NCBI RefSeq assembly: GCF_009931435.1 | Contig: NZ_CP043414.1 | Length of the DNA stretch: 64,000 nucleotides | DNA from: Escherichia coli | Lineage (GTDB): Bacteria; Pseudomonadota; Gammaproteobacteria; Enterobacterales; Enterobacteriaceae | Reading direction: 5' to 3' (one strand) | In this document: positions 1-64,000 of the stretch, in pieces | How positions within the stretch are numbered: the first letter of the stretch is position 1 | How the letters are laid out: each line of letters begins with the position of its first letter | Notes under the pieces: model-generated | The model's input: only the letters and a program-made list of their open reading frames with translations | The model's database searches: none | Told to the model about the DNA's origin: nothing | Made by a program: the position numbers and the translations under genes

Positions 1-580
1 GATAATTACGCAGCGTTTCTTCGGCTATTTGTAATTGCGCATAAGCCAGTTGCTGATTGAAATAGCTTTGCGCGACATTAGAAACCAGCAGAATATGCAC
101 CGCGCGCTGAGCTTCCTCAGTAGCTAAATAATTTTGTCGCTCGGCTTCGCTCATATTCTTTAAGCGACCGAAAAAATCGAGATCAAAGCTGGCGTTAAGG
201 CCAGTCGAGAACTCCCGCGTCGTGGCGGTATTCCCTTTAAGATTGCCGCTCCAGCTGCCGCTACCCTCGCCATTGAGCTGTGGGTAGCGGTCGGCATCGG
301 TCAGACGATATTGCGCCCGCGCTTCCTGCACTTTCAGCGTCGCCATGCGCAAATCCCGGTTATTCACCAGCGCCTCGCTAATCAGCGTCTTCACCTGATT
401 ATCAACAAAAAAGGTGCGCCAGCCCGCGTTCTGGTAGTTATCTACCGCGTTAACCAGGCCGTTCTGGCTGAGTGAGAACTGCTGCGGCACGGGCATTGCC
501 GGACGCTGATAATCCGGTGCCAGTGAACAACCGGTTAGCGCAAGGGCCACACAAAATGGCAGAAGTTTACAAGGAGACAT
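1..580 (-). CDS. cusC: Copper/silver efflux outer membrane factor CusC, 5' portion only (gene runs off the window start)
   Basis: Reverse-strand translation from about 580 gives a lipoprotein signal peptide and OMF-like N-terminus; divergent from cusRS as in K-12. Confidence 0.8.
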   Translation of the reverse strand, partial: MSPCKLLPFCVALALTGCSLAPDYQRPAMPVPQQFSLSQNGLVNAVDNYQNAGWRTFFVDNQVKTLISEALVNNRDLRMATLKVQEARAQYRLTDADRYPQLNGEGSGSWSGNLKGNTATTREFSTGLNASFDLDFFGRLKNMSEAERQNYLATEEAQRAVHILLVSNVAQSYFNQQLAYAQLQIAEETLRNY

Positions 581-649
581 AGGCACATAATTTCTGGTGA
601 TTTTATGCCGCCAACTTTACACGCCAGGCTCTGATTTTCCGGTGACAGG

Positions 650-671
650 AAAATGACAAAATTGTCATTTT
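650..671. promoter_or_regulatory. CusR box: palindrome AAAATGACAA-nn-TTGTCATTTT in the cusC-cusR divergent intergenic region
   Basis: Perfect inverted repeat read directly; matches the known copper-box consensus by recall. Confidence 0.6.
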
Positions 672-736
672 GCCAATAAGCGATTGCCATCTGATCCCGC
701 TACTCTAGAATTGCCCGGGCAACATGCGGAGGAAAT

Positions 737-1420
737 ATGAAACTGTTGATTGTCGAAGATGAAAAGAAAACCGGCGAATACTTAACCAAAGGGTTAACCG
801 AGGCCGGTTTTGTGGTTGATTTGGCCGATAACGGGCTGAATGGATATCATCTGGCGATGACAGGTGATTATGACCTGATAATCCTCGATATTATGCTGCC
901 GGACGTGAACGGCTGGGATATTGTGCGCATGTTGCGTTCCGCCAATAAAGGGATGCCGATTCTGTTGCTTACCGCGCTTGGCACCATTGAACATCGCGTC
1001 AAGGGGCTGGAGCTGGGAGCGGATGACTATCTGGTGAAGCCGTTCGCTTTTGCTGAACTGCTGGCACGGGTGCGCACTCTACTGCGGCGCGGGGCGGCGG
1101 TAATTATCGAAAGTCAGTTTCAGGTTGCCGATTTAATGGTTGATCTGGTCAGCCGCAAAGTCACCCGCAGCGGCACGCGCATCACTTTGACCAGTAAAGA
1201 ATTTACTCTGCTGGAGTTTTTCCTCCGCCATCAGGGTGAAGTGCTGCCCCGCTCGCTTATCGCCTCGCAGGTGTGGGACATGAATTTCGACAGCGACACT
1301 AACGCTATTGATGTGGCGGTGAAGCGGCTACGCGGCAAAATCGACAATGATTTCGAGCCAAAGTTAATTCAGACCGTACGCGGCGTAGGTTACATGCTTG
1401 AGGTGCCGGATGGCCAGTAA
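737..1420 (+). CDS. cusR: Copper-responsive response regulator CusR (OmpR family)
   Basis: ORF track 227 aa; receiver domain plus winged-helix C-terminus; followed by overlapping sensor kinase gene. Confidence 0.93.
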
Positions 1421-2852
1421 GCCGTTTCAGCGCCCGTTTTCGCTGGCAACCCGCCTGACCTTTTTTATCAGCCTTGCCACCATTGCAGCGTTTTTCGTCT
1501 TTGCCTGGATCATGATCCACTCGGTAAAAGTGCATTTTGCCGAGCAGGATATTAATGATTTAAAAGAGATTAGCGCCACATTCAAGCGCGTTCTTAATCA
1601 TCCCGAAGAGACACAAGCCCGACGCTTAATGACGCTGGAAGATATCGTCAGTGGTTATTCCAACGTGTTGATTTCTCTGGCAGATAGCCACGGTAAAACG
1701 GTGTATCACTCCCCCGGTGCGCCGGATATCCGCGAGTTTGCACGTGATGCCATACCCGATAAAGACGCTCGGAGCGGCGAGGTGTATCTCCTTTCCGGCC
1801 CGACAATGATGATGCCAGGCCACGGTCACGGGCATATGGAACACAGCAACTGGCGGATGATTAACTTGCCGGTTGGCCCGTTGGTGGACGGCAAACCGAT
1901 TTATACGCTCTACATCGCGCTGTCTATCGATTTTCATCTTCATTACATTAATGATTTGATGAATAAACTTATTATGACCGCATCGATCATCAGCATCCTG
2001 ATCGTCTTTATCGTGCTGCTGGCGGTACATAAAGGCCACGCGCCAATTCGCAGCGTCAGCCGTCAAATCCAGAACATTACCTCGAAAGATCTCGACGTTC
2101 GCCTCGATCCACAGACCGTGCCCATTGAACTCGAACAACTGGTGCTGTCGTTCAACCATATGATCGAGCGTATCGAGGATGTCTTTACCCGCCAGTCCAA
2201 TTTCTCAGCGGATATCGCCCACGAAATTCGCACGCCGATTACGAATCTTATAACGCAAACGGAAATCGCCCTCAGCCAGTCGCGCAGCCAGAAGGAGCTG
2301 GAAGATGTGCTCTACTCTAATCTCGAAGAGCTGACGCGAATGGCGAAAATGGTCAGCGATATGCTGTTTCTCGCTCAGGCCGATAACAACCAGTTAATCC
2401 CCGAAAAGAAAATGCTCAACCTGGCGGATGAAGTCGGCAAAGTGTTCGATTTTTTCGAGGCGTTAGCGGAAGATCGCGGCGTGGAGTTGCGGTTTGTTGG
2501 TGACGAGTGTCAGGTTGCGGGCGATCCGCTGATGTTGCGTCGGGCGTTAAGCAACCTGCTTTCTAACGCCCTGCGTTATACGCCGCCCGGAGAGGCAATT
2601 GTAGTGCGCTGCCAGACGGTCGATCACCAGGTGCAAGTTACCGTCGAAAACCCCGGTACGCCCATTGCGCCCGAGCATTTACCGCGTTTGTTTGACCGTT
2701 TCTACCGCGTTGATCCTTCCCGCCAGCGAAAAGGTGAAGGTAGCGGTATTGGGCTGGCGATAGTGAAATCGATTGTTGTCGCGCATAAAGGCACGGTTGC
2801 GGTAACGTCAGATGCGCGGGGAACAAGGTTTGTTATCATATTACCCGCTTAA
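1410..2852 (+). CDS. cusS: Copper/silver sensor histidine kinase CusS
   Basis: ORF track 1398..2852; ATG at 1410 (MASKPF...) overlaps the cusR stop; two TM segments, H-box and HATPase motifs. Confidence 0.9.
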
Positions 2853-3001
2853 TCCTTCAGCAATCGGCAACTTTTATAACCAGTGTAAAAATAACGTGCC
2901 GCAATAATCCTACCTATTAATGATAAAAAGCTGTCACAATTCATAAAAAACTTTAATATACGCCACCCTAAACATAACCAGCGTTAATGTAAGGTTTTTG
3001 T

Positions 3002-5239
3002 GTGGACTGGCTTCTTGATGTTTTTGCAACCTGGCTATATGGCTTAAAAGTAATCGCGATAACGTTAGCGGTCATCATGTTCATCAGCGGGCTGGACGAT
3101 TTTTTTATTGATGTCGTCTACTGGGTACGCCGCATTAAACGCAAGTTGAGTGTTTATCGCCGCTACCCGCGAATGAGTTACCGCGAACTGTATAAACCAG
3201 ATGAAAAACCGTTAGCGATTATGGTTCCGGCGTGGAATGAAACGGGCGTCATCGGCAATATGGCCGAGCTGGCGGCGACCACGCTCGACTATGAAAACTA
3301 TCATATCTTTGTTGGCACCTACCCCAACGACCCCGATACTCAGCGTGATGTTGACGAAGTGTGCGCTCGCTTCCCAAACGTGCATAAGGTAGTCTGCGCT
3401 CGTCCTGGCCCCACCAGCAAAGCCGACTGCCTGAACAACGTGCTGGACGCCATCACCCAGTTTGAGCGTAGCGCCAATTTCGCTTTTGCTGGTTTTATTC
3501 TGCATGACGCCGAAGACGTAATTTCACCGATGGAATTGCGTCTGTTCAACTATCTGGTCGAGCGTAAAGATCTGATTCAGATCCCGGTATACCCATTCGA
3601 ACGCGAATGGACGCACTTCACCAGCATGACTTACATTGATGAGTTTTCAGAACTGCATGGCAAAGATGTTCCGGTGCGTGAAGCCCTCGCCGGACAGGTG
3701 CCCAGCGCAGGCGTCGGTACTTGTTTCAGCCGCCGCGCCGTGACCGCACTGTTAGCTGACGGTGACGGTATTGCTTTCGACGTGCAGAGTCTTACTGAAG
3801 ATTACGACATTGGTTTCCGCCTGAAAGAAAAAGGTATGACGGAAATTTTTGTCCGTTTTCCGGTGGTGGACGAAGCCAAAGAACGCGAGCAGCGTAAATT
3901 TTTACAGCACGCGCGGACGTCAAACATGATCTGCGTGCGCGAATATTTCCCCGATACCTTTTCGACGGCGGTTCGACAAAAGTCTCGCTGGATCATCGGC
4001 ATTGTTTTCCAGGGCTTTAAAACCCATAAATGGACCTCCAGCCTGACACTCAACTACTTTCTCTGGCGCGACCGCAAAGGGGCAATCAGTAACTTTGTCA
4101 GCTTCCTCGCGATGCTGGTGATGATCCAGCTTTTGCTGTTACTGGCGTATGAAAGTTTGTGGCCCGATGCCTGGCATTTCCTTTCTATTTTCAGCGGCAG
4201 CACATGGTTAATGACCCTGCTGTGGCTAAACTTTGGTTTGATGGTTAACCGCATCGTGCAGCGGGTGATTTTTGTCACTGGCTACTACGGTCTGACGCAG
4301 GGGCTGCTATCTGTCCTGCGTCTTTTCTGGGGCAACCTGATTAACTTCATGGCCAACTGGCGCGCGTTAAAACAGGTGCTTCAACACGGCGATCCACGTC
4401 GCGTCGCGTGGGATAAAACAACGCATGACTTCCCCAGCGTCACTGGCGATACCCGCTCGTTGCGCCCGTTAGGTCAAATTCTGCTGGAAAATCAGGTCAT
4501 CACTGAAGAACAACTCGATACGGCACTGCGTAATCGTGTCGAAGGTCTACGCCTGGGCGGTTCAATGCTGATGCAGGGGCTGATTAGCGCCGAACAGCTG
4601 GCACAGGCACTGGCAGAGCAAAACGGCGTGGCGTGGGAGTCCATCGATGCCTGGCAGATCCCTTCTTCGCTGATTGCCGCGATGCCGGCCTCCGTGGCGC
4701 TGCATTATGCGGTGCTACCGCTGCGTCTGGAAAATGATGAGTTAATTGTCGGCAGTGAAGATGGTATTGACCCGGTTTCGCTGGCAGCCCTGACGCGTAA
4801 AGTTGGACGCAAAGTGCGTTACGTCATTGTTCTGCGAGGACAAATTGTCACCGGATTACGTCACTGGTATGCACGTCGACGCGGTCACGATCCACGGGCA
4901 ATGTTGTACAATGCGGTTCAGCATCAGTGGCTCACGGAACAACAGGCCGGTGAAATCTGGCGGCAATATGTGCCGCATCAGTTCCTGTTCGCCGAAATAC
5001 TGACCACGCTCGGTCATATTAATCGTTCAGCAATTAACGTGTTGTTATTGCGCCATGAACGCAGTTCTCTGCCGCTCGGCAAGTTTTTGGTCACCGAAGG
5101 CGTTATCAGCCAGGAAACGTTGGATCGCGTCCTGACAATTCAGCGCGAATTACAAGTTTCGATGCAATCACTATTACTCAAAGCAGGTTTAAACACAGAA
5201 CAGGTTGCGCAACTGGAGTCCGAAAATGAAGGAGAATAA
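3002..5239 (+). CDS. nfrB: Phage N4 adsorption protein B (inner membrane glycosyltransferase family)
   Basis: ORF track 745 aa, alternative (GTG) start; recognised as NfrB; K-12 gene order. Confidence 0.88.
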   Translation: MDWLLDVFATWLYGLKVIAITLAVIMFISGLDDFFIDVVYWVRRIKRKLSVYRRYPRMSYRELYKPDEKPLAIMVPAWNETGVIGNMAELAATTLDYENYHIFVGTYPNDPDTQRDVDEVCARFPNVHKVVCARPGPTSKADCLNNVLDAITQFERSANFAFAGFILHDAEDVISPMELRLFNYLVERKDLIQIPVYPFEREWTHFTSMTYIDEFSELHGKDVPVREALAGQVPSAGVGTCFSRRAVTALLADGDGIAFDVQSLTEDYDIGFRLKEKGMTEIFVRFPVVDEAKEREQRKFLQHARTSNMICVREYFPDTFSTAVRQKSRWIIGIVFQGFKTHKWTSSLTLNYFLWRDRKGAISNFVSFLAMLVMIQLLLLLAYESLWPDAWHFLSIFSGSTWLMTLLWLNFGLMVNRIVQRVIFVTGYYGLTQGLLSVLRLFWGNLINFMANWRALKQVLQHGDPRRVAWDKTTHDFPSVTGDTRSLRPLGQILLENQVITEEQLDTALRNRVEGLRLGGSMLMQGLISAEQLAQALAEQNGVAWESIDAWQIPSSLIAAMPASVALHYAVLPLRLENDELIVGSEDGIDPVSLAALTRKVGRKVRYVIVLRGQIVTGLRHWYARRRGHDPRAMLYNAVQHQWLTEQQAGEIWRQYVPHQFLFAEILTTLGHINRSAINVLLLRHERSSLPLGKFLVTEGVISQETLDRVLTIQRELQVSMQSLLLKAGLNTEQVAQLESENEGE

Positions 5240-8198
5240 CCTTAATCGCGTCATCGGATGGTCTGGTTTACTGCTGACGTCTTTATTGAGTACCAGCGCA
5301 CTCGCAGACAATATCGGCACCAGCGCAGAAGAGCTGGGGCTGAGCGATTATCGCCATTTTGTTATTTATCCCCGTCTCGATAAGGCGCTGAAGGCACAGA
5401 AAAATAACGACGAAGCAACCGCCATCCGCGAATTTGAATATATACACCAGCAGGTGCCGGATAATATTCCGCTGACTTTATACCTTGCGGAAGCCTATCG
5501 CCATTTTGGTCATGATGACCGGGCGCGGCTGTTGCTTGAGGATCAACTGAAACGTCACCCAGGAGATGCCCGACTTGAGCGCAGTCTGGCGGCTATTCCA
5601 GTTGAAGTGAAAAGCGTTACGACTGTTGAAGAACTGCTTGCCCAGCAAAAAGCGTGCGACGCTGCGCCGACCCTGCGTTGTCGCAGTGAAGTCGGGCAGA
5701 ATGCCCTGCGGCTGGCACAATTACCTGTCGCCAGAGCGCAACTGAACGATGCGACGTTTGCTGCATCGCCGGAAGGAAAAACGCTGCGAACCGATCTGCT
5801 GCAACGCGCAATCTACCTGAAACAATGGTCCCAGGCAGATACGCTATACAATGAAGCACGCCAGCAGAACACATTAAGCGCGGCAGAACGCCGTCAGTGG
5901 TTTGACGTGCTTCTTGCCGGGCAGCTGGATGATCGGATCCTGGCGCTGCAATCACAGGGGATCTTCACCGATCCGCAGTCATATATTACTTACGCGACCG
6001 CGCTGGCTTATCGTGGCGAGAAAGCACGCCTCCAGCATTATCTCATTGAAAATAAGCCGCTGTTTACCACGGACGCACAAGAGAAAAGTTGGCTCTATCT
6101 GTTATCTAAATACAGCGCCAACCCCGTTCAGGCGTTGGCGAATTATACGGTACAGTTTGCCGATAACCGCCAGTATGTTGTTGGCGCGACGCTACCGGTG
6201 CTGTTAAAAGAAGGTCAGTACGACGCAGCGCAAAAACTGCTCGCCACCCTCCCCGCCAATGAAATGCTTGAGGAGCGTTATACCGTCAGCGTGGCGACTC
6301 ATAACAAGGCTGAAGCTCTGCGTCTGGCACGATTGCTGTATCAGCAAGAACCGACAAATCTTACCCGCCTGGATCAACTGACCTGGCAACTGATGCAGAA
6401 CGAGCAGTCACGCGAAGCTGCCGATTTGTTGCTGCAACGCTATCCCTTCCAGGGCGATGCGCGCGTCAGCCAGACTTTAATGACGCGACTAGCGTCTCTG
6501 CTGGAAAGTCATCCTTACCTGGCAACTCCGGCGAAGGTGGCGATTTTATCGAAACCCTTACCGCTGGCGGAGCAACGTCAGTGGCAAAGTCAGTTGCCGG
6601 GTATTGCAGATAATTGCCCAGCAATCGTTCGCTTGCTGGGCGATATGTCGCCTTCCTACGATGCCGCCGCCTGGAACCGTCTGGCAAAGTGTTATCGGGA
6701 CACGCTACCCGGTGTGGCGTTGTATGCATGGCTTCAGGCCGAACAACGGCAACCGAACGCCTGGCAACATCGTGCGGTAGCCTATCAGGCGTATCAGGTT
6801 GAGGATTACGCCACCGCACTGGCGGCCTGGCAGAAAATCAGTCTTCACGACATGAGCAATGAGGATCTGCTTGCTGCTGCCAATACCGCCCAGGCGGCAG
6901 GAAATGGTGCGGCTCGCGATCGCTGGCTTCAGCAGGCAGAACAACGTGGGCTGGGAAACAATGCCCTCTACTGGTGGCTGCATGCGCAACGTTACATTCC
7001 TGGTCAGCCGGAACTCGCACTGAACGATCTCACGCGCTCAATCAATATTGCGCCTTCTGCCAACGCTTACGTTGCGCGGGCGACAATTTATCGCCAACGT
7101 CATAATGTCCCGGCGGCGGTGAGTGATTTGCGCGCCGCTCTGGAACTGGAACCGAATAATAGCAACACCCAGGCAGCGCTCGGTTACGCCTTGTGGGATA
7201 GCGGTGATATCGCACAGTCGCGGGAAATGCTCGAACAGGCGCATAAAGGGCTACCGGACGATCCGGCACTTATCCGACAACTGGCCTACGTGAACCAGCG
7301 TCTGGATGATATGCCTGCGACGCAGCACTACGCCCGTCTGGTGATTGATGACATTGATAATCAGGCGCTGATAACCCCACTGACCCCAGAGCAAAATCAG
7401 CAACGCTTCAATTTCCGCCGTCTGCATGAGGAGGTCGGTCGCCGCTGGACGTTCAGTTTCGATTCTTCTATCGGCTTGCGTTCCGGCGCAATGAGTACCG
7501 CTAACAATAATGTTGGCGGCGCAGCGCCAGGGAAAAGCTATCGTAGCTACGGGCAACTGGAAGCCGAGTACCGCATCGGACGCAATATGCTGCTGGAAGG
7601 CGACCTGCTCTCGGTTTACAGCCGTGTATTTGCCGATACCGGAGAAAACGGGGTGATGATGCCGGTGAAAAATCCGATGTCCGGCACCGGTCTGCGCTGG
7701 AAGCCGCTGCGCGATCAGATCTTTTTCCTCGCCGTCGAACAGCAATTGCCGCTGAACGGACAAAACGGCGCATCCGATACCATGCTGCGCGCCAGCGCCT
7801 CATTCTTTAATGGCGGCAAATACAGCGACGAATGGCACCCGAACGGTTCAGGCTGGTTTGCCCAAAACCTGTACCTCGATGCGGCGCAATATGTCCGCCA
7901 GGATATTCAGGCGTGGACGGCAGATTATCGCTTAAGCTGGCATCAGAAGGTGGCGAACGGACAGACTATTGAGCCTTACGCTCACGTTCAGGACAACGGT
8001 TATCGTGATAAAGGCACTCAGGGCGCGCAGCTTGGCGGTGTCGGGGTCCGCTGGAATATCTGGACCGGCGAGACGCACTACGACGCCTGGCCGCACAAAG
8101 TCAGTCTCGGCGTCGAATATCAACATACCTTTAAGGCGATTAATCAACGTAACGGAGAGCGCAACAACGCGTTTCTCACCATTGGAGTGCACTGGTAA
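5226..8198 (+). CDS. nfrA: Phage N4 receptor outer membrane protein NfrA (TPR-containing)
   Basis: ORF track 5205..8198; internal Met (MKENNL) gives 990 aa; signal peptide; overlaps nfrB end. Confidence 0.88.
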   Translation: MKENNLNRVIGWSGLLLTSLLSTSALADNIGTSAEELGLSDYRHFVIYPRLDKALKAQKNNDEATAIREFEYIHQQVPDNIPLTLYLAEAYRHFGHDDRARLLLEDQLKRHPGDARLERSLAAIPVEVKSVTTVEELLAQQKACDAAPTLRCRSEVGQNALRLAQLPVARAQLNDATFAASPEGKTLRTDLLQRAIYLKQWSQADTLYNEARQQNTLSAAERRQWFDVLLAGQLDDRILALQSQGIFTDPQSYITYATALAYRGEKARLQHYLIENKPLFTTDAQEKSWLYLLSKYSANPVQALANYTVQFADNRQYVVGATLPVLLKEGQYDAAQKLLATLPANEMLEERYTVSVATHNKAEALRLARLLYQQEPTNLTRLDQLTWQLMQNEQSREAADLLLQRYPFQGDARVSQTLMTRLASLLESHPYLATPAKVAILSKPLPLAEQRQWQSQLPGIADNCPAIVRLLGDMSPSYDAAAWNRLAKCYRDTLPGVALYAWLQAEQRQPNAWQHRAVAYQAYQVEDYATALAAWQKISLHDMSNEDLLAAANTAQAAGNGAARDRWLQQAEQRGLGNNALYWWLHAQRYIPGQPELALNDLTRSINIAPSANAYVARATIYRQRHNVPAAVSDLRAALELEPNNSNTQAALGYALWDSGDIAQSREMLEQAHKGLPDDPALIRQLAYVNQRLDDMPATQHYARLVIDDIDNQALITPLTPEQNQQRFNFRRLHEEVGRRWTFSFDSSIGLRSGAMSTANNNVGGAAPGKSYRSYGQLEAEYRIGRNMLLEGDLLSVYSRVFADTGENGVMMPVKNPMSGTGLRWKPLRDQIFFLAVEQQLPLNGQNGASDTMLRASASFFNGGKYSDEWHPNGSGWFAQNLYLDAAQYVRQDIQAWTADYRLSWHQKVANGQTIEPYAHVQDNGYRDKGTQGAQLGGVGVRWNIWTGETHYDAWPHKVSLGVEYQHTFKAINQRNGERNNAFLTIGVHW

Positions 8199-9089
8199 AT
8201 GCGTAAGTTCATTTTCGTATTGCTGACACTGCTTTTGGTCAGCCCTTTTTCCTTTGCGATGAAAGGTATTATCTGGCAACCACAAAACCGTGATAGTCAG
8301 GTTACCGATACCCAGTGGCAGGGGCTGATGAGTCAGTTACGTTTGCAAGGCTTCGATACCCTGGTTTTGCAATGGACCCGTTACGGCGATGCATTCACCC
8401 AGCCAGAACAGCGCGCGTTATTGTTTAAGCGTGCCGCAGCTGCGCAACAGGCTGGCCTGAAGCTGATTGTCGGGCTGAATGCCGATCCGGAATTTTTTAT
8501 GCACCAGAAACAGTCATCCGCGGCGCTGGAAAGCTATCTTAATCGCCTGCTGGCTGCCGATCTCCAGCAAGCCAGATTATGGAGCGCCGTACCTGGCGTA
8601 ACGCCGGATGGCTGGTACATCAGCGCGGAAATTGACGACCTGAACTGGCGCAGCGAAGCCGCCCGTCAGCCTTTGCTGACATGGTTAAACAACGCGCAGC
8701 GGTTGATTAGCGATGTTTCAGCAAAACCGGTTTATATCAGTAGTTTTTTCGCCGGAAACATGTCGCCCGATGGCTATCGCCAACTGCTGGAACACGTTAA
8801 AGCAACCGGCGTTAATGTCTGGGTACAGGATGGCAGCGGCGTGGATAAACTTACTGCTGAACAGCGTGAACGTTATCTACAGGCCAGCGCCGATTGCCAA
8901 AGCTCCGCCCCAGCAAGCGGCATTGTTTATGAACTGTTTGTCGCCGGCAAAGGCAAAACCTTTACAGCGAAACCGAAACCGGATGCAGAGATCGCCTCGC
9001 TGTTAGCGAAACGTTCCTCTTGTGGTAAAGACACGCTCTATTTCTCTCTGCGCTATTTGCCCGTCGCGCACGGCATTCTCGAGTATTAA
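8199..9089 (+). CDS. ybcH: Secreted protein YbcH
   Basis: ORF track 296 aa with signal peptide; immediately downstream of nfrA as in K-12. Confidence 0.75.
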   Translation: MRKFIFVLLTLLLVSPFSFAMKGIIWQPQNRDSQVTDTQWQGLMSQLRLQGFDTLVLQWTRYGDAFTQPEQRALLFKRAAAAQQAGLKLIVGLNADPEFFMHQKQSSAALESYLNRLLAADLQQARLWSAVPGVTPDGWYISAEIDDLNWRSEAARQPLLTWLNNAQRLISDVSAKPVYISSFFAGNMSPDGYRQLLEHVKATGVNVWVQDGSGVDKLTAEQRERYLQASADCQSSAPASGIVYELFVAGKGKTFTAKPKPDAEIASLLAKRSSCGKDTLYFSLRYLPVAHGILEY

Positions 9090-9271
9090 ATCTCCTCCAG
9101 GTAAGTCGGGTACGACCTGGCTTACCTCTTTCGCTCTCGTCAGAATTCCATCAAGATTAATTGCTAAAAAGCGTGCTAAAGAAAGAAGATCGTTATCGGC
9201 GAACGGGCCGATCACTCATGCAGGAAGCATAGATCCTTTGAGCGGAGTTTCTGATATCTGAGGAGTGCGAA

Positions 9272-10033
9272 ATGCAATTGAGCAGCAGTGAACCTTGCGT
9301 GGTGATCCTGACCGAAAAAGAGGTAGAGGTAAGCGTCAATAACCATGCCACGTTTACCCTTCCGAAAAATTACCTGGCCGCCTTCGCGTGCAACAATAAC
9401 GTCATTGAACTCTCAACGTTAAATCACGTATTAATCACCCACATCAACCGTAACATCATCAACGATTATCTGTTGTTTTTAAATAAGAACTTAACCTGTG
9501 TAAAGCCCTGGTCGCGGCTGGCTACCCCGGTTATCGCTTGTCATAGCCGTACACCGGAAGTGTTCCGGCTAGCCGCCAACCACAGCAAGCAGCAACCCAG
9601 CAAACCCTGCGAAGCGGAGTTGACGCGCGCATTGCTTTTTACCGTATTGTCTAACTTTCTTGAGCAATCGCGGTTTATTGCCCTACTGATGTATATCTTA
9701 CGCAGCAGCGTCCGCGACAGCGTCTGCCGCATTATTCAAAGCGATATTCAGCATTACTGGAATCTGCGAATTGTCGCCAGTTCGCTCTGTTTAAGCCCCA
9801 GCCTGCTCAAAAAGAAATTAAAAAACGAAAATACCAGCTATAGCCAGATTGTCACAGAGTGTCGTATGCGTTACGCCGTACAGATGTTATTGATGGATAA
9901 CAAAAATATCACTCAGGTGGCACAATTGTGTGGGTATAGCAGCACGTCGTACTTTATCTCTGTTTTTAAGGCGTTTTACGGCCTGACACCGTTGAATTAT
10001 CTCGCCAAACAGCGACAAAAAGTGATGTGGTGA
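9272..10033 (+). CDS. envY: AraC-family porin thermoregulator EnvY
   Basis: ORF track 253 aa; C-terminal AraC-type HTH; K-12 position next to ompT. Confidence 0.8.
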   Translation: MQLSSSEPCVVILTEKEVEVSVNNHATFTLPKNYLAAFACNNNVIELSTLNHVLITHINRNIINDYLLFLNKNLTCVKPWSRLATPVIACHSRTPEVFRLAANHSKQQPSKPCEAELTRALLFTVLSNFLEQSRFIALLMYILRSSVRDSVCRIIQSDIQHYWNLRIVASSLCLSPSLLKKKLKNENTSYSQIVTECRMRYAVQMLLMDNKNITQVAQLCGYSSTSYFISVFKAFYGLTPLNYLAKQRQKVMW

Positions 10034-10078
10034 AGGGCAAAGCGGAAACAGATAAGACTGGCATAAATGAAGAAGAAA

Positions 10079-10123
10079 TGGCGCGCCCTGCAGGATTCGA
10101 ACCTGCGGCCCACGACTTAGAAG
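10079..10123 (-). repeat. 45-bp copy of the 3' end of tRNA-Arg (prophage attachment-site repeat, distal end)
   Basis: Sequence tggcgcgccctgcaggattcgaacctgcggcccacgacttagaag identical to 58383..58427; diverges afterwards. Confidence 0.8.
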
Positions 10124-10546
10124 TTCCTAGAACGACATTTTAAGTCAACAACTTACCGCGCCATCTCTGCGCTCACACGTCCCACTACCTCAAAACATGT
10201 AAAGCCTTGCAAGCCATTGCGAGGCCTTATGTGTCTCAGTTTTGTCCCTCTTTTTTGTACTAAAAAACATAGTAATTGAGGATAAACCTCATGCTATTTT
10301 CGCTTATATGCCTCTAAAGGCATGGCACTTAAATAGATAAAAGCACCACAAAAGCATAAAAAAACCACACAGTAAAACCGAAATATGAAACAATAACAGA
10401 TAATTAAACCAAAAACAGATAGCGCATTGTGATAATCATTCAATACTAAACAAAATATAAACAGTGGAGCAATATGTAATTGACTCATTAAGTTAGATAT
10501 AAAAAATACATATTCAATCATTAAAACGATTGAATGGAGAACTTTT

Positions 10547-11500
10547 ATGCGGGCGAAACTTCTGGGAATAGTCCTGACAACCCCTATTGCGATCAGCTCT
10601 TTTGCTTCTACCGAGACTTTATCGTTTACTCCTGACAACATAAATGCGGACATTAGTCTTGGAACTCTGAGCGGAAAAACAAAAGAGCGTGTTTATCTAG
10701 CCGAAGAAGGAGGCCGAAAAGTCAGTCAACTCGACTGGAAATTCAATAACGCTGCAATTATTAAAGGTGCAATTAATTGGGATTTGATGCCCCAGATATC
10801 TATCGGGGCTGCTGGCTGGACAACTCTCGGCAGCCGAGGTGGCAATATGGTCGATCAGGACTGGATGGATTCCAGTAACCCCGGAACCTGGACGGATGAA
10901 AGTAGACACCCTGATACACAACTCAATTATGCCAACGAATTTGATCTGAATATCAAAGGCTGGCTCCTCAACGAACCCAATTACCGCCTGGGACTCATGG
11001 CCGGATATCAGGAAAGCCGTTATAGCTTTACAGCCAGAGGTGGTTCCTATATCTACAGTTCTGAGGAGGGATTCAGAGATGATATCGGCTCCTTCCCGAA
11101 TGGAGAAAGAGCAATCGGCTACAAACAACGTTTTAAAATGCCCTACATTGGCTTGACTGGAAGTTATCGTTATGAAGATTTTGAACTCGGTGGCACATTT
11201 AAATACAGCGGCTGGGTGGAATCATCTGATAACGATGAACACTATGACCCGGGAAAAAGAATCACTTATCGCAGTAAGGTCAAAGACCAAAATTACTATT
11301 CTGTTGCAGTCAATGCAGGTTATTACGTCACACCTAACGCAAAAGTTTATGTTGAAGGCGCATGGAATCGGGTTACGAATAAAAAAGGTAATACTTCACT
11401 TTATGATCACAATAATAACACTTCAGACTACAGCAAAAATGGAGCAGGTATAGAAAACTATAACTTCATCACTACTGCTGGTCTTAAGTACACATTTTAA
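10547..11500 (+). CDS. ompT: Outer membrane protease OmpT (omptin)
   Basis: ORF track 317 aa; signal peptide; recognised omptin sequence; AT-rich flanks. Confidence 0.9.
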   Translation: MRAKLLGIVLTTPIAISSFASTETLSFTPDNINADISLGTLSGKTKERVYLAEEGGRKVSQLDWKFNNAAIIKGAINWDLMPQISIGAAGWTTLGSRGGNMVDQDWMDSSNPGTWTDESRHPDTQLNYANEFDLNIKGWLLNEPNYRLGLMAGYQESRYSFTARGGSYIYSSEEGFRDDIGSFPNGERAIGYKQRFKMPYIGLTGSYRYEDFELGGTFKYSGWVESSDNDEHYDPGKRITYRSKVKDQNYYSVAVNAGYYVTPNAKVYVEGAWNRVTNKKGNTSLYDHNNNTSDYSKNGAGIENYNFITTAGLKYTF

Positions 11501-11749
11501 GAACGCCAACTAAAATTTCCCCGAGGTGAAAATCGCCCCGGGGAATAACTAGCCATTTCAATGTAACAATTAACCCTTAAAATAAACCCAGAAGGTTATT
11601 AACTAAATCACATAGAAAACCATCAATTATAGTATGTATAAAATAGGCGACAGCAACCCAATTACAAATTAATGGTTCCAGAATATCACATCAAAAAAAA
11701 CGCTGTATAATATTATAATTAACATGTAGACAACTTGTAATAAACATTA

Positions 11750-12499
11750 TCAGTCAATTGTTTTGTTTATTCCATCTGTGACGCCGATTATTTTCTCAAA
11801 ATAATGAGATGGCGTGACACCATAATAATCTTTAAATGCACATATGAAATATGAAGTACTGTTATAGCCACATTTCTGGGCTACGACATTGATAGAATAA
11901 GAGTTTGAAGTTATGAGTTTTTTTGCATACCTCATCCTAGTATCTCTCAATATTTCAGTAAATGACGTTCCTTCATCCCTTAATCTTTTTTTTATTAAAC
12001 TTTCACTCGTATAAATCAATTCCGCAATATCTTTTAAATGCCATTGCCGCTCAATATTAAAACTGATTATTCCAGTAATTTTACAGGTAAATGTATTTAT
12101 ATTTGTTAGTATAAATGAATTTACACTTTCGCGTTTTTTGAACATGGCAAGTAAGGATATACATAGTCTTTCTTTTAACCAAAGGGAGTGTGAGTCTGCT
12201 ATTTTAATCCCTTCAAACAGAGAAAAAACAAGCGATAATGGAGGTTCCTCTTCAGCAATATAGCCATTCTTATCAAGAGTAAATTTGCCAGGCAGCTCAT
12301 TATTCACGTCGATAAAAAAGGATAAACATGTTTTCTTATCTATATCAACAATTCTTAGTTTAGAGGGGCATACTGGTAACTCCCTTCTAATTTTGTCGCT
12401 TACAATAAACAATGAATTTTTTTTGAACGAGATAACTCTCCTGTTTATAATTAAATCAAATGATTGACAGATGAAAACTACGGAGCAAACATAATCCAT
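11750..12499 (-). CDS. appY: AraC-family transcriptional activator AppY
   Basis: ORF track 249 aa; C-terminal AraC HTH; low-GC gene. Confidence 0.82.
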
Positions 12500-13119
12500 C
12501 TTGCACCTATCATAAAATTAAAACAAGTTGATAGTAGTCAAATAACAACCAATTAAATACACAATCATAATCAGGATGATGTGCATTTATATTTTTATAC
12601 ACAAAATTATAGTTTGCAAATTTTAATAAATTTCATTTAAGATTAAATTATTATATGTATGTTGTTTTTTATTCTAACTTATTTCAAAGTTACATTTTTC
12701 AACGCTTACTATGCTTTTTATTAACATAAACTCACTACAACGCACCTGAAACCTCTTGCTATATATATGTCAACCGTTTGAATTTAAAATAAAAAGAGTA
12801 TCATTTTTACTTGCATTTCTTATCAAGTCACATTCAACAACAGTAAAAAAACATTATTAGAACCATTCAATTAACAAAAAACCAACATCCAGCTTGCTTA
12901 ATTTTTCTTTATTAAACGATATTGAAAATCAATTGATAAAATACATCTAAACAACCTTTTGGGGCGCAAAAGCATAACATCAAACAAACAAATAACACAC
13001 CGAAAAAACTCACAATTAATAACCTATGATATACATACTGTTTATTATGGTTGAATAAGCCACTCGATATCTGGTGCTACGGAAGTGTCCACACGGTTTA
13101 GCAGCACCCGATACTTTTT

Positions 13120-13305
13120 TCAGGCTTCCAGCAACGATCTTTCTTCCTCCGTTGCGATTTCCAGATCTACAGCATCCTGCAGTGGCGCAATATACTCACT
13201 GAATTCCTGGATGTAGAACTGTGTAGTGACGGTCTTCCAGCCATTCGGCTCCTGCTGTATTGAAGCATACCAGGCTATTTCAATATCGCTATGCTGCGGC
13301 AGCAT
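13120..13305 (-). pseudogene. tfaX: Tail fibre assembly protein remnant (C-terminal fragment, tfaX-like)
   Basis: 61-aa ORF shares the motif [23 protein letters not shown] with Tfa at 14095..14679; about 130-bp DNA direct repeat. Confidence 0.6.
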
Positions 13306-13443
13306 TTAACCCCTTGTAATTCATTGCCATAATTGATTTAATTCACAAATAAAACTATAACATGGTGAAATTAATAAAAAAACACAGATGATGGGGCTAG
13401 AATTTACACACCACTTACCCTAAAGCTTTATGACTGGTGGGTT

Positions 13444-14040
13444 TTGGGAGTATCAAATCGGCTTGCATGGGGATGTCCTACAAAGGAACACCTTCTTCCA
13501 CACCTTCTTCCACACTTTCTGGAACATTTAGGTAACAACCATCTGGATATTGGTGTTGGAACTGGGTTTTACCTTACTCACGTACCTGAGAGTAGTCTGA
13601 TATCTTTAATGGATTTGAACGAAGCTAGCCTGAACGCGGCATCTACAAGGGCTGGGGAATCAAAAATTAAACATAAAATTAGCCATGATGTTTTTGAACC
13701 TTATCCCGCGGCGTTACATGGTCAATTTGATTCCATTTCCATGTCTTACCTTCTTCACTGCCTGCCTGGAAATATATCTACAAAAAGCTGTGTAATACGC
13801 AATGCGGCGCAGGCCTTAACTGACGATGGAACTCTATACGGAGCCACAATTCTTGGCGATGGAGTTGTGCACAATAGCTTCGGTCAAAAACTGATGCGCA
13901 TTTACAATCAGAAAGGCATCTTTTCAAACACAAAAGATTCCGAAGAAGGCTTAACACATATACTCTCAGAGCATTTCGAGAATGTTAAAACCAAGGTTCA
14001 AGGTACTGTAGTAATGTTTTCCGCTTCAGGAAAAAAATAG
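13444..14040 (+). CDS. ybcY: Putative SAM-dependent methyltransferase-like protein (YbcY-like)
   Basis: ORF track 198 aa; glycine-rich motif LDIGVGTG resembling methyltransferase motif I; lies between tfa and the tfa remnant. Confidence 0.55.
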   Translation: MGVSNRLAWGCPTKEHLLPHLLPHFLEHLGNNHLDIGVGTGFYLTHVPESSLISLMDLNEASLNAASTRAGESKIKHKISHDVFEPYPAALHGQFDSISMSYLLHCLPGNISTKSCVIRNAAQALTDDGTLYGATILGDGVVHNSFGQKLMRIYNQKGIFSNTKDSEEGLTHILSEHFENVKTKVQGTVVMFSASGKK

Positions 14041-14094
14041 CATCCAACCGCAGCATGTTCTTGCTTAAGACGTGCTGCGGCATAATCCCAATGA

Positions 14095-14679
14095 TTACTC
14101 CCTGACAGGGTTCGTAGGCCACTCAATATCAGGTGCAGTTGATGTATCAACACGGTTCAGCAACACCCGATATTTTTTCCAGGCTTCCAGCAATGAGGTT
14201 TCTTCCTCCGTTGCGATTTCCAGATCTACAGCATCCTGAAGTGGCGCAATATGCTCACTGGCTACCTGCATCAGGCTGTTTTTTGTTTCTTCCGCCTCCC
14301 GAATCCGGAACAGTTTTTCTGCTTCTGCATCTTTCACCCAGGCTGTACCGTTCCACTTCTGAAACTCCCCTTCCGGCGATAACCAGGTAACATTTTCCGG
14401 TAACGGACCGAGTTCAGAAATAAATAACGCGTCCCCTGACGCTACGTCATAAACCGTTTTACCCCGATGATCTTCAACGAGATGCCACGATGACTCATCA
14501 CTGTTGAAAACAGCCACGAAGCCAGCTGGAATATCTGGCGGTGCAATGTCGGTACTGTTTGCTGGCAGACCTGTATGAGGCGGAATATATGCGTCACCTT
14601 CACCAATAAATTCATTAGTTCCGGCCAGCAGATTATAAATTGTTATGGTCCGTGGTTGTTCACTCATTCTGAATGCCAT
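14095..14679 (-). CDS. tfa: Tail fibre assembly protein Tfa
   Basis: ORF track 194 aa; start overlaps the stf stop by 1 nt; lambda Tfa-like. Confidence 0.85.
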
Positions 14680-17600
14680 TATGCAAGCCTCACAATATAG
14701 TTAAATGCGATGTTTTTGACGGTGTTTTCCGCGTTACCAGCAGCGTTAACGGTGATGGTGTGTCCATGTGAGCCAATCGCAACCGAGTGCGTATGAGCAC
14801 CAATACCGACAGTATGTGCGTGTGCACCTGCGCTTGCTGCAGTGCCGGACAGTGAGTGGGTATGAGCACCATCTGATGATGTCTTCCCTGCATTACGAGT
14901 CTGGCCACTACCGCTTGTTGTGCTCATAATCCCCGCGCTTGGATTTGAAATCGCGGTATAACCATTAGGGAAAATGCTCGTGTTCGTGCCACCAAATGCA
15001 CCGGAACTCTTGTGTTGGTGCGCACCGGCACTATTTGCGGTCCCGCTAATACTATGGGTATGCGCCCCGGTGTTATTCGTGGATTTGGTTCCGTAATCAA
15101 ACGACGATGTGGTTTTCGTCCCCAAATCCGTACTGGATGCGCTGGCGCTGTGGGTATGCGATTTAATGCCGTCCTGTTCCTGAGACAATACGGCCCGACC
15201 ACTGGCAGGTTTGCCCTTAATCGTCCAGCCACGCATATCAGGGATCACGCCTGACGGATAAGCCGCTGCAAGTTTCGGGTAGGCAGATTTGTCAAAAGCC
15301 TGCCCCTGCATCAGGGCATAGCCAGACGGAACGGTATCTGATGGCCACGGGATTGGTGCGCCGACTGGGTAGCTTTCTGGTGGAAGATTTTTCGAGGTAT
15401 AAACTTCTGCCCAGTCTTCCTCAAAACCATAGCCATCTCTTGAGGAACGGTAGAACAGACCTCCATTTCTGTAATGCGCCTTCATCTGCAGGGTCCGGCA
15501 ACTTCCGACTCCGGTATAGAAGTTAACCAGAATATAGCTGTCGCCAGAGCGGGTGACATTGTAAGCGCCTGATTCGGCATTCCAGGGAACGCCACCATCC
15601 GCATCGGCATATGTATCCGTTGCCCTTCTGGCAAAAGCAGCCACATGCGCGGCGGTTAAAGTAATATCTTTGGAACCATCAAACTCAACACCAGAAACCA
15701 GTCTTGGCGTTTGCAGCTTTGTTGCTGTTAATGCATTACCGTTCAGACTTGCGGACAGTTTGGTTCCAATAATCAGTTCGCCGGTTGCGTTATCAATAGC
15801 AAACGGTCTTAATGTATTCCAGCCACCATAAACATCACCTTGATTGGTAAGCAGCAGGTAAGTTTTAGCGCCATCATTACGCCATAATGCACCATACTCC
15901 CCACCTATCATTCGAATCTGATTACCACCACGCGCTACAATTTCGTCTGTGGCAAAAAGTTTTTTGCACGACAAGTTATCGTTAACGATTAACGAATGAG
16001 ACTCATAAAAACCACGCCCACTCTTAAAATCAAGGATAACGTCCGCCGCGATACATTCAGTCGCCGGATTTGTTGCCCCAAACTTATAGGTCGTATCATT
16101 AACAACGAGATCAGCACCAGGTGCGGATATTGACAGGCCATCTTCGATAAACGCAAAAACAGGGAAAGCAGCGCCATCAACATAGAACACAGAGCGCAAA
16201 TCATCGCCCTTATTACTCATCATTATTGAGTGGATGGCTCGTTCATTGTTTTGATATTGCCAGAACATTCCATAAGCATAACGCCCCCTGTCAGTCCAGC
16301 CACCAGGCATAACAAATCCGTTAAACTCGCAGTTATTCATCGGATCGCCTGCGGTTCGCGTTGCCGTGGTGATAATGACCCTTGATGCCAGTTCGCTTAC
16401 TGAGCCAGCAGAACGCATAACAACAACAGGGTAATATTTTCCAGATGTTGCACCTGCAGGAGCGTTAACCCGCACATAACGCATACCACGCTTATCAGCA
16501 AAGTCTGTTTTACTGACCGCGTTAATGTTGTTCAGGAAGCGTCCCTTATCGGGTATATCAGCGCCGTTCTGGTCTTTCTGCAGACGTTTCTCTGCATTGT
16601 CATAGGCTGATTTTACTGCCTTTGGCGTTGCCGCCAGCGTTTCAGACGTACTGTTGGTCGCACTGCTGAGCTGTACTACCCCCTTTTTCGTCGTGCTCGC
16701 ATCCTCAAGCGCCACGGCGGATGCAATATCCTCTGCCCGTTTTGCCGCTGTCTCGGCGCGCGTTGCCGCGGATTCCGCCGTACTTTTGCTCTGAGCTGCC
16801 GCCGTCGCACTGCCAGCTGCCTCTGTCGCCTTCGTGGATGCCGTCGTGGCGCTGCTCTTCGCTGCTGACGCTTGTCTGGTCGCCTCATCTTTTGAAGCAG
16901 ACGCAGATGATGCCGATGACGCCGCCGAACTGGCTGACGATGCGGCAGCCGTTTTTGAGGATTCTGCGCTGGTTTCCGACGCTTTCGCGTTCGTTTCGGA
17001 TGTCTTCGCTGCGGAAGCAGAACTCGCTGCTGCGCTGGCCTGTTCAGTGGCTTCGCCAGCCTTCGTTGTGGCTGTTGAAGCAGACGATGCGGCACTTTCT
17101 GCCGACTTTCCGGCAGCGGTGGCACTGGCTGAGGCCTGCCCGGCACTTGTTGACGCGGCGCTGGCAGATGATGCAGCCGCTGTTTTTGAGTCTGCTGCTG
17201 CGGAGGCACTCTGTTCCGCTGCCGTCTCAGAAGACTTAGCGTTCGTCTCGGACGTTTTTGCCGCCTTCGCGGAATTTCCTGCCGCCGTTGCCGAGGAAGC
17301 TGCGCTACTGGCGCTCGAGGATGCGTTCGTTTCTGATGATTTCGCTGCCTCTTTTGAGGCCGCCGCATCCCTGGCTGAGGTGGCAGCTTCTGACGCTTTC
17401 CTGGTCGCGGTGGATGCAGAAGTGGCTGCTGATTGTTGTGACGCTGCGGCATTCGTTTCTGACGTTTTCGCCGCACCGGCACTGGTGGCCGCCGCGCTTT
17501 TTGAGGACTCTGCAGCGGCAGCACTTTTTTCCGCTTCAGTGGCCTTTGCTGATGCCGTTCCTGCGCTGGAAGATGCTGACTGAGCCGACGACGCGGCCTG

Positions 17601-18086
17601 TCCGGCTGACGTGCTGGCTGCGCGTGCTGAGCCTGCAGCATCAGTCGCATGGGTTGCCGCCTCACTGGCAGATGTGCTGGCATCGCCGGCTGACTTCTTC
17701 GCGGCTGCCGTGTTTTGTGCCACCGCGGACGCGTTACGCGCCACCTCTTCCACCATCAGTTCAAAACGGCGCAGAGCCTCCGGACGGGCATCATCCTCCG
17801 TCATGGCACCGAGAAAATCATTCAGCGTACCGGGTCGGGAATCTTCATACACGGTGATGGTCCCGGCATGTGACGGCGGGAATCCTTCCACCAACAGAAT
17901 AACGCTGTACTGACCGTACTCAACGTCCATGCTGTAACGCCCGGCTTCATCCGGATTTTCTGAGGCCAGCGTGTTCACCACCACCGCGGTGCTGTTACGT
18001 TTTGCTTTCAGCTGGATTGTGCAGTTCTGTACCGGTTTTCCTGTGCCGTCTTTCAGTACACCTGAAATCTTTACTGCCATATTCAC
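14679..18086 (-). CDS. stf: Side tail fibre protein Stf with Ala/Ser/Thr-rich repeat region and His-rich C-terminal repeats
   Basis: ORF track 1135 aa; N-terminus and C-terminal GAHTHS/GAHAHT repeats match lambda Stf by recall; central region differs. Confidence 0.85.
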
Positions 18087-18144
18087 CCCACAAAAAAGCC
18101 CGCCTGAACAGGCGGGCTGTCATAACACTGTGTTACCTGGCTAA

Positions 18145-18744
18145 TCAGAACTTATAACCGACACCCACGATGAAACCGTCAGTGCGCCAGTCGCCACTGC
18201 CGGAGCCTTCATAAGCAATATCAATGGCCACGGATTCGGTCGGGTTAAACTACACGCCAGCTCCCCACGCCAGAGACGTGTTGCTGTGGCGACCGTCATC
18301 ACTTCCGGTCAGCACGTCGTGCGTTTTCCCCTTGTTGTCAGTTACGCGGAGATAATCCCCGGAGAAAGTCGACACACGGCTGTAAGCCATACCCGCCATC
18401 GCATACGCGCTGAACCATTCATTCACGCGCACAGACGGCCCCACCATCACGCTGAACCAGCGGTTACGCACGGAATCTTCATGCCAGCGGGTATTGCTGT
18501 AACGGGTAAGCTGGCGATTCTTGTCTCCTGCATAGCTGAATGACGTCACCAGCCCCAGTGTGTCCGTAAACTCATAACGGTATTTCACGTTAATCCCGTT
18601 AAGATCATCGCTGCCGGGAACGTTCGTCGAGGCATGAAGATACCCCGCGCTCAGCGTGGACTGATGTTCAGATGCCCATGCAGGCGCACCGGATACGGTC
18701 AGACAAATGGCTGCGGACAAAATGGCGGCATAAAGTTTACGCAT
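18145..18744 (-). pseudogene. lom: Lom-family (Ail/Lom) outer membrane protein gene interrupted by an in-frame amber codon
   Basis: ORF track 18250..18744 (164 aa) ends at TAG; the same frame continues 35 codons to a beta-barrel-type C-terminus ...GVGYKF then TGA. Confidence 0.7.
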
Positions 18745-18813
18745 AATTACCTCTCGCTTTTCTGCAATAAAAAAGGCACCATTTCTGGTGCCCTTATATG
18801 GGTTATAACAATT

Positions 18814-21800
18814 TCAACGAATACTGATGCCGGAAGCGGCTTTTTTGGTCACAATCACCGTACAGTCGGTGATATTACCTGCCCACTGATTGCCTTTATG
18901 GAAAACCTTAAACTCCAGAGTGACGCTTCCCCTGCCACTCGGCATATCAATAACCGCACTGTAGCTACCGGGAATGGCCCCTTTAGTTTCTCTGGATGCG
19001 ATTAATACACCGTTTTTGCGAACTTCAAAACCATAACCCGTGTATCTTGTACCTCCCGGGTTATTACCACTTCCCGGATCGCTATACGCTATTCCGTTAA
19101 AGATAATGGGCGGAATAATGATTTGACGGTCAAAGTTATGATCATCGCTGATGGTGACTGTAACCGTCCCGTTTGGTGTTTCCGTGTTACCCCACGTACC
19201 AGCCTGTTTCGGAAATGATTTGGATACAGCTTTAACGAAGTCACCTCTGACCTGAGTCGCCTCCAGCATGCCCTTAATTGTACAGTTTTCATTTACCGTG
19301 ACATTGTTGAGCGTCCCGGCGTTCGCATTCACACTGCCACTGATATCCGCATTTTTAGCGGTCAGCTTTCCGTCTGATGTCAGGGAAAATACCGGTGGAT
19401 TTCCACCGCTGGTAATGGTGGGGGCCGTCAGGCGCTTCAGGAACACGTCGTTCATGAATATCTGGTTGCCCTGCGCCACAAACATCGGCGTTTCATTCCC
19501 GTTTGCCGGGTCAATAAACGCGATACGATTGGCGGCAACCAGAAACTGGCTCAGCTTGCCTTCCTCCGTGTCCTCCATGCTGAGGCCAATACCCGCGACA
19601 TAATGTTTGCCGTCTTTGGTCTGCTCAATTTTGACGCCCCACATCGCATTCCATTTATCGTTAGCGTCCTTCCACTCTTTCGAAAACTCATCCAGTCTGC
19701 TGGCGTTATCCTCCGTCAGATCAACTTTTTCCAGCAGCTCTTTACCGAGATGGGATTCGGTTATCTTGCCTTTGAAAAAATCCAGGTAACCTTCCGCATC
19801 ATCGCTCGCCCGACCAACAGCCTCCACGAATGCCGATTTGCCAACGGTGTTCACACTGCGAACGTAAAAATAATAATCATGGCCCGGTTTGATATTGATA
19901 CTGGCGGCTATCCAGTACAGTGCCGTACCAAGATAACGCGCGCTGGTTTCAACCTGCCTGATATCCGCAATCCGTTTTTCCGAGAACCAGAACTCAAACT
20001 GTACCGTCGGGTCATAAACCGCAAGATGCGGCGTGGCGGTTATCTGAAAATAGCCCGGCGTCAGCTCAATCCGCGACGGCGCTGCCGGTGCGGCAATCCG
20101 GAACGATACCGACGCCGGATCGCCCTGCTGTCCCCACGCATTTACCGCCCGGACTGTCAGCGTGTACCGTCCCAGCGCCAGTTGCGTGAAGCGGTATGTG
20201 GTTTCCGTCGTCCGGGCCGTGCTGACCAGCCGCTCACTGCCGTCATCCGCTGTTACGGTCAGACGGAGCAGGAAGCTCACGCCCTTCACCACCTTCGGCG
20301 TGTCCCAGCGCGCCAGCACCTGATATTCCCCGCTGTCTGCGGTGACTTCGGCAGTCAGGTGCTGCACCGCTGGCGGCGTGACACCATTCACCGTGCCGCT
20401 CTGGTCGCCGTCAAAGTGCGCCCCGTTATCCACGATGGCTTCTTTTTCCGGTACATGCTGCACGGCGGTGATGGCATACGTGCCGTCGTCGTTCTCACGG
20501 ATACTCACGCAGCGGAACAGGCGCTGGCGCAGCGTCGGCAGCTTCAGCCCCCACACGCTGTATTCAGCAACGCCGTCAGGAACACGGCTCACTTTCACCT
20601 TCACGCCGTCGGTGACGGACTGAACCTCCACGCTGACCGGATTGCCACTTCCGTCAACCAGGCTTATCAGCGTGGTACCGGAGGATGGCAGCGTGATTTC
20701 ACGGTCGAGCGTCAGCGTCCGGGTCTGGCTGTTTACCGCCAGCACGCGCCCGCCGGTGCTGATACCGGCATAGTCATCATCACAGATTTCAATGACATCG
20801 CCCGGCACATGGCGAAGCCCTTCTGCGCCCACGCTGAAGTCCACGGTCTGCGTTTCCAGCAGTTCTGTTTTAATCAGCCATAGCCCGGCGCGATGTGCCT
20901 GCCCCCGGCTGGTACAGCCAAAGGCATCCATCTTCGTGACGTTACGACCGTAACGGGCAATGGCCTGCGTGTCCTCCACAAGCTCTGTCGCCGTCTCCCA
21001 GCCGTTATTCGGGTCAATCCAGTTCACCTCAACGGCATTATGGCGGTCCTTCAGGGCGCTGAAGCTGTAGCGGAACGGCGCGCCATCATCCGGCATCACC
21101 ACATTACTGCGGTTATAGGTCCACACCTTATCCGATGGTCGGTCCTGCACGAACGTCAGCGTCTGCCCGTTCCATACCGGCATACAGCGCATCGCCGAGC
21201 AGAAATCACTGAGCACATCCCACGCCTTGCGCTGTGTGGTCAGGTACGCATTACAGGTGATGCGCGGCTCCGTGCCGCCAAAGCCGTCCGGCACTGACTG
21301 GTCGCAGTACTGGCCGATGACATACAGCGCCCATTTATCCACATCCGCCGCACCAAGACGTTTCCCCATGCCGTAGCGCGGATGGGTCAGCATATCCCAC
21401 AGACACCAGGCCATGTTGTTGCTGTATGCCGGTTTAAACGTTCCGTCCCAGATACCGCTGTATTGCCGCGTCTGCGGGTTATAGTTCGACGGCACCTGCA
21501 GAATGCGCCCGCGCAGATGATAATTACGGCTCACCTGCTGGCTGCCGAACTGCTCCGAATCCACCTGCACGCCGACCAGTGCCGTGTTCGGGTAGCCCTG
21601 TTTCACATCGATGATTTCGGTGTATGACGACCAGAGCGTTTTGTTCTGCAGCTGGTCTGTGGTGCTGTCCGGCGTCATCCTGCGCATCCGGATATTGAAC
21701 GGGCGCGGCGGCAGGTTACCCACCACCACCGAGGCCAGATACTGCGAGGTGGTTTTGCCCTTAATGGTGATGTCTTTTTCCGTCACCCAGCCACCATTAC

Positions 21801-22227
21801 GCTGGATCTGAACCAGCAGGCGGACTTCCGACGGATTCCTGTCCCCCTTTGAGGTGGTTTCCACCAGTGCCTGCACGCCGAAGGTAAAACGCAGTCGGTC
21901 AATGTTTGCCGACGTGATGGTCCGGGTGATCGGCGTGTCGTATTTCACTTCCGTACCCAGCACCGTCTCGGAGCCGGAGGATTCAAATCCCTCCGGCGGT
22001 GTCTGCTCCTGCTCACCGGCCCGGAACACCACCGTGACGCCGGAGATATTGGTATTCCCCTCACTGTCCAGCACTGGCGTACTGTTCAGCAGCACGCTTT
22101 TTAATCCATCCACCGGACCTTCAACCGGCCCTTCGCTGATGGCATCGATCACACTCAGCAACTGCGTGGACTTCAGGTTGTCCTTCGCTTCGCGCGGAGT
22201 ATGCCCCTTACTGCTGCCTTTACCCAT
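18814..22227 (-). CDS. J: Tail tip host specificity protein J
   Basis: ORF track 1137 aa; lambda gpJ-like; follows tail assembly genes. Confidence 0.93.
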
Positions 22228-22286
22228 TCCTCACGCTCCATAAACGACAAAACCGCCCGGAGGCGGTTTCACATAAACGTTTTTCA

Positions 22287-22958
22287 TCAGCGACCAATCA
22301 CCACAACCTGACCACCATCCCCTTCGTCTGCCGTGCTGATCTCCTGAGAGACCACCCGCGACCCCACGCGCATTTCACCGTACAGAACCGGCAGAACATT
22401 GCCCTGGGCAACCATGTTATCCAGTGAGGAGAAATAGGTGTTCTGTTTGCCGTTATCCGTTGTCTGTGTACGGGGAGTTCTGGCTTTCGGTGCCAGCATC
22501 TGCGCCACACCACCGAGCACCATACTGGCACCGAGAGAAAACAGGATGCCGGTCATACCACCGGCCCCAATGGCTGCCCCCCATGCTGCAAGGGTGGCCC
22601 CGGCGGTAAAGAATGATCCGGCAATGGCGGCAGCCCCCAGGACAATCTGGAATACGCCACCTGACTTGGCCCCGGCGACTCTGGGAACAATATGAATCAC
22701 AGCGCCATCAGGTAGAGTCTCATGTAACTGCGCCGTTAATCCGGACGTGCTGACATCCTGCCCGGCAATCCGTACCTGATACCAGCCGTCGCTCAGTTTC
22801 TGACGAAACGCCGGGAGCTGTGTGGCCAGCGCCCGAATGGCTTCAGCCCCCGTTTTCACACGAAGGTCGATGCGGCGGCCAAATCGTTGCAAATCCCCGT
22901 AAAGGCAGATGCGCGCCATGCCCGGTGACGCCAGAGGGAGTGTGTGCGTCGCTGCCAT
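22287..22958 (-). CDS. I: Tail assembly protein I
   Basis: ORF track 223 aa, same length as lambda gpI; position between K and J. Confidence 0.88.
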   Translation of the reverse strand: MAATHTLPLASPGMARICLYGDLQRFGRRIDLRVKTGAEAIRALATQLPAFRQKLSDGWYQVRIAGQDVSTSGLTAQLHETLPDGAVIHIVPRVAGAKSGGVFQIVLGAAAIAGSFFTAGATLAAWGAAIGAGGMTGILFSLGASMVLGGVAQMLAPKARTPRTQTTDNGKQNTYFSSLDNMVAQGNVLPVLYGEMRVGSRVVSQEISTADEGDGGQVVVIGR

Positions 22959-23599
22959 TTGTCGGTATACCTCTCTCGTTTGCTCAGTTGTTCAGGAATA
23001 TGGTGCAGCAGCTCGCCATCACCACAGTAAATGGCGGCATGATTCGGCACCGATGAACCAAAACAGCACAGCAGCACATCGCCCGGTTGTGCTGATGACA
23101 ACGGCACCTGATACAGCCCTGTGGCCTCCAGATTATCCAGATAGAGATTCTGACCGTGACGCCACCAGTCATCCTCGCGATGAAAATCCGGCATCTCAAT
23201 CCCCGCCAGATGATAAGCATCCCGGAATAGCGTGTAACAGTCCGTCACCCCGTGTTCAAAGCGCCGCCCGGTGAGATGCGGCACACAGCGGAACTTATGA
23301 ATCGTCCCCCGGCAGACCAGCCACCACGGCAAATCACTCTGCACCTGCAGCCGCCGGTCAGCCTCACTCAGCCAGGGCAGACCACCGGGGTGGCTGTGGA
23401 CCAGCGCCACAATCTCACCCTGCATCTCTGCCCGCAGCCAGTCCTCCGGCGACATCCGGAAATACTCCTCCGGCTCACCGGAGATATTCACGCAGGGAAA
23501 ATATCTTTCCCCTTCCGGCGTTCTCACCACGAAGCCGCACGACTCCGCTGGCGCACATCGCCGGGCGTGCGCCAGAATCGCTGATTCTGTCTCTGTCAT
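22856..23599 (-). CDS. K: Tail assembly protein K (NlpC/P60-type domain); 3' boundary uncertain
   Basis: ORF track 247 aa overlapping I; lambda gpK-like. Confidence 0.8.
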   Translation of the reverse strand: MTETESAILAHARRCAPAESCGFVVRTPEGERYFPCVNISGEPEEYFRMSPEDWLRAEMQGEIVALVHSHPGGLPWLSEADRRLQVQSDLPWWLVCRGTIHKFRCVPHLTGRRFEHGVTDCYTLFRDAYHLAGIEMPDFHREDDWWRHGQNLYLDNLEATGLYQVPLSSAQPGDVLLCCFGSSVPNHAAIYCGDGELLHHIPEQLSKRERYTDKWQRRTHSLWRHRAWRASAFTGICNDLAAASTFV

Positions 23600-23604
23600 G
23601 GGAT

Positions 23605-24303
23605 TTACTGCGAAAGTTTGTTAATGGAAAGGAAGCCGCCAAAGTTGCCGACATTATTGCGGAACTTACAGCCACTCAGGCATTTGCTGCATTTATCCTT
23701 CGTGATATCGGACGTCGGCTGATCATATTCATCCGCGACAGCCGGACCTTGATAACCGCACTCATCACCGCGATAGGTCCAGGTGCAGGTATTAGCCAGC
23801 ATGATGCGCCCCGGAAAAACGGCACCATCCGTTTCCGTCGGTGTGGACAACACAAAGGAGGCACTGACCGCACTCAGTTCGCTGCACTGCTCGATGCGCC
23901 AGCGGCTGATCACCTCCTGCTCCGGATCGGCGTCGCTGTTTCCGTTGACGAAGTTCACCGCATCCAGAAAACGGGCGTAAACCTTACGCCTGACCACCGT
24001 TCCGCCGACCAGACTCTGCAGGTCTTCCGCCATCCCCGTGACCATGCCGTGCAGGTTAGAAACCGTCAGTATCGGACGGGCAGCACTGCCCTTGCCGTTC
24101 AGTTCAAATCCCGTCCCCTGAATGGGGTATGCCTGATACTGCCGCCCCTGCCAGGTAACCGGCTCACCTTTTTCGTTTTGCTCATTACAGAAAAAATAAC
24201 GTTCTCCACCGACCTCTGTCAGGTCGATTTCCCAGAGCACCACGCTGGCCGACTGCTCCGCACGGGTGCATTCATTCAGTGTTTCCTGCCGGATATCCTG
24301 CAT
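23605..24303 (-). CDS. L: Minor tail protein L
   Basis: ORF track 232 aa; lambda gpL length and position. Confidence 0.9.
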   Translation of the reverse strand: MQDIRQETLNECTRAEQSASVVLWEIDLTEVGGERYFFCNEQNEKGEPVTWQGRQYQAYPIQGTGFELNGKGSAARPILTVSNLHGMVTGMAEDLQSLVGGTVVRRKVYARFLDAVNFVNGNSDADPEQEVISRWRIEQCSELSAVSASFVLSTPTETDGAVFPGRIMLANTCTWTYRGDECGYQGPAVADEYDQPTSDITKDKCSKCLSGCKFRNNVGNFGGFLSINKLSQ

Positions 24304-24632
24304 CAGTTCACCACCTGTTCAAACTCTGCGCTGAACTCAACACGCAGCATACTGACCCGCGACGACCATTTTGCGCAGGTCACCTTTATCTGCCGCCACT
24401 CATAAGGCGGCGTCCACAGAAAGGATTTCCAGCCCCCGTGCTCTTCCAGAAACGACTCCAGTACCGTGGCCTCCTCACGGGGGACAGAAAGCGTCACGCT
24501 GTACGTTTTCAGGTTGGCATTCAGCCCGGCAGGCGCTCGCTGGGAATAGCCATCACCAAAGCGCACCTTTCTTACAGAAGGGACCGAAGCCACATCCATA
24601 CCGGGTTTCACTTTCCAGCGGAAGGTCTTCAT
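24303..24632 (-). CDS. M: Minor tail protein M
   Basis: ORF track 109 aa; lambda gpM length and position. Confidence 0.9.
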   Translation of the reverse strand: MKTFRWKVKPGMDVASVPSVRKVRFGDGYSQRAPAGLNANLKTYSVTLSVPREEATVLESFLEEHGGWKSFLWTPPYEWRQIKVTCAKWSSRVSMLRVEFSAEFEQVVN

Positions 24633-27208
24633 CGTCCACCTCCGGAGAACAGGCCACCATCACGCATCTGTGTCTGAATTTCATCACGGGCACCCTTGCG
24701 GGCCATGTCATACACTGCTTTCATCATCTGTGGACCTGGCAGACCATTCGTACCGTCGTTCTGAATCACCACGTTGTTGTTCTGCTCAAACCTGATACCC
24801 TCTGAACGCCGCATTTGCGCCGGACTTCCGGTGCCACCGACATAACCGCCGGTGGCATAGCCGCGCATCAGCCGGTAGAGATTTCCCACGCCAATCCGGC
24901 TGGTTGCCTCCTTCGTGAAGACAAATTCACCACGGTGAACAATCCCCGCTGGCTCATATTTGCCGCCGGTTCCCGTAAATCCTCCGGTTGCAAAATGGAA
25001 TTTCGCCGCAGCGGCCTGAATGGCTGTGCCGCCTGACGCGGATGCGCCGCCACCAACAGCCCCGCCAATGGCGCTGCCGATACTCCCGACAATCCCCACC
25101 ATTGCCTGCTTAAGCAGAATTTCTGTCATCATGGACAGCACGGAGCGGGTGAAGCTGCGCCAGTTCTGCTCACTGCCGGTCAGCATCGCCGCCATATTCT
25201 GTGCAATACCATCAAAGGTCTGCGTGGCTGCACTTTTTACCTGCGACATACTGTCCGTGGCGCTCTCTTCCCACTCACTCCAGCCGGACTTCAGGCCTGC
25301 CATCCAGCTCCCGCGAAGCTGGTCTTCAGCCGCCCAGGTCTTTTTCTGCTCTGACATGACGTTATTCAGCGCCAGCGGATTATCGCCATACTGTTCCTTC
25401 AGGCGCTGTTCCGTGGCTTCCCGTTCTGCCTGCCGGTCAGTCAGCCCCCGGCTTTTCGCATCAATGGCGGCCCGTTTTGCCCGTTGCTGCTGTGCGAATT
25501 TATCCGCCTGCTGCGCCAGCGCGTTCAGGCGCTCCTGATACGTAACCTTGTCGCCAAGTGCAGCCAGCTGGCGTTTGTACTCCATCGTCTCATCTTTATG
25601 CGCCAGCAGGGATTTCTCCTGTGCGGACAGCTGGCGACGTTGTGCCGCCTCCTCCAGTACCGCGAACTGACTTTCTGCCTTCCACAAATCCCGGCGCTGC
25701 TGGCTGATTTTCTCATTTGCTCCGGCATGCTTCTCCAGCGTCCGGAGTTCAGCCTGAAGCGTCAGCAGGGCAGCATGAGCACTGTCTTCCTGACGATCGC
25801 CCGCAGACACCTTCACGCCGGACTGTTTCGGCTTTTTCAGCGTCGCTTCATAATCCTTTTTCGCCGCCGCCATCAGCGTGTTGTAATCCGCCTGCAGGAT
25901 TTTCCCGTCTTTCAGTGCCTTATTCAGTTCTTCCTGACGGGCGGTATATTTCTCCAGCGGCGTCTGCAGGCGTTCGTAAGCCTTCTGCGCCTCTTCGGTA
26001 TATTTCAGCCGTGATGCCTCAGACTCGACCCAGTCCTTTGCTGCCATCTCTCTGGCCTTTTCAAGATCGGCCTGCAACGTGGCGGCTGAAAGCCCAAGTT
26101 GCGCATTCGCTCTGTCCTCCCATGCTCCCCGGAGATTGGCAAGAAATGCTGAGGTTTTACCGCGCCGGTGGCTCCGGCTCTGATACCACTGCCATTTTTT
26201 GTCCGCCTCATCAAAAGCCTTTTCTGCTTTCTCCAGCATTCCCTGGGCAGTGTCCGGGCGACCAATATCCAGCACCGAATCCCACATGGATTTGAATGCC
26301 CGTGCTGTCCTGTCTGCCCAGGTCTCCAGCGTGCCCATGTTCTCTTTCAGGCGGCGGGTCTGGTCATCAAACCCTTTCGTTGCGGCCTCGTTCGCCGCCT
26401 GCAATGCCCCGGCTTCATCGCCGGAACGCTGCAACTGAGCAACATACGCAATCTGCTCCGCCGTCACGTTATGGAACTGGCGTGCCATCGCCGTCAGCCC
26501 CGACGTCGGGTCTGTGGTCAGCTTCCCGAAGGCTTCAGCGACCTTGTCCACCTCCACGCCGGATGCAGAGGAGAAACGCGCCACACTCTGGCTGATGGAC
26601 GCAATCTGAGCCTCACCGCTTACCCCCGCCTTAACCAGTGCGCTGAGTGACTCGCTGGTCTGGTTAAACGTCAGCCCTGCCGCCTGCCCGGCTCTGGACA
26701 GGACCAGCATGCGATCTGCCGTCAGACCCGACTGATTGCCGGAAAGGACCAGCGTTTTGTTGAAATCGGACAGGGTTGAGTTGCCCTGATACCAGGCATA
26801 CGCCAGCGCACCGGTCGCCACCGCCAGCGAGGTGGCCCCGACCATCGGCAGGGTGATCGCACCGGCAAGCCCCCTGAACATGGGGATCATCCCGCCGAAG
26901 GAGTCCTTAACCTGACCACCCTGTTGCAGCAGGATCAGCCACGGACTTTGCCCGCCTGCAAACTGCGTGGCCACGTCGGTGAACTGTGCAGGCAGCATAC
27001 GCATGGCGGCTTTATACTGCCCGACGGAAATCCCCGCTTTCTGTGCAGCCAGCGCCTGTCGGCTCAGCGACTGTTCAACGACTGCCGCTGTTTTTTTCGC
27101 ATCAGTTTCCGTACCGGAAAAATGACGCCTGACTCTGGCCATCTGCTCGTCAAATCTGGCCGCATCCAGACTTAAATCAACGACCAGATCGCCTACCGGT
27201 TCAGCCAT
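24629..27208 (-). CDS. H: Tail tape measure protein H
   Basis: ORF track 859 aa; coiled-coil/Ala-rich; downstream of G-T. Confidence 0.9.
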   Translation of the reverse strand: MAEPVGDLVVDLSLDAARFDEQMARVRRHFSGTETDAKKTAAVVEQSLSRQALAAQKAGISVGQYKAAMRMLPAQFTDVATQFAGGQSPWLILLQQGGQVKDSFGGMIPMFRGLAGAITLPMVGATSLAVATGALAYAWYQGNSTLSDFNKTLVLSGNQSGLTADRMLVLSRAGQAAGLTFNQTSESLSALVKAGVSGEAQIASISQSVARFSSASGVEVDKVAEAFGKLTTDPTSGLTAMARQFHNVTAEQIAYVAQLQRSGDEAGALQAANEAATKGFDDQTRRLKENMGTLETWADRTARAFKSMWDSVLDIGRPDTAQGMLEKAEKAFDEADKKWQWYQSRSHRRGKTSAFLANLRGAWEDRANAQLGLSAATLQADLEKAREMAAKDWVESEASRLKYTEEAQKAYERLQTPLEKYTARQEELNKALKDGKILQADYNTLMAAAKKDYEATLKKPKQSGVKVSAGDRQEDSAHAALLTLQAELRTLEKHAGANEKISQQRRDLWKAESQFAVLEEAAQRRQLSAQEKSLLAHKDETMEYKRQLAALGDKVTYQERLNALAQQADKFAQQQRAKRAAIDAKSRGLTDRQAEREATEQRLKEQYGDNPLALNNVMSEQKKTWAAEDQLRGSWMAGLKSGWSEWEESATDSMSQVKSAATQTFDGIAQNMAAMLTGSEQNWRSFTRSVLSMMTEILLKQAMVGIVGSIGSAIGGAVGGGASASGGTAIQAAAAKFHFATGGFTGTGGKYEPAGIVHRGEFVFTKEATSRIGVGNLYRLMRGYATGGYVGGTGSPAQMRRSEGIRFEQNNNVVIQNDGTNGLPGPQMMKAVYDMARKGARDEIQTQMRDGGLFSGGGR

Positions 27209-27635
27209 ACCGGACTCCTCCTGCGATCCCTTCTGATACTGTCATCAGCATTACGTCATCCTCCGTCATGTCCGCCACATCCGGGGAAGCGGGGATAACT
27301 TCATTCCCGTCCGGGCCAAAGCGGACACCTCCGGCAAGCCCTGCCGCTTTCTGCATCAGCACATCATCTTCAGGCTCTTCGTCAGCCTCGCGCCGGTTAA
27401 GCAGACTGAAATCCAGCGGATGCATATCCGGATCGCTGAAAAACAGGCTGAGCACGGTGTACGTCAGCCCGGAAAAGTGCATATCCAGCAGAACATCATG
27501 AAAATAATGGGTACTGTAAAAGCGGTGCCAGTCGGCATACTCCGTGGATGACATCCCGGCAAGCATGGCACGCCAGTCGGGTCGCCCCATCTCACGCGCC
27601 AGTTTCAGGGCAAAACTCAGCTCACCGTCGAACAC
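27201..27635 (-). CDS. T: Tail assembly protein T frame (expressed as G-T fusion by -1 frameshift)
   Basis: ORF track 144 aa in -1 frame relative to G, opening at the slippery site GGGAAAG (about 27635..27641). Confidence 0.82.
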   Translation of the reverse strand: MFDGELSFALKLAREMGRPDWRAMLAGMSSTEYADWHRFYSTHYFHDVLLDMHFSGLTYTVLSLFFSDPDMHPLDFSLLNRREADEEPEDDVLMQKAAGLAGGVRFGPDGNEVIPASPDVADMTEDDVMLMTVSEGIAGGVRYG

Positions 27636-28039
27636 TTTCCCGCAGAAACAGGCTCTGCAGGCCCGGCGTCCTCTGTCTGTTCAGGGGTATTATTCACAAC
27701 AAACTCATACATTCCGGACAGCCGGTACACCACGTTTTCAGCATGAGAAATTGCCTCTGTGGGCCAGGTGGTAAGCACTTCCTGTTCAATCTGTTTAACG
27801 GCTTCATTCATGGACGGCATCTGCGTCTTCTTCGGATGGTTATGCCACAGGGACATCGCCACCACACAAGCACCGGTTCTGATGACGTCTTCCACAGTAA
27901 CCTGCCGGTTGCTGTCTGACTCCGCCTGTTCTGCCTGCCGTTTCATCAGGGCGAGATGCTCAATACGCTGCAGGGCTGACAGTTCAGAAAGCGTGACGGT
28001 CACGCCGTTATGTTCAAATGATTCGGTTTTCAGGAACAT
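27617..28039 (-). CDS. G: Tail assembly chaperone G
   Basis: ORF track 140 aa; lambda gpG-like; slippery heptamer 7 codons before stop. Confidence 0.88.
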   Translation of the reverse strand: MFLKTESFEHNGVTVTLSELSALQRIEHLALMKRQAEQAESDSNRQVTVEDVIRTGACVVAMSLWHNHPKKTQMPSMNEAVKQIEQEVLTTWPTEAISHAENVVYRLSGMYEFVVNNTPEQTEDAGPAEPVSAGKCSTVS

Positions 28040-28054
28040 CGCTGACTCTCCGGA

Positions 28055-28825
28055 TTAACTGGCGGTGACGGTGATTTCTGCAACCGCAGCAAACTCACCA
28101 TTACCGGATACGACCGGAATGTTGACCTTACCTGCAGCAACGCCATTCACGGTGATGGTCATACCACTGACCGACACGGTGGCTTTTGTTTTATCCGCTG
28201 ACACCGCACGGAAGCTCTTGTCGGTTGCGCCTTCCGGCTGGAATGCCACGGTCAGCGTGGTGCTCTGCCCTTTCACCACCGAGGTGCTGGCAGGCGTCAC
28301 AGTCATGCCGGTTGTCGCCGTCACCGTGCTGCGATCTTCTGCCATCGACGGACGGCCCACATTGGTGACCTTCACCGTGCGGGTGATCACTTCCTTCGCC
28401 GTCACCGCCTTACCGATACTGCTGACCCAGCCGCGGAACACATCGACCGTGCCGTTCGGGAAGCGGATTTTATAGGCTCGGGTATCCCCTTCATTAAACC
28501 ACGCCAGCAGCGCCTGCTGCCCCTGCTCTCCGGGCATCCACGCCAGCGTGAAGCTGGTATCTCCGGCAGATTTCTGCCCCTGTCCGGTCGCGGTCCAGTC
28601 CGCATCTTCATCATCGAGATAACTGTCGTCATAGGACTCAGCGGTCAGTTCGCCGGGCGTCAGGTCTTTAACTTTAGCCAGACGCGACCAGTCAACGTCT
28701 GAAAGCGGGTTCGCATAAGGGTCACCGTTCCCCTTATAAACCCACAGTGTGGTCCCGGCCCCTTTCACCGGTGCCAGAGGATTTGGTGTTGGCATATCGT
28801 CCTCACATTTCATAGGTAATGACAT
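28055..28825 (-). CDS. V: Major tail protein V
   Basis: ORF track 256 aa; lambda gpV-like. Confidence 0.9.
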
Positions 28826-29198
28826 AAGTCAGATCGGCTGAACTCCACAGGCCCGCATCATCGTCGCGCCGGTAGTCATAGCCACTGGCCACCATACTGG
28901 TGATCAAATCTGACAGTGCCGGGATATCGCTCATCACCGGATAAATCCGGGACTCCATCCACGAATCCAGCTCTGAATCCGGCACCTGAGCAGGCAGGAA
29001 AACTTCAATATGCAGCTCCGCCTGCCAGGTATCGCTGTCCAGCTCTTCGCCCGTGTATTCAGCGCCGGTGAGATAAACGGCAACTGCCGGAAAATCCGCC
29101 TCATCAAAAACAGCGGGGCGACCATCAAAAAACGTCGCCCCGGTGTCATGCTTCTCCAGTGCATCCAGTACGGCTGCACGGAGTTCAGTATGTTTCAT
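28803..29198 (-). CDS. U: Tail terminator protein U
   Basis: ORF track 131 aa; lambda gpU length and position. Confidence 0.88.
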
Positions 29199-29773
29199 CG
29201 CTTTATTACCATCCTCAGTTGATGCTGCAGCGCATAGCCCAGCTCTTTCGGAAGACGCTCACGCCGTATCCGCTCAATATTCTGTTTAAACGCCGTGGTC
29301 AGCGGCACCGCCATCGGAATTTTCACCACATCAATGGGGTAACGATTTTTCCCGGCCACACGCTGCATAACATGCCAGCGGCCATTTTTCAGTTGCTGAA
29401 TAAACGCGCCGGGAATACGACGGTTTCCCACCACAAGCACGCTGCCGCCACCTTTCAGGGCTGAACGCTGCCCCTTTTTACGACGCCTGCGTCGGGACAG
29501 GACAATCCGCGCGTTACCCAGCTTTATTACGGGCAAATCCCCCCGGTTAACCTTGATTCTGGCCTGCGGATTTTTGACCGTGGCCCTTTTCAGCCTGGCC
29601 CTTTCCTTTACCAGTTTCCGGCGTACCTTTGTCTCACGGGCAACCTGTGACGCCGACTGCGATATCGCGGATGAAGCAACGCGGTTAATGGCCATTGCGG
29701 CGGCACCGGGCACCGCCGTTCTGCTGATACGGCTGAGGTTTTCAACGGCCTGCTCAAGACCTTTTATGGCCAT
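29195..29773 (-). CDS. Z: Tail completion protein Z
   Basis: ORF track 192 aa; lambda gpZ length and position. Confidence 0.85.
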   Translation of the reverse strand: MAIKGLEQAVENLSRISRTAVPGAAAMAINRVASSAISQSASQVARETKVRRKLVKERARLKRATVKNPQARIKVNRGDLPVIKLGNARIVLSRRRRRKKGQRSALKGGGSVLVVGNRRIPGAFIQQLKNGRWHVMQRVAGKNRYPIDVVKIPMAVPLTTAFKQNIERIRRERLPKELGYALQHQLRMVIKR

Positions 29774-29784
29774 ACATCCCCCTT

Positions 29785-30138
29785 TCAGCGGCGACGGTTA
29801 ACGGCAGGCGGTACGCCCCGCCCAAGCCAGAGATGACAGCTTCCGCCATCATCCGGCGAAATCCGGTCTATCCAGAAGTTTTCCTCACCGATGGTCAGCG
29901 TGTCGCCGCGCCGCAGCTGCCGCACATCATCAGTCCGGACAAACAGGAACGGGCTGGAGCCTTCAACGCGCACGCCCTGTCCGGCATAGCTGATATTTTC
30001 AGGATCATCAAAAACACCACGTATCACAGCACCGGACTGCTCACCGGATGTCATGGTGGCTGACGTTCCCATGTACCCGCGTATCGTTTCATCGGCGCGG
30101 GCAATGGCAGCATCGAACAGGTTATCGAAATCAGCCAC
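29785..30138 (-). CDS. FII: Head-tail connector protein FII
   Basis: ORF track 117 aa; lambda gpFII length and position. Confidence 0.85.
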   Translation of the reverse strand: MADFDNLFDAAIARADETIRGYMGTSATMTSGEQSGAVIRGVFDDPENISYAGQGVRVEGSSPFLFVRTDDVRQLRRGDTLTIGEENFWIDRISPDDGGSCHLWLGRGVPPAVNRRR

Positions 30139-30149
30139 AGCGCCTCCCG

Positions 30150-30545
30150 TTATTGCATTCTGGCCAGGCCGCGCTCTGTCATTTCAGCTGCCACACCGGC
30201 AGAGACACGGAACGCCGTTCCCGGCAGCACAAATGCCACAGCCTCATCCCGCGTGGCGTGAAGTGCATCAGTATGCAGCGTCACCAGTGCCACAACCGTG
30301 ACCAGATCAGCCGTATCAGTCACGGTATCCGGCTGCGCTGATACAACCTCATTTTCATGTCCGGTCAGCGCATTTTCCGGGCTGACAGATGTGTCCTGAC
30401 CAGCAGCGTCATCCGTGTCATCAAGCTCCTCTTCCAGCTCTGCCACACGGAGTGCCAGTTCTTCTTTCGTCCCCGTCAGGCTGACATCACGGTTCAGTTG
30501 CTCACCCAGCACCTGAAGACGGGCAATCAGTTCATCTTTCGTCAT
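30150..30545 (-). CDS. FI: DNA packaging protein FI
   Basis: ORF track 30150..30584; internal Met (MTKDEL...) start chosen. Confidence 0.78.
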   Translation of the reverse strand: MTKDELIARLQVLGEQLNRDVSLTGTKEELALRVAELEEELDDTDDAAGQDTSVSPENALTGHENEVVSAQPDTVTDTADLVTVVALVTLHTDALHATRDEAVAFVLPGTAFRVSAGVAAEMTERGLARMQ

Positions 30546-30586
30546 GGACTCCTCCACAGAGAGAAAATGGCCCCGAAGGGCCATGA

Positions 30587-31612
30587 TTACGCCAGTTGTA
30601 CGGACACGAACGCATCAGGATCAGCCAGCAGCATCAGCGGTGCTGACTGAATCATGGTGAACTCACGCGCCGGATCGCCGGTGGTCACCCAGTTTTTCGG
30701 GTAGCGGGCAGAGGCGTTAATACCTTCGCGCTGTGCGTCCGCATCCTGAATGCAGCCATAGGTGCGCAGACCGCGTGCCTGAGTGTTCCCCAGCACCATC
30801 GTGTTGTCCGGCAGGAAGTTCTTTTTGACGTCGTTTTCCACGTACTGTCCGGAATACACGACGATCGCCGTATCGCCATACATCCCCTTATAGGACACCG
30901 CTTCGCCCAGATCTTTTACCGCTGTCTCCAGCTCGGAATGAGAGCCGCGACGGGTATCCAGCTTCTCCTTGACGGCTTTGAAGGAACGGAACAGCGCCCA
31001 GCCTTTCGGATCAAACACGATGATATTCACCACACCGCTGGCGTTCAGCGCGTAGGCTTCGATATCGTCGGTCGGGTCATACGTGGACTTGTCACGCTTG
31101 CTCCACTCCGTACCGCCGGACTGCGTGATGTTGTTCGCCACACTGCGGCCCATATCCACTTCAACCGGATCGAAGGCTTCACCGGTCATGGTATATTTGC
31201 CCTTAAGCACGGCAGAAACGGCCTGCATCTCTTCGACCTGAGCAATGGCCAGCTCTTCGTCTCGCATGTTCTGCAGAATGATGCGACGGCGGCGGTAAGC
31301 CGGGTCCGCCAGATTCTGTGGATCTTCATCCGGCAGGCGACGCAGGGTCATCTGCGGATTCACCTCATGCTTCGGCTTGACATATCCCGGTGTAAATTCA
31401 GAGGTGGAGCCGCCACGGGAGCGGATAACCTCACCGGAAACAATCGGCGAAACGTACAGCGCCATGTTTACCAGTCCCGGAATTTGTGAGAGATAGACTT
31501 TCTCCGTGGTGAAGGGATAGCTCTCACGGAAAAAGAGACGCAGAAACAGCGGATCAAACTTAAATTTCTTCTCATTTGCCGCCAGCAGCTGGGCGGTTGT
31601 GTACATCGACAT
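30587..31612 (-). CDS. E: Major capsid protein E
   Basis: ORF track 30587..31639; start at MSMYTT gives 341 aa; lambda gpE-like. Confidence 0.9.
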   Translation of the reverse strand: MSMYTTAQLLAANEKKFKFDPLFLRLFFRESYPFTTEKVYLSQIPGLVNMALYVSPIVSGEVIRSRGGSTSEFTPGYVKPKHEVNPQMTLRRLPDEDPQNLADPAYRRRRIILQNMRDEELAIAQVEEMQAVSAVLKGKYTMTGEAFDPVEVDMGRSVANNITQSGGTEWSKRDKSTYDPTDDIEAYALNASGVVNIIVFDPKGWALFRSFKAVKEKLDTRRGSHSELETAVKDLGEAVSYKGMYGDTAIVVYSGQYVENDVKKNFLPDNTMVLGNTQARGLRTYGCIQDADAQREGINASARYPKNWVTTGDPAREFTMIQSAPLMLLADPDAFVSVQLA

Positions 31613-31667
31613 AAAAAAATCCCGTAAAAAAAGCCGCACAGGCGGCCTTTAGTGATGAAGGGTAAGG

Positions 31668-32000
31668 TTAAACGATGCTGATTGCCGTTCCGGCAAACGC
31701 GGTCCGTTTTTTCGTCTCGTCGCTGGCAGCCTCCGGCCAGAGCACATCCTCATAACGGAACGTGCCGGACTTGTAGAACGTCAGCGTGGTGCTGGTCTGG
31801 TCAGCAGCAACCGCCAGAATGCCAACGGCAGCACCGTCGGTGGTGCCATCCCACACAACCAGCTTACGGGTGGAGGTGTCCAGCATCAGCGGGGTCATTG
31901 CAGGCGCTTTCGCACTCAATCCGCCGGGCGCGGTTGCCGTATGTGCCGGGTCACTGTTGCCCAGCGGCTGGTAATGGGTAAAGGTTTCTTTGCTCGTCAT
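31668..32000 (-). CDS. D: Head decoration protein D
   Basis: ORF track 31668..32006; start at MTSKETF gives 110 aa. Confidence 0.9.
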
Positions 32001-32009
32001 AAACATCCC

Positions 32010-33309
32010 TTACACTGGTGTGTTCAGCAAATCGTTAACGGCATCAGATGCCGGGTTACCTGCAGCCAGCGGTGCCGGTGCCCCCTGCATCAGACGATCC
32101 AGCGCAGTGTCACTGCGCGCCTGTGCACTCTGTGGTGCAGCTGCCAGAATGCGGCGGGCCGTTTCCACGGTCATACCGGGGGTTTCGGCCAGCACGCGTG
32201 CCTGTTCTTCGCGTCCGTGAGCCTCCTCACAGTTGAGGATCCCCATAATGCGACTGTTTTCTGCCGCAACCGCTGCGGTGATCTGCGCGTTCACGTCCGG
32301 CTGCGCCGCGCTGGCGTTCTCGCCCTCCGTCGCTTGCACCACGCCAGTAACGTCAGCCTGCGAAGCAGTGGCTGAAACAGTTGTTGATTGAGTCTCTTTG
32401 GTCATTCGCCCTCCTGAGAGACGGGATTTACGTGCATCCAGTGCATCACGCATGACGGTGATCGCATCGGTACTGTTAACAAGTTCATCAGCCAGTCCGG
32501 CATCAATGGCCTCCTGACCGCTGTACACTGCAGCCTCGGTATCCAGCACAGCCTGCACGGACAGGCCGGTATATGCCGACACCTTCTGTGCAAACATCCG
32601 GCGGGTTGCATCCATCCGGGACTGCAGTGTTTCCCGGACATCATCCGGTAGATGGCTGTAGGGGTTGCCATCCACCTTATGGCTGCCGCTGTAAATCAGC
32701 GTGATTTCCACGCCCTGTTTCTCCAGCGCAGCACCGTAATTACTGTGAGCCATCATGACGCCGATGGAGCCTGTCCGGGCGGTCTGCGTGACCAGACGTC
32801 GGGAGGCGGCGCTGGCAAGCAACTGACCTGCACTGCAGTTCATGTCGTTGGCCAGCGCCCATACCGGCTTTATGTCACGCACACGGGCGATGATGTCAGC
32901 GCAGTCAAATGCCCCTGCCACCATCCCGCCTGGCGTATCCATATCGAGCAGAATGCCGTCCACCATCGGGTCGCTGGCAGCCTGTTGCAGACGGGCGATA
33001 ATGCCGTTGTAACCGGTCATCCCCGAATACGGCTGCAGCGCCCGTGTCCGGCTGACCAGCGTGCCGGAAACCGGCAGCACGGCGATGCCGTTCATGACCT
33101 GATAACTGCGGGCCTGTCGTGGTCCGTCATCATCAACGGATAACGCCAGCGCCGCGGGTGCCTCTCCGGCAGTCAGGCTGTCGCCGGATACCGCATCCGT
33201 CAGGCGGCTGATCCCAAGCTGGCCTGCAAGCGCACAAAAGAAAACCCGCGCATAGGCGGGTTCAAGCATCAGCGGCTCATTAAAGGCCATACTGGCAATA
33301 TGCGGGAGA

Positions 33310-33329
<20 letters not shown>
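32010..33329 (-). CDS. C: Capsid assembly protease C (scaffold Nu3 read from an internal in-frame start)
   Basis: ORF track 32010..33464; 439-aa product if initiated at a Val codon (probable GTG) at about 33329, overlapping the B stop; ClpP-like fold. Confidence 0.8.
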
Positions 33330-37010
<3,681 letters not shown>

Positions 37011-37036
<26 letters not shown>

Positions 37037-37556
37037 TCAGCAACCCCGGTATCAGTTCATCCAGCGCGGCTGCTTTGTTCATGGCTTTGATGATATCCCG
37101 TTTCAGGAAATCAACATGTCGGTTTTCCAGTTCCGGAAAACGCCGCTGCACCGACAGGGGGATCCCGTCGAGAATACTGGCAATTTCACCTGCGATCCGC
37201 GACAGCACGAAAGTACAGAATGCGGTTTCCACCACTTCAGCGGAGTCTCTGGCATTTTTCAGCTCCTGTGCGTCGGCCTGCGCACGCGTAAGTCGATGGC
37301 GTTCGTACTCAATAGTCCCTGGCTGGAGATCTGTCTCGCTGGCCTGCCGCAGTTCTTCAACTTCCCGGCGCAGCTTTTCGTTCTCAATTTCAGCATCCCT
37401 TTCGGCATACCATTTTATGACGGCGGCAGAGTCATAAAGCACCTCATTACCCTTGCCACCGCCTCGCAGAACGGGCATTCCCTGTTCCTGCCAGTTCTGA
37501 ATGGTACGGATACTCGCACCGAAAATGTCAGCCAGCTGCTTTTTGTTGACTTCCAT
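37011..37556 (-). CDS. Nu1: Terminase small subunit Nu1
   Basis: ORF track 181 aa; N-terminal HTH; immediately next to cos. Confidence 0.9.
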
Positions 37557-37733
37557 TGCTCATTCCACGGACAAAAACAGAGAAAGGAAACGACAGAGGC
37601 CAAAAAGCTCGCTTTCAGCACCTGTCGTTTCCTTTCTTTTCAGGGGGTATTTTAAATAAATACATTAAGTTACGACGAAGAAGAACGGAAACACCTTAAA
37701 CCGGAAAATTTTCATAAATAGCGAAAACCCGCG

Positions 37734-37746
37734 AGGTCGCCGCCCC
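37734..37746 (-). other. cos cohesive-end site (cosN; cosB lies between it and Nu1)
   Basis: Reverse complement of 37560..37760 matches the lambda left-end sequence GGGCGGCGACCTCGCGGGTTTTCGCTATTTATGAAAATTTTCCGG... by recall; about 190 bp from the Nu1 start. Confidence 0.75.
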
Positions 37747-37944
37747 GTAACCTGTCGGATCGCCGGAAAGGACCCACAAAATGATAATAATTATCATCTA
37801 CATGTCACAACGTGCATCTACGCCATCAAACCACGTCAAATAATCAATTATGACGCAGGTATCGTATTAATTGATCTGCATCAACTTAACGTAAAAACAA
37901 CTTCAGACAATACAAATCAGCGACACTGAATACGGGGCAACCTC

Positions 37945-38139
37945 ATGTCAACGAAGAACAGAACCCGCAGAACAACAACCCGCAACATCCGCTTTCCTAA
38001 CCAAATGATTGAACAAATTAACATCGCTCTTGAGCAAAAAGGGTCCGGGAATTTCTCAGCCTGGGTCATTGAAGCCTGCCGTCGGAGGCTAACGTCAGAA
38101 AAGAGAGCATATACATCAATTAAAAGTGATGAAGAATGA
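37945..38139 (+). CDS. ylcI: Small hypothetical protein (YlcI-like)
   Basis: ORF track 64 aa; position between cos and bor as in lambda/DLP12. Confidence 0.55.
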   Translation: MSTKNRTRRTTTRNIRFPNQMIEQINIALEQKGSGNFSAWVIEACRRRLTSEKRAYTSIKSDEE

Positions 38140-38303
38140 ACATCCCGCGTTCTTCCCTCCGAACAGGACGATATTGTAAATTCACTTAATTACGAGGGCA
38201 TTGCAGTAATTGAGTTGCAGTTTTACCACTTTCCTGACAGTGACAGACTGCGTGTTGGCTCTGTCACAGGTTAAGTAGTTTGAATGATTAGCAGTTATGG
38301 TGA

Positions 38304-38510
38304 TCAGTCAACCACCAGGGAATAATCCTTCATATTATTATCGTGCTTCACCAACGCTGCCTCAATTGCCCTGAATGCTTCCAGAGACACCTTATGTTCT
38401 ATACATGCAATTACAACATCAGGGTAACTCATAGAAATGATGCTATTAAGCATATTTTTTACACGAATCAGATCCACGGAGGGATCATCAGCAGATTGTT
38501 CTTTATTCAT
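38304..38510 (-). CDS. ybcW: Small hypothetical protein (YbcW-like)
   Basis: ORF track 68 aa; conserved position near cos. Confidence 0.55.
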
Positions 38511-38672
38511 TTTGTCGCTCCATGCGCTTGCTCTTCATCTAGCGGTTAAAATATTACTTCAAATCTTTCTGTATGAAGGTTTGAGCACGTTGGCCTTACA
38601 TACATCTGTCGGTTGTATTTCCCTCCAGAATGCCAGCAGGACCGCACTTTGTTACGCAACCAATACTATTAA

Positions 38673-39206
38673 TTGAAAACATTCCTAATATTTGACATAA
38701 ATCATCAACAAAACACAAAGAGGTCAGACCAGATTGAAGCGATAAAAACGATAATGCAAACTACGCGCCCTCGTATCACATGGAAGGTTTTACCAATGGC
38801 TCAGGTTGCCATTTTTAAAGAAATATTCGATCAAGTGCGAAAAGATTTAAACTGTGAATTGTTTTATTCTGAACTAAAACGTCACAATGTCTCACATTAT
38901 ATTTACTATCTAGCCACAGATAATATTCACATTGTGTTAGAAAACGATAACACCGTGTTAATAAAAGGACTTAAAAAGGTTGTAAATGTTAAATTCTCAA
39001 GAAATACGCATCTTATAGAAACGTCCTATGATAGGTTGAAATCAAGAGAAATCACATTTCAGCAATACAGGGAAAATCTTGCTAAAGCAGGAGTTTTCCG
39101 ATGGATTACAAATATCCACGAACATAAAAGATATTACTATACCTTTGATAATTCATTACTATTTACTGAGAGCATTCAGAACACTACACAAATCTTTCCA
39201 CGCTAA
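38673..39206 (+). CDS. ybcV: Hypothetical protein (YbcV-like)
   Basis: ORF track 177 aa; AT-rich; conserved position next to bor. Confidence 0.55.
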
Positions 39207-39496
39207 ATCATAACGTCCGGTTTCTTCCGTGTCAGCACCGGGGTGTTGGCATAATACAATACATGTACGCGCTAAACCCTGTGTGCATCGTTTTTAATTA
39301 TTCCCGGACACTCCCGCAGAGAAGTTCCCCGTCAGGGCTGTGGACATAGTTAATCCGGGAATACAATGACGATTCATCGCACCTGGCATACATTAATAAA
39401 TATTAACAATATGAAATTTCAACTCATTGTTTAGGGTTTGTTTAATTTTCTACACATACGATTCTGCGAACTTCAAAAAGCATCGGGAATAACACC

Positions 39497-39790
39497 ATGA
39501 AAAAAATGCTACTCGCTACTGCGCTGGCCCTGCTTATTACAGGATGTGCTCAACAGACATTTACTGTTCAAAACAAACAGACAGCAGTAGCACCAAAGGA
39601 AACCATCACCCATCATTTCTTCGTTTCTGGAATTGGGCAGAAGAAAACTGTCGATGCAGCTAAAATTTGTGGCGGCGCAGAAAATGTTGTTAAAACAGAA
39701 ACCCAGCAAACATTCGTAAATGGATTGCTCGGTTTTATTACTTTAGGCATTTATACTCCGCTGGAAGCGCGTGTGTATTGCTCAAAATAA
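39497..39790 (+). CDS. bor: Bor lipoprotein (serum resistance)
   Basis: ORF track 97 aa; lipobox LITGC; recognised Bor sequence. Confidence 0.9.
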   Translation: MKKMLLATALALLITGCAQQTFTVQNKQTAVAPKETITHHFFVSGIGQKKTVDAAKICGGAENVVKTETQQTFVNGLLGFITLGIYTPLEARVYCSK

Positions 39791-39821
39791 TTGCATGAGT
39801 TGCCCATCGATATGGTCAGCT

Positions 39822-40283
39822 CTATCTGCACTGCTCATTAATATACTTCTGGGTTCCTTCCAGTTGTTTTTGCATAGTGATCAGCCTCTCTCTGAGGGTG
39901 AAATAATCCCGTTCAGCGGTGTCTGCCAGTCGGGGGGAGGCTGCATTATCCACGCCGGAGGCCGTGGTGGCTTCACGCACTGACTGACAGACTGCTTTGA
40001 TGTGCAACCGACGACGACCAGCGGCAACATCATCACGCAGAGCATCATTTTCAGCTTTCGCATCAGCTAACTCCTTCGTGTATTTTGCATCGAGCGCAGC
40101 AACATCACGCTGACGCATCTGCATGTCAGTAATTGCCGCGTTCGCTAGCTTCAGTTCTCTGGCATTTTTGTCGCGCTGGACTTTGTAGGCGATTGCGTTA
40201 TCACGGTAATGATTGACCGCCCATGACAGGCTGACGATGATGCAGATAATCAGAGCGGATATAATCGCGGTTACTCTGCTCAC
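39822..40283 (-). CDS. Rz: Spanin inner membrane subunit Rz
   Basis: ORF track 39822..40295; 153-aa product if started at the GTG overlapping the R stop (GTGA); N-terminal TM plus coiled coil. Confidence 0.85.
39881..40063 (-). CDS. Rz1: Spanin outer membrane lipoprotein Rz1, embedded in Rz in another frame
   Basis: ORF track 60 aa; lipobox VVGC; proline-rich; nested inside Rz. Confidence 0.85.
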
Positions 40284-40777
40284 TGTTGCCCCCACAAACA
40301 GACTTCACGCTCAATCTCACGACGAGTCATCAGGCCTTTCCATTGCTTACCGCCAGCGTATGTCCAGCGACGCAGCTGATCACATGCGCCTTTGATATCG
40401 CCCTGGTTTATTTTGCGAAGAAGCGTCGATGTTCTAAAATTGCCAGCACCCACGTTGTAAACGAATGAGTAAAGAGCGCCGCGCGTTGTTTCCGGTATAT
40501 CGACTTTGATATACGGGTTAATTTGTCTGGCGACAGTGGCAAGGTCTTTATTCAAGAGTGCTTTGCATTCTGCTTTGGTATACGTTTTACCGAGCATGAT
40601 GTCTTTTCCGGTGTGTCCGTGACATACAGTCCATACACCAACAATATCTTTGTATGGTATGTAGCTGACACCTTCCAGACCATCGTTACCACTTGGGCCA
40701 GTGATTAACACTGATGCTATAGCAATTGCTCCGCCACCAATAGCAGCAGCAACGGCTTTTCGTAATGATGGAGGCAT
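40280..40777 (-). CDS. R: SAR endolysin (lysozyme with N-terminal signal-arrest-release segment, phage 21 R-like)
   Basis: ORF track 165 aa; hydrophobic Gly/Ala-rich N-terminus followed by lysozyme-type domain. Confidence 0.88.
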
Positions 40778-40992
40778 TATTCACCTCTCGCAGCCTTGCG
40801 CTTATCTTCTTTAATCTTGAAATAAAGGTTTGTCAGGTACGTCAGCAGGCCAAATACCAGGCTACCCAGCACACCTATTGCTGCCCACTGTGAGGGAGTG
40901 ACTTTATCTAGCAGCTGTAAAAACCAGTACCCGGCACTACCTGCTGAGGTGCCATAGGCGACACCCGTTGTTAACTTATCCATGGATTTCAT
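40777..40992 (-). CDS. S: Pinholin (phage 21 S-like) with dual-start motif MKSM
   Basis: ORF track 71 aa; two TM segments; Met1 and Met4 starts. Confidence 0.88.
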
Positions 40993-41108
40993 AACCCCAC
41001 CTCGCAGACAAAGCGGGTGTAAATTGAGGGAATACTACGAAACGTAACAGACTCGGAGTCAGTGAATAACTCAGGTATTGGGTTATCAGCTAATATCGAG
41101 ACTCAAAA

Positions 41109-41140
41109 AATGGAAAAACCCGCTCGACGGCGGGTTTAAG
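41109..41140 (-). terminator. Intrinsic terminator-like hairpin on the late-gene strand, about 115 bp upstream of S
   Basis: Reverse strand reads cccgccgtcgagcggg followed by a T-run. Confidence 0.5.
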
Positions 41141-41564
41141 CTGTGTGACGAAGTAACCACTCTTAACAGCATAACCAATTTTTTACGTACGTAAACCACT
41201 AAATGATATTTGAGAGAATGCTACCGAGTATTGAAAACACCACTACAAATACATAAGCAAATCTCAACAAATAACCAAAAAATAATTTCCAGTGTTATTT
41301 TTAGCCGGTTTAAATTGAACCTTCAAATTATAGAACACTTATAAATAACAGCCGTTAATATAAATTGGCTAATAGATTTATTTTTATTCAGCCAAGAGCC
41401 ATGAATAGGATTCGATAGAAAAAAGTTCAGATAAAAATAGAGATCTACTTCACAAATCAAACGAGAAACCAAAACTTACATCTTGAAATAATCACATTGA
41501 TTAGATGAATATTTATCGCGCAGTGACATCATTTTTTAATAATAGTTCAAAAAAAGGGCTCACG

Positions 41565-42662
41565 ATGAAAAAATTAACAGTGGCAATTTCTGCTGTAGCT
41601 GCATCAGTACTGATGGCGATGTCTGCTCAGGCAGCTGAAATTTATAATAAAGACAGTAACAAGCTGGATCTGTACGGGAAAGTTAATGCTAAGCACTACT
41701 TCTCCTCTAATGATGCAGATGATGGTGATACTACTTATGCCCGTCTTGGCTTCAAAGGTGAAACCCAAATCAACGATCAACTGACTGGTTTCGGTCAGTG
41801 GGAATATGAATTCAAAGGCAACCGCGCTGAATCTCAAGGTTCCTCCAAAGATAAAACCCGTCTTGCCTTCGCTGGCCTGAAATTCGGTGACTACGGCTCC
41901 ATCGATTACGGCCGTAACTACGGTGTAGCATACGACATCGGTGCGTGGACTGACGTCCTGCCAGAATTCGGTGGTGACACTTGGACTCAAACCGACGTGT
42001 TCATGACTCAACGTGCAACTGGTGTTGCAACCTATCGTAACAACGACTTCTTTGGTCTGGTTGATGGTCTGAACTTTGCTGCTCAGTACCAAGGCAAAAA
42101 CGATCGTAGCGATTTCGATAACTACACTGAAGGTAACGGTGATGGCTTCGGTTTCTCTGCTACCTATGAATACGAAGGATTCGGTATCGGTGCAACTTAT
42201 GCGAAATCTGATCGTACCGACACTCAAGTTAATGCAGGGAAAGTTCTTCCTGAAGTATTTGCTTCCGGTAAAAATGCAGAAGTTTGGGCCGCAGGTCTGA
42301 AATATGACGCTAACAACATTTACCTGGCCACTACCTATTCTGAAACCCAGAATATGACTGTATTTGCTGATCACTTCGTTGCTAATAAAGCCCAAAACTT
42401 CGAAGCTGTTGCACAATATCAGTTCGATTTCGGTCTGCGTCCGTCCGTTGCTTACCTGCAATCTAAAGGTAAGGATCTTGGAGTATGGGGCGATCAGGAC
42501 TTAGTCAAATATGTTGATGTAGGTGCAACCTATTACTTCAACAAAAATATGTCTACTTTCGTTGATTACAAAATCAACCTGCTTGACAAAAATGACTTCA
42601 CTAAAGCACTCGGTGTAAGCACTGATGACATCGTTGCTGTAGGTCTGGTTTACCAGTTCTAA
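41565..42662 (+). CDS. nmpC: Outer membrane porin NmpC (OmpC/OmpD family), intact
   Basis: ORF track 41505..42662; start at MKKLTVAIS with signal peptide; C-terminal Phe; no IS interruption. Confidence 0.9.
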
Positions 42663-42851
42663 TCTGATTACGAAAAAGATATGTTGCGGGAGGCGTTGCC
42701 TCCCCAACATATAAGTGGCTCCCTCAAGCCACTTCCTTTAGAAGCACAACCTTGCTTCTAACTATATAAACCTTCTGTTATATATTACCCTTTATTTTTG
42801 GGGGCGTCTCAACGCCCCATTTTTAATAATTTTTAGTAAACAATTGGCATA

Positions 42852-43235
42852 TTAATTAGAGTTATTAACAACGATATCCATCTCTAACCGGATATCTAAT
42901 GCCATTAACATCCCTTCAATTATGCCCTCAGCCTTCTGTAACCTTTTCCCGATATAACCATCAGAGCAGCAATGCTTACCTGCCAGTGACATGAATGTCA
43001 TACCGACTACATAATAATCTACTAATAAATCGTGCAAATCGCTGTTGTTCTTTTTCAGACGGGCCATGCACCCGCAAATGATCATCGCGTCATCGTCACA
43101 ACATTGCGGGCGAGATTTTACTTTTGAAGTAATTAATCCCTTAAAACCGGCGGCAATGGACGACCAGGTCACATCTTCATGATTATTAGCCGCCCACGCT
43201 CCCCAACGCTCAAGAACCATCTGAATATCACGCAT
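42852..43235 (-). CDS. quuD: Late gene antiterminator Q (QuuD-like)
   Basis: ORF track 42852..43250; internal Met gives 127 aa; Cys-rich zinc-binding region. Confidence 0.82.
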
Positions 43236-43457
43236 CAACTTACTCCACAAAAATCAGACCAGAACGCCAATTACAAGCAAAAATCAACAAAACAGTATTA
43301 GTTGATTGTTATCTCTGACTTCATACTCCTGCTCCTGTCAGGGTTTTGGCGTAATTCTTCAGTATTCGGTAATCGGTCAAAACAGAACCGGGGAAACGAT
43401 ATAAGCGCAGACGCCCCCAGCGGTGGCGAAGAAGTTCTGCCATATTAAACTCAAACA

Positions 43458-43820
43458 TCATTCATTCCCCATTTCGGTGATGGTCAGTTCCAGCCTCCCA
43501 CCTTTGGTAACAGGCATCTTCACAACGCGGTAATCAACGACCTGAGCATCATCCAGCCAGAAACCTGCTTTAGTGAGTGCGTCAAAAGCGGCTTTTTGCA
43601 GATTATCCAGGTCACGGCGACGGCGATCCGGCATGTGGCACTCAATGCGGATTTTCACAGGCATAGCCAGGCCGATATCCAGCATTGCGTTTTTAATGAT
43701 TCGGGCGACGTTATCGCGGTATGCCTGCCCCTCTGCGCTGACGTGCGTGCGCCCGCGATTATGGCGGTAATAGCGATTATTGCTCGGAGGCCAGGGTAAT
43801 GTGATGCTGTAGGTATTCAC
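43458..43820 (-). CDS. rusA: Holliday junction resolvase RusA
   Basis: ORF track 120 aa; recognised RusA sequence. Confidence 0.9.
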
Positions 43821-44146
43821 GCCTTAATAACCCCCTCTTTCAGCCAGATAACCTGTGTTCTCGCCATACCTTCCAGCGCGCATTCTTTTGCATATCCAGC
43901 GTCAACAAAATGCGTGCGGCGGTCGATTTCGTCGTGGCAGGCAGAACATGCAATGGTGGCAATCAGGTCTGGCGGTTTCGTACCGGTGCCGCACAATCCA
44001 GTCAGCCGGATATGTGCCAGTACAGACGTTTCAGGGTTGCCATTACATACGCCAGGGATTCTTACCTGGCATTCCCGACCACGCGCTGCTTTTCTCAAAT
44101 CAGCCATGACTCCTCCTTGCTGCCAGTCGCAACCATTTTTTATCAA
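43817..44146 (-). CDS. ybcO: Cys-rich nin-region protein (YbcO-like)
   Basis: ORF track 109 aa; position between ninE and rusA. Confidence 0.65.
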
Positions 44147-44270
44147 CCAAGCTGGCGGTATATCCGAGCAGTGTTGGTATTTCGGATGGCTTCAGCTCAG
44201 GTTTACGCTTACGACGATTTGGTACTCTGTAGATGTGTCCGTTCATGACACGAATAAGCGGTGTAGCCAT
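44100..44270 (-). CDS. ninE: NinE-like protein
   Basis: ORF track 44100..44333; internal Met chosen (56 aa), start overlapping the ybcN stop. Confidence 0.6.
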   Translation of the reverse strand: MATPLIRVMNGHIYRVPNRRKRKPELKPSEIPTLLGYTASLVDKKWLRLAARRSHG

Positions 44271-44725
44271 TACGCCTCCTGCTTGTCGCGCAGCAGCTGG
44301 AACTCGCAGCTCTGTGGAATAGTCAGGTGGCAACCAATATTCATCGCCCAGGCTTCAACCTTACACAGGAAGACATACATCTCTCCGGTATCAAGATCGG
44401 AGGTATGGCGTAACGACTGGATAGTGGTGATATCACCGGTTACGACATCAACCAGGTCTTTGGTTTCATAACCGAGATATGTGTGTTTGAGAGCATCTTT
44501 TACCCAAGCTGGAGTGGCGAACGTTTTACCCCTGCTGATGAGGTATTCACTGATTTCGCTGTACCACATGTGGCTGAGTGCATTCTGGGAAAGACTGCGT
44601 TTCTCACGCCACGGTTTAAGCACCATGCGAAAGCATTTGCCCTCCTCCAGATAAGGCTGGATCTGCCGACCGATAGCGGTGAAGTTGCCGCGATGTAATT
44701 TGATGCCGTCTTGTGAGAGGTTCAC
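44270..44725 (-). CDS. ybcN: nin-region protein YbcN
   Basis: ORF track 151 aa; K-12 DLP12 gene order. Confidence 0.75.
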
Positions 44726-44939
44726 GCTTCCCCTCCGCAGAGGTCAAACGCTAGATGCAAAGAATTGCAGGTGCATTTCTGCATCTGTGAAGGGAGAAGA
44801 GAGTTTGGATTGTATGTGCGCATAAACGTCCCCGTTTAGCGCAGAAGTCACCGGAGTTGTTCAGGCTCCGGTGACATAATTATGCCGTGTTGATTTCCCA
44901 AAATCAAAATCGATAGAATTGCTCCTTCTTAAAACACTT

Positions 44940-45737
44940 TTACTCTCTGGAAGCTTTTCTTATCTCTCTTGGTGTTATATTAAAACGATTATGAAATCTT
45001 TCAGTAAAACGAGAAGGACACTTATAACCATTTTCTCTGGCAATCTCGCTTATAGGTTTTACCGTCGTTTGTATAGCAGACAACGCATTATTTAACCTCA
45101 CATCGTCCAGTATACTTTGGAAACTTACCCCCTCGCTTGCTAGACGGCGATGTAATGTAGAAACAGAAATGTAGAGATATCGAGCAACCTTGTTTGCTGT
45201 CCATTTTGTGCCGGGTTCGGATAGCAGCAGGTTATAACAACGACTTATCAATGATTGTTTACTATATGATAAAAGTAAATGATTAACATGATTCACTCCT
45301 AACGAAAGTAGAACGCCCATTGCTAAGTGCTCCTGAATTTTAGTTGAGAAGCCTCGGGAAACAGATGTTTTTAGTTGCTCCCAACAATATATTAACTCAG
45401 GATTCTGAGGTAAAAAGAAACTTGTTTTGTTACGTATTTGATCAGTTACCGTATAAAGTTTTTGGAAACTCTCAATTAAATCAATGGGTAAGTAAAGCAT
45501 TTCTGCAAGATAAAGCCCTGCTTCAGGATAATTCTCAATATAAAATTCATAACCACAAGGAAATAATATTATTTGATTATTATCAACAGTTAAAGTATGC
45601 GTCTCCCAATTGATAACTTTCTTTCCCTGACGGATACGACACAAAGCTGGCATAAGAGGCTTAACCCTATGAATCTCATGATGTTTATGCATCCGTATTT
45701 CTTCGATCTTTAAGTTAGTCTTACCTCTTGCCAGCAT
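44940..45737 (-). CDS. ybcM: AraC-family transcriptional regulator YbcM
   Basis: ORF track 265 aa; C-terminal AraC HTH; low GC. Confidence 0.78.
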
Positions 45738-45746
45738 ACTCTCACC

Positions 45747-46298
45747 CTACTTTATCTCATAAACTGGTGTTATCTCAGCGGTTGCGATTTTATTAGCATT
45801 AAGCATATAACCAACTAACGCTCCGCTGGAGTTAGAATCTACAGGAATCTTTTCAGTTTTTAGAGCCCATACTTTAAACTGGTAATGATGTGGTTTATCT
45901 CCTTTAGGAGGACATGCGCCACCAAACCCAGCATAGCCAAAATCATTTCGGCCTTGAACAGCACCAGTCGGCAGTTTTGTTCCATCACGTCTCCCTGCAT
46001 CAACGGGCAAATATGTTACTGTTGCTGGAATATTAACAACAGTCCAATGCCACCAACCACTGCCTGTAGGTGCATCTGGATCATATACAGTTACGGCAAA
46101 GCTTTTGGTACCTTCAGGAACACCAGACCAGGTTAATGAGGGCGATGTATTACCACCTTCACACCCAAATCCAGAAAAGACATGAGACGTTGTAAGTTGC
46201 TCTCCTGTTTTTATTTCATTACTAGTGACCTGAAATGCTGCAGCCTGCGCAGAAAATGTTATGAATGCCAATACAGTTGAAACGATAAGTGTTTTCAT
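45747..46298 (-). CDS. ybcL: Periplasmic PEBP-family protein YbcL
   Basis: ORF track 183 aa; signal peptide; recognised YbcL sequence. Confidence 0.82.
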   Translation of the reverse strand: MKTLIVSTVLAFITFSAQAAAFQVTSNEIKTGEQLTTSHVFSGFGCEGGNTSPSLTWSGVPEGTKSFAVTVYDPDAPTGSGWWHWTVVNIPATVTYLPVDAGRRDGTKLPTGAVQGRNDFGYAGFGGACPPKGDKPHHYQFKVWALKTEKIPVDSNSSGALVGYMLNANKIATAEITPVYEIK

Positions 46299-46762
46299 AA
46301 AAACCTCTTTGTTATGACCTATCGTTATTTTATTTGATATTCCTTTATCTCATTATGCATAAAGGCGCAATGTTCATGCAAAAGCAATCACAATTGTACC
46401 CCCAACCCAATTATTTGCCACAATATACACAAAGCACATTGATACTATCTAAAAACTCTGCTTTATTATTAGTAACACCTACGAAAGTCGGTGTTATTTT
46501 TTAACCTACCATTCAAAATACGTGACATACACCATTTTGCTCATAATAATTTGTCACGTATTTTCAGTATTTGAATCTGCGACCAAGAGTTCTCACCTAA
46601 CAAATGATTAAGATTGTATAGCTCATTTACTACCCCAATACAGCCGTACAAAACTCGCTTGTGGGAGCAAACAAAGTAATTACCCATTAAGTTTCGTCAA
46701 AGATAATTAATTCTGTCTTGCACTTTATCACCATAGCATAACTTAAAATCCGAGATCATTAT

Positions 46763-48289
46763 TTAGAAATAAATCTCACCATCAACCATATATTTGAGAG
46801 CACTTATCGCCTGCTGGGCGGATATTACTTTCATTAAAGGATAGTGTTTAAAAACAATGCCATTCATAAAATAGATATCACAGGTTTTATTATCCGTATT
46901 AATTATGATTTTTTCGAATGTTTTATAGGCAAGTGTACGGCATAACTCTCGTCCATTTTTACTGGTTAAGTCAATAGCATAAAAATCACTGAATGAATTT
47001 ACACCTTTACTCTTCAAAGTTTTCAATGATACCGAAGCCCTTCGTAATTCCTTATCTAATAGTCTTATTTTCTCTGCTATAGCGGTAACTTCAGGCGCGA
47101 CAGACAATGCAACGATTAAATTATTAATTTTCATCTGAAGCTCAATAATTTTTAACTCTAAAGTTTCATTAGCATCTTTCTTGTTTTCAACTGGTTGAAT
47201 TTTGCTACAATTAAAAAGCAATTCATTAATGATATTATAATCAACCAAATCTCTTTTTATTGATGGCCTGTCACATCGATGTAATCTTCTCATCGGACAA
47301 ACATAATAGCCATGCAAACTTCCAGATACCGCATGAACAATCATGGTATTACCACAAGCCTCACACTTCATAACTGTTCGAAGTAGATTTATTAGCATAG
47401 GATTCTTGCTACTATTGCTAATACCAAAAGGTGCCAACCGAATTTCCTGTACAGCGTAAAACAAATCATCTGATATGACTCTGGGATAATAGCCAGCGAT
47501 TTCACTTATCCCTTTCCCTCTTGCACGATATGAAGGTACGCAAATACCTATCAGAGCTTTATTCGCTAATAATTTTTCAATTACAGAAGGTCCCCATGCA
47601 CTTTCTTTTCCTGAGAAATTCTTTACAGCATGATCATTTAAATACTTGGCTATTGCATTCAATGAGCGCCTTTCCATCCTGAGTTTAAAAATTAGCTCAA
47701 TAGTTTTCACCCTGTCTGGGTCTGGAACAAAAGCCGTTCTTTTGTCATCTAAGGAGAGCCATCTCGGATAAGACGCCGTCATAATCGTACCTGATTCCAG
47801 TGCATCCTGCCGTTTTTTCTTCCATGATAATTTAACCCGACTTGACTTTATCTCGCTTTCTTCATTTGCCCTTTGTGCTATAAGTATGGCTTTTATTAAT
47901 GAATATGGCTCATTCAAAGAGTCAATATTATAGACTGTATTGTCGCAAAGAGTTATAACATCAATACCGTGATTCAAAATCAATTTCAGACGTTCAATCG
48001 CTTCACCGACTTTTTCTCTTGAAAGTCTGTCCAGACTTTCAACTAACAATGTAGTTCCTGGCAATATATAACCATGCTCTATAGCATCTAAAAATTCCGA
48101 AAAAGCTCCTGATTGTGCATGCTTTCCTTTGAATGCACTTAATCCTAAATCTTCATATGTTATGGTATCAAGATAATAATCACTATTTACCTTTAACCAT
48201 TCAGCAATAAGTCTTCTCTGTCGGTTTAATGAGTCGCCAGACATCTGACCTGGTGATGAAAATCGCATATATGCTATGGCTTTTTTCAT
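46763..48289 (-). CDS. ybcK: Large serine recombinase (YbcK-like)
   Basis: ORF track 508 aa; N-terminal resolvase catalytic motif (YMRFSS), Cys-rich zinc ribbon, C-terminal coiled coil. Confidence 0.82.
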   Translation of the reverse strand: MKKAIAYMRFSSPGQMSGDSLNRQRRLIAEWLKVNSDYYLDTITYEDLGLSAFKGKHAQSGAFSEFLDAIEHGYILPGTTLLVESLDRLSREKVGEAIERLKLILNHGIDVITLCDNTVYNIDSLNEPYSLIKAILIAQRANEESEIKSSRVKLSWKKKRQDALESGTIMTASYPRWLSLDDKRTAFVPDPDRVKTIELIFKLRMERRSLNAIAKYLNDHAVKNFSGKESAWGPSVIEKLLANKALIGICVPSYRARGKGISEIAGYYPRVISDDLFYAVQEIRLAPFGISNSSKNPMLINLLRTVMKCEACGNTMIVHAVSGSLHGYYVCPMRRLHRCDRPSIKRDLVDYNIINELLFNCSKIQPVENKKDANETLELKIIELQMKINNLIVALSVAPEVTAIAEKIRLLDKELRRASVSLKTLKSKGVNSFSDFYAIDLTSKNGRELCRTLAYKTFEKIIINTDNKTCDIYFMNGIVFKHYPLMKVISAQQAISALKYMVDGEIYF

Positions 48290-48543
48290 GGTGACACCTG
48301 CTAACGTATGCTTTTATAAACCTTAGTGGTGGGATATAATTTTTGTTTATTTTTTATTTAAAAAGACAATTAAGGTCACATTATCTTGAATATACAACAA
48401 TAATCGTATTGCAATTTTCTTACGCCATAATCTTGAAAGCACAAAAGAATACATAAAAAATAAAGACATTAACAAAAAGCATAAAACGAGGCTCATATAA
48501 ATATAAGAGCCTCCATATTTTAGTCGTTTAGAAACAAATTATT

Positions 48544-48876
48544 TTAATGTGGTGTGCTTCGTGACAATAAATTAATAATCAACACACCGGCACAAATCAA
48601 CATCATGCCTATAATGGCTGGCAGGTCCAGCCGTTGGCCGAAAAATCCCCATGACAGTAAGCTAATCAGGACAATACCGACTCCTGACCAGATAGCATAA
48701 GCAATCCCTGTAGGAATATAAGCCAGCGTCTGAGCTAATAACCAGAATGATGCACAATAACAAATAATTGTACCAACAGATGGCCATAACCGTGTAAAAC
48801 CTTCTGAAAACTTCATTAAGGTTGTACCAATGACCTCTGCAAGTATTGCACCACCAAGATAAATATAAGGGTTCAT
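48544..48876 (-). CDS. emrE: SMR-family multidrug efflux transporter EmrE
   Basis: ORF track 48544..48930; start at MNPYIYLGG gives 110 aa; four TM segments. Confidence 0.9.
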   Translation of the reverse strand: MNPYIYLGGAILAEVIGTTLMKFSEGFTRLWPSVGTIICYCASFWLLAQTLAYIPTGIAYAIWSGVGIVLISLLSWGFFGQRLDLPAIIGMMLICAGVLIINLLSRSTPH

Positions 48877-48943
48877 AGCATATTCTTTCCTGTTCAAACT
48901 GGAGAGAATTGTACTACAGTTTGAACTCAACTCACCTGTTTCA

Positions 48944-49246
48944 TCATTGTGTTCCCATTGATGTTCTTTTATATACCCTCAATACCCGTTTCATCGCGGC
49001 ACTCTGGCGACACTCCTTAAAAATCAGATTCGTGCTCACCTTTCCTTCCCATTCTTCTCTGGTAGCGAACCGGTAATACACCGTTCGCCAGACCTTACCA
49101 TCAACGACCAGGATTCCTGCCCGCGCCATTTTAGCCGCAGCCTGATTTATGCTGGTTACGGTTGCGCCTGTTACCGCGGCAACGTCCTGTGCACAGAAGC
49201 TCTTATGCGTCCCCAGGTAATGAATAATTGCCTCTTTGCCCGTCAT
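48944..49246 (-). CDS. ren: Ren-like protein
   Basis: ORF track 100 aa; immediately downstream of P as in lambda. Confidence 0.7.
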   Translation of the reverse strand: MTGKEAIIHYLGTHKSFCAQDVAAVTGATVTSINQAAAKMARAGILVVDGKVWRTVYYRFATREEWEGKVSTNLIFKECRQSAAMKRVLRVYKRTSMGTQ

Positions 49247-49944
49247 ACACTTGCTCCTTTCAGTCCGAACTTAGCTTTAATTTCTGCGATCTTCGCCAGA
49301 GCCTGTGCACGATTTAGAGGTCTACCGCCCATAACAGGAAGTTGTTTTACTGGTTCAGGTATCGTCTCACCACGGTTAATTCGCGCTGTCATACAGGTCA
49401 GTTCATCGGCAGCCTTGCGCCGTAATTCCGCGTCAGCCAGCGCATTGGCCCGCATGTTCTGGTACAAGTTGGTAACCAACCAGTAATGCGCGTTCGATTT
49501 CCACGGATAAGACTCTGCATCCGGATACAGGCCACGCTTCCGGCAATACTCGTAAACCATATCAACCAGCTCGCTGACGTTTGGCAGCCCGGCGTTAACA
49601 GATGCTTCTTCCCGGCACCAGGCGACAAACTGCCCGGGTGATGGCAGGAATGGTCGATTCTGCCGACGGGCTACGCGCATTCCAGCGTTAACCTGTTCCA
49701 TTGTGGTGATCCCGTTTTCCCGGAAAGCCAGAACCCACTGGCGGCGGATTTCGTTCAGTTCATTCTGGTCACGGTTAGCCAGGCTAGCCGGGAAAGTTGC
49801 CAGTAACTGGCTGAACACACCGTTGATGATCTGCGCTACCTGCTGTACCTGCGGCTTTTCGTCGTACTGTTCCGGCATATTGTTGGCGATCCGGCGCATC
49901 TGCTCACGGTCAAAGTTAACCATCTGTGCGGCGATGTTTTTCAT
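49243..49944 (-). CDS. P: Replication protein P (DnaB helicase loader)
   Basis: ORF track 233 aa, lambda gpP length. Confidence 0.9.
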   Translation of the reverse strand: MKNIAAQMVNFDREQMRRIANNMPEQYDEKPQVQQVAQIINGVFSQLLATFPASLANRDQNELNEIRRQWVLAFRENGITTMEQVNAGMRVARRQNRPFLPSPGQFVAWCREEASVNAGLPNVSELVDMVYEYCRKRGLYPDAESYPWKSNAHYWLVTNLYQNMRANALADAELRRKAADELTCMTARINRGETIPEPVKQLPVMGGRPLNRAQALAKIAEIKAKFGLKGASV

Positions 49945-50960
49945 AAATCCACCCCGTAAATCCAGTCAGTGTTCGTCAGGTCGAGTTTTGGTTTGCCGGC
50001 TGTCACGCCAGCCTGTTGCTTGTTTCGGTTGATTTCGAGCTGGGTCCACTTGTCGCGGAGTTTGGCCGGACTCAGCACGTTACCGGACCAGAAGTTGTCC
50101 TGGCATGCCCAGCGGAACAGCACGCACATGTCGCGGTGGTTACGTCCGTCACGTTCACGCATCAGGCGGATATCGTTAGCCCACCCTGCAAAATTCGGTT
50201 TTCTGGCTGATGGCGCGATGGTCTTCACCATGTCAAACATCCACTCTGCGGCGGTCAGGTCTTCTGCTGTCCCCCACTTGCTGCCACTCTGAATTGCAGC
50301 ATCCGGTTTCACCACAGGAAGGTCGTTTTCTGGCTGGTCAGAGGATTCGCCAGAATTCTCGGACGAAAAAGGTTTTATATTGTCTTTTGTTAGTTTGTCT
50401 TTTGTGTTTACCTGATTCGGGTAAACGCCTTTACCTGATTTGGGTAAACTTTTCTTACCTGATTCAGGTAAATTTACCTCTTTCAGGTAAACTTTATTTT
50501 TCTTACCTGATTCGGGTAATGTTGACCATTCACTGACCACATTATTAATGCCGATATTTCGCCCGCTCTGAATAAGAATCCCACGCTTTACCAGAACGCT
50601 TTTTGCAGCAGAACACTTGTGCGGCAATATCCCGGTCAATTCGGAAAGTTGCTCGTTGCTCACCCAATCCAGTCTTTTATTAAAGCCATATGTTTTGCGC
50701 ATGACAGCCAGGAAGACCAGAAGCTGGTGCTGTGTTAATCCGGCCAGCATCACAGCTTCCAGCAACTCATTTGCAATGCGCGTATAACCATCATCGAGAT
50801 CTGCCACGCGCGGCTCCTTTTGTGCCGCATCCGGCACTGGAAAATTGAATATCTCAGCAGTGTTTGCCATAATTCCTCCCGCAATGAGTGTGTTACGATT
50901 TGCACCTGAAAGTCGGTTCTGTTCCCGCAGACCGACTTTCGCCATTTCTGAACCTATCAT
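49941..50960 (-). CDS. O: Replication initiator O (lambda-like C-terminal half; non-lambda N-terminal half and iterons)
   Basis: ORF track 339 aa; contains ori iterons and AT-rich segment; start overlaps upstream stop (ATGA). Confidence 0.85.
   Translation of the reverse strand: MIGSEMAKVGLREQNRLSGANRNTLIAGGIMANTAEIFNFPVPDAAQKEPRVADLDDGYTRIANELLEAVMLAGLTQHQLLVFLAVMRKTYGFNKRLDWVSNEQLSELTGILPHKCSAAKSVLVKRGILIQSGRNIGINNVVSEWSTLPESGKKNKVYLKEVNLPESGKKSLPKSGKGVYPNQVNTKDKLTKDNIKPFSSENSGESSDQPENDLPVVKPDAAIQSGSKWGTAEDLTAAEWMFDMVKTIAPSARKPNFAGWANDIRLMRERDGRNHRDMCVLFRWACQDNFWSGNVLSPAKLRDKWTQLEINRNKQQAGVTAGKPKLDLTNTDWIYGVDL
50405..50525. repeat. Phage replication origin: about five iterons of the form TACCTGATTCGGGTAAAC inside the O gene
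   Basis: Direct repeats each with internal dyad TACC..GGTA, read on the + strand; adjacent AT-rich stretch. Confidence 0.7.
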
Positions 50961-51496
50961 ATTGCCCCCAGCATGGTGGTCACCATCGCCATTAATGGAC
51001 CAGCCAGATCCGGGTCCACACGAAACATCGACACAATACCTTCACTCATTTCCTTCAGTTTCTGGTGGCGTGGTGCGTTGAGAATGACAGCCTGTTTTGC
51101 CTCACTGAGTTCCTTTTCCATTTCAGCCAACCGAGTCATGAAGCTATCCTGCTCAACCAGGTAACCGCGATATTCCAGCGGTAGTACCGCCAGAATTGCC
51201 GGGGTCAGTTCACGCACGTTATTTCGGTATTTTTCAGAATCGAATTTGTTATCGAGGAAGCGGAACAGCTTCTGGCGTGCACGGCTGACATCATCAGGGA
51301 AATCGATGGTGCCGTCGCCCTGCTCCCGATACTCATTCACAATGAGTGCGGCAACGACATCCTGATTATCTACAGCCGACCAGGCGCGGACGGCATCACG
51401 GATTTTTTCGTGGCCTGGAGCTTGTTTTGTTTGAGAACGATTTATCACCGCAGTCGGAATAAATCCGCTAGTCTGTTGGTATGTAAGTGGTTGCAT
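50957..51496 (-). CDS. YdaT-like protein at the cII position
   Basis: ORF track 179 aa; follows the Cro-like gene and is coupled to O. Confidence 0.55.
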   Translation of the reverse strand: MQPLTYQQTSGFIPTAVINRSQTKQAPGHEKIRDAVRAWSAVDNQDVVAALIVNEYREQGDGTIDFPDDVSRARQKLFRFLDNKFDSEKYRNNVRELTPAILAVLPLEYRGYLVEQDSFMTRLAEMEKELSEAKQAVILNAPRHQKLKEMSEGIVSMFRVDPDLAGPLMAMVTTMLGAI

Positions 51497-51565
51497 AATT
51501 GACTCCTTTAGTTTGAATTGACTGTTAAGTTGATTGCTTATTGTTAAAGAGCGTGAAATGGAAAT

Positions 51566-51796
51566 TTAAGCTGCGTTCTTTTCGGTGTGTGGAAACAACT
51601 TCGGAAGATCCGGGCGAATCTGGTATGCCTTCACAACTCCACCAGTAGCCGTAACAATGCTGCCGACATGTTCAGGGGATACCTTTGCTTTGTTGTGAAG
51701 CCACTTATAGACGGCCTGCTGTGAAACTTCGCAGGCATCGCCTAGTTTCTTTTGTGAACCAACGATATTGATCGCTGTTTTGATTGCTGGGTTCAT
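51566..51796 (-). CDS. Cro/YdaS-like HTH regulator
   Basis: ORF track 76 aa; HTH (QQAVYKWL); divergent from repressor gene. Confidence 0.7.
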   Translation of the reverse strand: MNPAIKTAINIVGSQKKLGDACEVSQQAVYKWLHNKAKVSPEHVGSIVTATGGVVKAYQIRPDLPKLFPHTEKNAA

Positions 51797-51900
51797 AACA
51801 ACCTCCGTGGTTAATCCGAATCAAGATTAAAACTATGGTTGTTTTTAGTCAACAACCATTTTCGTTTGATGAAATAAAACCTTGGTTGTACATTTGATCT
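51797..51900. promoter_or_regulatory. Right operator/divergent promoter region with ATGGTTGTT-N7-AACAACCAT palindrome and extra TGGTTGT half-sites
   Basis: Inverted repeat read at about 51835..51859 between the divergent repressor and cro-like genes. Confidence 0.55.
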
Positions 51901-52590
51901 ATGAAAACAACACTCTCAGAAAGACTTAAAGAAGCCAGATTAGCGCGAGGCCTTACACAAAAGGCGCTTGGGGATTTGGTCGGGGTTAGCCAGGCTGCTA
52001 TTCAGAAAATCGAAACAGGGAAAGCTAACCAAACAACTAAAATCGTGGAGATCGCGAACGCTTTGGGTGTACGCGCAGAATGGTTATCTTCTGGCGTTGG
52101 AAATATGTCAGACAGTACAGTGCAACCAATACAATCAACTGTCAGCCATTCCAAATACTTCAAAATTGACGTTCTTGATATAGAAGTCAGTGCCGGGCCA
52201 GGTGTAATCAACCGTGAGTTTGTAGAAGTTCTACGCTCGGTTGAGTACTCGTTTGACGATGCTCGTCACATGTTCGATGGCAGGAAGGCGGAAAATATCC
52301 GCATCATTAACGTGCGAGGTGACAGCATGTCAGGGACGATCGAACCAGGTGACCTGCTGTTCGTTGATATCACTGTTAAATCTTTCGACGGTGATGGCAT
52401 CTATGCGTTTCTGTACGACGACACTGCCCATGTAAAACGTCTTCAAATGATGAAGGATAAGCTGCTGGTTATCTCTGATAACAAGAGCTACTCGCCGTGG
52501 GACCCGATCGAGAAAGACGAGATGAACCGGGTGTTCATATTCGGTAAGGTCATTGGAAGCATGCCGCAGACGTACAGGAAGCATGGTTAA
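51901..52590 (+). CDS. Prophage repressor, LexA/S24-peptidase type (CI analogue)
   Basis: ORF track 229 aa; N-terminal HTH plus C-terminal autoproteolysis domain. Confidence 0.85.
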   Translation: MKTTLSERLKEARLARGLTQKALGDLVGVSQAAIQKIETGKANQTTKIVEIANALGVRAEWLSSGVGNMSDSTVQPIQSTVSHSKYFKIDVLDIEVSAGPGVINREFVEVLRSVEYSFDDARHMFDGRKAENIRIINVRGDSMSGTIEPGDLLFVDITVKSFDGDGIYAFLYDDTAHVKRLQMMKDKLLVISDNKSYSPWDPIEKDEMNRVFIFGKVIGSMPQTYRKHG

Positions 52591-52819
52591 TTTATCTACG
52601 ACTTAAGGGAGCGAAGGTTAAGGTTTATACCACTCGGATTAGATATTGCACTAAATTCTCTATAAGAACGCCAAATCTGTTTGCATATTTCAGTAAATAT
52701 TCTCGTTGTTAGCTGAGATTTGTTGCTACTGTCAGCAAAATGTCTCCCTATCTCGTAGCGGTTTTTATTTCGAATCATTATGTTAAGATGTTTCTGATTA
52801 TAATGAATGGAAACATAAA

Positions 52820-53200
52820 ATGAGAAAAATCCTAATCGCTGCCATGATGGCATCTGTATTGGCTGGGTGTGCTTCTTCAGGCAACCAGCAACTCAAAAAT
52901 GAAACTGAAATTAGTGTCCAGTCTAAACTTCAGGAAGGTAAAACAACCAAGAATGAGGTTAAATCTTACTTTGGTTCTCCTGATGCTGTTTCATATACTG
53001 ACAGTGGAAAGGAGATCTGGAAGTACGCCTTTGCAAAAGTAAAAGTTAATGGCACCACTTTTATTCCATTCTATGGATTATTCCATAACGGAACGAACGG
53101 TACGAAAAAAGAACTTACTATTCTTTTTAACGATGACACGATTAAGAAATACACAATGTCAGAAACCCAAATAAACTCGAAATCAGGTTGGGCTGACTGA
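52820..53200 (+). CDS. Putative lipoprotein, unknown function (cargo gene downstream of repressor)
   Basis: ORF track 126 aa; signal peptide with lipobox LAGC; own terminator downstream. Confidence 0.7.
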   Translation: MRKILIAAMMASVLAGCASSGNQQLKNETEISVQSKLQEGKTTKNEVKSYFGSPDAVSYTDSGKEIWKYAFAKVKVNGTTFIPFYGLFHNGTNGTKKELTILFNDDTIKKYTMSETQINSKSGWAD

Positions 53201-53217
53201 TAATCATACCCGGCAAC

Positions 53218-53246
53218 CGCGCCGGGTTTTCTTTTCCTCCCCCTCA
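53218..53246 (+). terminator. Intrinsic terminator after the lipoprotein gene
   Basis: Hairpin cccggc-aaccgc-gccggg followed by ttttctttt. Confidence 0.65.
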
Positions 53247-53476
53247 TAACTCATACCGTCCAAAAAACCACCACACCTCACTTCAGTTATCGCTATGCGA
53301 TGCAAGTCACAAAATAAATCCATCCTAAATACAACCAGTTATATTTAAAACAACCGATAAAACAACTTTTGTTGTTGACGATAAAACAACTATAGTTTTA
53401 AATAAATTCATCGCAACGACACAACGATACGGTAACCACCTGTTTCACCGTTGCGATGACCGCTTAGATCCGCAGT

Positions 53477-53887
53477 TTGAATTTCAGCAGGCTTCGGGGA
53501 GTGCGAGGGGTGAAACGGACGCGTGAACGTCGGTGTGACCAGCTGAAATCAACACAACACTTTATACCTCAGTCGCTTCAACGAGGCGGCTTAGTTATGA
53601 CAACCGGCGGCCATCCACCGCCTGAATACGCGCAGAAGTCTCTATATGTTCAGCAGCCCAGCTTACGGGCAGGAGTTTTTATGGTTCATCAACATTACGG
53701 AACGCAGACCGTTAATCGAGGTGCGGTCATGCCAGGAATGCTGGTCAAACACAAAGATGGTACCTGGACTGCATCAGCTAATTTACGCGGACGGCTTTAT
53801 CTGCATCGCGGCATCGAGCGCACTTATACCCGTGATTTGCTCGTGGAAGTTTTTCTCGACGGACGCGGTAACGGCCTGAATCGCTAA
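53477..53887 (+). CDS. Hypothetical protein at the early-left position (possible start at 53597)
   Basis: ORF track 136 aa from a non-ATG start; first ATG (MTTGG...) has a weak RBS; in frame with and 75 bp upstream of gam. Confidence 0.4.
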
Positions 53888-53962
53888 TCCCCTTTCCTGT
53901 TTTCCTAATCAGCCTGGCATTTCGCGGGCGATATTTTCACAGCCATTTTCAGGAGTTCAGCC

Positions 53963-54259
53963 ATGAACGCTTATTACATTCAGGATCGTCTTGAGGCTCA
54001 GAGCTGGGCGCGTTACTACCAGCAGATCGCCCGTGAAGAGAAAGAGGCAGAACTGGCAGACGACATGGAAAAAGGCCTGCCCCAGCACCTGTTTGAATCG
54101 CTATGCATCGATCATTTGCAACGCCACGGGGCCAGCAAAAAAGCCATTACCCGTGCGTTTGATGACGATGTTGAGTTTCAGGAGCGCATGGCAGAACACA
54201 TCCGGTACATGGTTGAAACCATTGCTCACCACCAGGTTGATATTGATTCAGAGGTATAA
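53963..54259 (+). CDS. gam: RecBCD inhibitor Gam (short form)
   Basis: ORF track 98 aa; recognised lambda Gam C-terminus ...[10 protein letters not shown]. Confidence 0.9.
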
Positions 54260-54264
54260 AACGG

Positions 54265-55050
54265 ATGAGTACAGCACTCGCAACGCTGGCAGGGAAGCTG
54301 GCTGAACGTGTCGGCATGGATTCTGTCGACCCACAGGAACTGATCACCACTCTTCGCCAGACGGCATTTAAAGGTGATGCCAGCGATGCGCAGTTCATCG
54401 CATTGCTGATCGTCGCCAACCAGTACGGCCTTAATCCGTGGACGAAAGAAATTTACGCCTTCCCTGATAAGCAGAACGGCATCGTTCCGGTGGTGGGCGT
54501 TGATGGCTGGTCCCGCATCATCAATGAAAACCAGCAGTTTGATGGCATGGACTTTGAGCAGGACAACGAATCCTGTACATGCCGGATTTACCGCAAGGAC
54601 CGTAATCATCCGATCTGCGTTACCGAATGGATGGATGAATGCCGCCGCGAACCATTCAAAACCCGCGAAGGCAGAGAAATCACGGGGCCGTGGCAGTCGC
54701 ATCCCAAACGGATGTTACGGCATAAAGCCATGATTCAGTGTGCCCGTCTGGCCTTCGGATTTGCTGGTATCTATGACAAGGATGAAGCCGAGCGCATTGT
54801 CGAAAATACTGCATACACTGCAGAACGTCAGCCAGAACGCGACATCACTCCGGTTAACGATGAAACCATGCAGGAGATTAACACTCTGCTGATCGCCCTG
54901 GATAAAACATGGGATGACGACTTATTGCCGCTCTGTTCCCAGATATTTCGCCGCGACATTCGCGCATCGTCAGAACTGACACAGGCCGAAGCAGTGAAAG
55001 CTCTTGGATTCCTGAAACAGAAAGCCACTGAGCAGAAGGTGGCAGCATGA
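54265..55050 (+). CDS. bet: Single-strand annealing recombinase Bet
   Basis: ORF track 261 aa; lambda Bet-like. Confidence 0.95.
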
Positions 55051-55727
55051 TACCGGACATTATCCTGCAGCGTACCGGGATCGACGTGAGAGCTGTCGAA
55101 CAGGGGGATGATGCATGGCACAAATTACGGCTCGGCGTCATCACCGCTTCAGAAGTTCACAACGTGATAGCAAAGCCCCGCTCAGGAAAGAAGTGGCCTG
55201 ACATGAAAATGTCCTACTTCCACACCCTGCTGGCTGAGGTTTGCACCGGTGTGGCTCCGGAAGTTAATGCTAAGGCGCTGGCCTGGGGAAAACAGTACGA
55301 GAACGACGCCAGAACCCTGTTTGAATTCACTTCCGGCGTGAATATTACTGAATCCCCGATCATCTATCGCGACGAAAGTATGCGCACCGCCTGCTCTCCC
55401 GATGGTTTATGCAGTGACGGCAACGGCCTTGAACTGAAATGCCCGTTTACCTCCCGGGATTTCATGAAATTCCGGCTCGGTGGTTTCGAGGCAATAAAAT
55501 CGGCTTACATGGCCCAGGTGCAGTACAGCATGTGGGTGACGCGAAAAGATGCCTGGTACTTTGCCAACTATGACCCGCGCATGAAGCGTGAAGGCCTGCA
55601 TTATGTCGTGATTGAGCGGAATGAAAAGTACATGGCGAGTTTTGACGAGATGGTGCCGGAGTTCATCGAAAAAATGGACGAGGCACTGGCTGAAATTGGT
55701 TTTGTATTTGGGGAGCAATGGCGATGA
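55047..55727 (+). CDS. exo: 5'-3' exonuclease Exo
   Basis: ORF track 226 aa; lambda Exo-like. Confidence 0.95.
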
Positions 55728-55906
55728 CGCATCCTCACGATAATATCCGGGTAGGCGCGATCACTTTCGTCTACTCCGTTACAAAGCGAGGCTGGGTATT
55801 TCCCGGCCTTTCTGTTATCAGAAATCCACTGAAAGCACAGCGGCTGGCTGAGAAGATAAATAATAAACGGGAGGCGGTATGCACAAAGCATCTCCTGTTG
55901 AGTTAA
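55718..55906 (+). CDS. Small hypothetical protein (lambda orf60a-like)
   Basis: ORF track 62 aa; overlaps exo stop. Confidence 0.5.
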
Positions 55907-56070
55907 GAACGAGTATTGAGATGGCACATAGCCTTGCTCAAATTGGAGTCAGGTTTGTGCCAATACCAGTAGAAACAGACGAAGAATTTCATACGTTAGC
56001 CACATCCCTTTCACAAAAGCTGGAAATGATGGTGGCGAAAGCAGAAGCAGATGAGAGAGACCAGGTATGA
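55879..56070 (+). CDS. Small hypothetical protein (lambda orf63-like)
   Basis: ORF track 63 aa. Confidence 0.5.
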   Translation: MHKASPVELRTSIEMAHSLAQIGVRFVPIPVETDEEFHTLATSLSQKLEMMVAKAEADERDQV

Positions 56071-56146
56071 CAACCACTGAATGCATTTTTCTGGCAGCGG
56101 GCTTCATATTCTGTGTGCTTATGCTTGCCGACATGGGGCTTGTTCA

Positions 56147-56362
56147 ATGACACCTCAGCAAGAAAACGCCCTTCGCAGCATTGCCCGTCAGGCTAATTCT
56201 GAAATCAAAAAAGCCAGACAGCATTTTCCGGATAAAAACGTCGATGACATTTGCCGTAGCGTACTAAAGAAGCACCGCGAAACGGTAACGCTGATGGGAT
56301 TCACACCGACTCATTTAAGCCTGGCGATCGGCATGTTGAACGGCGTCTTTAAGGAACGGTGA
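56147..56362 (+). CDS. Small hypothetical protein (lambda orf61-like)
   Basis: ORF track 56081..56362; internal Met (MTPQQEN...) chosen. Confidence 0.5.
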   Translation: MTPQQENALRSIARQANSEIKKARQHFPDKNVDDICRSVLKKHRETVTLMGFTPTHLSLAIGMLNGVFKER

Positions 56363-56460
56363 ACATGAAAAGCAAAATCATCAGGGAGCTACAGGCTCCT
56401 TTTTTATTATTCGCATTTACCCTCAAGCGTATTAACCAACAATTCAGGGATTAATGAAAG

Positions 56461-56679
56461 ATGGCAGACATCATTGATTCAGCATCAGAAATCGAAGAAT
56501 TACAGCGCAATACAGCAATAAAAATGCGTCGTCTGAACTACCAGACTGTATCCGCAACTCATTGTTGTGAGTGTGGCGATCCGATAGATGAGCGAAGACG
56601 CCTGGCTGTTCAGGGTTGTCGGACTTGTGCGAGTTGCCAGGAGGAGATCGAACTTAAGAACAAACAATGGGGACTGTGA
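56461..56679 (+). CDS. DksA/TraR-family C4 zinc-finger protein (lambda Orf73-like)
   Basis: ORF track 72 aa; CxxC...CxxC motif. Confidence 0.7.
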   Translation: MADIIDSASEIEELQRNTAIKMRRLNYQTVSATHCCECGDPIDERRRLAVQGCRTCASCQEEIELKNKQWGL

Positions 56680-56726
56680 TGGCCTCAAAGCAGCAAATTT
56701 CAACATCGTCCAACTGAGGTGTAAAA

Positions 56727-57005
56727 ATGTTCAGAATCATTTTTCCTAACACCTGGTACGTCGACCACCACGGCACTCCCTGCAAAATCCTGCGTTCTAC
56801 CCACAACAAAGTTCACTACATCCGAAAAGGCAGAACATGTATCGCCAGCATGTTCCGCTTTAATCATGACTTTGAACCTGTGAATAAAGCTGATGCAGAT
56901 CGGATAGCAGAAGAGATCGAAACGGCAGAACACATTAAGAAGTTACGTGACATGCGTTCAAAAAGCAGAGGTAACCATGGAATCATACAGCCTCACACTC
57001 GATGA
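56727..57005 (+). CDS. Hypothetical protein
   Basis: ORF track 92 aa; between the traR-like gene and xis. Confidence 0.4.
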   Translation: MFRIIFPNTWYVDHHGTPCKILRSTHNKVHYIRKGRTCIASMFRFNHDFEPVNKADADRIAEEIETAEHIKKLRDMRSKSRGNHGIIQPHTR

Positions 57006-57348
57006 GGCCTGTCAGTTTCTTAAGATATCCAGACCAACCGCCACCAACTGGATACGAACAGGCCGCCTACAGGCAACACGTAAAGATCCAACCAAGCCAA
57101 AATCTCCTTACCTCACAACACGGCAAGCCTGCATTGCGGCGCTTCAGTCTCCGCTGCATACTGTCCAGGTGAGCGCGGGTGATGGCATAACAGAGGAAAG
57201 AAAATGTCACTCTTCCGCAGAAATGAAATATGGTATGCCTCGTATTCGCTCCCGGGCGGGAAACGAATTAAGGAATCTCTTGGCACAAAGGACAAGCGGC
57301 AAGCTCAGGAGTTGCACGACAAGCGAAAAGCAGAACTCTGGCGAGTAG
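56977..57348 (+). CDS. xis: Putative excisionase (HTH, AlpA/Xis-like N-terminus); 3' end uncertain, overlaps int
   Basis: ORF track 56947..57348; internal Met MESYSL..; N-terminal HTH; position upstream of int. Confidence 0.5.
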
Positions 57349-58367
57349 AAAAGCTAGGGGATTTACCTGATGTCACTTTTGAAGAGGCCTGCCTAAGATG
57401 GCTTGAGGAAAAAGCTGATAAAAAATCTCTCGATTCAGATAAAAGCCGGATTGAGTTCTGGCTTGAACATTTTGAGGGTATAAGGCTTAAAGATATCTCG
57501 GAGGCAAAGATTTACTCTGCTGTAAGCAGAATGCATAACAGAAAGACGAAAGAAATATGGAAACAGAAAGTTCAGGCCGCCATCAGGAAAGGTAAAGAAC
57601 TGCCTGTTTATGAACCAAAGCCAGTATCAACTCAGACAAAGGCAAAGCATCTTGCCATGATAAAGGCCATTCTCCGTGCTGCAGAACGCGACTGGAAGTG
57701 GCTGGAAAAAGCGCCTGTCATCAAGATACCAGCGGTCAGAAACAAGCGAGTCAGATGGCTGGAAAAGGAGGAAGCAAAACGCCTTATTGATGAGTGCCCC
57801 GAACCACTGAAATCTGTCGTCAAGTTTGCGCTGGCAACTGGTCTGAGAAAGTCGAACATCATAAATCTGGAATGGCAACAAATCGACATGCAGCGACGAG
57901 TTGCCTGGGTGAATCCAGAAGAGAGCAAATCAAACCGCGCCATTGGTGTGGCGCTGAACGATACCGCCTGTAAAGTGTTGCGTGATCAAATAGGCAAGCA
58001 TCACAAATGGGTGTTTGTACATACCAAGGCGGCTAAGCGAGCAGATGGAACATCAACGCCTGCGGTCAGGAAGATGCGCATCGACAGCAAGACATCATGG
58101 CTATCAGCTTGTCGTCGTGCAGGAATTGAAGATTTCCGTTTCCATGACCTCAGACACACCTGGGCAAGCTGGCTGATTCAGTCAGGCGTCCCATTATCAG
58201 TGCTTCAGGAAATGGGCGGATGGGAGTCCATAGAAATGGTTCGTAGGTATGCTCACCTTGCGCCTAATCATTTGACAGAGCATGCGAGGAAAATAGACGA
58301 CATTTTTGGTGATAATGTCCCAAATATGTCCCACTCTGAAATTATGGAGGATATAAAGAAGGCGTAA
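57204..58367 (+). CDS. intD: Tyrosine integrase (DLP12 IntD-like)
   Basis: ORF track 387 aa; C-terminal catalytic domain; adjacent to tRNA-Arg. Confidence 0.9.
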
Positions 58368-58382
58368 CTGATTGAATTGTAA

Positions 58383-58459
58383 TGGCGCGCCCTGCAGGAT
58401 TCGAACCTGCGGCCCACGACTTAGAAGGTCGTTGCTCTATCCAACTGAGCTAAGGGCGC
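58383..58459 (-). tRNA. argU: tRNA-Arg (anticodon UCU, argU)
   Basis: 77-nt sequence with CCA end matching argU by recall; its 3' 45 nt is the prophage attachment repeat. Confidence 0.88.
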
Positions 58460-58701
58460 GTTGATACCGCAATGCGGTGTAATCGCGTGAATTATACGGT
58501 CAACCCTTGCTGAGTCAATGGCTTTTGATCTGGTTGCTGAACAAGTGAACGACCGCGTCTGATTTTCTGATTTATTTCGCTATAGCGGCAAACAAACGTA
58601 CACCGCTGCGCGTCTGAATCAAGAAAACCCGTATTTTCATGTATCAAAGTACAATTTCCCGCCCTAACGGAAAATTGTCCGATCCTATGAGACTGATAAC
58701 T

Positions 58702-59334
58702 ATGAAACCAACGTCGGTGATCATTATGGATACTCATCCTATCATCAGAATGTCTATTGAAGTTCTGTTGCAAAAAAACAGTGAATTGCAGATTGTCCTG
58801 AAAACGGATGATTACCGCATAACCATCGACTATCTCCGAACCCGTCCTGTTGATTTAATCATTATGGATATAGACTTGCCCGGTACAGACGGTTTTACCT
58901 TCCTGAAAAGGATCAAACAAATCCAGAGTACAGTGAAAGTATTATTTTTATCATCGAAATCAGAATGCTTTTATGCTGGCAGAGCGATACAAGCTGGTGC
59001 TAACGGTTTTGTCAGTAAATGCAATGATCAGAATGATATTTTTCATGCCGTTCAGATGATTCTCTCTGGATACACTTTTTTTCCCAGCGAAACGCTCAAC
59101 TATATAAAAAGCAATAAATGCAGTACGAATAGTTCAACGGTCACTGTGCTATCTAATCGTGAAGTGACCATATTACGTTATCTGGTTAGTGGATTATCTA
59201 ATAAAGAAATTGCCGATAAGTTATTACTTAGCAATAAAACAGTTAGTGCGCATAAATCTAATATTTATGGCAAGCTAGGTTTGCATTCAATTGTAGAGCT
59301 TATCGACTACGCCAAATTATATGAATTAATATAA
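58702..59334 (+). CDS. fimZ: LuxR-family response regulator FimZ
   Basis: ORF track 58639..59334; start at MKPTSVIIMD gives 210 aa; receiver plus LuxR HTH. Confidence 0.85.
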   Translation: MKPTSVIIMDTHPIIRMSIEVLLQKNSELQIVLKTDDYRITIDYLRTRPVDLIIMDIDLPGTDGFTFLKRIKQIQSTVKVLFLSSKSECFYAGRAIQAGANGFVSKCNDQNDIFHAVQMILSGYTFFPSETLNYIKSNKCSTNSSTVTVLSNREVTILRYLVSGLSNKEIADKLLLSNKTVSAHKSNIYGKLGLHSIVELIDYAKLYELI

Positions 59335-59336
59335 TA

Positions 59337-59852
59337 TTAATTATAATTGATCATGAATATCGCATCCGCTTTCGCCACACCTGGTTGGACACCGCTGGCT
59401 AACGCTCGATAATTGGCAAAAAAGTTTAGCGTTACATTGCCATTTGCATCTACCTCCTCAGTCGGGCTCGCCTCGCCCAGCGCAAGCCGGGAGCGATCGC
59501 TCTTGCGTAATTCGATGGCGACGGTTTGTGCCATTGCGGGATCGTCCAGGGCCAGCAGGTTGGCATCGGATGCCGGCGTTCCCGTAAATAAAATCGCGAC
59601 TGATCCCGGAGGACATCCTTCCAGGCGCAGACTAAAAGGAACAAGTGCCGTGGTATCGCCAGCGGCCAGCAATTGTGTCGTGGGCCATCTGCCTAAATCT
59701 ACCGTCTTATCAACATCCGCTGTGTTTACGGTACAGGAGAAATCAACAACGTTACCGTGCAAATTGATATTAATCGTTCCTAAAGGGTCAGCTGCCCATC
59801 CACTGGAACTCCACAGTAGCCCGCAGAAACAGCTAAAGATTACTCTTCTCAT
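59337..59852 (-). CDS. sfmF: Fimbrial minor subunit SfmF
   Basis: ORF track 59337..60047; internal Met with signal peptide gives 171 aa. Confidence 0.78.
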   Translation of the reverse strand: MRRVIFSCFCGLLWSSSGWAADPLGTININLHGNVVDFSCTVNTADVDKTVDLGRWPTTQLLAAGDTTALVPFSLRLEGCPPGSVAILFTGTPASDANLLALDDPAMAQTVAIELRKSDRSRLALGEASPTEEVDANGNVTLNFFANYRALASGVQPGVAKADAIFMINYN

Positions 59853-59862
59853 TCTCCGTACC

Positions 59863-60870
59863 TCATTGATAATCGACGCGTAAATACCCCAGCGCGCTAA
59901 ACGGTCCTTCGGCAGGTTTTTGACCAGTAATACTGATAGGCCAGGCGCGAAGTGTGACATTGGCTGCCGCAGCTGCATCCAGACGGAAAGGAATAACGCT
60001 ATTGAGATCGTTAGGCGTGATCGGCGTATCGTTCTGATCGGCGACAATAAAACCTAAATCCTGATTGTCCGACACCATCGCCTGACCAGAAACGGCACTG
60101 GCTTCCAGACGCATTGTTAAATAAGCCTGCGCAGCAACATTCGTACATTTGATCGCAATATTCTTGGTTTGTGGCATGACACCATTAGGTCGATTCCCCG
60201 GCCCTGCCGCACTAAATAACGATGCACCGATATCACCAAAATCAAATTCAACAATTTGCCCGGCATTTAATTCGCAGTTTTGCGGTACTTCAACCCGGCC
60301 ACCAAAACTAATGGTATAAACAGGTGTAACCAACGGATCGTAAGGCGTTGATGTCACATACACGGTAAACATCACCTGTCTGGGGATCTCCACCATGTTA
60401 ATAAAAGGACGAATAACCTTTAAACGAAATATCAAACGAGAATCCATCACCCCGAACGGAAGGTTTTGCGAAACGTTAGGATCTGTTCCCATACGGATAT
60501 AATTTTGCGGGGGAAACTGAATATCCATCACGCTATCAACCAGACTCATCGCACCTAATAGATAATCATTTAATTGCATATATTTATAATTATCGATAGT
60601 TTCCTGAACAACAAAGTTGGTGACATAACTACGGTATGTATAATTCACCAGCGTGCCGGGTGGGCAAATTGCTGACACACCTACCCAGCCGGATTTTTCC
60701 GGTAAAACAACAATCTGACCTGGCTGGTTATTGGTGCTATTAAAGACATTTGAGAGATCATAGTGTTCATCTTCTGCTACGCCAGTACTATTTGCACAAA
60801 CAGTAGCCCAGGATATGTTTGTTAACCACAAACATGCCATTGCCAATAATGACCTGCAGATTATCTTCAT
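59863..60870 (-). CDS. sfmH: Fimbrial adhesin-like protein SfmH
   Basis: ORF track 335 aa; signal peptide; between usher and sfmF. Confidence 0.78.
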   Translation of the reverse strand: MKIICRSLLAMACLWLTNISWATVCANSTGVAEDEHYDLSNVFNSTNNQPGQIVVLPEKSGWVGVSAICPPGTLVNYTYRSYVTNFVVQETIDNYKYMQLNDYLLGAMSLVDSVMDIQFPPQNYIRMGTDPNVSQNLPFGVMDSRLIFRLKVIRPFINMVEIPRQVMFTVYVTSTPYDPLVTPVYTISFGGRVEVPQNCELNAGQIVEFDFGDIGASLFSAAGPGNRPNGVMPQTKNIAIKCTNVAAQAYLTMRLEASAVSGQAMVSDNQDLGFIVADQNDTPITPNDLNSVIPFRLDAAAAANVTLRAWPISITGQKPAEGPFSALGYLRVDYQ

Positions 60871-60882
60871 TGATAATTTCCT

Positions 60883-63492
60883 TTATGAGCCAGGATGTGT
60901 GCAAACTGCCGAAATAACAGTGACGGCTTGCTGTAAGCTTTGCTTCGGCAATACATAGTGCGCAATGCAACGTGAGTTCGCGCCGTCTCCCCACTGAACC
61001 AGTAATTCACCAGACAATGGCGCACCACTTAAATAAACTTGCCCGTCATCACCCACCATACTGGTTATTCCGGTACTGTTTTCCCGTACCAGTGATCCAA
61101 ACGGCACCGGTTTTCCGCCCTGGGTAACGGTAATGAGCGCCCGCACGCCTATGCGGGTATCAAAATTGGCACGAACCAACGCGCCTTGCGTCGGCACAAC
61201 GCTGCTAATATTTTTTTCAACATCAATGGAATTCCCCATCGTATTGGTATCAAGCGCGATACGGTTATACCGATAAACCGTGGCATACGGCATCACCGCA
61301 TAGCCGCGCCAGTCGGTTAAAATTCCAGTTTGATTTTCAATGCGTACACCGCCTGCGCCAGGCGCTTTAATCAAAACATTGGTATCCCCTAAAGGCTGGC
61401 TCAGCGTTATACCATTTTCATGCCCGACCACACCGCCAGACAGCTGCCAGTTAACGTCATGTTGATCGCGGTCGTAGTTATACCCGACCCCCAGCGTACC
61501 GTAAGCGGCCTGCCAGTTTGCCGTGGCGCTGCCCGTGTACCCATTATTCGAGGTATCGCCCTGGCTTACGTGATAACTCAGGTTGTGGCCTTCCAGTAAG
61601 GTCCCTCCAACGCCTGCCAGCCAGCTATTTTGCCCGTTGCTGTTACGGTTGGCGTTAAAGGAGGCATAAGCGCGATCGAGCGCATTTTCCCGGGTGTAGC
61701 GACGTTTGGTCAGAACATTGAAAGGCACTGAAACATTAAGTCCGACAATACGTTCGTTATCGGGGATCCCTACAGATTCATTCCACGAAAATGAGAGTGA
61801 ATAACTGATGCCAACCCAGCTGCTGGTATACCCCACCTGATACCAGGTATCTGAATCCGAAGTATTCCAGTATTTTTGATGGGTACCAGAAATATAAAGC
61901 GAGCCAAAGTCATTAAGTGATTGTGAAATATTTAACTGCAAACGGTCTTTACGACTAAAGCGTAAATTGTGGTAATTCACGATTATCGGTTCATCGCGAT
62001 GCTCACCGTCATAATCGTAATCATATTCGTACCCCTCCATTCGACGATACGCAACATCATCAAGGGTATAAAAACCTTGTGTCGAATAGCGGTAACCCAT
62101 TAACTGAAAATTGGTGCCGAAAGTGTTCATTGATTTCGCATAGAGGAAGCGAATGGAATCCCCCTCATGACGACTGTCGTCGGCTAACTGACTGCGCGCA
62201 TGCGTTACATCCAGCGACACTGCGCCCCAGTTCCCGAGGTTGCGCCCCAGCCCTAACAAAAAGGCGGTGTAATTTGCAGATAATTGCGTCCCGCCGTAGG
62301 CAGTAAATTCCTGTGGTAAACCGCCGAGTGCCGTGCCCTGAAAAAAGAAAGGCGACGATTGCTGACTATTACCGCTACGAAAATCGCCCGCCGTCAGGTC
62401 AAATTTGAAACGCCCTTCGCGTTGTAAAATTGGCACTGTTGAATACGGAATAGTGTAATTCTGCTGATTACCATCGCGCTCATCGATGGTGACGTCCAGA
62501 TCGCCATTTGAAGATGTCGGGTGCAAATCTGTAATTTCGAAAGCGCCGGGGGAAACATAGCTTTGATAGATAATAAAACCATTTTGCCGAATCGTTAGCT
62601 GGGCCGCCGTACGGGCAATCCCACGTACCGTTGGGGCAAACCCTTGCTGGCTATCTGGATACATATTATCAGAAGAATAAAGCCGTACACCTCGAAATCC
62701 GACGCCATCGAAAATATCACTCCCTGTATTACCGTCTCCCATTACCAGTTCACTTTTCAGCGGAATAATGGCGCGCTGTACCCAGGTGCCAATATTATTC
62801 CACTGTTCTGAATGATATCCATTTCCGCGAAAATAGTTCCAGGAACCATTGTTGCGTAAACGCCACGGGCCAATATTAATCCCACTGAGTTCACTAAAAA
62901 AATAGCTATCGTTACCATTACCTCTGTTACCGGTAAAATTATAATTCAGGAGTAAAGCAGGAATACCTTCATCCCACTCTTCAGGCGGAATGTAACCGTG
63001 AGCGCTACTCAACAACGCTATCTGAGGAATAGTGATGTTCAGGCGCATCGCTGCAAAATCAAAGTTAATTGTGGCATCAGGTACAGCTTTCAGTAAATTA
63101 ATGCATTTATTATTTTGCTGCTGGGCTAACTCGGGGAATGCACTGCTATTAAGGCCAATTCGTTCAAGGAGTGCCTGGTTAAAACAAGGCATTAACCCAC
63201 CTGATTTATCACCTGTATTTACTGTCGTCGATTCAAATACGATATCCTGTGAACCAATGAACTCATCATTACGCCAGAGATCCACCCGATACACACCCGC
63301 AGGTTGATGATTACCTTTCTCAAAGCGCGATAAATCAGCAACGGATGTACCATTCTCTAATAAAAATGCCGGGTTGAAATAACTTTCCGCATAGCTTAAA
63401 AAGGAGGGTAAAATGGCAATAGATGAATAACAAATTCCGGCCAGACACCAGGTATACCTCTGCGGAATATCCGTAGTAGTGGGTATTTTCAT
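60883..63492 (-). CDS. sfmD: Fimbrial usher SfmD
   Basis: ORF track 869 aa; usher family. Confidence 0.9.
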
Positions 63493-63522
63493 AATTAGCT
63501 CTGATATTGTCAGATGATTCGG

Positions 63523-64000
63523 TTAGTTTAAGTTCACTTCTCTGACCGGGGTTACTGAACCATAATCATTAACGGTCTGAAATTTCAGCTTTCCCTGTAC
63601 TCCTGAGGGTAAGGGAATTTGTGAATTAACTCTGGGTGCAGCCATAGCATTCCCCAACTTTTGGCTGCCCACTTGCAGGTTAACCAGGGTGACATAAAAA
63701 GGTGATGGATTATGAACATTGATATAGTTACCGGATCGCGAAAACTTGAGTGTGTCCGGCGCTTCTGCGGGTAATTCTTGTAGTTGAATTGGACGGAGAA
63801 ATAACTTCATGCGCGATAAAATCGCCAGTTGCAAAACATTCCTGCCGTTCAATGCATTTTTATCTACCGAAGGGATCGTCTTAACATTCATCCAGAACAA
63901 AGACTCACGATCTGCCGCCAGCGGTGGACCGGTGTAAATAATACGCAAGGTATTTTCGCTTTTGGGTTCACTAACAAACAGTGGCGGTGTAATGATGAAT
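63523..64000 (-). CDS. sfmC: Periplasmic fimbrial chaperone SfmC, 3' portion (gene runs off the window end)
   Basis: ORF track 63523..63948 is chaperone-like; reading frame continues to the window edge. Confidence 0.78.

Follow-up and report, generated by a model that had tools for sequence, protein, structure and literature searches.

A direct repeat of the tfa 3' end flanks an apparently inactivated methyltransferase cargo gene in the right arm of a DLP12-type prophage

We analysed a 64,000-nucleotide stretch of Escherichia coli DNA (contig NZ_CP043414.1), referred to here as the window. In late-operon strand order the locus comprises stf, tfa, a hairpin, ybcY (on the opposite strand), tfaX, appY and ompT. 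The side tail fibre gene stf (14679–18086, minus strand; 1135 aa, with Pfam phage_tail_N, Gp34_trimer and Collar matches) is intact and lies directly upstream of tfa (14095–14679, minus strand; 194 aa), an open frame which is matched by Caudo_TAP over its full length (E = 3.2e-45, profile positions 1–130 of 131). The relic tfaX (13042–13305, minus strand) is separated from the prophage cargo gene appY (11750–12499, minus strand; identified by ORF translation and from the annotation of relatives) by an AT-rich spacer at 12500–13041 with a GC content of 24–30%. The synteny ybcH-envY-ompT-appY-tfaX-ybcY-tfa, together with the RefSeq annotation of K-12 and of the nearest relative, matches the arm of prophage DLP12, and between about 14.6 and 52 kb the prophage aligns collinearly with a DLP12 relative. 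We identify the locus as the right arm of a lambdoid prophage of the DLP12 type, whose tfa/ybcY/tfaX/appY/ompT arrangement has been annotated previously.

Two non-coding elements border ybcY. Between the converging ybcY and tfa genes, RNA folding revealed a stable plus-strand hairpin (14048–14080; −22.1 kcal/mol, z = −4.3) which coincides with the right edge of the conserved cassette: the core shared with phage Kati, O157 and RM13752 ends at 14080–14086. As an intrinsic terminator the hairpin is at most a candidate: although strong, it has no adjacent U-tract, and a terminator scan called no intrinsic terminator between ybcY and tfa. On the other side, tfaX and ybcY diverge from a spacer (13306–13361) in which a consensus scan found two promoter-like sites, TTAACC-16-(TG)CATAAT at 13306–13333 and TTGATT-17-TATAAC at 13333–13361. 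This spacer is nearly invariant, with one variable column across five aligned sequences. A genomic SELEX study with K-12 RpoD holoenzyme lists the ybcY/tfaX spacer with the TTGATT-17-TATAAC site, along with H-NS binding (PMC3946193).

The first-pass annotation had described a direct repeat of about 130 bp shared by a tfa remnant and tfa. This repeat is real and slightly larger, forming an ungapped alignment of 157 nt between 13056–13212 and 14115–14271 in which 134 of the 157 positions are identical (85.4%). A BLASTN comparison with the whole 64-kb window (E = 8e-47) returned no further repeats of this stretch besides the pair, and the longest perfect run is 40 nt (13140–13179 and 14199–14238). 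The right copy lies inside intact tfa, while the left copy, on the minus strand, represents the 3' end of another tfa allele. The repeat therefore reflects two occurrences of the final ~50 codons of tfa, of which one belongs to the working gene and the other to the relic tfaX. As such it is real but ordinary, being part of the known right end of E. coli DLP12-type prophages.

The reading frame of tfaX runs for 61 codons to an in-frame TGA (13120–13122), continues for 25 further codons and ends with TAA at 13042–13044; alignment to intact tfa shows that the in-frame stop arose at a TGG codon. In relatives, PGAP annotates tfaX as a 'tail fiber assembly protein' with an internal stop and a missing N-terminus. 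When the 61-aa ORF was scanned with Pfam, the left copy matched Caudo_TAP at profile positions 75–105 only (E = 8e-7), and the relic as a whole is matched by PHROG 2341 (E = 5e-56). With its partial profile match, its in-frame TGA and a 5' part belonging to PHROG 3893, tfaX is best read as a fragment and not as a member of the Caudo_TAP family.

That 5' part (13213–13305, minus strand; 31 codons) derives from a small phage gene unrelated to tfa. PHROG 3893 matches residues 3–37 of tfaX, so that the similarity runs to about residue 37, into the repeat. An intact 79-aa ORF resembling it was found by tblastn in Klebsiella phage Kp4882-3 (E = 8e-6), where it is followed by a UmuD-like gene. In Citrobacter freundii (L024:4699-4941) an intact 80-aa ORF, matching PHROG 3893 over its full length (E = 8e-38), lies divergent from a 90%-identical ybcY orthologue. 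At the nucleotide level, Citrobacter homology to the window stops at 13219, which is 7 nt away from the 13212/13213 junction. On this evidence tfaX appears to be a fusion of two unrelated genes, with ~31 codons of a small phage gene joined to ~50 codons of a different tfa allele, and a relic of this chimeric kind indicates an illegitimate join of two phage genomes, as opposed to a tidy cassette swap. PGAP places a 27-codon 'DinI family' fragment opposite the tfaX 5' part in IAI39. A DinI reading of this part was rejected: the tblastn match in phage Eeyore (E = 0.1) falls on the strand opposite the annotated DinI, BLASTP against a real Citrobacter DinI gave only E = 0.14 over 14 residues, and the small Citrobacter ORF fits PHROG 3893 at full length in its sense frame instead. 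When codon positions of the window were compared with those of the Klebsiella ORF, the two proved too diverged for the strands to be told apart.

Between the two repeat copies and on the opposite strand lies ybcY (13362–14040, plus strand), recognised by alignment, Pfam and PGAP as a pseudogene of a class I SAM-dependent methyltransferase. Its position and its glycine-rich motif LDIGVGTG (13543–13566), both pointed out in the first-pass annotation, were confirmed, and this motif I is invariant in an alignment of 20 homologues. The suggested Pfam assignment was likewise borne out, with Methyltransf_12 (37.4 bits; cut-off 30), Methyltransf_23 (28.3; 27), Methyltransf_25 (27.4; 27) and Methyltransf_11 (24.8; 21.2) all above their gathering scores. 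The copy in the window is nevertheless unlikely to be translated as a functional methyltransferase. Relative to the intact phage copies it carries a 2-bp deletion at about 13375 which converts the second ATG to ATA and throws translation from the first ATG out of frame, with a stop after 9 codons; the start codon lost in this way was likely the second ATG. There is also a 12-bp tandem duplication at 13488–13511, equivalent to a 4-aa insertion, which is private to the window and absent from every record among the matches listed, and a phenylalanine-to-serine change at 13744–13746, affecting a residue that is shared by at least 90% of homologues. RefSeq/PGAP annotates ybcY as 'frameshifted' in both K-12 and the closest relative. 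Judged from its sequence, the gene in the window is an inactivated pseudogene, which would make the structure found here a non-functional scar.

Intact YbcY (218–222 aa) is a class I SAM methyltransferase, with a seven-stranded beta-sheet and alternating helices. The nearest folds are small-molecule and lipid methyltransferases, the top Foldseek match being a bacterial phosphatidylethanolamine N-methyltransferase. Structural neighbours include PmtA (8ys9), juvenile hormone acid methyltransferase (7ec0), UbiG (4kdc), RebM (3bus) and MM_2633 (3dtn), but identity to them is only 8–21%, so that the description 'small-molecule or lipid' applies at the level of the class. PDB sequence and NCBIfam searches yielded only marginal matches, to UbiG, CpaM, RquA, PmtA and juvenile hormone acid methyltransferase (E = 1e-3 to 1e-2), all lying far below the family cut-offs. 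The family-specific N-terminal motif YDWWVL-x2-SN-x2-AW-x-C, together with HCLPG and YNxKGIF, is without a characterised counterpart. Neither of the DNA methyltransferase motifs (D/N/S)PP(Y/F/W) and PC...ENV occurs in the 222-aa protein, Pfam gave no match of ybcY to N6_Mtase, N6_N4_Mtase, DNA_methylase or MethyltransfD12 at E up to 0.01, and neither DNA-methyltransferase structural neighbours nor linkage to endonuclease or defence genes was found. PADLOC returned nothing meaningful in the way of defence or anti-defence assignments for YbcY, the 80-aa ORF or the UmuD-like protein.

Several features suggest that ybcY is phage cargo, a 'moron' gene, served by its own candidate promoter. The gene lies on the strand opposite the late operon, its GC content is 39–43% (compared with about 50% for tfa and stf), and it is bordered by the promoter-like sites, one of them the published RNA-polymerase SELEX site. 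The hairpin at its other end, lacking a U-tract, would be a putative terminator at most. Orthologues occur as stand-alone chromosomal genes in Enterobacter, Yersinia and Erwinia, and a dN/dS of about 0.1–0.2 points to purifying selection on the family; the stand-alone setting of these genes in other Enterobacterales suggests that ybcY was captured from a chromosome. All that is left of DLP12 in UPEC-type strains is ompT, an intact ybcY and stubs of tfa and the integrase gene. We consider it doubtful that intact YbcY is a lysogenic-conversion enzyme retained for host benefit. If it were, and an envelope lipid or small molecule were methylated, phages would have brought a membrane or metabolite modification into many E. 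coli lineages that has gone unrecognised, work in K-12 having missed it because the copy there is dead. Eight papers mention ybcY, those listed doing so only once or twice, and no functional study was found in the ones consulted; for tfaX only the appY promoter island work was found in addition.

A core comprising tfaX and ybcY was found in 3830 of 5426 complete E. coli genomes (about 70%) at 95–99% identity, and in 14 of the 15 matching phage records. At about 13076–14086 of the window, this core is common to phages ev243, PhiR26_1 and Kati and to IAI39, ST131, O157 and RM13752. Its right-hand neighbour varies, being either a full tfa or an 84–120-nt tfa stub with other tail fibre genes; elsewhere a cargo cluster of the catalase/ferritin kind takes this place, and in Kati the core is followed by unrelated sequence that runs up to an invertase gene. 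A ybcY-less site was present in 236 further E. coli genomes. In strains MS 198-1 and 99-3165 this site consists of appY, the spacer, a 100-nt tfa stub and alternative tail fibre genes, and the junction between stub and tail fibre genes (GTTGCA|TATACAGC) is common to these two strains and IAI39. The MS 198-1 stub is of the tfaX allele throughout, whereas that of 99-3165 is a hybrid in which the tfaX allele switches to the allele of the right copy. Together, the ybcY-less sites and the hybrid repeat fit crossover between the repeats. A 'second parent', in which appY would be directly preceded by a complete tfa of the tfaX allele, was not found.

The best explanation for these observations, and probably the correct one, is that the DLP12 right arm was shaped by an illegitimate fusion between a small gene and tfa and then by crossovers at the resulting repeat, leaving a dead methyltransferase gene as cargo. 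A first lambdoid genome would have carried tfa, the hairpin, ybcY, a divergent small gene of 80 codons and then a umuD-like gene, an arrangement of which the Citrobacter relative may retain the ybcY/small-gene/umuD-like part. An illegitimate join would then have connected the small gene, at roughly codon 31–35, to about codon 140 of the tfa of a second phage, swapping the right arm of the first phage for that of the second and leaving behind a partial tfa duplicate diverged by 15%. Since then, crossovers would have fallen repeatedly in the conserved 3' end of tfa, which includes the 40-nt perfect core. Comparison backs this repeated crossover, in that both flanks of the core differ between phages and strains, strains without the cassette exist and one repeat is a hybrid. 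Such exchange is in keeping with the behaviour of lambda, whose Red system recombines sequences diverged by 12% at only about a 100-fold penalty and which swaps homologous stf/tfa segments with defective prophages (PMC3945230). The sequence of events is drawn from present-day arrangements and is unrooted: the cassette may instead have been acquired through recombination at the same repeat, which would make the ybcY-less sites ancestral and not deletion products, and the Citrobacter arrangement, too, may be derived and not ancestral.

The first-pass annotation had proposed that tail-fibre cassette exchange trapped a cargo gene with an anti-restriction or modification role. Part of this stands, since the left copy is a tfa relic and ybcY belongs to a discrete cargo cassette adjoining tail-fibre genes, as in a recombination scar. 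It is nevertheless highly improbable that a local exchange captured a methyltransferase which modifies DNA or counters restriction on behalf of the phage, even though ybcY is flanked by the repeat, its product has a SAM-binding motif and methyltransferase fold, and it adjoins host-range genes. The module is not local but old, as seen from its identity and its spread through E. coli and from the tfaD/ybcY/tfaX annotation in K-12, and the chimera of a non-tfa gene with a tfa 3' end implies an illegitimate join. The motif, Pfam, structural and linkage searches leave the anti-restriction role unsupported, and the gene itself is frameshifted in the window. Direct repeats around an insert are the expected trace of a tandem duplication of the tfa 3' end in situ, with ybcY inserted later between the two repeats. 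Divergence between the copies is 15%, however, whereas the intervening cassette is 95–99% identical across thousands of genomes, and the left copy is joined in frame to part of ybcY's natural Citrobacter neighbour, so that ybcY and this fragment would have arrived together from another genome; this makes duplication in situ extremely unlikely.

Invertible tail-fibre segments of the Gin/Cin/Pin type are frequent beside tfa in E. coli prophages, and an invertase gene or fragment lies near the module in phage Kati and strain ST131, raising the idea that the second tfa copy is the remnant of such a segment with an alternative tfa and fibre tip. We rejected this very unlikely account on the direct orientation of the copies and the lack of an invertase: positions 9000–18000 of the window contain no invertase or recombinase ORF and no matching inverted repeat. 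Furthermore, the relic is preceded by an unrelated small-gene fragment where an alternative fibre tip would be expected, and the Kati invertase lies on the other side of ybcY, beside the working tfa. Finally, tfaX might encode a functional small protein (PHROG 2341, 88–101 aa) with a new N-terminus and a Tfa C-terminal segment, co-selected with ybcY. In phages ev243 and PhiR26_1 the frame stays open over 101 codons, it has a PHROG of its own, and it always travels with ybcY, the two sharing a promoter spacer to which RNA polymerase binds in vitro. This reading is unlikely given the in-frame stop in the window and K-12, a C-terminal end which varies by lineage because crossovers fall inside it, and the deletion of tfaX from UPEC-type remnants in which ybcY is intact; its high conservation may reflect recent spread, with 95–99% identity everywhere.

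The window itself is of little importance, being a known prophage scar with an apparently inactive cargo gene. The origin favoured here, by fusion and repeated crossover, would nonetheless make the tfa 3' terminus a clean natural case of a reusable crossover point at which cargo is gained, lost and re-flanked, with both a cassette-less allele and a hybrid allele visible in sequenced isolates, and the two-gene fusion in tfaX suggests a route by which the partial duplicate arose. YbcY represents an uncharacterised, conserved enzyme family which is also present in active phages, and which cannot be studied in K-12 because the copy there is broken.

The closest known system is the DLP12 right arm of K-12 (tfaD'/ybcY'/tfaX'/appY/ompT), which has the same genes in the same order and orientation and is 99.4% identical to 12500–14533 of the window. 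K-12 shares the ybcY allele with its 2-bp deletion, and also the in-frame stop in tfaX, but the 12-bp ybcY duplication is present in the window and not in K-12. In addition, the K-12 DLP12 has lost everything from the terminase gene as far as mid-tfa, whereas the window retains intact tfa, stf and the structural genes. Phages ev243, 2G7b, PhiR26_1 and Kati carry the same tfaX-ybcY core at 95–98% nucleotide identity, and in active phages it sits between the tail-fibre genes and the integrase end, with ompT. In all four phages ybcY is intact (222 aa as annotated), unlike the broken copy of the window; in ev243 and PhiR26_1, where tfaX is open, an alpha/beta hydrolase replaces appY, and the neighbours are other tail-fibre genes in ev243 and an invertase in Kati. 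The mosaics described by De Paepe et al. 2014 (PMC3945230) likewise use short, diverged stf/tfa homology as a crossover substrate and likewise yield hybrid alleles in natural isolates. They differ in that the homology here is a direct repeat within one genome, so that crossover deletes or inserts a cassette and does not swap alleles, and the founding join of tfaX was apparently illegitimate, a route rated as rarer in that study.

The direct repeat reported by the first-pass annotation is real and far beyond chance, with coordinates slightly wider than first drawn. A repeat search of 11000-17000 found 13056-13212 versus 14115-14271 as the sole long direct repeat (157 nt, 85%), and BLASTN returned this pair as the only match of 13000-14700 within the whole window (85.35%, E 8e-47). 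In the base-by-base comparison, the copies are identical at 134 of 157 positions, with a longest perfect run of 40 nt (13140-13179/14199-14238). The right copy forms the 3' end of the intact 194-aa tail-fibre assembly gene tfa (14095-14679, minus strand; Pfam Caudo_TAP, E 3e-45), which is preceded by the 1135-aa side tail fibre gene stf (14679-18086). The left copy, within the tfa remnant tfaX (13042-13305, minus strand), sits in a 61-codon ORF whose Caudo_TAP match is limited to profile positions 75-105. Between them lies ybcY, as described, a plus-strand ORF opposite to tfa that carries the LDIGVGTG motif.

The locus, with ybcH, envY, ompT and appY as neighbours, makes up the right arm of prophage DLP12; in K-12 its genes are named tfaD', ybcY', tfaX' and appY. 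At the best-matching loci from 5426 complete E. coli genomes, the RefSeq labels read 'tail fiber assembly protein (internal stop; missing N-terminus)', 'class I SAM-dependent methyltransferase (frameshifted)', 'tail fiber assembly protein' and 'phage tail protein'. The K-12 MG1655 locus is arranged alike, except that its tfa has been cut short and runs into a terminase fragment. The window prophage is much more complete than K-12 DLP12; because it is collinear with a DLP12 relative in strain GPEC1446 from about 14.6 to 52 kb (14600-52100) and lacks two insertions found there, satellite-like DNA and IS3, it may be structurally complete. The satellite-like insertion of GPEC1446 (about 11 kb, bearing integrase, primase and capsid genes) lies inside the major capsid gene, and the IS3 in ybcN. 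The two stf genes diverge between about 15360 and 16620, and the window stf contains a long Ala/Ser/Thr-rich low-complexity stretch (16550-17750; about 60% GC, AT skew -0.35 to -0.48) which produces long spurious ORFs in several other frames. The first-pass reading of the repeat as a recombination scar was right in spirit, but the scar is of great age, is common among DLP12-type prophages and had been annotated before; the cargo gene is dead here.

The lesions in ybcY were identified by alignment with the intact copies of phages ev243, PhiR26_1 and Kati. A 2-bp deletion common to the window, K-12 and the closest relative (ATGGTGAAATTAATGAAAAAAAAC to ATGGTGAAATTAATAAAAAAAC) converts the second ATG to ATA and shifts the frame of the upstream ATG, so that reading from there stops after 9 codons. 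This second ATG is the start of the orthologues and of the PHROG profile, and is preceded by GGTGA at a distance fitting a ribosome-binding site. A further lesion, which the closest relative shares, replaces F by S at a site conserved in at least 90% of homologues, and a 12-bp tandem duplication at 13488-13511 (ACACCTTCTTCC twice) adds HLLP. Among the records listed from 3835 matches (best and spread samples, K-12 strains included) none has the duplication, and the best full-length identity to the window gene among the E. coli matches listed was 98.5%. It appears private to the source strain and fits the decay of a gene already dead; in the window, ybcY is a pseudogene.

By its similarities, the remnant tfaX is a chimera. 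Likeness to tfa is limited to its last 50 or so codons, while residues 1-37 match PHROG 3893 and the 5' part also matches an intact 79-aa ORF that precedes a UmuD-like gene in Klebsiella phage Kp4882-3. One Citrobacter freundii contig has a 90%-identical ybcY orthologue divergent from an intact 80-aa gene of the PHROG 3893 family, with umuD-like remnants after the small gene; nucleotide homology with the window runs from 14052 down to 13219, ending 7 nt from the point (13212/13213) where tfa similarity starts. In the simplest history, ybcY and the small PHROG 3893-family gene would have adjoined in one phage; an illegitimate join would then have linked about codon 31-35 of the small gene to the terminal part of another phage's tfa, bringing in the second phage's right arm and making a diverged partial tfa duplicate. 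The small gene and its UmuD-like partner form a conserved pair in the Klebsiella phage (L006:3004-3571), where the UmuD-like gene is intact, and in Citrobacter (L024:4307-4941), where it is split into remnants; no Pfam domains were detected in the Klebsiella pair, and PADLOC gave nothing meaningful for the 80-aa ORF or the UmuD-like protein. On the strand opposite the tfaX 5' part, PGAP calls a 27-codon 'DinI family protein, missing C-terminus' in strain IAI39 (L017:3402-3482, equivalent to window ~13207-13287, plus strand), but convincing DinI similarity was not reproduced. The Citrobacter contig has a genuine DinI gene (L024:5745-5996) just after its ybcY.

The tfaX-ybcY cassette is both old and mobile. 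Of the 5426 genomes, 3830 carry ybcY, at as many as four sites in one genome (95-99% identity), and so do 15 phage records, isolated phages included, 14 of which cover most of the protein. Pairwise BLAST of the window against ten loci defined a common core of about 13076-14086, extending from inside the tfaX 3' part through a promoter spacer and ybcY to just past a strong hairpin (14048-14080; -22 kcal/mol, z = -4.3) without a U-tract. The 56-bp spacer has one variable column across five aligned sequences and holds two promoter-like sites; in K-12 it contains an RpoD-holoenzyme SELEX site and is bound by H-NS (PMC3946193). To the right, the core is flanked by full tfa (window, K-12, PhiR26_1), by a tfa stub of 84-120 nt abutting other tail-fibre genes (ev243, IAI39, ST131), by unrelated sequence and then an invertase gene (Kati), or by a stress, ferritin-like and catalase gene cluster (O157:H7, RM13752); to the left, by appY, by an alpha/beta hydrolase and ompT, or by ash/rha genes. 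The cluster, in O157:H7 ECP19-798 and in RM13752 (locus 4270-7050), comprises a general stress protein, two ferritin-like proteins and a manganese catalase; it lies between hairpin and tfa, which makes the hairpin edge a further point of insertion or exchange. A 45-codon minus-strand ORF (13985-14122), a 'nucleocapsid protein' (WP_071592174.1) according to RefSeq in K-12 and relatives, shares sequence with the 3' ends of ybcY and tfa and with the hairpin; the call is in all likelihood spurious. The appY-tfaX spacer (12500-13050) is very AT-rich (GC 24-30%) and represents the 'promoter island' that H-NS silences upstream of appY, where divergent transcripts of unknown function have been reported (PMC4469952).

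One class of genomes matches a query from the appY spacer to ybcY no further than 13155. In strains MS 198-1 and 99-3165, appY is followed by the spacer, a 100-nt tfa stub and alternative tail-fibre genes, with no hairpin, ybcY or small-gene fragment at the site. The stub/alternative-gene junction (GTTGCA/TATACAGC) equals that of the right-hand stub of IAI39, and ev243 differs by one base. Such sites could be deletions by crossover between the repeats or sites never filled. The MS 198-1 stub is the tfaX allele from end to end; that of 99-3165 changes part-way along from the tfaX allele to the right-copy allele, as expected after crossing over between the direct copies. The ybcY-less arrangement was found in 236 genomes, appY-linked tfaX-ybcY in 564, and full tfa, ybcY and tfaX in 1483. 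Whether the sites are deletions or were never filled, the crossover point is the conserved 3' end of tfa. In experiments, lambda Red recombined sequences that differ by 12% at a cost of only 100-fold, and lambda swapped stf/tfa homology with defective prophages (PMC3945230).

The ybcY ORF reaches the gathering scores of four Pfam methyltransferase families. The suggested anti-restriction or DNA-modification role finds no support: YbcY contains no DNA-methylase motif and matches no Pfam DNA-methylase family, no DNA methyltransferase is among the structural neighbours of its confident AlphaFold2 model (20-sequence alignment, pLDDT 89.4), and PADLOC gave nothing meaningful. We conclude that YbcY belongs with methyltransferases of small-molecule or lipid type. 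Intact YbcY (218-222 aa) belongs to PHROG 2132, of unknown function, and has homologues of conserved length (55-90% identity) in Citrobacter, Salmonella, Enterobacter, Klebsiella, Yersinia, Erwinia, Pantoea and others. Nei-Gojobori dN/dS of phage ybcY is low against Citrobacter (0.19), Salmonella (0.11) and Enterobacter hormaechei (0.11), so the family is a working enzyme. In E. hormaechei, Yersinia and Erwinia the orthologue is a solitary chromosomal gene in non-phage surroundings, and an enterobacterial chromosome is the probable source from which ybcY was captured. Near the orthologues there is often an alpha/beta-hydrolase or carboxylesterase gene (Enterobacter, Erwinia), and a 494-aa alpha/beta hydrolase adjoins tfaX in the phage module of ev243, IAI39 and PhiR26_1 (loci L008 7584-8414, L015 4281-5813 and L002 2953-4437); a methyltransferase/esterase functional pair is conceivable.

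Many strains and phages retain an intact YbcY. All that is left of the prophage at tRNA-Arg in UPEC-type strains is ompT, an intact ybcY of 222 aa and stubs of tfa and the integrase gene, as in E. coli FDAARGOS_1257 (NZ_CP069480.1, 951004-959149). Because ompT and ybcY are the only annotated features there, from ybcH to the tRNA, to escape a pseudogene mark, the pattern hints that ybcY may be kept by selection in these strains. This remnant agrees with the context published for CFT073, UTI89 and 536, with 'ompT 272 bp upstream of ybcY' (PMC6854850).

Follow-up and report, generated by a model that had tools for sequence, protein, structure and literature searches.

The AT-rich spacer upstream of appY in an Escherichia coli prophage is very probably an H-NS-silenced control region subject to ArcA counter-silencing

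Promoter islands, as defined by the Ozoline laboratory, are stretches of at least 300 bp with at least 8 PlatProm-predicted start points per 100-bp window, and the spacer between tfaX and appY in Escherichia coli K-12 was named promoter island PI1 (Shavkunov et al. 2009; PMC2731890). RNA polymerase forms heparin-resistant complexes on this DNA, as seen by gel shift, and permanganate probing located open complexes at about −190, −155 and −90; the −90 complex produced a sense transcript in vitro, accompanied by an antisense transcript, and no appY cDNA was found in vivo (PMC2731890). On a 423-bp appY fragment, 171 start points are predicted (PMC7054387). For more than 15 years the locus has itself served in the literature as a model, for promoter islands as well as for the silencing of a regulator encoded on a prophage by H-NS and its counter-silencing by ArcA, and its nearest counterparts are the counter-silenced promoters of cydAB and gadE/gadX (Park et al. 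2013; PMC3798270) and the morons of lambdoid phages.

We analysed a 64,000-nt window of the E. coli assembly GCF_009931435.1 (contig NZ_CP043414.1), in which the feature under study is a 620-bp gap at 12500–13119 that proved to be the tfaX/appY spacer of a DLP12-type prophage. On one side lie appY (11750–12499, minus strand), which encodes a 249-aa AraC-family activator and is the gene under control of the spacer, and ompT (10547–11500, plus strand). On the other side are a 61-aa TfaX remnant (13120–13305, minus strand), which like appY is present in both the open reading frame list and the RefSeq annotation, a ybcY pseudogene (about 13362–14040, plus strand), tfaD (14095–14679, minus strand) and a full-length tail fibre gene (14679–18086, minus strand). 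The gene order ompT–appY–tfaX–ybcY–tfaD is that of K-12, and the locus corresponds to the right end of K-12 DLP12 on the opposite strand. Across the spacer, identity to K-12 MG1655 (coordinates 583061–583680) is 100%; a stretch of 801 bases that includes the gap is likewise 100% identical to MG1655, C600, DH5a and numerous further derivatives of K-12. Positions 9180–14533 of the window match MG1655 at 99.55% identity, and 14533–36729 are missing from K-12. The prophage is complete in the window, measures 48.3 kb and is bounded by 50-nt direct repeats at 10077–10126 and 58381–58430, the second of which overlaps the tRNA-Arg(UCU) gene argU. The spacer is thus the known element itself and not a relative of it. 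RefSeq annotates no feature in the spacer in any of the genomes listed. Positions upstream of appY are given below as −N from its ATG, which corresponds to window position 12499 + N; an exact match to the published 55-nt ArcA site validates this conversion.

The gap had been described in the initial annotation as about 600 bp of AT-rich DNA, rich in A/T runs and free of open reading frames of 60 aa or more, between appY and a tail-fibre remnant. This description was borne out over the 620 bp: GC content is 27.6%, compared with 49.5% for the whole window, and A/T runs of at least 4 nt occur at 3.49 per 100 bp in the spacer, about three times the 1.13 of the window and a little above the 2.58 ± 0.56 of region shuffles. 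GC this low is found in only 0.4% of 620-bp windows, all of them at the appY locus, where the AT-rich island extends into appY (31.7% GC) and into the appY–ompT spacer (31.7% GC). No open reading frame of at least 60 aa is present in 12500–13119, the longest being 29–34 aa. The missing open reading frames are uninformative because chance at the same base composition gives an equal result: the longest stop-free stretch measures 54 aa in the spacer and 58 ± 14 aa in composition-matched shuffles, of which no more than 37% attain 60 aa.

The picture of a single AT-rich gap holds for 12500–13044 (545 bp, 25.1% GC) and fails for 13045–13119 (75 bp, minus strand), where GC content rises to 45.3% and the DNA matches decayed tfa coding sequence. 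These 75 bp, which continue tfaX, translate in a shifted frame into the counterpart of the TfaD C-terminus and are the C-terminal end of the tail-fibre-assembly pseudogene, put out of frame; 13056–13201 shares 87% identity with the tfaD 3′ end. One base more than in tfaD is present just ahead of the tfaX stop codon, around 13113–13122, and therefore tfaX stops prematurely at 13120. Positions 13045–13119 are decayed coding sequence and not regulatory DNA, with no role implied. Since this segment reads as the end of a tfa gene, the true non-coding AT-rich DNA is 12500–13044, which we assign (unstranded) as the H-NS-bound regulatory region of appY on the strength of its composition, its K-12 identity and published H-NS data. 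With 25.1% GC over 545 bp, this part shows the low GC content over several hundred base pairs by which H-NS-silenced xenogeneic DNA is recognized. The tfa repeat formed by the tfaX remnant and tfaD also explains why an Rfam match occurs near the spacer. The candidate small RNA IS009 (RF02111) of E. coli matches 13079–13282 with 111.3 bits, below its gathering score of 117, and this sub-threshold match extends 41 bp into the 620-bp gap; it coincides, however, with the tfa coding 3′ end, lies outside the AT-rich part and has a full-score copy at 14138–14336 inside tfaD.

Published experiments on the same sequence support the proposal in the initial annotation that the gap is typical H-NS-silenced regulatory DNA. 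The tfaX/appY promoter island 582438_1016, listed in Table 1 of Panyukov and Ozoline (2013; PMC3661553) and placed by coordinate conversion at 11950–12965 (unstranded), is bound by H-NS in all of the ChIP-chip studies compiled there (Grainger, Kahramanoglou and Oshima), and the spacer carries an H-NS flag in Shimada et al. (2014; PMC3946193). In electrophoretic mobility shift assays, purified H-NS shifts the 423-bp appY fragment (Bykov et al. 2020; PMC7054387), which the published primers, matching exactly, place at 12392–12814 in our window. Repression of appY by H-NS, and its derepression upon loss of hns, is credited by citing papers to Atlung 1996, and also to Purtov et al. 2014. Bykov et al. 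(PMC7054387) themselves point out that footprints of H-NS sites are lacking at the spacer. The high-affinity H-NS motif TCGATAAATT has two matches with two mismatches in the region (12623 and 12933), compared with 2.06 in region shuffles.

Start sites have been mapped here too, so that both observations named in advance as the test of the regulatory reading, transcription starts and H-NS binding, are found in published data. The suggestion that the appY promoter lies in the gap accordingly gains support from reported starts at −25, −81/−85 and −113/−114. Closest to the gene, a putative Shine–Dalgarno-like AGGTG read from the sequence (12504–12508, minus strand) stands 4 nt ahead of the appY ATG. 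It is followed upstream by a σS-type promoter (12524–12537, minus strand) that combines a C at −13 with the −10 element TACTAT (12531–12536) and starts at −25 (12524); this start comes from in vitro transcription, and −25 and −113 are the RegulonDB starts as cited in PMC4469952. In run-off transcription with σS (ROMA), the spacer and appY are enriched, and appY is rpoS-dependent in vivo (Maciag et al. 2011). The dominant promoter is of the σ70 type (12580–12619, minus strand), with TTGCAA (12614–12619) and TAAAAAT (12591–12597) separated by 16 bp and a start at −85 to −81 (12580–12584), and is documented by primer extension and mutagenesis. The main start was placed at −85 in PMC7054387, in which changing TTGCAA to CTGCAA abolishes expression and changing TAAAAAT to TATACT raises it, and the sense start was placed at −81 ± 2 by Masulis et al. 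(2015; PMC4469952); open complex III at about −90, with its in vitro sense transcript, belongs to the same promoter (PMC2731890). For the RegulonDB promoter appYp, whose cited start is −113/−114 (12612/12613), TAAAAT at 12620–12625 is a candidate −10 element (12612–12625 overall, minus strand). Further upstream, genomic SELEX led to the proposal of a ‘constitutive’ σ70 appY promoter formed by the hexamer pair TTATCA and TTTAAT with a 17-bp spacing (12911–12939, minus strand; PMC3946193). All of the reported appY starts are preceded, with suitable spacing, by a −10 element. A generic promoter scan, which found 7 sites versus 5.9 ± 2.6 expected, is uninformative by itself.

The density of promoter-like sites has itself been proposed to matter. 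Surplus sites could trap RNA polymerase in abortive or non-productive complexes and disturb the one productive promoter, so that the silence of appY would not be due mainly to H-NS; we regard this account as improbable. It draws on the several open complexes that form while little RNA is made in vivo (PMC2731890), and on nine rounds of mutagenesis in which mutants selected for eightfold higher reporter output lost many predicted starts and fully kept their in vitro affinity for H-NS (PMC7054387). From these mutants it follows that H-NS binding alone does not explain the silence on plasmids. The activating mutations, however, made the −10 element of the main promoter better as well (PMC7054387). 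Promoter-like hexamer pairs, at 3.49 per 100 bp in the spacer, are indeed five times as dense as the window mean of 0.69, but composition-matched shuffles of the region reach 4.18 ± 0.99, and −10-like hexamers likewise occur at 9.17 per 100 bp in the spacer versus 10.3 ± 1.5 in the shuffles, so that promoter-motif density in the spacer does not exceed the expectation from composition. Because the shuffles have equal density, the island-like motif density is a by-product of AT-richness and no sign of selection. This result agrees with the critique in PMC11661796, which disputes the appY conclusion directly, reports that only about 13% of boxes contribute to activity and found no case in which creating a box lowered activity; it weakens the reading of excess promoters as silencers.

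Relief of silencing has been attributed to ArcA. Its site consists of five direct repeats spanning −389 to −335 relative to the ATG (12834–12888, minus strand), and the 55-nt sequence given in the supplement of PMC3798270 occurs exactly in the window. ArcA peaks were obtained by both ChIP-chip and ChIP-seq, appY expression is 4.6-fold lower without arcA, and the authors propose that ArcA acts on appY by H-NS antirepression (Park et al. 2013; PMC3798270). A Fur ChIP-seq peak is present here under anaerobiosis only, and the effect of Fur is gone once the promoter is moved from its genomic context, for which relief of H-NS repression was suggested (Beauchene et al. 2015). Our scan of the spacer recognized no good Fur box, the best score of 13/19 being equal to background. 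Anaerobic induction of an appY–lacZ fusion was not reproduced by Derdouri et al., and low pH is a further inducer of appY. Binding of RcdA at the spacer is reported in SELEX tables only. The RcdA palindrome TTGTGTACAttTGTACACAA, which the text of PMC3535384 places in the tfaX/appY spacer, has no match in the window even when 3 mismatches are allowed, nor does the short RcdA box TTGTnnACA occur in 12400–13200. That text is probably the product of a mix-up, because the figure legend of the same paper assigns the RcdA clones to ybjJ–rcdA.

Transcription also leaves the spacer in the other direction. Divergent starts pointing away from appY lie at −145, −214 and −225 (12644, 12713 and 12724; 12644–12724, plus strand; PMC4469952), and a plausible plus-strand promoter, TTCAAA-18-TACTAT, ends at 12712 and fits the starts at 12713 and 12724. 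A small RNA in the gap had been entertained initially; the spacer might hold a plus-strand gene for a small regulatory RNA beginning near 12644, 12713 and 12724, a reading that we consider very unlikely. Reverse transcription from a reporter plasmid detected two or three divergent products, and chromosomal qRT–PCR found a signal in the antisense direction that rises with nalidixic acid, from which the authors suggest a novel RNA (PMC4469952); this literature evidence consists of 5′ ends and a qRT–PCR signal, however, without a discrete 3′ end or size. The sequence gave the small RNA no support. A permissive Rfam search of 11000–14500 returned no family in 12500–13044 at E values up to 10, a scan of 12300–13400 for terminators on both strands found no terminator-like site, and RNA-fold z-scores for 100-nt windows of 12500–13044 on both strands ranged from −1.21 to +1.22, none better than shuffles. 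Natural alleles, moreover, carry indels in this stretch. H-NS-bound AT-rich DNA often yields spurious starts, which also counts against a small RNA. We see equally little chance that the divergent plus-strand transcripts are more than noise leaking through H-NS, be it as a non-coding RNA with a function or as a supercoiling switch, coupled to transcription, that tunes the appY promoters; an anticooperative response to gyrase inhibition offers a hint of the switch (Masulis et al.; PMC4469952). Nothing that we computed favours a structured or terminated RNA, and if such a function exists, it might lie in a regulatory transcript that is unstructured and ends by Rho-dependent termination, or in DNA topology alone.

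We give still less credence, close to none, to the idea that the spacer encodes one or more small proteins. Open reading frames of 29–34 aa are present, and the record of phage Kati (PP925833) annotates three of 30, 34 and 31 aa as hypothetical proteins; these tiny genes are automatic calls, though, and chance at the same composition is expected to give open reading frames of this length. A Pfam scan of seven small open reading frames returned no matches, the 34-aa frame has no Shine–Dalgarno sequence, and the lack of RefSeq annotation in every listed genome also speaks against coding. Natural deletions break the frames. In prophage L013, 2 bp are missing at 12769–12770, which frameshifts the 34-aa open reading frame; the loss of 4 bp at 12989–12992 in L003 and of 1 bp at 13008 in L009 does the same to the 31-aa and 33-aa open reading frames.

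Among 5426 complete E. coli genomes, 834 contained the spacer, with at least 95% identity in all but 3 of the 834, and two phage records, Kati and PhiR68_2, contain the same cassette at 99.3–99.5% identity. The link between promoter islands and genes gained by horizontal transfer thus holds for this one, which lies on a 48.3-kb prophage at argU, is found in this subset of genomes and recurs in both phage records. A search of IMG/VR for distant relatives of the cassette returned near-identical E. coli prophages only, and phylogenetic footprinting is therefore impossible. We compared 16 alleles (the window, MG1655, the two phages and twelve IMG/VR prophages) and found that substitutions affect 17 sites in the 545 bp of the spacer, which also shows 6 indel events, compared with 14 substituted sites in the 750 bp of appY. 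Most of the spacer is thus less constrained in sequence than appY, as expected if composition and length outweigh specific motifs, and much of it may have no sequence-specific function, given that its polymorphism exceeds that of appY and that indels are tolerated. In 8 of the 12 IMG/VR prophages, homology to the window ends at about 13155, inside the tfa remnant, and at least two of the prophages, L005 and L011, have unrelated tail genes upstream of this junction. The cassette of tfa 3′ stub, AT-rich spacer, appY and ompT therefore travels as one unit from tail module to tail module, in the manner of a moron.

These data also bear on the upstream extent of the functional region. Apart from the promoters, held within about 130 bp of the gene, and the ArcA site, the spacer could be functionless decayed phage DNA that H-NS coats merely because it is AT-rich. 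We judge this to be somewhat unlikely. In its favour, polymorphism and indel density exceed those of appY, motif counts do not rise above those of shuffles, the 75 distal bp can be shown to be the end of a decayed gene, and for −545 to −390 the function claimed in the literature is limited to the SELEX-derived hexamer pair. Yet the function may reside in length and composition as such, because H-NS silencing typically requires an extended AT-rich platform for nucleation and spreading. The near-uniform identity (at least 95%) of the cassette, spacer included, in all but 3 of the 834 genomes and the continued linkage of the spacer to appY beside different tail modules also argue against mere decay.

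We conclude that the stretch is very probably the upstream control region of appY, silenced by H-NS and counter-silenced by ArcA, with appY and ompT as moron cargo of an argU-inserted lambdoid prophage. H-NS, whose binding has been established by published experiment, would coat the AT-rich 545 bp together with the appY gene; RNA polymerase has been shown to bind and open the DNA at several places all the same, with productive transcription being rare, and H-NS would keep these promoters largely unproductive. Transcription of appY would arise mainly from the σ70 promoter at about −85 and the σS-type promoter at −25, and possibly from −113/−114. Anaerobic induction would come about chiefly by counter-silencing, in which phosphorylated ArcA on the repeats at −389 to −335, where its occupancy has been demonstrated, may relieve H-NS repression of the promoters 220–275 bp downstream, as the authors of that work proposed from genetics. 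Fur may add to counter-silencing under anaerobiosis, as has been suggested, and σS would drive the proximal promoter in stationary phase, consistent with in vitro transcription and with rpoS dependence in vivo. Published experiments establish the binding of H-NS and RNA polymerase, the start sites, and both the binding of ArcA and the dependence on it; that ArcA and Fur act through displacement of H-NS is an inference, as is the upstream extent of the functional region. To the published model, the present analysis adds the placement of published landmarks on the window coordinates and the trimming of the non-coding part to 12500–13044. It also adds that the excess of promoter motifs is fully explained by base composition, which bears on the dispute over whether excess promoters silence genes, and that the small RNA and small protein readings find no support.

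Comparison with known systems places the locus among three described classes. With promoter island PI1 of K-12 it shares the sequence itself, the spacer being 100% identical to that of MG1655 and both the published primers and the ArcA site mapping exactly; the K-12 island differs in extent, reaching 550 bp into appY and ending 154 bp before tfaX, whereas the present feature comprises the whole spacer only. Like the counter-silenced promoters of cydAB and gadE/gadX (Park et al. 2013), appY has several hundred base pairs of AT-rich upstream DNA, H-NS repression and an activator bound far upstream that works by antirepression instead of recruitment of RNA polymerase; at appY, unlike at those promoters, the H-NS sites are not footprinted and antirepression was inferred from genetics. 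The locus further matches phage morons in its cargo position, its distinct GC content and the presence of the same cassette on unrelated tail modules. As with lom and bor of phage lambda, ompT and appY sit with the tail-fibre module on one side and the att repeat on the other, have a base composition unlike that of the flanking phage genes and possess their own promoters. No terminator was found flanking the spacer, in which it differs from those lambdoid morons, and appY departs from them also in its product, which is not a surface protein but a transcription factor that rewires host regulons.

Within the AT-rich spacer between tfaX and appY (12500–13119), comparison of 16 alleles revealed variation in the -10 hexamer of a sigma-S-type promoter. 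At position 12535, 36 nucleotides upstream of appY (11750–12499, minus strand), the window, MG1655 and four further alleles carry A and read TACTAT; the remaining ten alleles carry G and read TGCTAT instead. Owing to this base difference, many strains may have only a weaker version of the proximal appY promoter known from K-12, or lack it altogether. The main text of the RcdA paper (PMC3535384) also assigns the RcdA palindrome TTGTGTACAttTGTACACAA to this spacer, and a search allowing up to three mismatches did not find the palindrome in the window. By contrast, a figure legend in PMC3535384 attributes the clones in question to ybjJ-rcdA, which looks like an inconsistency within the publication.

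On the other side of appY, the appY–ompT spacer (11501–11749; 31.7% GC) corresponds to a second published promoter island, 583602_323, and has been proposed as a possible location of the candidate small RNA IS021 (Shavkunov et al. 2009, PMC2731890). An Rfam search of 11501–11749 returned no match. Elsewhere in the prophage, the top Fur-box-like palindrome of the whole window (37777–37801; 16/19 to GATAATGATAATCATTATC) lies within the ylcI–nohD spacer.

The tail-fibre-assembly remnant tfaX extends beyond its annotation (13120–13305, minus strand) to occupy 13045–13305, with its final 20 codons running on in a different frame to 13045. Alignment with the neighbouring tail-fibre-assembly gene tfaD (14095–14679, minus strand) identifies one additional base in tfaX immediately ahead of its stop codon, at about 13113–13122, and the stop at 13120 results from this single base. 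The 3′ ends of both genes match the Rfam candidate small RNA IS009 on the minus strand: one match (14138–14336, 227.8 bits) lies exactly on the tfaD coding 3′ end and the other (13079–13282, 111.3 bits) exactly on that of tfaX. In the window, both matches therefore fall on a conserved repeat inside protein-coding sequence and not on an RNA gene of its own.

In 8 of 12 IMG/VR prophages, the appY cassette is preserved with a short tfa stub and homology to the window ends at about 13155. Two of these twelve loci, L005 and L011, carry other tail genes upstream of the junction, such as a 227-amino-acid or 346-amino-acid fibre protein, in place of tfa and ybcY. The shared junction suggests recombination inside the conserved tfa 3′ end.

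The window contains a complete 48.3-kb DLP12-type prophage bounded by 50-nucleotide direct repeats (10077–10126 and 58381–58430) at argU (tRNA-Arg UCU, 58383–58459). Across 12500–16500, no complete RefSeq E. coli genome matched the window at more than 98.4%, and the source strain is therefore other than K-12 despite an identical appY spacer. The class I SAM-dependent methyltransferase gene ybcY, which phage Kati and other strains carry in intact form, occurs in the window as a pseudogene (13362–14040); the window and K-12 have both lost 2 bp close to the 5′ end of this gene, and a 12-bp tandem duplication (CACCTTCTTCCA; about 13493–13516) is present in the window and absent from K-12. K-12 DLP12 lacks about 22 kb present in the window (14533–36729), including the gene for a 1,135-amino-acid tail fibre, and is thus a derivative.

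Follow-up and report, generated by a model that had tools for sequence, protein, structure and literature searches.

The 64,000-nt stretch of Escherichia coli DNA analysed here (the window; contig NZ_CP043414.1 of assembly GCF_009931435.1) contains a side tail fibre gene, stf, followed by the chaperone gene tfa, in the order J - lom - stf - tfa (Table 1). This is the order of a lambdoid tail module, found also in Rac, 2H10, ev099 and lambda itself, in which stf has the same place after J and lom. The start codon of tfa overlaps the stop codon of stf, and the encoded Tfa is intact, sharing 94% identity with lambda Tfa and 95% with TfaR. An earlier note, made from the sequence alone, had recognised a lambda-type side tail fibre; with tfa directly downstream, J and lom upstream and an N-terminus matching PF08400 with an E value of 3e-71 (238 bits, the cut-off being 26.6), this identification holds.

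Table 1. Features of the stf locus, with positions in the window; residues are numbered as in the 1135-aa reading of Stf.
Feature	Residues	Position	Strand	Basis or size
tfa, tail fibre assembly chaperone		14095..14679	(-)	PF02413, E 3e-45
stf, StfR-type side tail fibre CDS		14679..18080	(-)	ATG 18080, 1133 aa
StfN anchor domain, fibre-to-tail joint	3-96	17799..18080	(-)	PF08400
Unbroken heptad-repeat region, ~50 heptads	118-465	16692..17735	(-)	heptad statistics
105-aa extra stretch, exactly 15 heptads	310-414	16845..17159	(-)	global alignment
Conserved fibre junction motif	468-504	16575..16685	(-)	PF03406 Phage_fiber_2, E 2e-19
Module A, compact beta-rich globular domain	~535-700	15987..16484	(-)	confident globular model
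T4 gp34-like trimerisation/shaft domain	708-779	15750..15965	(-)	PF21446
Mu gpS-like domain	815-909	15360..15644	(-)	PDB 8ju3 residues 322-415, domain E 2.5e-20
Collar domain	909-956	15219..15362	(-)	PF07484, E 1.5e-11, 44.5 bits; 2xgf alignment
gp37-type stem ('needle'), enclosing the tip	960-1135	14682..15209	(-)	2xgf
Tip subdomain	1026-1068	14883..15011	(-)	maps to gp37 residues 932-959
Spurious ORF		16676..17683	(-)	335 aa
Spurious ORF		16834..17583	(+)	249 aa
Spurious ORF		17258..17857	(+)	199 aa
Spurious ORF		16721..17239	(+)	172 aa

An ordinary StfR-type fibre gene

The longest reading of the stf ORF, 14679..18086 on the minus strand, begins with a GTG and encodes 1135 aa; residues are numbered throughout from this codon. 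The ATG six nucleotides further in (MAVKISG...) is more likely to be the start codon, as homologues carry their annotated start there and not at the GTG, and a GGGG sits 5 nt upstream of it. For these two reasons, and in view of the N-terminus of lambda Stf, the GTG was rejected as the start. As the earlier note had stated, the protein is longer than lambda Stf, which has 774 aa in the Ur-lambda form reconstructed from orf-401 and orf-314 of lambda PaPa.

The gene is an ordinary, catalogued member of the StfR type and is not new, because the protein is 95% identical over its full length (1075 of 1133 positions), and collinear end to end, with StfR of the K-12 Rac prophage (b1372, NP_415890.2). 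The central cassette and the 15 extra heptads are included in this match, the domain order is the same and tfa follows in both. The two loci differ in chromosomal site, which is argU for the present prophage and Rac for K-12 StfR, and in the pin invertase, which is present downstream in Rac but not here. The exact 1133-aa protein is already in NCBI, where 24 further contigs have identical entries. Its cluster at 90% counts 15,543 members, some of which bear the wrong name of short-chain fatty acid transporter or tape measure protein; a search of NCBIfam with the whole protein gave no family assignment. Of 5426 complete E. coli genomes, 1230 contain at least 80% of the gene. Damage to the sequence, as an account of its divergence of about 2% from all complete E. 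coli genomes, was rejected in view of the intact long ORFs and the presence of the exact protein in NCBI. The searchable literature yielded no experiments on StfR-type fibres or on the receptor of StfR; StfR is mentioned there only incidentally, in a lambda x Rac recombination assay and in a statistic on low-complexity regions.

The cultured lambdoid phages ev099, mEp332, 2H10, Kati and PhiR34_1 match 94-100% of stf at a nucleotide identity of 97-98%. The match with ev099 and mEp332 is in one piece, including the tip, and these two phages carry the same allele; the other three have close variants, in which the match is split in two, as would be expected if their tip differs, with 2H10 having the same central cassette (99.8% identity).

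Within the window, a tRNA-Arg(tct) adjoins an integrase-sized ORF, and a full set of tail-gene-sized ORFs is present. The lom gene contains a premature TAG stop, hence the prophage is possibly partly decayed. Comparison of the flanking genes indicates that the same chromosomal site in K-12 holds only a defective prophage remnant, which, from these genes and the K-12 map, we take to be DLP12.

Anchor, heptad arm and repeat DNA

The anchor domain is 91.5% identical to that of lambda over aa 3-96 and matches the structures of lambda Stf residues 1-94 (PDB 9e7m/9mgh) with an E value of 1e-50. In Ur-lambda, twelve copies of StfN build a collar at the gpV-gpM junction (PMC12617516).

The anchor is followed by a long heptad-repeat region rich in Ala, Ser and Thr, a hallmark of lambda-type side fibres, with the consensus S-A-S/T-x-A-x-S/T. 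In 50-aa windows between aa 151 and 450, these three residues always make up 72-82% of the sequence, which bears out the earlier description of the repeats. A single register can be followed directly from end to end, with Ala in the fifth position of 47 of 51 heptads; self-identity is about 0.40 at every lag that is a multiple of seven, against 0.216 +/- 0.011 in shuffled sequences. AlphaFold2 models the monomer as helical over aa 100-303 and 313-478. The hairpin in which this model folds the coil back on itself was set aside as a likely single-chain artefact. For the homologous region of lambda (residues 102-393), a coiled-coil model has been fitted to cryo-ET density, on the basis of cryo-EM and cryo-ET (PMC12617516). 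We infer that aa 118-465 form a proximal trimeric coiled coil.

Identity with lambda Stf is 85.9% over aa 97-309 and 83.5% over aa 415-493. The 15 heptads in between (aa 310-414), also present in K-12 StfR, are missing from lambda Stf, and tblastn against lambda orf-401 gives two overlapping matches that fit this extra stretch. A domain-wise alignment with lambda, as the earlier note had proposed, supports its reading of the two ends as lambda-like and adds a difference within the repeats that it had missed. Direct repeats in this region are mostly spaced by multiples of 21 nt; the repeats are, as judged from their identity of 60-88%, old and diverged and no recent tandem array. Tandem Repeats Finder reported one 25-nt repeat only in the gene.

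The repeat DNA encoding the heptads is composed of 62% GC, against 49% in the remainder of stf, with codon position 2 being 67% C and 1% T. Base composition predicts 9.2 stop codons per frame, but the sense +1 frame contains none and two antisense frames contain two and one, respectively. The long false ORFs arise because stop codons are depleted here; as the earlier note had surmised for about 16700..17700, those in the other frames are compositional artefacts. Such ORFs have nonetheless been annotated publicly, as lambda orf206b and as hypothetical proteins in ev099, the record of which gives stf as fragments together with antisense hypothetical ORFs.

Central cassette and gp37-type distal end

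Around the junction motif, aa 442-523 match residues 90-172 of Mu gpS (PDB 8ju3/5yvq). Homology to lambda stops right after TPKAVK (aa 493) and returns at aa 905; in the alignment, the 411 aa between these limits are unrelated to the 144 aa that lambda has instead, which form the hinge and distal shaft in Ur-lambda Stf (PMC12617516). The earlier note was correct that the protein has a non-lambda middle, and the full-length collinear identity with lambda Stf that would have contradicted it was not found; its limits, however, are aa 494-904 and not 480-860.

The first part of this cassette, Module A, is predicted with confidence, as a single chain, to be a compact globular domain of beta structure. 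It matches neither a Pfam family nor any structure in the PDB. N584, C586, E615, H619 and S620 are invariant across relatives that are only 32-40% identical. The module recurs in tail fibres of lambdoid, P2-like, T4-like, T5-like and rV5-like phages, and it is joined to other anchors and to several distinct distal tips. The module is internal in 23 of the 30 relatives checked, the remaining seven having less than 150 aa downstream; six of these seven are short, near-identical sequences resembling fragments.

The gp34-like domain is overlapped by a PF21446 match over aa 665-764 (95.7 bits, the curated cut-off being 27), and gp34 chains in PDB entries 4uxe, 5nxf, 5nxh and 9x3r match Stf with E values of about 1e-10 to 3e-11. 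It is followed, at aa 775-815, by a widely repeated fibre motif and then by the Mu gpS-like domain, at the limits of which the starts and ends of matches cluster and where gp37_C (PF12604) also matches with 27.1 bits. With the C-terminal region of T4 gp34 (4uxe, 5nxf) and with Mu S (5yvq, 8ju3), Stf has only single domains in common: their order and neighbours differ, and the distal end of Mu S is absent.

The C-terminal part of the protein has a collar followed by an HxH stem and a conserved C-terminus, the arrangement of a gp37-type tip. The structure of T4 gp37 (PDB 2xgf, residues 785-1026), which has the same layout of collar, stem and tip, aligns with aa 904-1135 with an E value of 1e-82. 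All seven HxH motifs of Stf, at aa 977, 1009, 1023, 1075, 1089, 1098 and 1107, pair one-to-one with those of gp37, and the last 30 residues are nearly identical; PF03335 falls slightly under its cut-off at this end (18.9 against 20), and the similarity does not extend to the rest of gp37. In gp37, the HxH histidines bind iron on the threefold axis, with seven ions placed along the needle (PMC6957217). GAHTHS, GAHAHT and GSHGHT, which had prompted a suggestion of metal binding, are all present, and the alignment with iron-coordinating motifs favours this suggestion: the Stf stem probably binds metal through its HxH histidines, as gp37 binds iron. Lambda Stf has one more SFDYGTK repeat and one more HxH unit than the present protein. 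The folding factors differ as well, since T4 fibres use gp38 and gp57A, in contrast to the lambda-type Tfa encoded beside stf.

Homology indicates that the C-terminal 230 aa, common to lambda and T4 gp37, are likely to be the receptor-binding module. Within it, the published domain definitions of gp37 place the tip subdomain at residues 932-959 (PMC6957217). The corresponding 43 aa of Stf are unrelated in sequence to the 28 aa of T4 and 27% identical to lambda, with flanks that are 89.1% (aa 905-1025) and 88.1% (aa 1069-1135) identical to lambda. Binding to OmpC and/or LPS through the tip subdomain, as in gp37-type tips, cannot be transferred to Stf, because its tip is so unlike those of both lambda and T4. 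Allelic variation is directly visible here: aa 1024-1070 are the sole block that differs between the present allele and K-12 StfR, with 47 aa against 34, which lengthens the present protein by 13 aa, counted from the ATG. Among the 5426 genomes, the present tip allele was found in 995 and the K-12 allele in 412. This allelic cassette, aa 1026-1068, is most likely also the receptor-contacting part.

Receptor contact and working model

The earlier note had suggested that the central region (approximately aa 480-860) is an exchanged receptor-binding region, in which case it would set host range. Nowhere else does the protein depart so much from lambda Stf, the region includes a globular domain of unassigned role, and its sub-modules turn up in the fibres of many unrelated phages. 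However, a gp37-type distal end, complete with collar, stem and tip, follows it, and it stands in the place of lambda's hinge and distal shaft, not of the receptor-binding domain (PMC12617516); it is 99-100% conserved relative to K-12 StfR while the tip differs, and the mostly internal Module A is linked to several different distal tips. This makes the suggestion very improbable. Another reading, that the fibre has dual specificity, with Module A as an additional binding or enzymatic domain on the side of the fibre, besides the gp37-type tip, and acting for example on O-antigen or another surface glycan, would be consistent with the confident compact model, the five invariant residues and the conservation of the module in T4-like, T5-like, rV5-like and other phage fibres. 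Contact of lambda-class side fibres with glycans is plausible, given the report that Ur-lambda side fibres help to overcome unmodified O16 O-antigen (PMC11990801). Module A has no significant similarity in sequence or fold to characterised lectins, carbohydrate-binding modules or hydrolases. We regard dual specificity as rather unlikely; the same holds for the idea that Module A, as an undescribed domain family, provides a second, lateral receptor-binding or catalytic site in these fibres, as opposed to a passive bead on the shaft.

It is also unlikely that the prophage is decaying and has left stf as an inert relic, with no functional fibre being made in the source strain. The K-12 orthologue is located in the defective Rac prophage, lom is interrupted, and only a defective remnant occupies the same site in K-12. 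Against this, the frame of 1133 codons is intact, although its openness is weak evidence in itself, given that other frames are open too; the same protein recurs on the 24 other contigs, tfa is intact, the complement of tail-gene-sized ORFs is accompanied by an integrase-sized one, and plaque-forming phages carry the same stf allele.

We have good confidence in the reading of the gene as a StfR-type side (lateral) tail fibre of a lambda-like prophage at the argU tRNA, which would function as follows. If the present copy is expressed, three Stf chains would make up one fibre, anchored by aa 3-96 in the collar around the tail tip. The roughly 50 unbroken heptads, with Ala at both core positions, would form a long coiled-coil arm, exceeding that of lambda by 15 heptads or roughly 15 nm, and would be terminated by the conserved junction motif. 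The 411-aa cassette, with its globular beta, T4 gp34-like and Mu gpS-like domains, would then extend the distal arm in place of the lambda hinge and distal shaft. In the C-terminal 230 aa, folding of which would be aided by Tfa from the adjoining gene, a T4 gp37-type collar would lead into a stem stapled by metal at the seven HxH motifs; the chain would run out to the small tip and back again, and whichever surface molecule is bound would most likely be contacted there. Like its lambda counterpart, the fibre would accelerate reversible adsorption, ahead of the binding of the central fibre J to its receptor; the presence of side fibres on virions and faster adsorption have been demonstrated for Ur-lambda only (PMC12617516).

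As a discovery this carries little weight, since the gene is already on record, as are its mosaic make-up and its near relatives. False ORFs in the repeat DNA and misnamed cluster members are an issue for the annotation of public records, and Module A is a widespread fibre domain that lacks both a family entry and a solved structure. Judged by its sequence, Stf is assembled from modules common to phages lambda, Mu and T4, and the points after TPKAVK and before GAPIPWPSD (aa 905), together with the limits of the tip cassette, appear to be natural splice points, useful for the construction of chimeric lambda side fibres that retarget phage-based delivery vehicles.

Identity and setting of the fibre gene

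The GTG-initiated frame of 1135 aa at 14679..18086 on the minus strand was present as the earlier note described it, and its identification there as a side tail fibre gene, stf, is supported by the gene order J - lom - stf - tfa and by StfR (b1372), the putative side tail fibre of the Rac prophage of K-12, which is collinear with the product over its whole length and 95% identical. An ATG at 18080, two codons inside this frame, has GGGG upstream; since this is also the start (MAVKISG...) of lambda Stf and of the E. coli homologues as annotated, the product is most likely 1133 aa long. Positions here follow the 1135-aa numbering. The Tfa encoded alongside is 94% identical to that of lambda; no invertase gene is present downstream of tfa in the window, unlike in Rac and phage 2H10, both of which have one there.

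Across its left 14 kb the window corresponds to E. coli chromosomal sequence, with matches at cusS, nfrB, nfrA, ybcH and ompT, the remaining ORFs of this flank presumably being cusR, envY and appY on the basis of size and the K-12 map, whilst a tRNA-Arg(tct) at 58383-58459 adjoins an integrase-sized ORF (57204-58367). Hence stf lies within a lambdoid prophage of around 45 kb, which looks to be full length; at this site K-12, we take it, has only the defective DLP12 remnant. Among 5426 complete E. coli genomes, the best identity was 98.0% for the chromosomal flank (1-14100) and 98.6% for stf, hence the host seems to belong to a lineage outside this set.

Several neighbouring features were also observed. 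The lom frame (18145-18744, minus strand) has an in-frame TAG at codon 165 (18250-18252), beyond which it runs to ...AIDIAYEGSGSGDWRTDGFIVGVGYKF, a match to the lambda Lom C-terminus; it is therefore a nonsense-truncated pseudogene missing its last 34 residues. Strong terminator-like hairpins flank lom on the minus strand at 18097-18118 and 18772-18795: one, with a 9-bp stem containing 7 GC pairs and a T run, ends 11 nt upstream of the stf ATG, and the other is in the J-lom intergenic region. Presumably this arrangement points to lom as a 'moron', an insert with expression of its own, in which case stf would need read-through of the first. Downstream of tfa, a 61-aa ORF (13120-13305, minus strand) repeats the C-terminal part of Tfa, and an intact 198-aa ORF (13444-14040, plus strand) is SAM-methyltransferase-like (PF08242 and related families); we take their positions to recall those of tfaX and ybcY in K-12.

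Heptad repeats and the other frames across them

In every 50-aa window of aa 151-450, Ala, Ser and Thr make up 72-82% of residues. Repeat identity is around 0.40 at all lags of 7n, against 0.216 +/- 0.011 in shuffles, and a single heptad register with the consensus S-A-(S/T)-x-A-x-(S/T) spans aa 118-465. Alanine occupies the fifth position in 47 of 51 heptads and the second in 35 of 52, hence both core positions are filled by small residues. An AF2 monomer model is helical at aa 100-303 and 313-478; in Ur-lambda Stf, the homologous residues 102-393 have been modelled as a proximal trimeric coiled coil fitted to cryo-ET density, in a study that also describes 12 copies of StfN (1-91) forming a collar where gpV meets gpM, a hinge at 394-422, and a distal part that ends in a gp37-like receptor-binding domain (PMC12617516). 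Relative to a 774-aa lambda Stf reference, reconstructed from orf-401 and orf-314, the repeats contain a second difference overlooked by the earlier note: 105 extra residues, exactly 15 heptads, which would lengthen the fibre by about 15 nm. The repeat DNA has diverged; copies mostly lie at multiples of 21 nt from each other, and no array was detected in the gene by Tandem Repeats Finder.

The GC-rich part of the gene is 16692-17735 (62% GC, against 49% in the remainder), where the second codon position is C in 67% of cases and T in 1%. The sense +1 frame here has no stop codons and two antisense frames have two and one, compared with 9.2 per frame expected from base composition alone. The long ORFs in other frames to which the earlier note drew attention are thus real as frames, and spurious as genes: they are compositional by-products of stop codon depletion. 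In public records, lambda has orf206b (locus 5148-5768) annotated antisense within the stf repeat region, whilst that of phage ev099 (LR597635.1, locus 1443-4908) has three antisense hypothetical proteins there, and the fibre gene split into two CDSs with the N-terminal half left out. A 426-aa ORF at 19603-20883 (plus strand), antisense to J (18814-22227) in a stretch of 60-66% GC, is probably a further compositional false ORF. Within the 90% protein cluster of stf at NCBI, the names 'short-chain fatty acid transporter', 'phage tail tape measure protein' and 'terminase large subunit' look like annotation errors, caused probably by the low-complexity repeats or by fused or misassembled contigs.

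A probable exchanged shaft and a variable tip

Segments of the stf product compared with lambda Stf, and domains matched within them
Position (aa)	Domain or motif	Match	Identity to lambda Stf
3-96			91.5%
97-309			85.9%
310-414			not in lambda Stf
415-493			83.5%
494-904			unrelated; 411 aa vs lambda's 144 aa
708-779	T4 gp34-like domain	PF21446, 95.7 bits; PDB 4uxe, 5nxf	
775-815	fibre motif, widely repeated		
815-909	Mu gpS-like domain	Mu gpS residues 322-415 (PDB 8ju3)	
905-1025			89.1%
1026-1068			27%
1069-1135			88.1%

Segment identities bear out the lambda-like ends reported in the earlier note; its non-lambda middle exists, with limits that alignment moves from residues 480-860 to 494-904. 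Homology to lambda ends right after a conserved motif, PF03406, shared with Mu gpS residues 90-172, and restarts at GAPIPWPSD, the beginning of the collar domain PF07484, hence both break points fall at motifs common to many fibres.

The earlier note suggested that this middle is a swapped receptor-binding region. One part of it, module A (aa ~535-700), belongs to no Pfam family, and sequence and profile searches gave no relative in the PDB. A model from a 20-sequence alignment is compact, beta-rich and confident (pLDDT 81, pTM 0.77), and the module's matches in a viral model library were exclusively tail fibres, from enterobacterial, Vibrio, Aeromonas and uncultured phages. Of the 30 representatives whose module A is complete, 23 continue for at least 150 residues beyond it. 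The remaining seven comprise six short, near-identical sequences resembling fragments, and P0165 (419 aa, 56% identical), which has 13 aa downstream. Relatives combine the module with different N-terminal anchors (PF12571) and different distal ends (Peptidase_S74, PF25670). Given this mostly internal position and these varied partners, and with a gp37-type tip at aa 904-1135, the receptor-binding reading is not supported, and we read the cassette as a mosaic of exchanged shaft modules in place of lambda's hinge and distal shaft. Module A has invariant Asn, Cys, Glu, His and Ser residues; that it forms a second binding or catalytic site seems unlikely.

The T4 gp37 tip crystal structure (2xgf) matches aa 904-1135 (E 1e-82), and every one of the seven HxH motifs aligns in register. 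In T4 gp37 the stem comprises residues 882-931 and 960-1009, seven coordinated iron ions lie along the needle, and the tip subdomain (932-959) forms the distal pole with the probable LPS and OmpC sites (PMC6957217). The seven HxH motifs of the stf product (aa 977-1109) confirm the histidine motifs already noticed, and their alignment with the iron-needle motifs supports the suggestion that they may bind metal. The same alignment pairs gp37 H929 with H1023, and places the gp37 tip subdomain at aa 1026-1068. This is the sole poorly conserved block relative to lambda within the C-terminal part, and aa 1024-1070 is the sole block differing from K-12 StfR, between near-identical flanks; both tip alleles are common, that of the window being found in 995 of the 5426 genomes and that of K-12 in 412. 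Receptor contact is therefore most likely made at aa 1026-1068, to judge from these comparisons. OmpC is used by both lambda Stf (PMC12617516) and T4 gp37 (PMC6957217), from which the receptor of this tip cannot be inferred; Ur-lambda fibres are reported to aid against unmodified O16 O-antigen (PMC11990801).

Distribution of the fibre type

The exact 1133-aa product was found on 24 NCBI contigs and belongs to a 90% cluster of 15,543 members. Some part of stf was matched in 5174 of the 5426 complete genomes, and at least 80% of it in 1230. The cultured lambdoid phages ev099 and mEp332 match it in a single piece at 97-98% nucleotide identity, whilst close variants occur in 2H10, Kati and PhiR34_1. 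A search of the accessible literature found no experiments on StfR-type fibres. What is new here is confined to module A, a widespread fibre domain with neither a family entry nor a structure. The stf gene itself is already known, as it is an ordinary representative of a very common, known fibre type.

What the first reader, a model, noticed from the sequence alone, without database searches (positions are those of the whole stretch)
27201..28039. Programmed -1 frameshift site for the G-T tail chaperone fusion
The slippery heptamer GGGAAAG lies 7 codons before the G stop (about 27635..27641, minus strand), and the T frame opens exactly there in the -1 frame. This predicts G and G-T products as in lambda.
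Basis: partly seen in the sequence, partly recalled or inferred. Interest (0 to 1): 0.3.

Follow-up and report, generated by a model that had tools for sequence, protein, structure and literature searches.

The report
Lambda G/GT tail-chaperone frameshift site
This is the textbook programmed -1 ribosomal frameshift that makes the G and G-T tail-assembly chaperones of phage lambda, sitting here in a near-identical lambda-like prophage of E. coli, so it is real but entirely ordinary.

Summary
GGGAAAG lies at 27641..27635 (minus strand) in the register G GGA AAG of a 140-codon gene G (27617..28039). The heptamer starts 7 codons before the G stop and is the only in-frame slippery heptamer in the 61-nt G/T overlap. 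The -1 frame runs on for 144 more codons to 27201. The region is 97.9% identical to phage lambda, and 99 nt around the site (28 nt upstream to 64 nt downstream) are identical. The predicted 279-aa GT protein is 272/279 identical to lambda's, with the T part 100% identical. G and T meet the NCBIfam equivalog models. In 167 related loci a slippery heptamer (GGGAAAG, GGAAAAG or AAAAAAG) occupies the same column while the flanks, the G stop position and lambda's nominal 'T start' GTG all vary. One correction: the -1 frame is open from 27680, 13 codons upstream of the heptamer, and only the first start-like codon sits at the site. A possible hairpin 8 nt downstream was tested and remains unproven; a 2014 study had already rated a hairpin predicted there as no better than background. 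Context: a full-length lambdoid prophage at the argU (DLP12) site. Verdict: already known, low interest. Its practical use is annotation, because T should be joined to G by ribosomal slippage.

The parts
27617..28039 (-). Gene G (tail assembly chaperone gpG), 140 codons plus TGA stop at 27619..27617. This is the zero-frame product.
   Evidence: ORF list and translation. PF06894 E=5.9e-59. TIGR01674 equivalog, 211.8 bits against a cutoff of 74.45. Seven substitutions relative to lambda G.
27635..27641 (-). Slippery heptamer G GGA AAG (G codons 134-135, Gly-Lys). This is the site of the -1 shift; after the shift it is read as GGG AAA and then GTG.
   Evidence: Pattern search. Register and uniqueness in the overlap. 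Identical to lambda. The same alignment column holds a slippery heptamer in 167/167 related loci. Lambda site as stated in PMC3296357 Table 1 and PMC7618472.
27201..27680 (-). The -1 ('T') reading frame: stop-free from 27680, stop codon at 27203..27201. From 27635 it encodes the 144-residue T extension of GT. The predicted GT of 279 aa is 28039..27635 joined to 27635..27204, with base 27635 read twice.
   Evidence: Frame translation. Frame limits. PF06223 and TIGR01715 equivalog, 185.8 bits against 77.35, on residues 140-245 of the fusion. T part 100% identical to lambda.
27620..27680 (-). G/T overlap (61 nt). Only within this stretch can a -1 shift fuse G to T.
27633..27635 (-). GTG, the nominal 'start' of T in the lambda GenBank record and in PGAP annotation. 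It is probably not an initiation codon.
   Evidence: Annotated T CDS in J02459 and RefSeq genomes. The codon is GTG in only 13 of 57 distinct relatives; the rest have GCC, GTC, GCA, GCG or GTA.
27558..27626 (-). Candidate downstream RNA hairpin. A 7-bp outer helix starts 8 nt after the heptamer, followed by an internal loop and a ~14-bp inner helix. Its function is unproven.
   Evidence: MFE -38.7 kcal/mol, z=-2.5 against dinucleotide shuffles. RNAalifold consensus. Synonymous-recoding z from -0.6 to -2.4. No significant synonymous-site constraint, p=0.31. Sharma et al. 2014 rated a hairpin predicted downstream of the gpG site as no better than the local average.
28055..28825 (-). Upstream neighbour: major tail protein V (context). 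Lambda's own annotated V start corresponds to a shorter ORF.
24629..27208 (-). Downstream neighbour: tape measure protein H, 859 aa (context). Its ATG overlaps the end of T by 8 nt.

Best explanation
This is the phage lambda G/GT programmed -1 ribosomal frameshift signal, carried by a lambda-like prophage. Ribosomes translating gene G reach G GGA AAG with tRNA-Gly on GGA in the P site and tRNA-Lys(mnm5s2UUU) on AAG in the A site. In a few percent of passages both tRNAs slip back one base and re-pair with GGG and AAA. Translation then continues in the -1 frame past the G stop and yields the 279-aa fusion gpGT. The remaining ribosomes terminate five codons later and yield the 140-aa gpG. G and the G part of GT coat the tape measure protein H. 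The T part recruits the major tail protein V. The fixed ratio of about 30:1 is needed for tail assembly, and neither protein ends up in the virion. Shown here: the sequence anatomy, the near-identity with lambda, family membership, and conservation of the slip site across relatives. Inferred from the lambda literature: the shift frequency, the tRNA mechanism and the chaperone function. Bare GGGAAAG gives about 0.3% in E. coli reporters, so the native ~4% probably also depends on the immediate 3' context, and perhaps on a downstream hairpin.
For: Heptamer present, in register and unique in the overlap. 97.9% DNA identity to lambda over G-T, and an identical sequence around the site. V-G-T-H synteny. 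Pfam and NCBIfam equivalog matches for both halves of the fusion. GT is 272/279 identical to lambda GT. In-frame X_XXA_AAG heptamers are rare, about 0.002 per 20-codon overlap. In 167 related loci exactly one slippery heptamer sits at the same column (GGGAAAG 80, GGAAAAG 82, AAAAAAG 5), while the upstream sequence diverges and the G stop moves from 7 to 3 codons in 37 loci. There is no conserved start codon for T. One record, phage LLS, explicitly annotates the joined CDS and the frameshift site. Literature: lambda GGGAAAG G/GT, zero frame kept ~96% of the time, tRNA-Lys U34 thiolation modulates it (PMC3296357); 30:1 ratio and chaperone roles (PMC5009743); G_GGA_AAG is among the most shift-prone motifs in E. 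coli, and the gpG cluster is listed as a true PRF case with motif end 135, fusion 279 and zero frame 141 (PMC4066793). The late operon is 97.5% identical over 99% of its length to phages deposited as complete genomes (PhiR30_1 and others), and the neighbouring tail ORFs are open.
Against: Nothing in the sequence argues against it. Limits: no protein or ribosome-profiling data exist for this prophage. Whether it is inducible is unknown. The measured efficiency comes from lambda, not from this allele, although the site and 64 nt downstream are identical. The gap between the bare-motif rate (0.28%) and lambda's ~4% is not explained by any feature demonstrated here.
Confidence: 0.95

Rival explanations
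1. T is an independent gene translated from its own start codon, the GTG at 27635, as drawn in the lambda GenBank record and by PGAP. On this view the heptamer is incidental.
For: J02459 and RefSeq E. coli genomes annotate T as a separate 144-aa CDS starting at that GTG.
Against: The GTG is present in only 13 of 57 distinct relatives; the others have non-start codons there. Other annotators pick different, arbitrary downstream ATGs for T. No SD-like motif lies 6-17 nt upstream of the heptamer in any of the 57 sequences. The T-frame peptide is conserved from the very first codon after the heptamer. The literature states that GT arises by frameshift.
Confidence: 0.02
2. The fusion arises by transcriptional slippage, with RNA polymerase deleting or adding a base in the G or A run, and not by ribosomal slippage.
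For: Some relatives carry AAAAAAG, a run of six A. Transcriptional slippage is known on longer homopolymer runs (reviewed in PMC5009743).
Against: Here the runs are only GGG and AAA, which is far shorter than the runs that support polymerase slippage (own knowledge). The strict conservation of the codon register X XXY YYZ and of the final AAG is what tRNA re-pairing predicts, not polymerase slippage. tRNA-Lys modification changes the lambda GT:G ratio (PMC3296357).
Confidence: 0.01
3. The signal is intact but idle, because the prophage is cryptic or never induced, as with DLP12 in K-12. On this view G and GT are not made in this strain.
For: The prophage sits at the DLP12 (argU/intD) site and carries DLP12-type early genes (ybcK, emrE, quuD, essD, rrrD). 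Related prophages in other strains carry frameshifted tail genes, for example L in NZ_CP041392.
Against: In this window H, M, L, K, I and J are all open and of lambda-like length. The late operon is 97.5% identical over 99% of its length to phages deposited as complete genomes. Integrase, repressor, replication, lysis and packaging genes are all represented. This rival concerns expression only, not the nature of the site.
Confidence: 0.15
4. The shift is boosted by a dedicated downstream RNA hairpin (27558..27626) acting as a classical stimulator. This adds to the main explanation and does not replace it.
For: The stem starts 8 nt after the heptamer. MFE z=-2.5. Native sequences fold better than synonymous recodings in all 11 lineages tested. 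95% of pair cells are paired, with one G-C to A-U exchange that separates two clades. Bare GGGAAAG gives 0.28% against lambda's ~4%.
Against: Each recoding test is marginal (p 0.02-0.28) and the lineages are related. Two pairs are broken in 21 and 28 of 57 sequences, and paired third positions are not significantly less variable than unpaired ones (p=0.31). The region encodes the most conserved part of T, which can explain the conservation. Sharma et al. 2014 found no reduced synonymous variability for the gpG cluster and scored a hairpin predicted downstream of the site at ddG/nt 0.020, below their 0.09 threshold. The immediate 3' context alone can raise such motifs about 12-fold, to ~3.7%.
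Confidence: 0.2

Closest known systems
Bacteriophage lambda genes G and T, gpG/gpGT -1 programmed frameshift (Levin, Hendrix and Casjens 1993; Xu, Hendrix and Duda 2004, 2013, 2014)
   Same: The heptamer, register and distance to the stop are the same, as are the 99 nt around the site, the V-G-T-H order and the 140-aa and 279-aa product lengths. The T extension is 100% identical.
   Different: There are seven amino-acid substitutions in G (K46Q, F47V, A51V, F58C, L59V, Q69K, A117T) and about 2% DNA divergence. It resides in a prophage at argU with DLP12-type early genes, not at attB-lambda.
Tail assembly chaperone frameshift of Sakai-type Stx prophages (VT1-Sakai G/T; Sharma et al. 2014 cluster A_AAA_AAG_25, ECs1801)
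   Same: Homologous G and T proteins, the slip site at the same alignment column, and the stop 7 codons later.
   Different: The heptamer is A AAA AAG. The G protein is only about 50-57% identical and T is shorter.
N15 / HK225 / mEp043 / LLS-type G-T frameshift
   Same: Homologous genes, the same column, the same downstream T N-terminus, and an explicit frameshift annotation in the LLS record.
   Different: The heptamer is G GAA AAG, which is not a strict X XXY YYZ, so the P-site tRNA re-pairs imperfectly. In one sub-clade the G stop lies only 3 codons after the heptamer start.
Stimulated bacterial -1 PRF signals on X_XXA_AAG (dnaX, IS911, IS3)
   Same: The same kind of tandem slip, driven by tRNA-Lys on A_AAG (PMC4066793, PMC5009743).
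   Different: Those signals have demonstrated upstream SD and/or downstream hairpin or pseudoknot stimulators and much higher efficiency. Here no SD is present (0/57) and the hairpin is unproven.

Membership tests
Lambda-type G/GT tail assembly chaperone frameshift | Two overlapping ORFs lying between the major tail protein gene and the tape measure gene | tested here: met
   V 28055..28825, G 27617..28039, T frame 27201..27680 and H 24629..27208, all on the minus strand. The order matches lambda and PGAP-annotated genomes.
Lambda-type G/GT tail assembly chaperone frameshift | The upstream ORF is a gpG-family chaperone | tested here: met
   PF06894 at 197.8 bits (cutoff 27). TIGR01674 equivalog at 211.8 bits (cutoff 74.45).
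Lambda-type G/GT tail assembly chaperone frameshift | The -1 frame encodes the T domain and has no conserved initiation codon of its own | tested here: met
   PF06223 and TIGR01715 equivalog (185.8 bits, cutoff 77.35) on the -1 frame part. The nominal GTG is present in only 13 of 57 distinct relatives.
Lambda-type G/GT tail assembly chaperone frameshift | A slippery heptamer in zero-frame register X XXY YYZ inside the overlap, near the 3' end of G | tested here: met
   G GGA AAG at 27641..27635 is the only such heptamer in the 61-nt overlap, and it starts 7 codons before the stop.
Lambda-type G/GT tail assembly chaperone frameshift | The slip site is conserved among homologues while the surrounding sequence diverges | tested here: met
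   All 167 loci carry one heptamer at the same column, in three sequence variants. The upstream flank is poorly conserved and the stop position is variable.
Lambda-type G/GT tail assembly chaperone frameshift | Two products, gpG and gpGT, are made at about 30:1 (about 4% shifting) | not testable with these tools
   Established for lambda (PMC3296357, PMC5009743). Inferred here from the identical site and context.
Lambda-type G/GT tail assembly chaperone frameshift | Both products are required for tail assembly and are absent from virions | not testable with these tools
   Literature on lambda only.
Stimulator-dependent bacterial -1 PRF (dnaX / IS3-family type) | A Shine-Dalgarno-like sequence 6-17 nt upstream of the motif | tested here: not met
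   None of the 57 distinct sequences has GGAG, GAGG, AGGA or GGGG in that interval. Sharma et al. also score SD = N for gpG.
Stimulator-dependent bacterial -1 PRF (dnaX / IS3-family type) | A downstream hairpin or pseudoknot 5-9 nt after the motif, supported by covariation or synonymous-site constraint | tested here: inconclusive
   A hairpin with an 8-nt spacer is predicted and mostly conserved. Synonymous recoding z is only -0.6 to -2.4 and the third-position test gives p=0.31. A published analysis gives ddG/nt 0.020, below its threshold.
Transcriptional slippage sites | A long homopolymeric run at the site | tested here: not met
   The runs are only GGG and AAA.

The most novel reading that the evidence does not exclude
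The bipartite hairpin at 27558..27626, starting 8 nt after the heptamer, could be a genuine selected stimulator. Together with the invariant pyrimidine 3' of the heptamer, it would raise shifting from the ~0.3% of bare GGGAAAG to the ~4% needed for the 30:1 G:GT ratio across lambda-like phages. As far as I could find, no stimulator has been demonstrated experimentally for the lambda site.
Probability: 0.15. Interest if true: 0.3.

Novelty: already known. Interest (0 to 1): 0.08.

Why it matters
The biology is a textbook case, so the value here is practical. It confirms that this prophage carries an intact tail-chaperone recoding signal. It also flags a common annotation error: GenBank lambda and PGAP list 'T' as a free-standing 144-aa protein starting at a GTG that is not conserved. 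The real product is the 279-aa GT fusion, which should be annotated as a join with ribosomal slippage at 27635. Homologues of this region occur in 3,704 of 5,426 complete E. coli genomes, so the correction applies widely. The one open question is what raises the bare-motif rate about tenfold in the native context.

Tried and rejected
1. A downstream hairpin as stimulator. I folded the window sequence, counted pairs on 11 and then 57 distinct sequences, and ran synonymous-recoding controls in 11 lineages and synonymous-site profiles along T. The results are suggestive but not significant, and a published analysis reached the same conclusion. It is kept only as a low-probability add-on.
2. An upstream SD-like stimulator: absent in 57/57 sequences.
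3. Rfam: no family covers the site at either the gathering or a permissive threshold.
4. PDB by sequence: no solved structure of G or GT.
5. Independent initiation of T at the GTG: rejected because the codon is not conserved.
6. Transcriptional slippage: rejected because the runs are too short.
7. Primary papers: Xu et al. 2013 (PMC3762263) is not held, and I could not obtain the text of Levin et al. 1993. My recollection that Levin et al. reported no obvious downstream stem-loop is therefore unverified and is not used as evidence.
8. Raw genome-wide enrichment of GGGAAAG is not significant (12 found, 7.4 expected). The signal lies in the frame and position, not in the count.
Full report
OBSERVATION. 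On the minus strand, an ATG at 28039 opens a 140-codon ORF that ends with TGA at 27619..27617. GGGAAAG occurs at 27641..27635. Counting codons back from the stop gives GC[G GGA AAG] TGT TCG ACG GTG AGC TGA. The heptamer is therefore in the X XXY YYZ register of the G frame. After a -1 slip the reading is GGG AAA GTG TTC GAC GGT GAG CTG ..., and it stays open to the stop at 27203..27201. One detail needs correcting. The stop-free -1 frame begins at 27680, 13 codons upstream of the heptamer, so the overlap in which a shift could fuse the two frames is 61 nt. What lies 'exactly there' is only the first start-like codon, GTG at 27635. The heptamer is the only in-frame XXXYYYZ in that overlap.

CHANCE. 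GGGAAAG in any frame is not enriched in the window: 12 occurrences against 7.4 expected, and 8 of 100 shuffles do as well. In-frame X_XXA_AAG heptamers are rare, at 2 in 19,209 codon positions of long open frames. That gives about 0.002 for one in a given 20-codon overlap, against about 0.07 for any XXXYYYZ. Position and frame carry the signal, not the count.

IDENTITY. The 1.1-kb region is 97.7% identical to phage lambda J02459, and the 839-nt G-T span is 97.9% identical. It is up to 99.5% identical to other lambdoid phages. In a 171-nt alignment the window, lambda and HK630 differ at five upstream columns only. From 28 nt before the heptamer to 64 nt after it the three are identical. The gene order V-G-T-H matches lambda. 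G matches PF06894 and the equivalog TIGR01674. The -1 extension matches PF06223 and the equivalog TIGR01715, all far above the curated cutoffs. The predicted 279-aa fusion is 272/279 identical to lambda's. All seven substitutions lie in G, and the T part is identical. No solved structure matches by sequence.

COMPARATIVE TEST. I collected annotated phage records spanning 72-99% DNA identity and 160 IMG/VR loci found with two GT protein alignments. In every one of the 167 loci where the site could be placed, exactly one slippery heptamer sits at the same alignment column: GGGAAAG in 80, GGAAAAG in 82 and AAAAAAG in 5. Sequence upstream of the heptamer diverges quickly. The G stop lies 7 codons after the start of the heptamer in 130 loci and 3 codons after it in 37, so the slip site is conserved and its distance to the stop is not. 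The codon that lambda's record uses as the 'T start' (GTG) is present in only 13 of 57 distinct sequences. The others have GCC, GTC, GCA, GCG or GTA, none of which can initiate. Annotators of other phages chose assorted downstream ATGs for T. The LLS record annotates the joined CDS and names the frameshift site. This pattern is what a recoding site predicts, and it argues against an independently initiated T.

MECHANISM. The mechanism comes from the literature, not from this work. Lambda's G/GT site is G_GGA_AAG. The zero frame is kept about 96% of the time. The A-site tRNA-Lys (mnm5s2UUU) decodes both AAG and AAA, and loss of its thiolation raises shifting and harms the phage (PMC3296357; PMC7618472). 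The G:GT ratio of about 30:1 is critical. G and the G part of GT bind the tape measure protein, the T part binds the major tail protein, and neither is in the virion (PMC5009743, citing Levin et al. 1993 and Xu et al. 2004, 2013, 2014). G_GGA_AAG is among the three most shift-prone heptamers in E. coli. In reporters it gives 0.277% alone, 3.8% with the IS911 stimulators and 43% with the IS3 pseudoknot (PMC4066793). That paper lists cluster G_GGA_AAG_4 as gpG, a 'true' case with the motif ending at residue 135, a fusion of 279 aa and a zero frame of 141 codons. Those are exactly the numbers found here.

A STIMULATOR? The bare motif gives about 0.3% and lambda about 4%, so I looked for stimulators. 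No SD-like motif lies 6-17 nt upstream in any of the 57 distinct sequences. Downstream, the window RNA folds into a bipartite hairpin whose outer helix starts 8 nt after the heptamer (27558..27626), with MFE -38.7 kcal/mol and z=-2.5 against dinucleotide shuffles. RNAalifold recovers it across relatives. On 57 sequences, 95% of pair cells are paired, against 23-41% when the partners are slid. That control is biased, because the structure was derived from these same sequences. One G-C to A-U exchange separates the two large clades, but two pairs are broken in 21 and 28 sequences. The region also encodes the most conserved part of T (LAREMGRPDWRAMLAG), so the key controls concern synonymous sites. 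Native sequences fold better than synonymous recodings in all 11 lineages tested, but only marginally (z -0.6 to -2.4, p 0.02-0.28), and the lineages are related. Paired third positions are not significantly less variable than unpaired ones (7/11 against 9/10 variable, p=0.31). Sharma et al. reached the same verdict for this gene cluster: no reduced synonymous variability, a hairpin in 51% of genes with a 7-nt spacer, and ddG/nt of 0.020 ± 0.095, below their 0.09 threshold. They also note that the immediate 3' context alone can raise such motifs about 12-fold, to ~3.7% (citing Bertrand et al. 2002). In my set the base after the heptamer is a pyrimidine in 57 of 57 sequences, although the coding of Val or Ala there could explain that as well. 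I therefore treat the hairpin as unproven, at about 0.15-0.2. No Rfam family covers the site.

CONTEXT. The window is E. coli chromosome. The order is cusS-nfrB-nfrA-ybcH-envY-ompT-appY, then a prophage of about 45 kb running from the tail-fibre genes through J, H, T, G, V, the head genes, terminase, lysis genes, quuD, rusA, ybcK, emrE, replication genes, repressor, gam/bet/exo and intD. This is followed by tRNA-Arg(UCU) at 58383..58459 and then fimZ and the sfm genes. It is thus a full-length relative of the defective DLP12 prophage with a lambda-type late operon. The late operon (20000..44000) is 97.5% identical over 99% of its length to phages deposited as complete genomes, such as PhiR30_1. 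H, M, L, K, I and J are all open. Homologues of the G-T region occur in 3,704 of 5,426 complete E. coli genomes, with a median of two per genome. PGAP annotates G and T as separate CDSs.

VERDICT. The feature is the already known lambda G/GT frameshift, so interest is low. The practical use is correct annotation of GT. The only residual question is what raises the bare-motif rate about tenfold in the native context. I could not read Levin et al. 1993 or Xu et al. 2013 directly, so statements about them rest on the reviews cited above.

Noticed in passing
window ~12600..58460: A full-length lambdoid prophage of about 45 kb is integrated at tRNA-Arg(UCU) argU with intD. This is the DLP12 site, between appY/ompT and fimZ/sfm. 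It combines DLP12-type early and cargo genes (ybcK, emrE, quuD, rusA, essD, rrrD) with a complete lambda-type head and tail operon. In K-12 only a remnant is left at this site.
   Followed up: partly
window 14138..14336 (-): Full-length match to Rfam RF02111 'IS009' (227.8 bits, gathering score 117). It overlaps the 14095..14679(-) ORF that lies immediately downstream of the side tail fibre gene, probably a tail fibre assembly gene (not checked).
   Followed up: no
L135-L171 (IMG/VR loci), heptamer at about locus position 1600: In 37 of 167 related loci the G stop is a TAG only 3 codons after the heptamer start (G GAA AAG CCC TAG) instead of 7. gpG then ends one residue after the slip site. 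The slip site is fixed and the stop is not.
   Followed up: partly
L007-L010, L092-L171: About half of the relatives use GGAAAAG (G GAA AAG), which is not a strict X XXY YYZ. The P-site tRNA-Glu would re-pair on GGA with a mismatch. The LLS GenBank record annotates it as the frameshift site.
   Followed up: partly
window 27634 (-), and column 38 of the 57-sequence set: The base immediately 3' of the heptamer is a pyrimidine in 57 of 57 distinct sequences (C 36, U 21). This could reflect the published 3'-context effect on -1 shifting, or only the coding of Val or Ala in T.
   Followed up: partly
window 24629..27208 (-): The tape measure protein H is 859 aa here, against 853 aa annotated in lambda. 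If tail length scales with H length, the tail would be very slightly longer.
   Followed up: no
window 45621..45627 (-): A second in-frame GGGAAAG lies in the 265-aa ORF 44940..45737 (ybcM-like HTH regulator), 228 codons before its stop. It is probably a chance occurrence.
   Followed up: no
literature: PMC3296357: The body text of Maynard et al. 2012 prints the lambda slippery sequence as GGGTTTG (codons GGT-TTG), while its Table 1 gives GGGAAAG. The table agrees with the sequence.
   Followed up: yes
window 27201..28039 (-): No entry in the PDB matches lambda-type G or GT by sequence, so this well-studied chaperone pair appears to have no solved structure detectable by sequence search.
   Followed up: partly

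Follow-up and report, generated by a model that had tools for sequence, protein, structure and literature searches.

Gene C and its surroundings in the prophage

At which codon does the capsid protease gene C start in the lambda-type prophage carried by the window, the 64,000-nt stretch of Escherichia coli DNA analyzed here? The frame of the gene stays open into the preceding portal gene, and a GTG at 33464 in this open upstream part leads the ORF lister to report a product of 484 aa. The first-pass annotation had proposed a 439-aa frame beginning at a Val-type codon and gave no strand. The feature is located on the minus strand and the codon, read directly in the sequence at 33329–33327, is GTG. 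This GTG is the ordinary start of gene C, already known and part of the canonical lambda annotation. From the comparisons described below, the region 33329..32010 on the minus strand is very probably gene C of a lambda-type prophage translated from the GTG at 33329. The frame comprises 439 sense codons and ends with a TAA stop at 32012–32010 (minus strand). The features at both ends of the gene are as follows.

32010–33329, minus strand: gene C, capsid assembly (prohead) protease of the S49 peptidase family, 439 aa plus stop
33327–33329, minus strand: GTG initiation codon of C, corresponding to lambda 4418–4420; GTG in 81/81 related IMG/VR loci, aligned codon ATG in phi80
33334–33342, minus strand: Shine–Dalgarno element GAGGAGGAG, GGAGG core 6 nt before the GTG, within the last codons of portal gene B
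33310–34911, minus strand: portal gene B, 533 aa, Pfam Phage_portal_2 324 bits, length and position as lambda B
33310–33329, minus strand: B/C overlap of 20 nt, also annotated in lambda (4418..4437) and in RefSeq E. coli
33330–33464, minus strand: upstream continuation of the C frame, 45 codons, coding for B only; its first start-type codon is the GTG at 33464
31668–32000, minus strand: head decoration gene D, 110 aa, Pfam HDPD 79.4 bits, starting 9 nt after the C stop

The deduced C protein was identical to lambda gpC at 429 of 439 positions (98%) with no gaps, the ten substitutions being placed mostly in linkers (residues 42–65 and 329–332). It matched Pfam Peptidase_S49 (PF01343) over residues 150–297 with 149.7 bits (cut-off 24.9) and PHROG 53 'head maturation protease' with E = 7e-186, so that the full-length similarity to gpC required of a lambda-type gene C was seen both in the alignment and in the PHROG 53 match. 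The position of the gene between the lambda-family portal and the decoration and major capsid genes is also the one that a lambda-type gene C requires. The exact 439-aa protein, its first residue given as Met, is in public databases on at least 1000 contigs, the 90%-identity cluster holding it has 11,600 members and the head module was matched in 3449 of 5426 complete E. coli genomes.

Lambda gpC is reported to be proteolytic on procapsid proteins and autoproteolytic, as Medina et al. (2010) are cited in PMC12617516, and published papers describe it as an essential protease processing head proteins and itself. The protease and the scaffold share one gene, according to a paper citing Shaw and Murialdo (1980). 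The product of the window gene would be an S49-family serine protease engaged in procapsid maturation, the C-terminal third of which also forms the scaffold domain made separately as Nu3.

A full-length lambdoid prophage occupies the window from about 13000 to 58460. It is inserted in the E. coli chromosome at the argU tRNA-Arg(TCT)/DLP12 attachment site, a location in which the window gene C differs from that of lambda, and is flanked by the nfrAB/cus and sfm fimbrial genes. The attachment end is marked by two features.

58383–58459, minus strand: tRNA-Arg(TCT), argU
57204–58367, plus strand: integrase, adjoining the tRNA

The head and tail genes of the prophage are lambda-like and lie on the minus strand. 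The order and the lengths of the ORFs around C match lambda A-W-B-C-D-E, the scaffold gene being nested in frame in the same way (A-W-B-C/Nu3-D-E), and the C-to-D spacing is also that of lambda (5737 to 5747). The early region was 99.9% identical to prophages present in a few RefSeq genomes, whereas the head genes showed at most 99.4% identity to any complete genome; these different identities suggest a mosaic prophage.

The GTG start codon and its ribosome-binding site

The 13 bases preceding the GTG of C are GAGGAGGAGAAGA, which consist of the GAGGAGGAG element followed by AAGA. The GGAGGAGAAG that the first-pass annotation had noticed before the start is contained in GAGGAGGAGAAGA, one base from the GTG. 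The whole element falls in portal codons encoding Glu-Glu-Glu-Lys, and the OM418625 record labels it ribosome_binding_site. The overlap with the portal stop, likewise claimed earlier, was found as described, B ending at 33310, which is 20 nt inside C.

The strength of candidate ribosome-binding sites was scored as the pairing energy between the 3' end of the 16S rRNA and the 20 nt before each candidate start. The in-frame candidates scored as follows.

GTG at 33329: -12.0 kcal/mol
Five upstream in-frame candidates: -2.4 to -5.7 kcal/mol
Met14: +1.6 kcal/mol
Met21: -1.9 kcal/mol

The anti-SD duplex of -12.0 kcal/mol calculated for the GTG at 33329 was reached by just 0.1% of the 6043 ATG, GTG and TTG triplets present on both strands of the window. 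A Shine–Dalgarno sequence at functional spacing, as expected of a genuine GTG start, thus precedes the codon. The RNA around the C start did not fold beyond shuffled controls (z = +1.68); as it is not unusually folded, it is consistent with an accessible initiation site.

In both lambda records (NC_001416 and J02459), gene C is annotated as 4418..5737 with 439 aa and GTG as the codon at 4418, which is the same codon and bears out the proposal that the protease gene starts at GTG. Around the start, 248 of 251 aligned bases matched between the window and lambda, the differences being located at -143, -44 and +38, and no base differed from lambda from the ribosome-binding site through the GTG to codon 12 of C. 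Lambda gene C (NP_040584/AAA96537) and the window gene therefore have the same length (439 aa), begin with the same GTG behind the same ribosome-binding site and overlap B by the same 20 nt, the start and its site occupying the lambda position expected of a lambda-type gene C. The NCBI pipeline annotated a RefSeq E. coli genome in the same manner, with a 1320-nt CDS named 'S49 family peptidase', the first 20 nt of which lie within the portal gene. The public annotations of C are not mutually independent since most of them descend from the 1982 lambda annotation.

With respect to annotation, the 484-aa mechanical ORF, which begins at the upstream GTG, should be cut back to the lambda-type gene of 439 aa, and the first residue of C should be given as Met and not Val. 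Because the head module is widespread, the correct C start touches many annotations, yet the public pipelines already have it right and the significance beyond correct annotation is very small.

Sequence variation around the start

The scan of viral contigs (IMG/VR) yielded only loci 97–100% identical to the window, which inform on polymorphism and not on divergence; diverged C homologues were drawn from the phage GenBank collection instead. The GTG was kept in every one of the 81 scorable related viral contigs. A segment of 45 nt, from -12 to +32 (33297–33341, minus strand), contained zero variants in 84 close sequences, with the flanks varying every few bases. Such invariance is consistent with a triple constraint, from the codons of B, those of C and the ribosome-binding site.

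On the two sides of the start, the variants were silent in different frames. Among the 51 distinct variants found in the 300 nt upstream of the GTG, 40 were synonymous in the B frame and six in the C frame, whereas 39 of 66 variants in the 280 nt that follow the overlap were synonymous in the C frame. This change from B-frame-silent to C-frame-silent variants indicates that the C frame comes under selection near the GTG. Polymorphism cannot separate codon 1 from codon 14 as only two variants lie between them.

Within the 9-nt GAGGAGGAG element, the sole variant was a G>T change of the first base, at -13, present in two loci. In these two IMG/VR prophage contigs (L006 and L010), the change at locus positions 2487–2489, corresponding to window 33341–33343, introduces a TAG into portal gene B, 11 codons short of the usual stop; the GGAGG core of the C ribosome-binding element stays intact. 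Nonsense changes in B were also seen once each at -109 and -106, in two other loci.

Homologues of gene C in diverged phages

The phi80 protease (gene 5, gpC, CBH95056) is 82% identical to the window protein and its gene also overlaps the portal gene and is preceded by a GAGGAGGAG-type ribosome-binding site. It starts at the identical aligned codon, where ATG replaces GTG, and its frame is closed by a stop 8 codons upstream. The phi80 nested scaffold gene 6 is annotated as 137 aa, from an internal ATG corresponding to window 32405. The more distant PhiR12_2* homologue (60% identical) begins with GTG, with an in-frame stop 12 codons upstream. In this protein, Met14 and Met21 are replaced by Ala and Leu, the RNL-HI segment is kept and the first ATG (codon 34) follows the conserved FNEPLLLEPAYARVFF block.

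In Vibrio, Aeromonas, Yersinia and Marinobacter phages, the homologous protein begins at an ATG placed 8–13 residues before a conserved F-x-x-P-L motif, just as the window protein does at its GTG; the Rhizobium and Burkholderia homologues depart from this pattern. A conserved ATG elsewhere, which the first-pass annotation had named as evidence that would count against the GTG, was looked for in the alignment of relatives and was not found: the sole ATG start among close relatives (phi80) is the same aligned codon, and the ATG starts of distant relatives lie within about 4 codons of it. Thus, the start position is kept in homologues and the frame upstream of it is free of selection, as expected of a genuine GTG start.

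In Vibrio phage HY01 (MT366580; L086, locus 904–1059), the deposited CDS of the C homologue takes an internal ATG as its start. In frame and 52 codons upstream lies the coding sequence of the conserved N-terminal segment MNNLQHLISNTFNRPLALEAGYARVFF, which has an ATG start and overlaps the portal end, so the deposited gene is probably annotated too short.

Alternative readings of the locus

A start of C further upstream, over the portal C-terminus, might be considered since the frame is stop-free for 55 codons, up to 33494, i.e., 10 codons past the GTG at 33464. This stretch holds three GTG and two TTG codons (offsets -45, -38, -33, -27 and -13) and no ATG, in line with the earlier remark that the frame extends upstream through non-ATG codons only. 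The ribosome-binding sites of these five candidates are weak, however, and of the 27 distinct variants found between -135 and -1, 19 were synonymous in the B frame against four in the C frame. Moreover, the in-frame stops lying 8 and 12 codons before the phi80 and PhiR12_2* starts make such an extension impossible in those two phages, and an upstream start is annotated in none of the lambda records, RefSeq E. coli genomes or public protein entries compared. An upstream start, for example the 484-aa version from 33464, has next to no likelihood and the extension was dropped on the strength of the ribosome-binding sites, the substitution pattern and the phi80 and PhiR12_2* stops. Initiation at a downstream ATG, Met14 (33290) or Met21 (33269), with the GTG and its ribosome-binding site being incidental, might be considered too: ATG is the commoner start codon, both Met codons are in frame and nearby, and polymorphism is no bar, only two variants being present in codons 1–13. 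A downstream start is nevertheless very unlikely. A ribosome-binding site is absent before either codon, residues 4–13 are identical in phi80 despite synonymous changes in the DNA, and in PhiR12_2*, which lacks both Met residues, the first ATG comes only after the FNEPLLLEPAYARVFF block. The Vibrio, Aeromonas, Yersinia and Marinobacter homologues also start before the F-x-x-P-L motif. The two Met starts were rejected because of the absent ribosome-binding sites, the conservation of residues 4–13 and the PhiR12_2* protein having neither Met.

The locus being a prophage in a bacterial chromosome, gene C could also be part of a decayed remnant, in which case the question of its start would be moot. 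Against this, the 439-codon frame is intact and its product is 98% identical to the functional lambda gpC, with the aligned catalytic Ser166 kept. The neighboring genes A, W, B, D and E have full lambda lengths, and the downstream variants in the C frame are enriched for synonymous changes. Decay of the gene is, on these grounds, very improbable, and an intact gene C beginning at the GTG at 33329 is the reading retained below.

Relation to bacterial SppA proteases

A search of solved structures with the C protein returned bacterial SppA relatives only, a structure of lambda gpC, from which the N-terminus might be seen, not being found among them. Residues 81–298 aligned with SppA (PDB 3RST, 4KWB and 3BF0) with E = 1e-21, indicating the same S49 protease fold family. 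Ser166 (NCSAG) was aligned to the Ser of the MAASGG motif in 3RST, the SppA nucleophile, so C has both the PF01343 match above the gathering score and the aligned nucleophile Ser expected of an S49 member.

The protein differs from SppA in several respects. It scored below the NCBIfam SppA equivalog cut-offs (119 vs 155 bits) and it bears the phage scaffold domain at its C-terminus. At the position of the catalytic Lys of B. subtilis SppA (IKSG), it has Tyr (IYSG). With the general-base Lys missing from the SppA position in the window protein, C would need another base, possibly His217 or Lys218 located nearby. The Tyr at this position is equally present in lambda gpC, and membership in the gene C family is unaffected.

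The nested scaffold gene Nu3

An internal in-frame scaffold start, expected in a lambda-type gene C, has two candidate ATG codons in the window.

32010–32615, minus strand: lambda reference version of Nu3, 201 aa, with its ATG at 32615–32613, equal to lambda 5132..5737, in the C frame and ending with its stop
32010–32405, minus strand: likelier Nu3, 131 aa (MTKETQ...), ATG at 32405, which is codon 309 of C, with AGGAGGG at 32409–32415

The public records of Nu3 give three different starts (201, 131 and 233 aa), the third being annotated in the lambda imm21 record with 233 aa. The ribosome-binding site of the ATG at 32615 is weak (-3.8 kcal/mol), whereas that of the ATG at 32405 is the strongest inside C (-10.8 kcal/mol). 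The latter codon is located just past the end of the S49 domain (near residue 297), and phi80 (the annotated 137-aa gene 6), D2 and PhiR12_2* likewise have an internal ATG with a strong site in this place. PHROGs contains scaffold families of both 201 and 131 positions, and PHROG 8399 'head scaffolding protein', with 131 positions, matches the 131-aa product end to end. Judging by these sequence features, the ATG at 32405 is the probable Nu3 start, giving 131 aa, in preference to the 201-aa reference annotation from 32615. Purified gpNu3 was reportedly sequenced at its N-terminus in the early 1990s and is said to correspond to the short product. The evidence favoring the 131-aa product is a mildly useful by-product of the analysis.

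Proposed mode of initiation and its possible role

Initiator fMet-tRNA reads a GTG start codon, so the protein begins with Met. By this general rule of bacterial translation, the GTG of C would give an N-terminal Met and not Val, and the initiator Met would probably be removed as Thr follows it. Ribosomes finishing B could be handed straight to the C start, i.e., the two genes would be translationally coupled. The GTG, a weaker codon for which the strong ribosome-binding site compensates, may help to keep the copy number of the protease low relative to the scaffold, and the scaffold part of the C frame would be made separately and more abundantly from the internal ATG.

It is conceivable, although we hold it to be rather doubtful, that the GTG, the very strong ribosome-binding site buried in B and the 20-nt overlap together form a fixed coupling device, which sets the portal-to-protease ratio. 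Such a device, if true, would account for the invariant segment from -12 to +32 and for the portal of this lineage ending with Glu-Glu-Glu-Lys. Production of Nu3 from the ATG at 32405 as a 131-aa protein, in place of the 201-aa start, would be a minor corollary.

Start codons of other head genes

Two other genes of the head operon were of interest with respect to their starts. The terminase large-subunit gene A (37036..35111, minus strand, 641 aa) begins with a GTG at 37034–37036, as in lambda (711), and its start overlaps the end of Nu1, with a moderate ribosome-binding site of -5.7 kcal/mol. The GTG of C is thus not the sole non-ATG start in the head operon. The major capsid gene E was listed as a mechanical ORF of 350 aa from a GTG (30587–31639, minus strand). 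The lambda-equivalent start of E is an ATG located 9 codons downstream, at window 31612, which gives a 341-aa protein beginning with MSMYTTAQLL, and the ORF list over-extends this gene as well.
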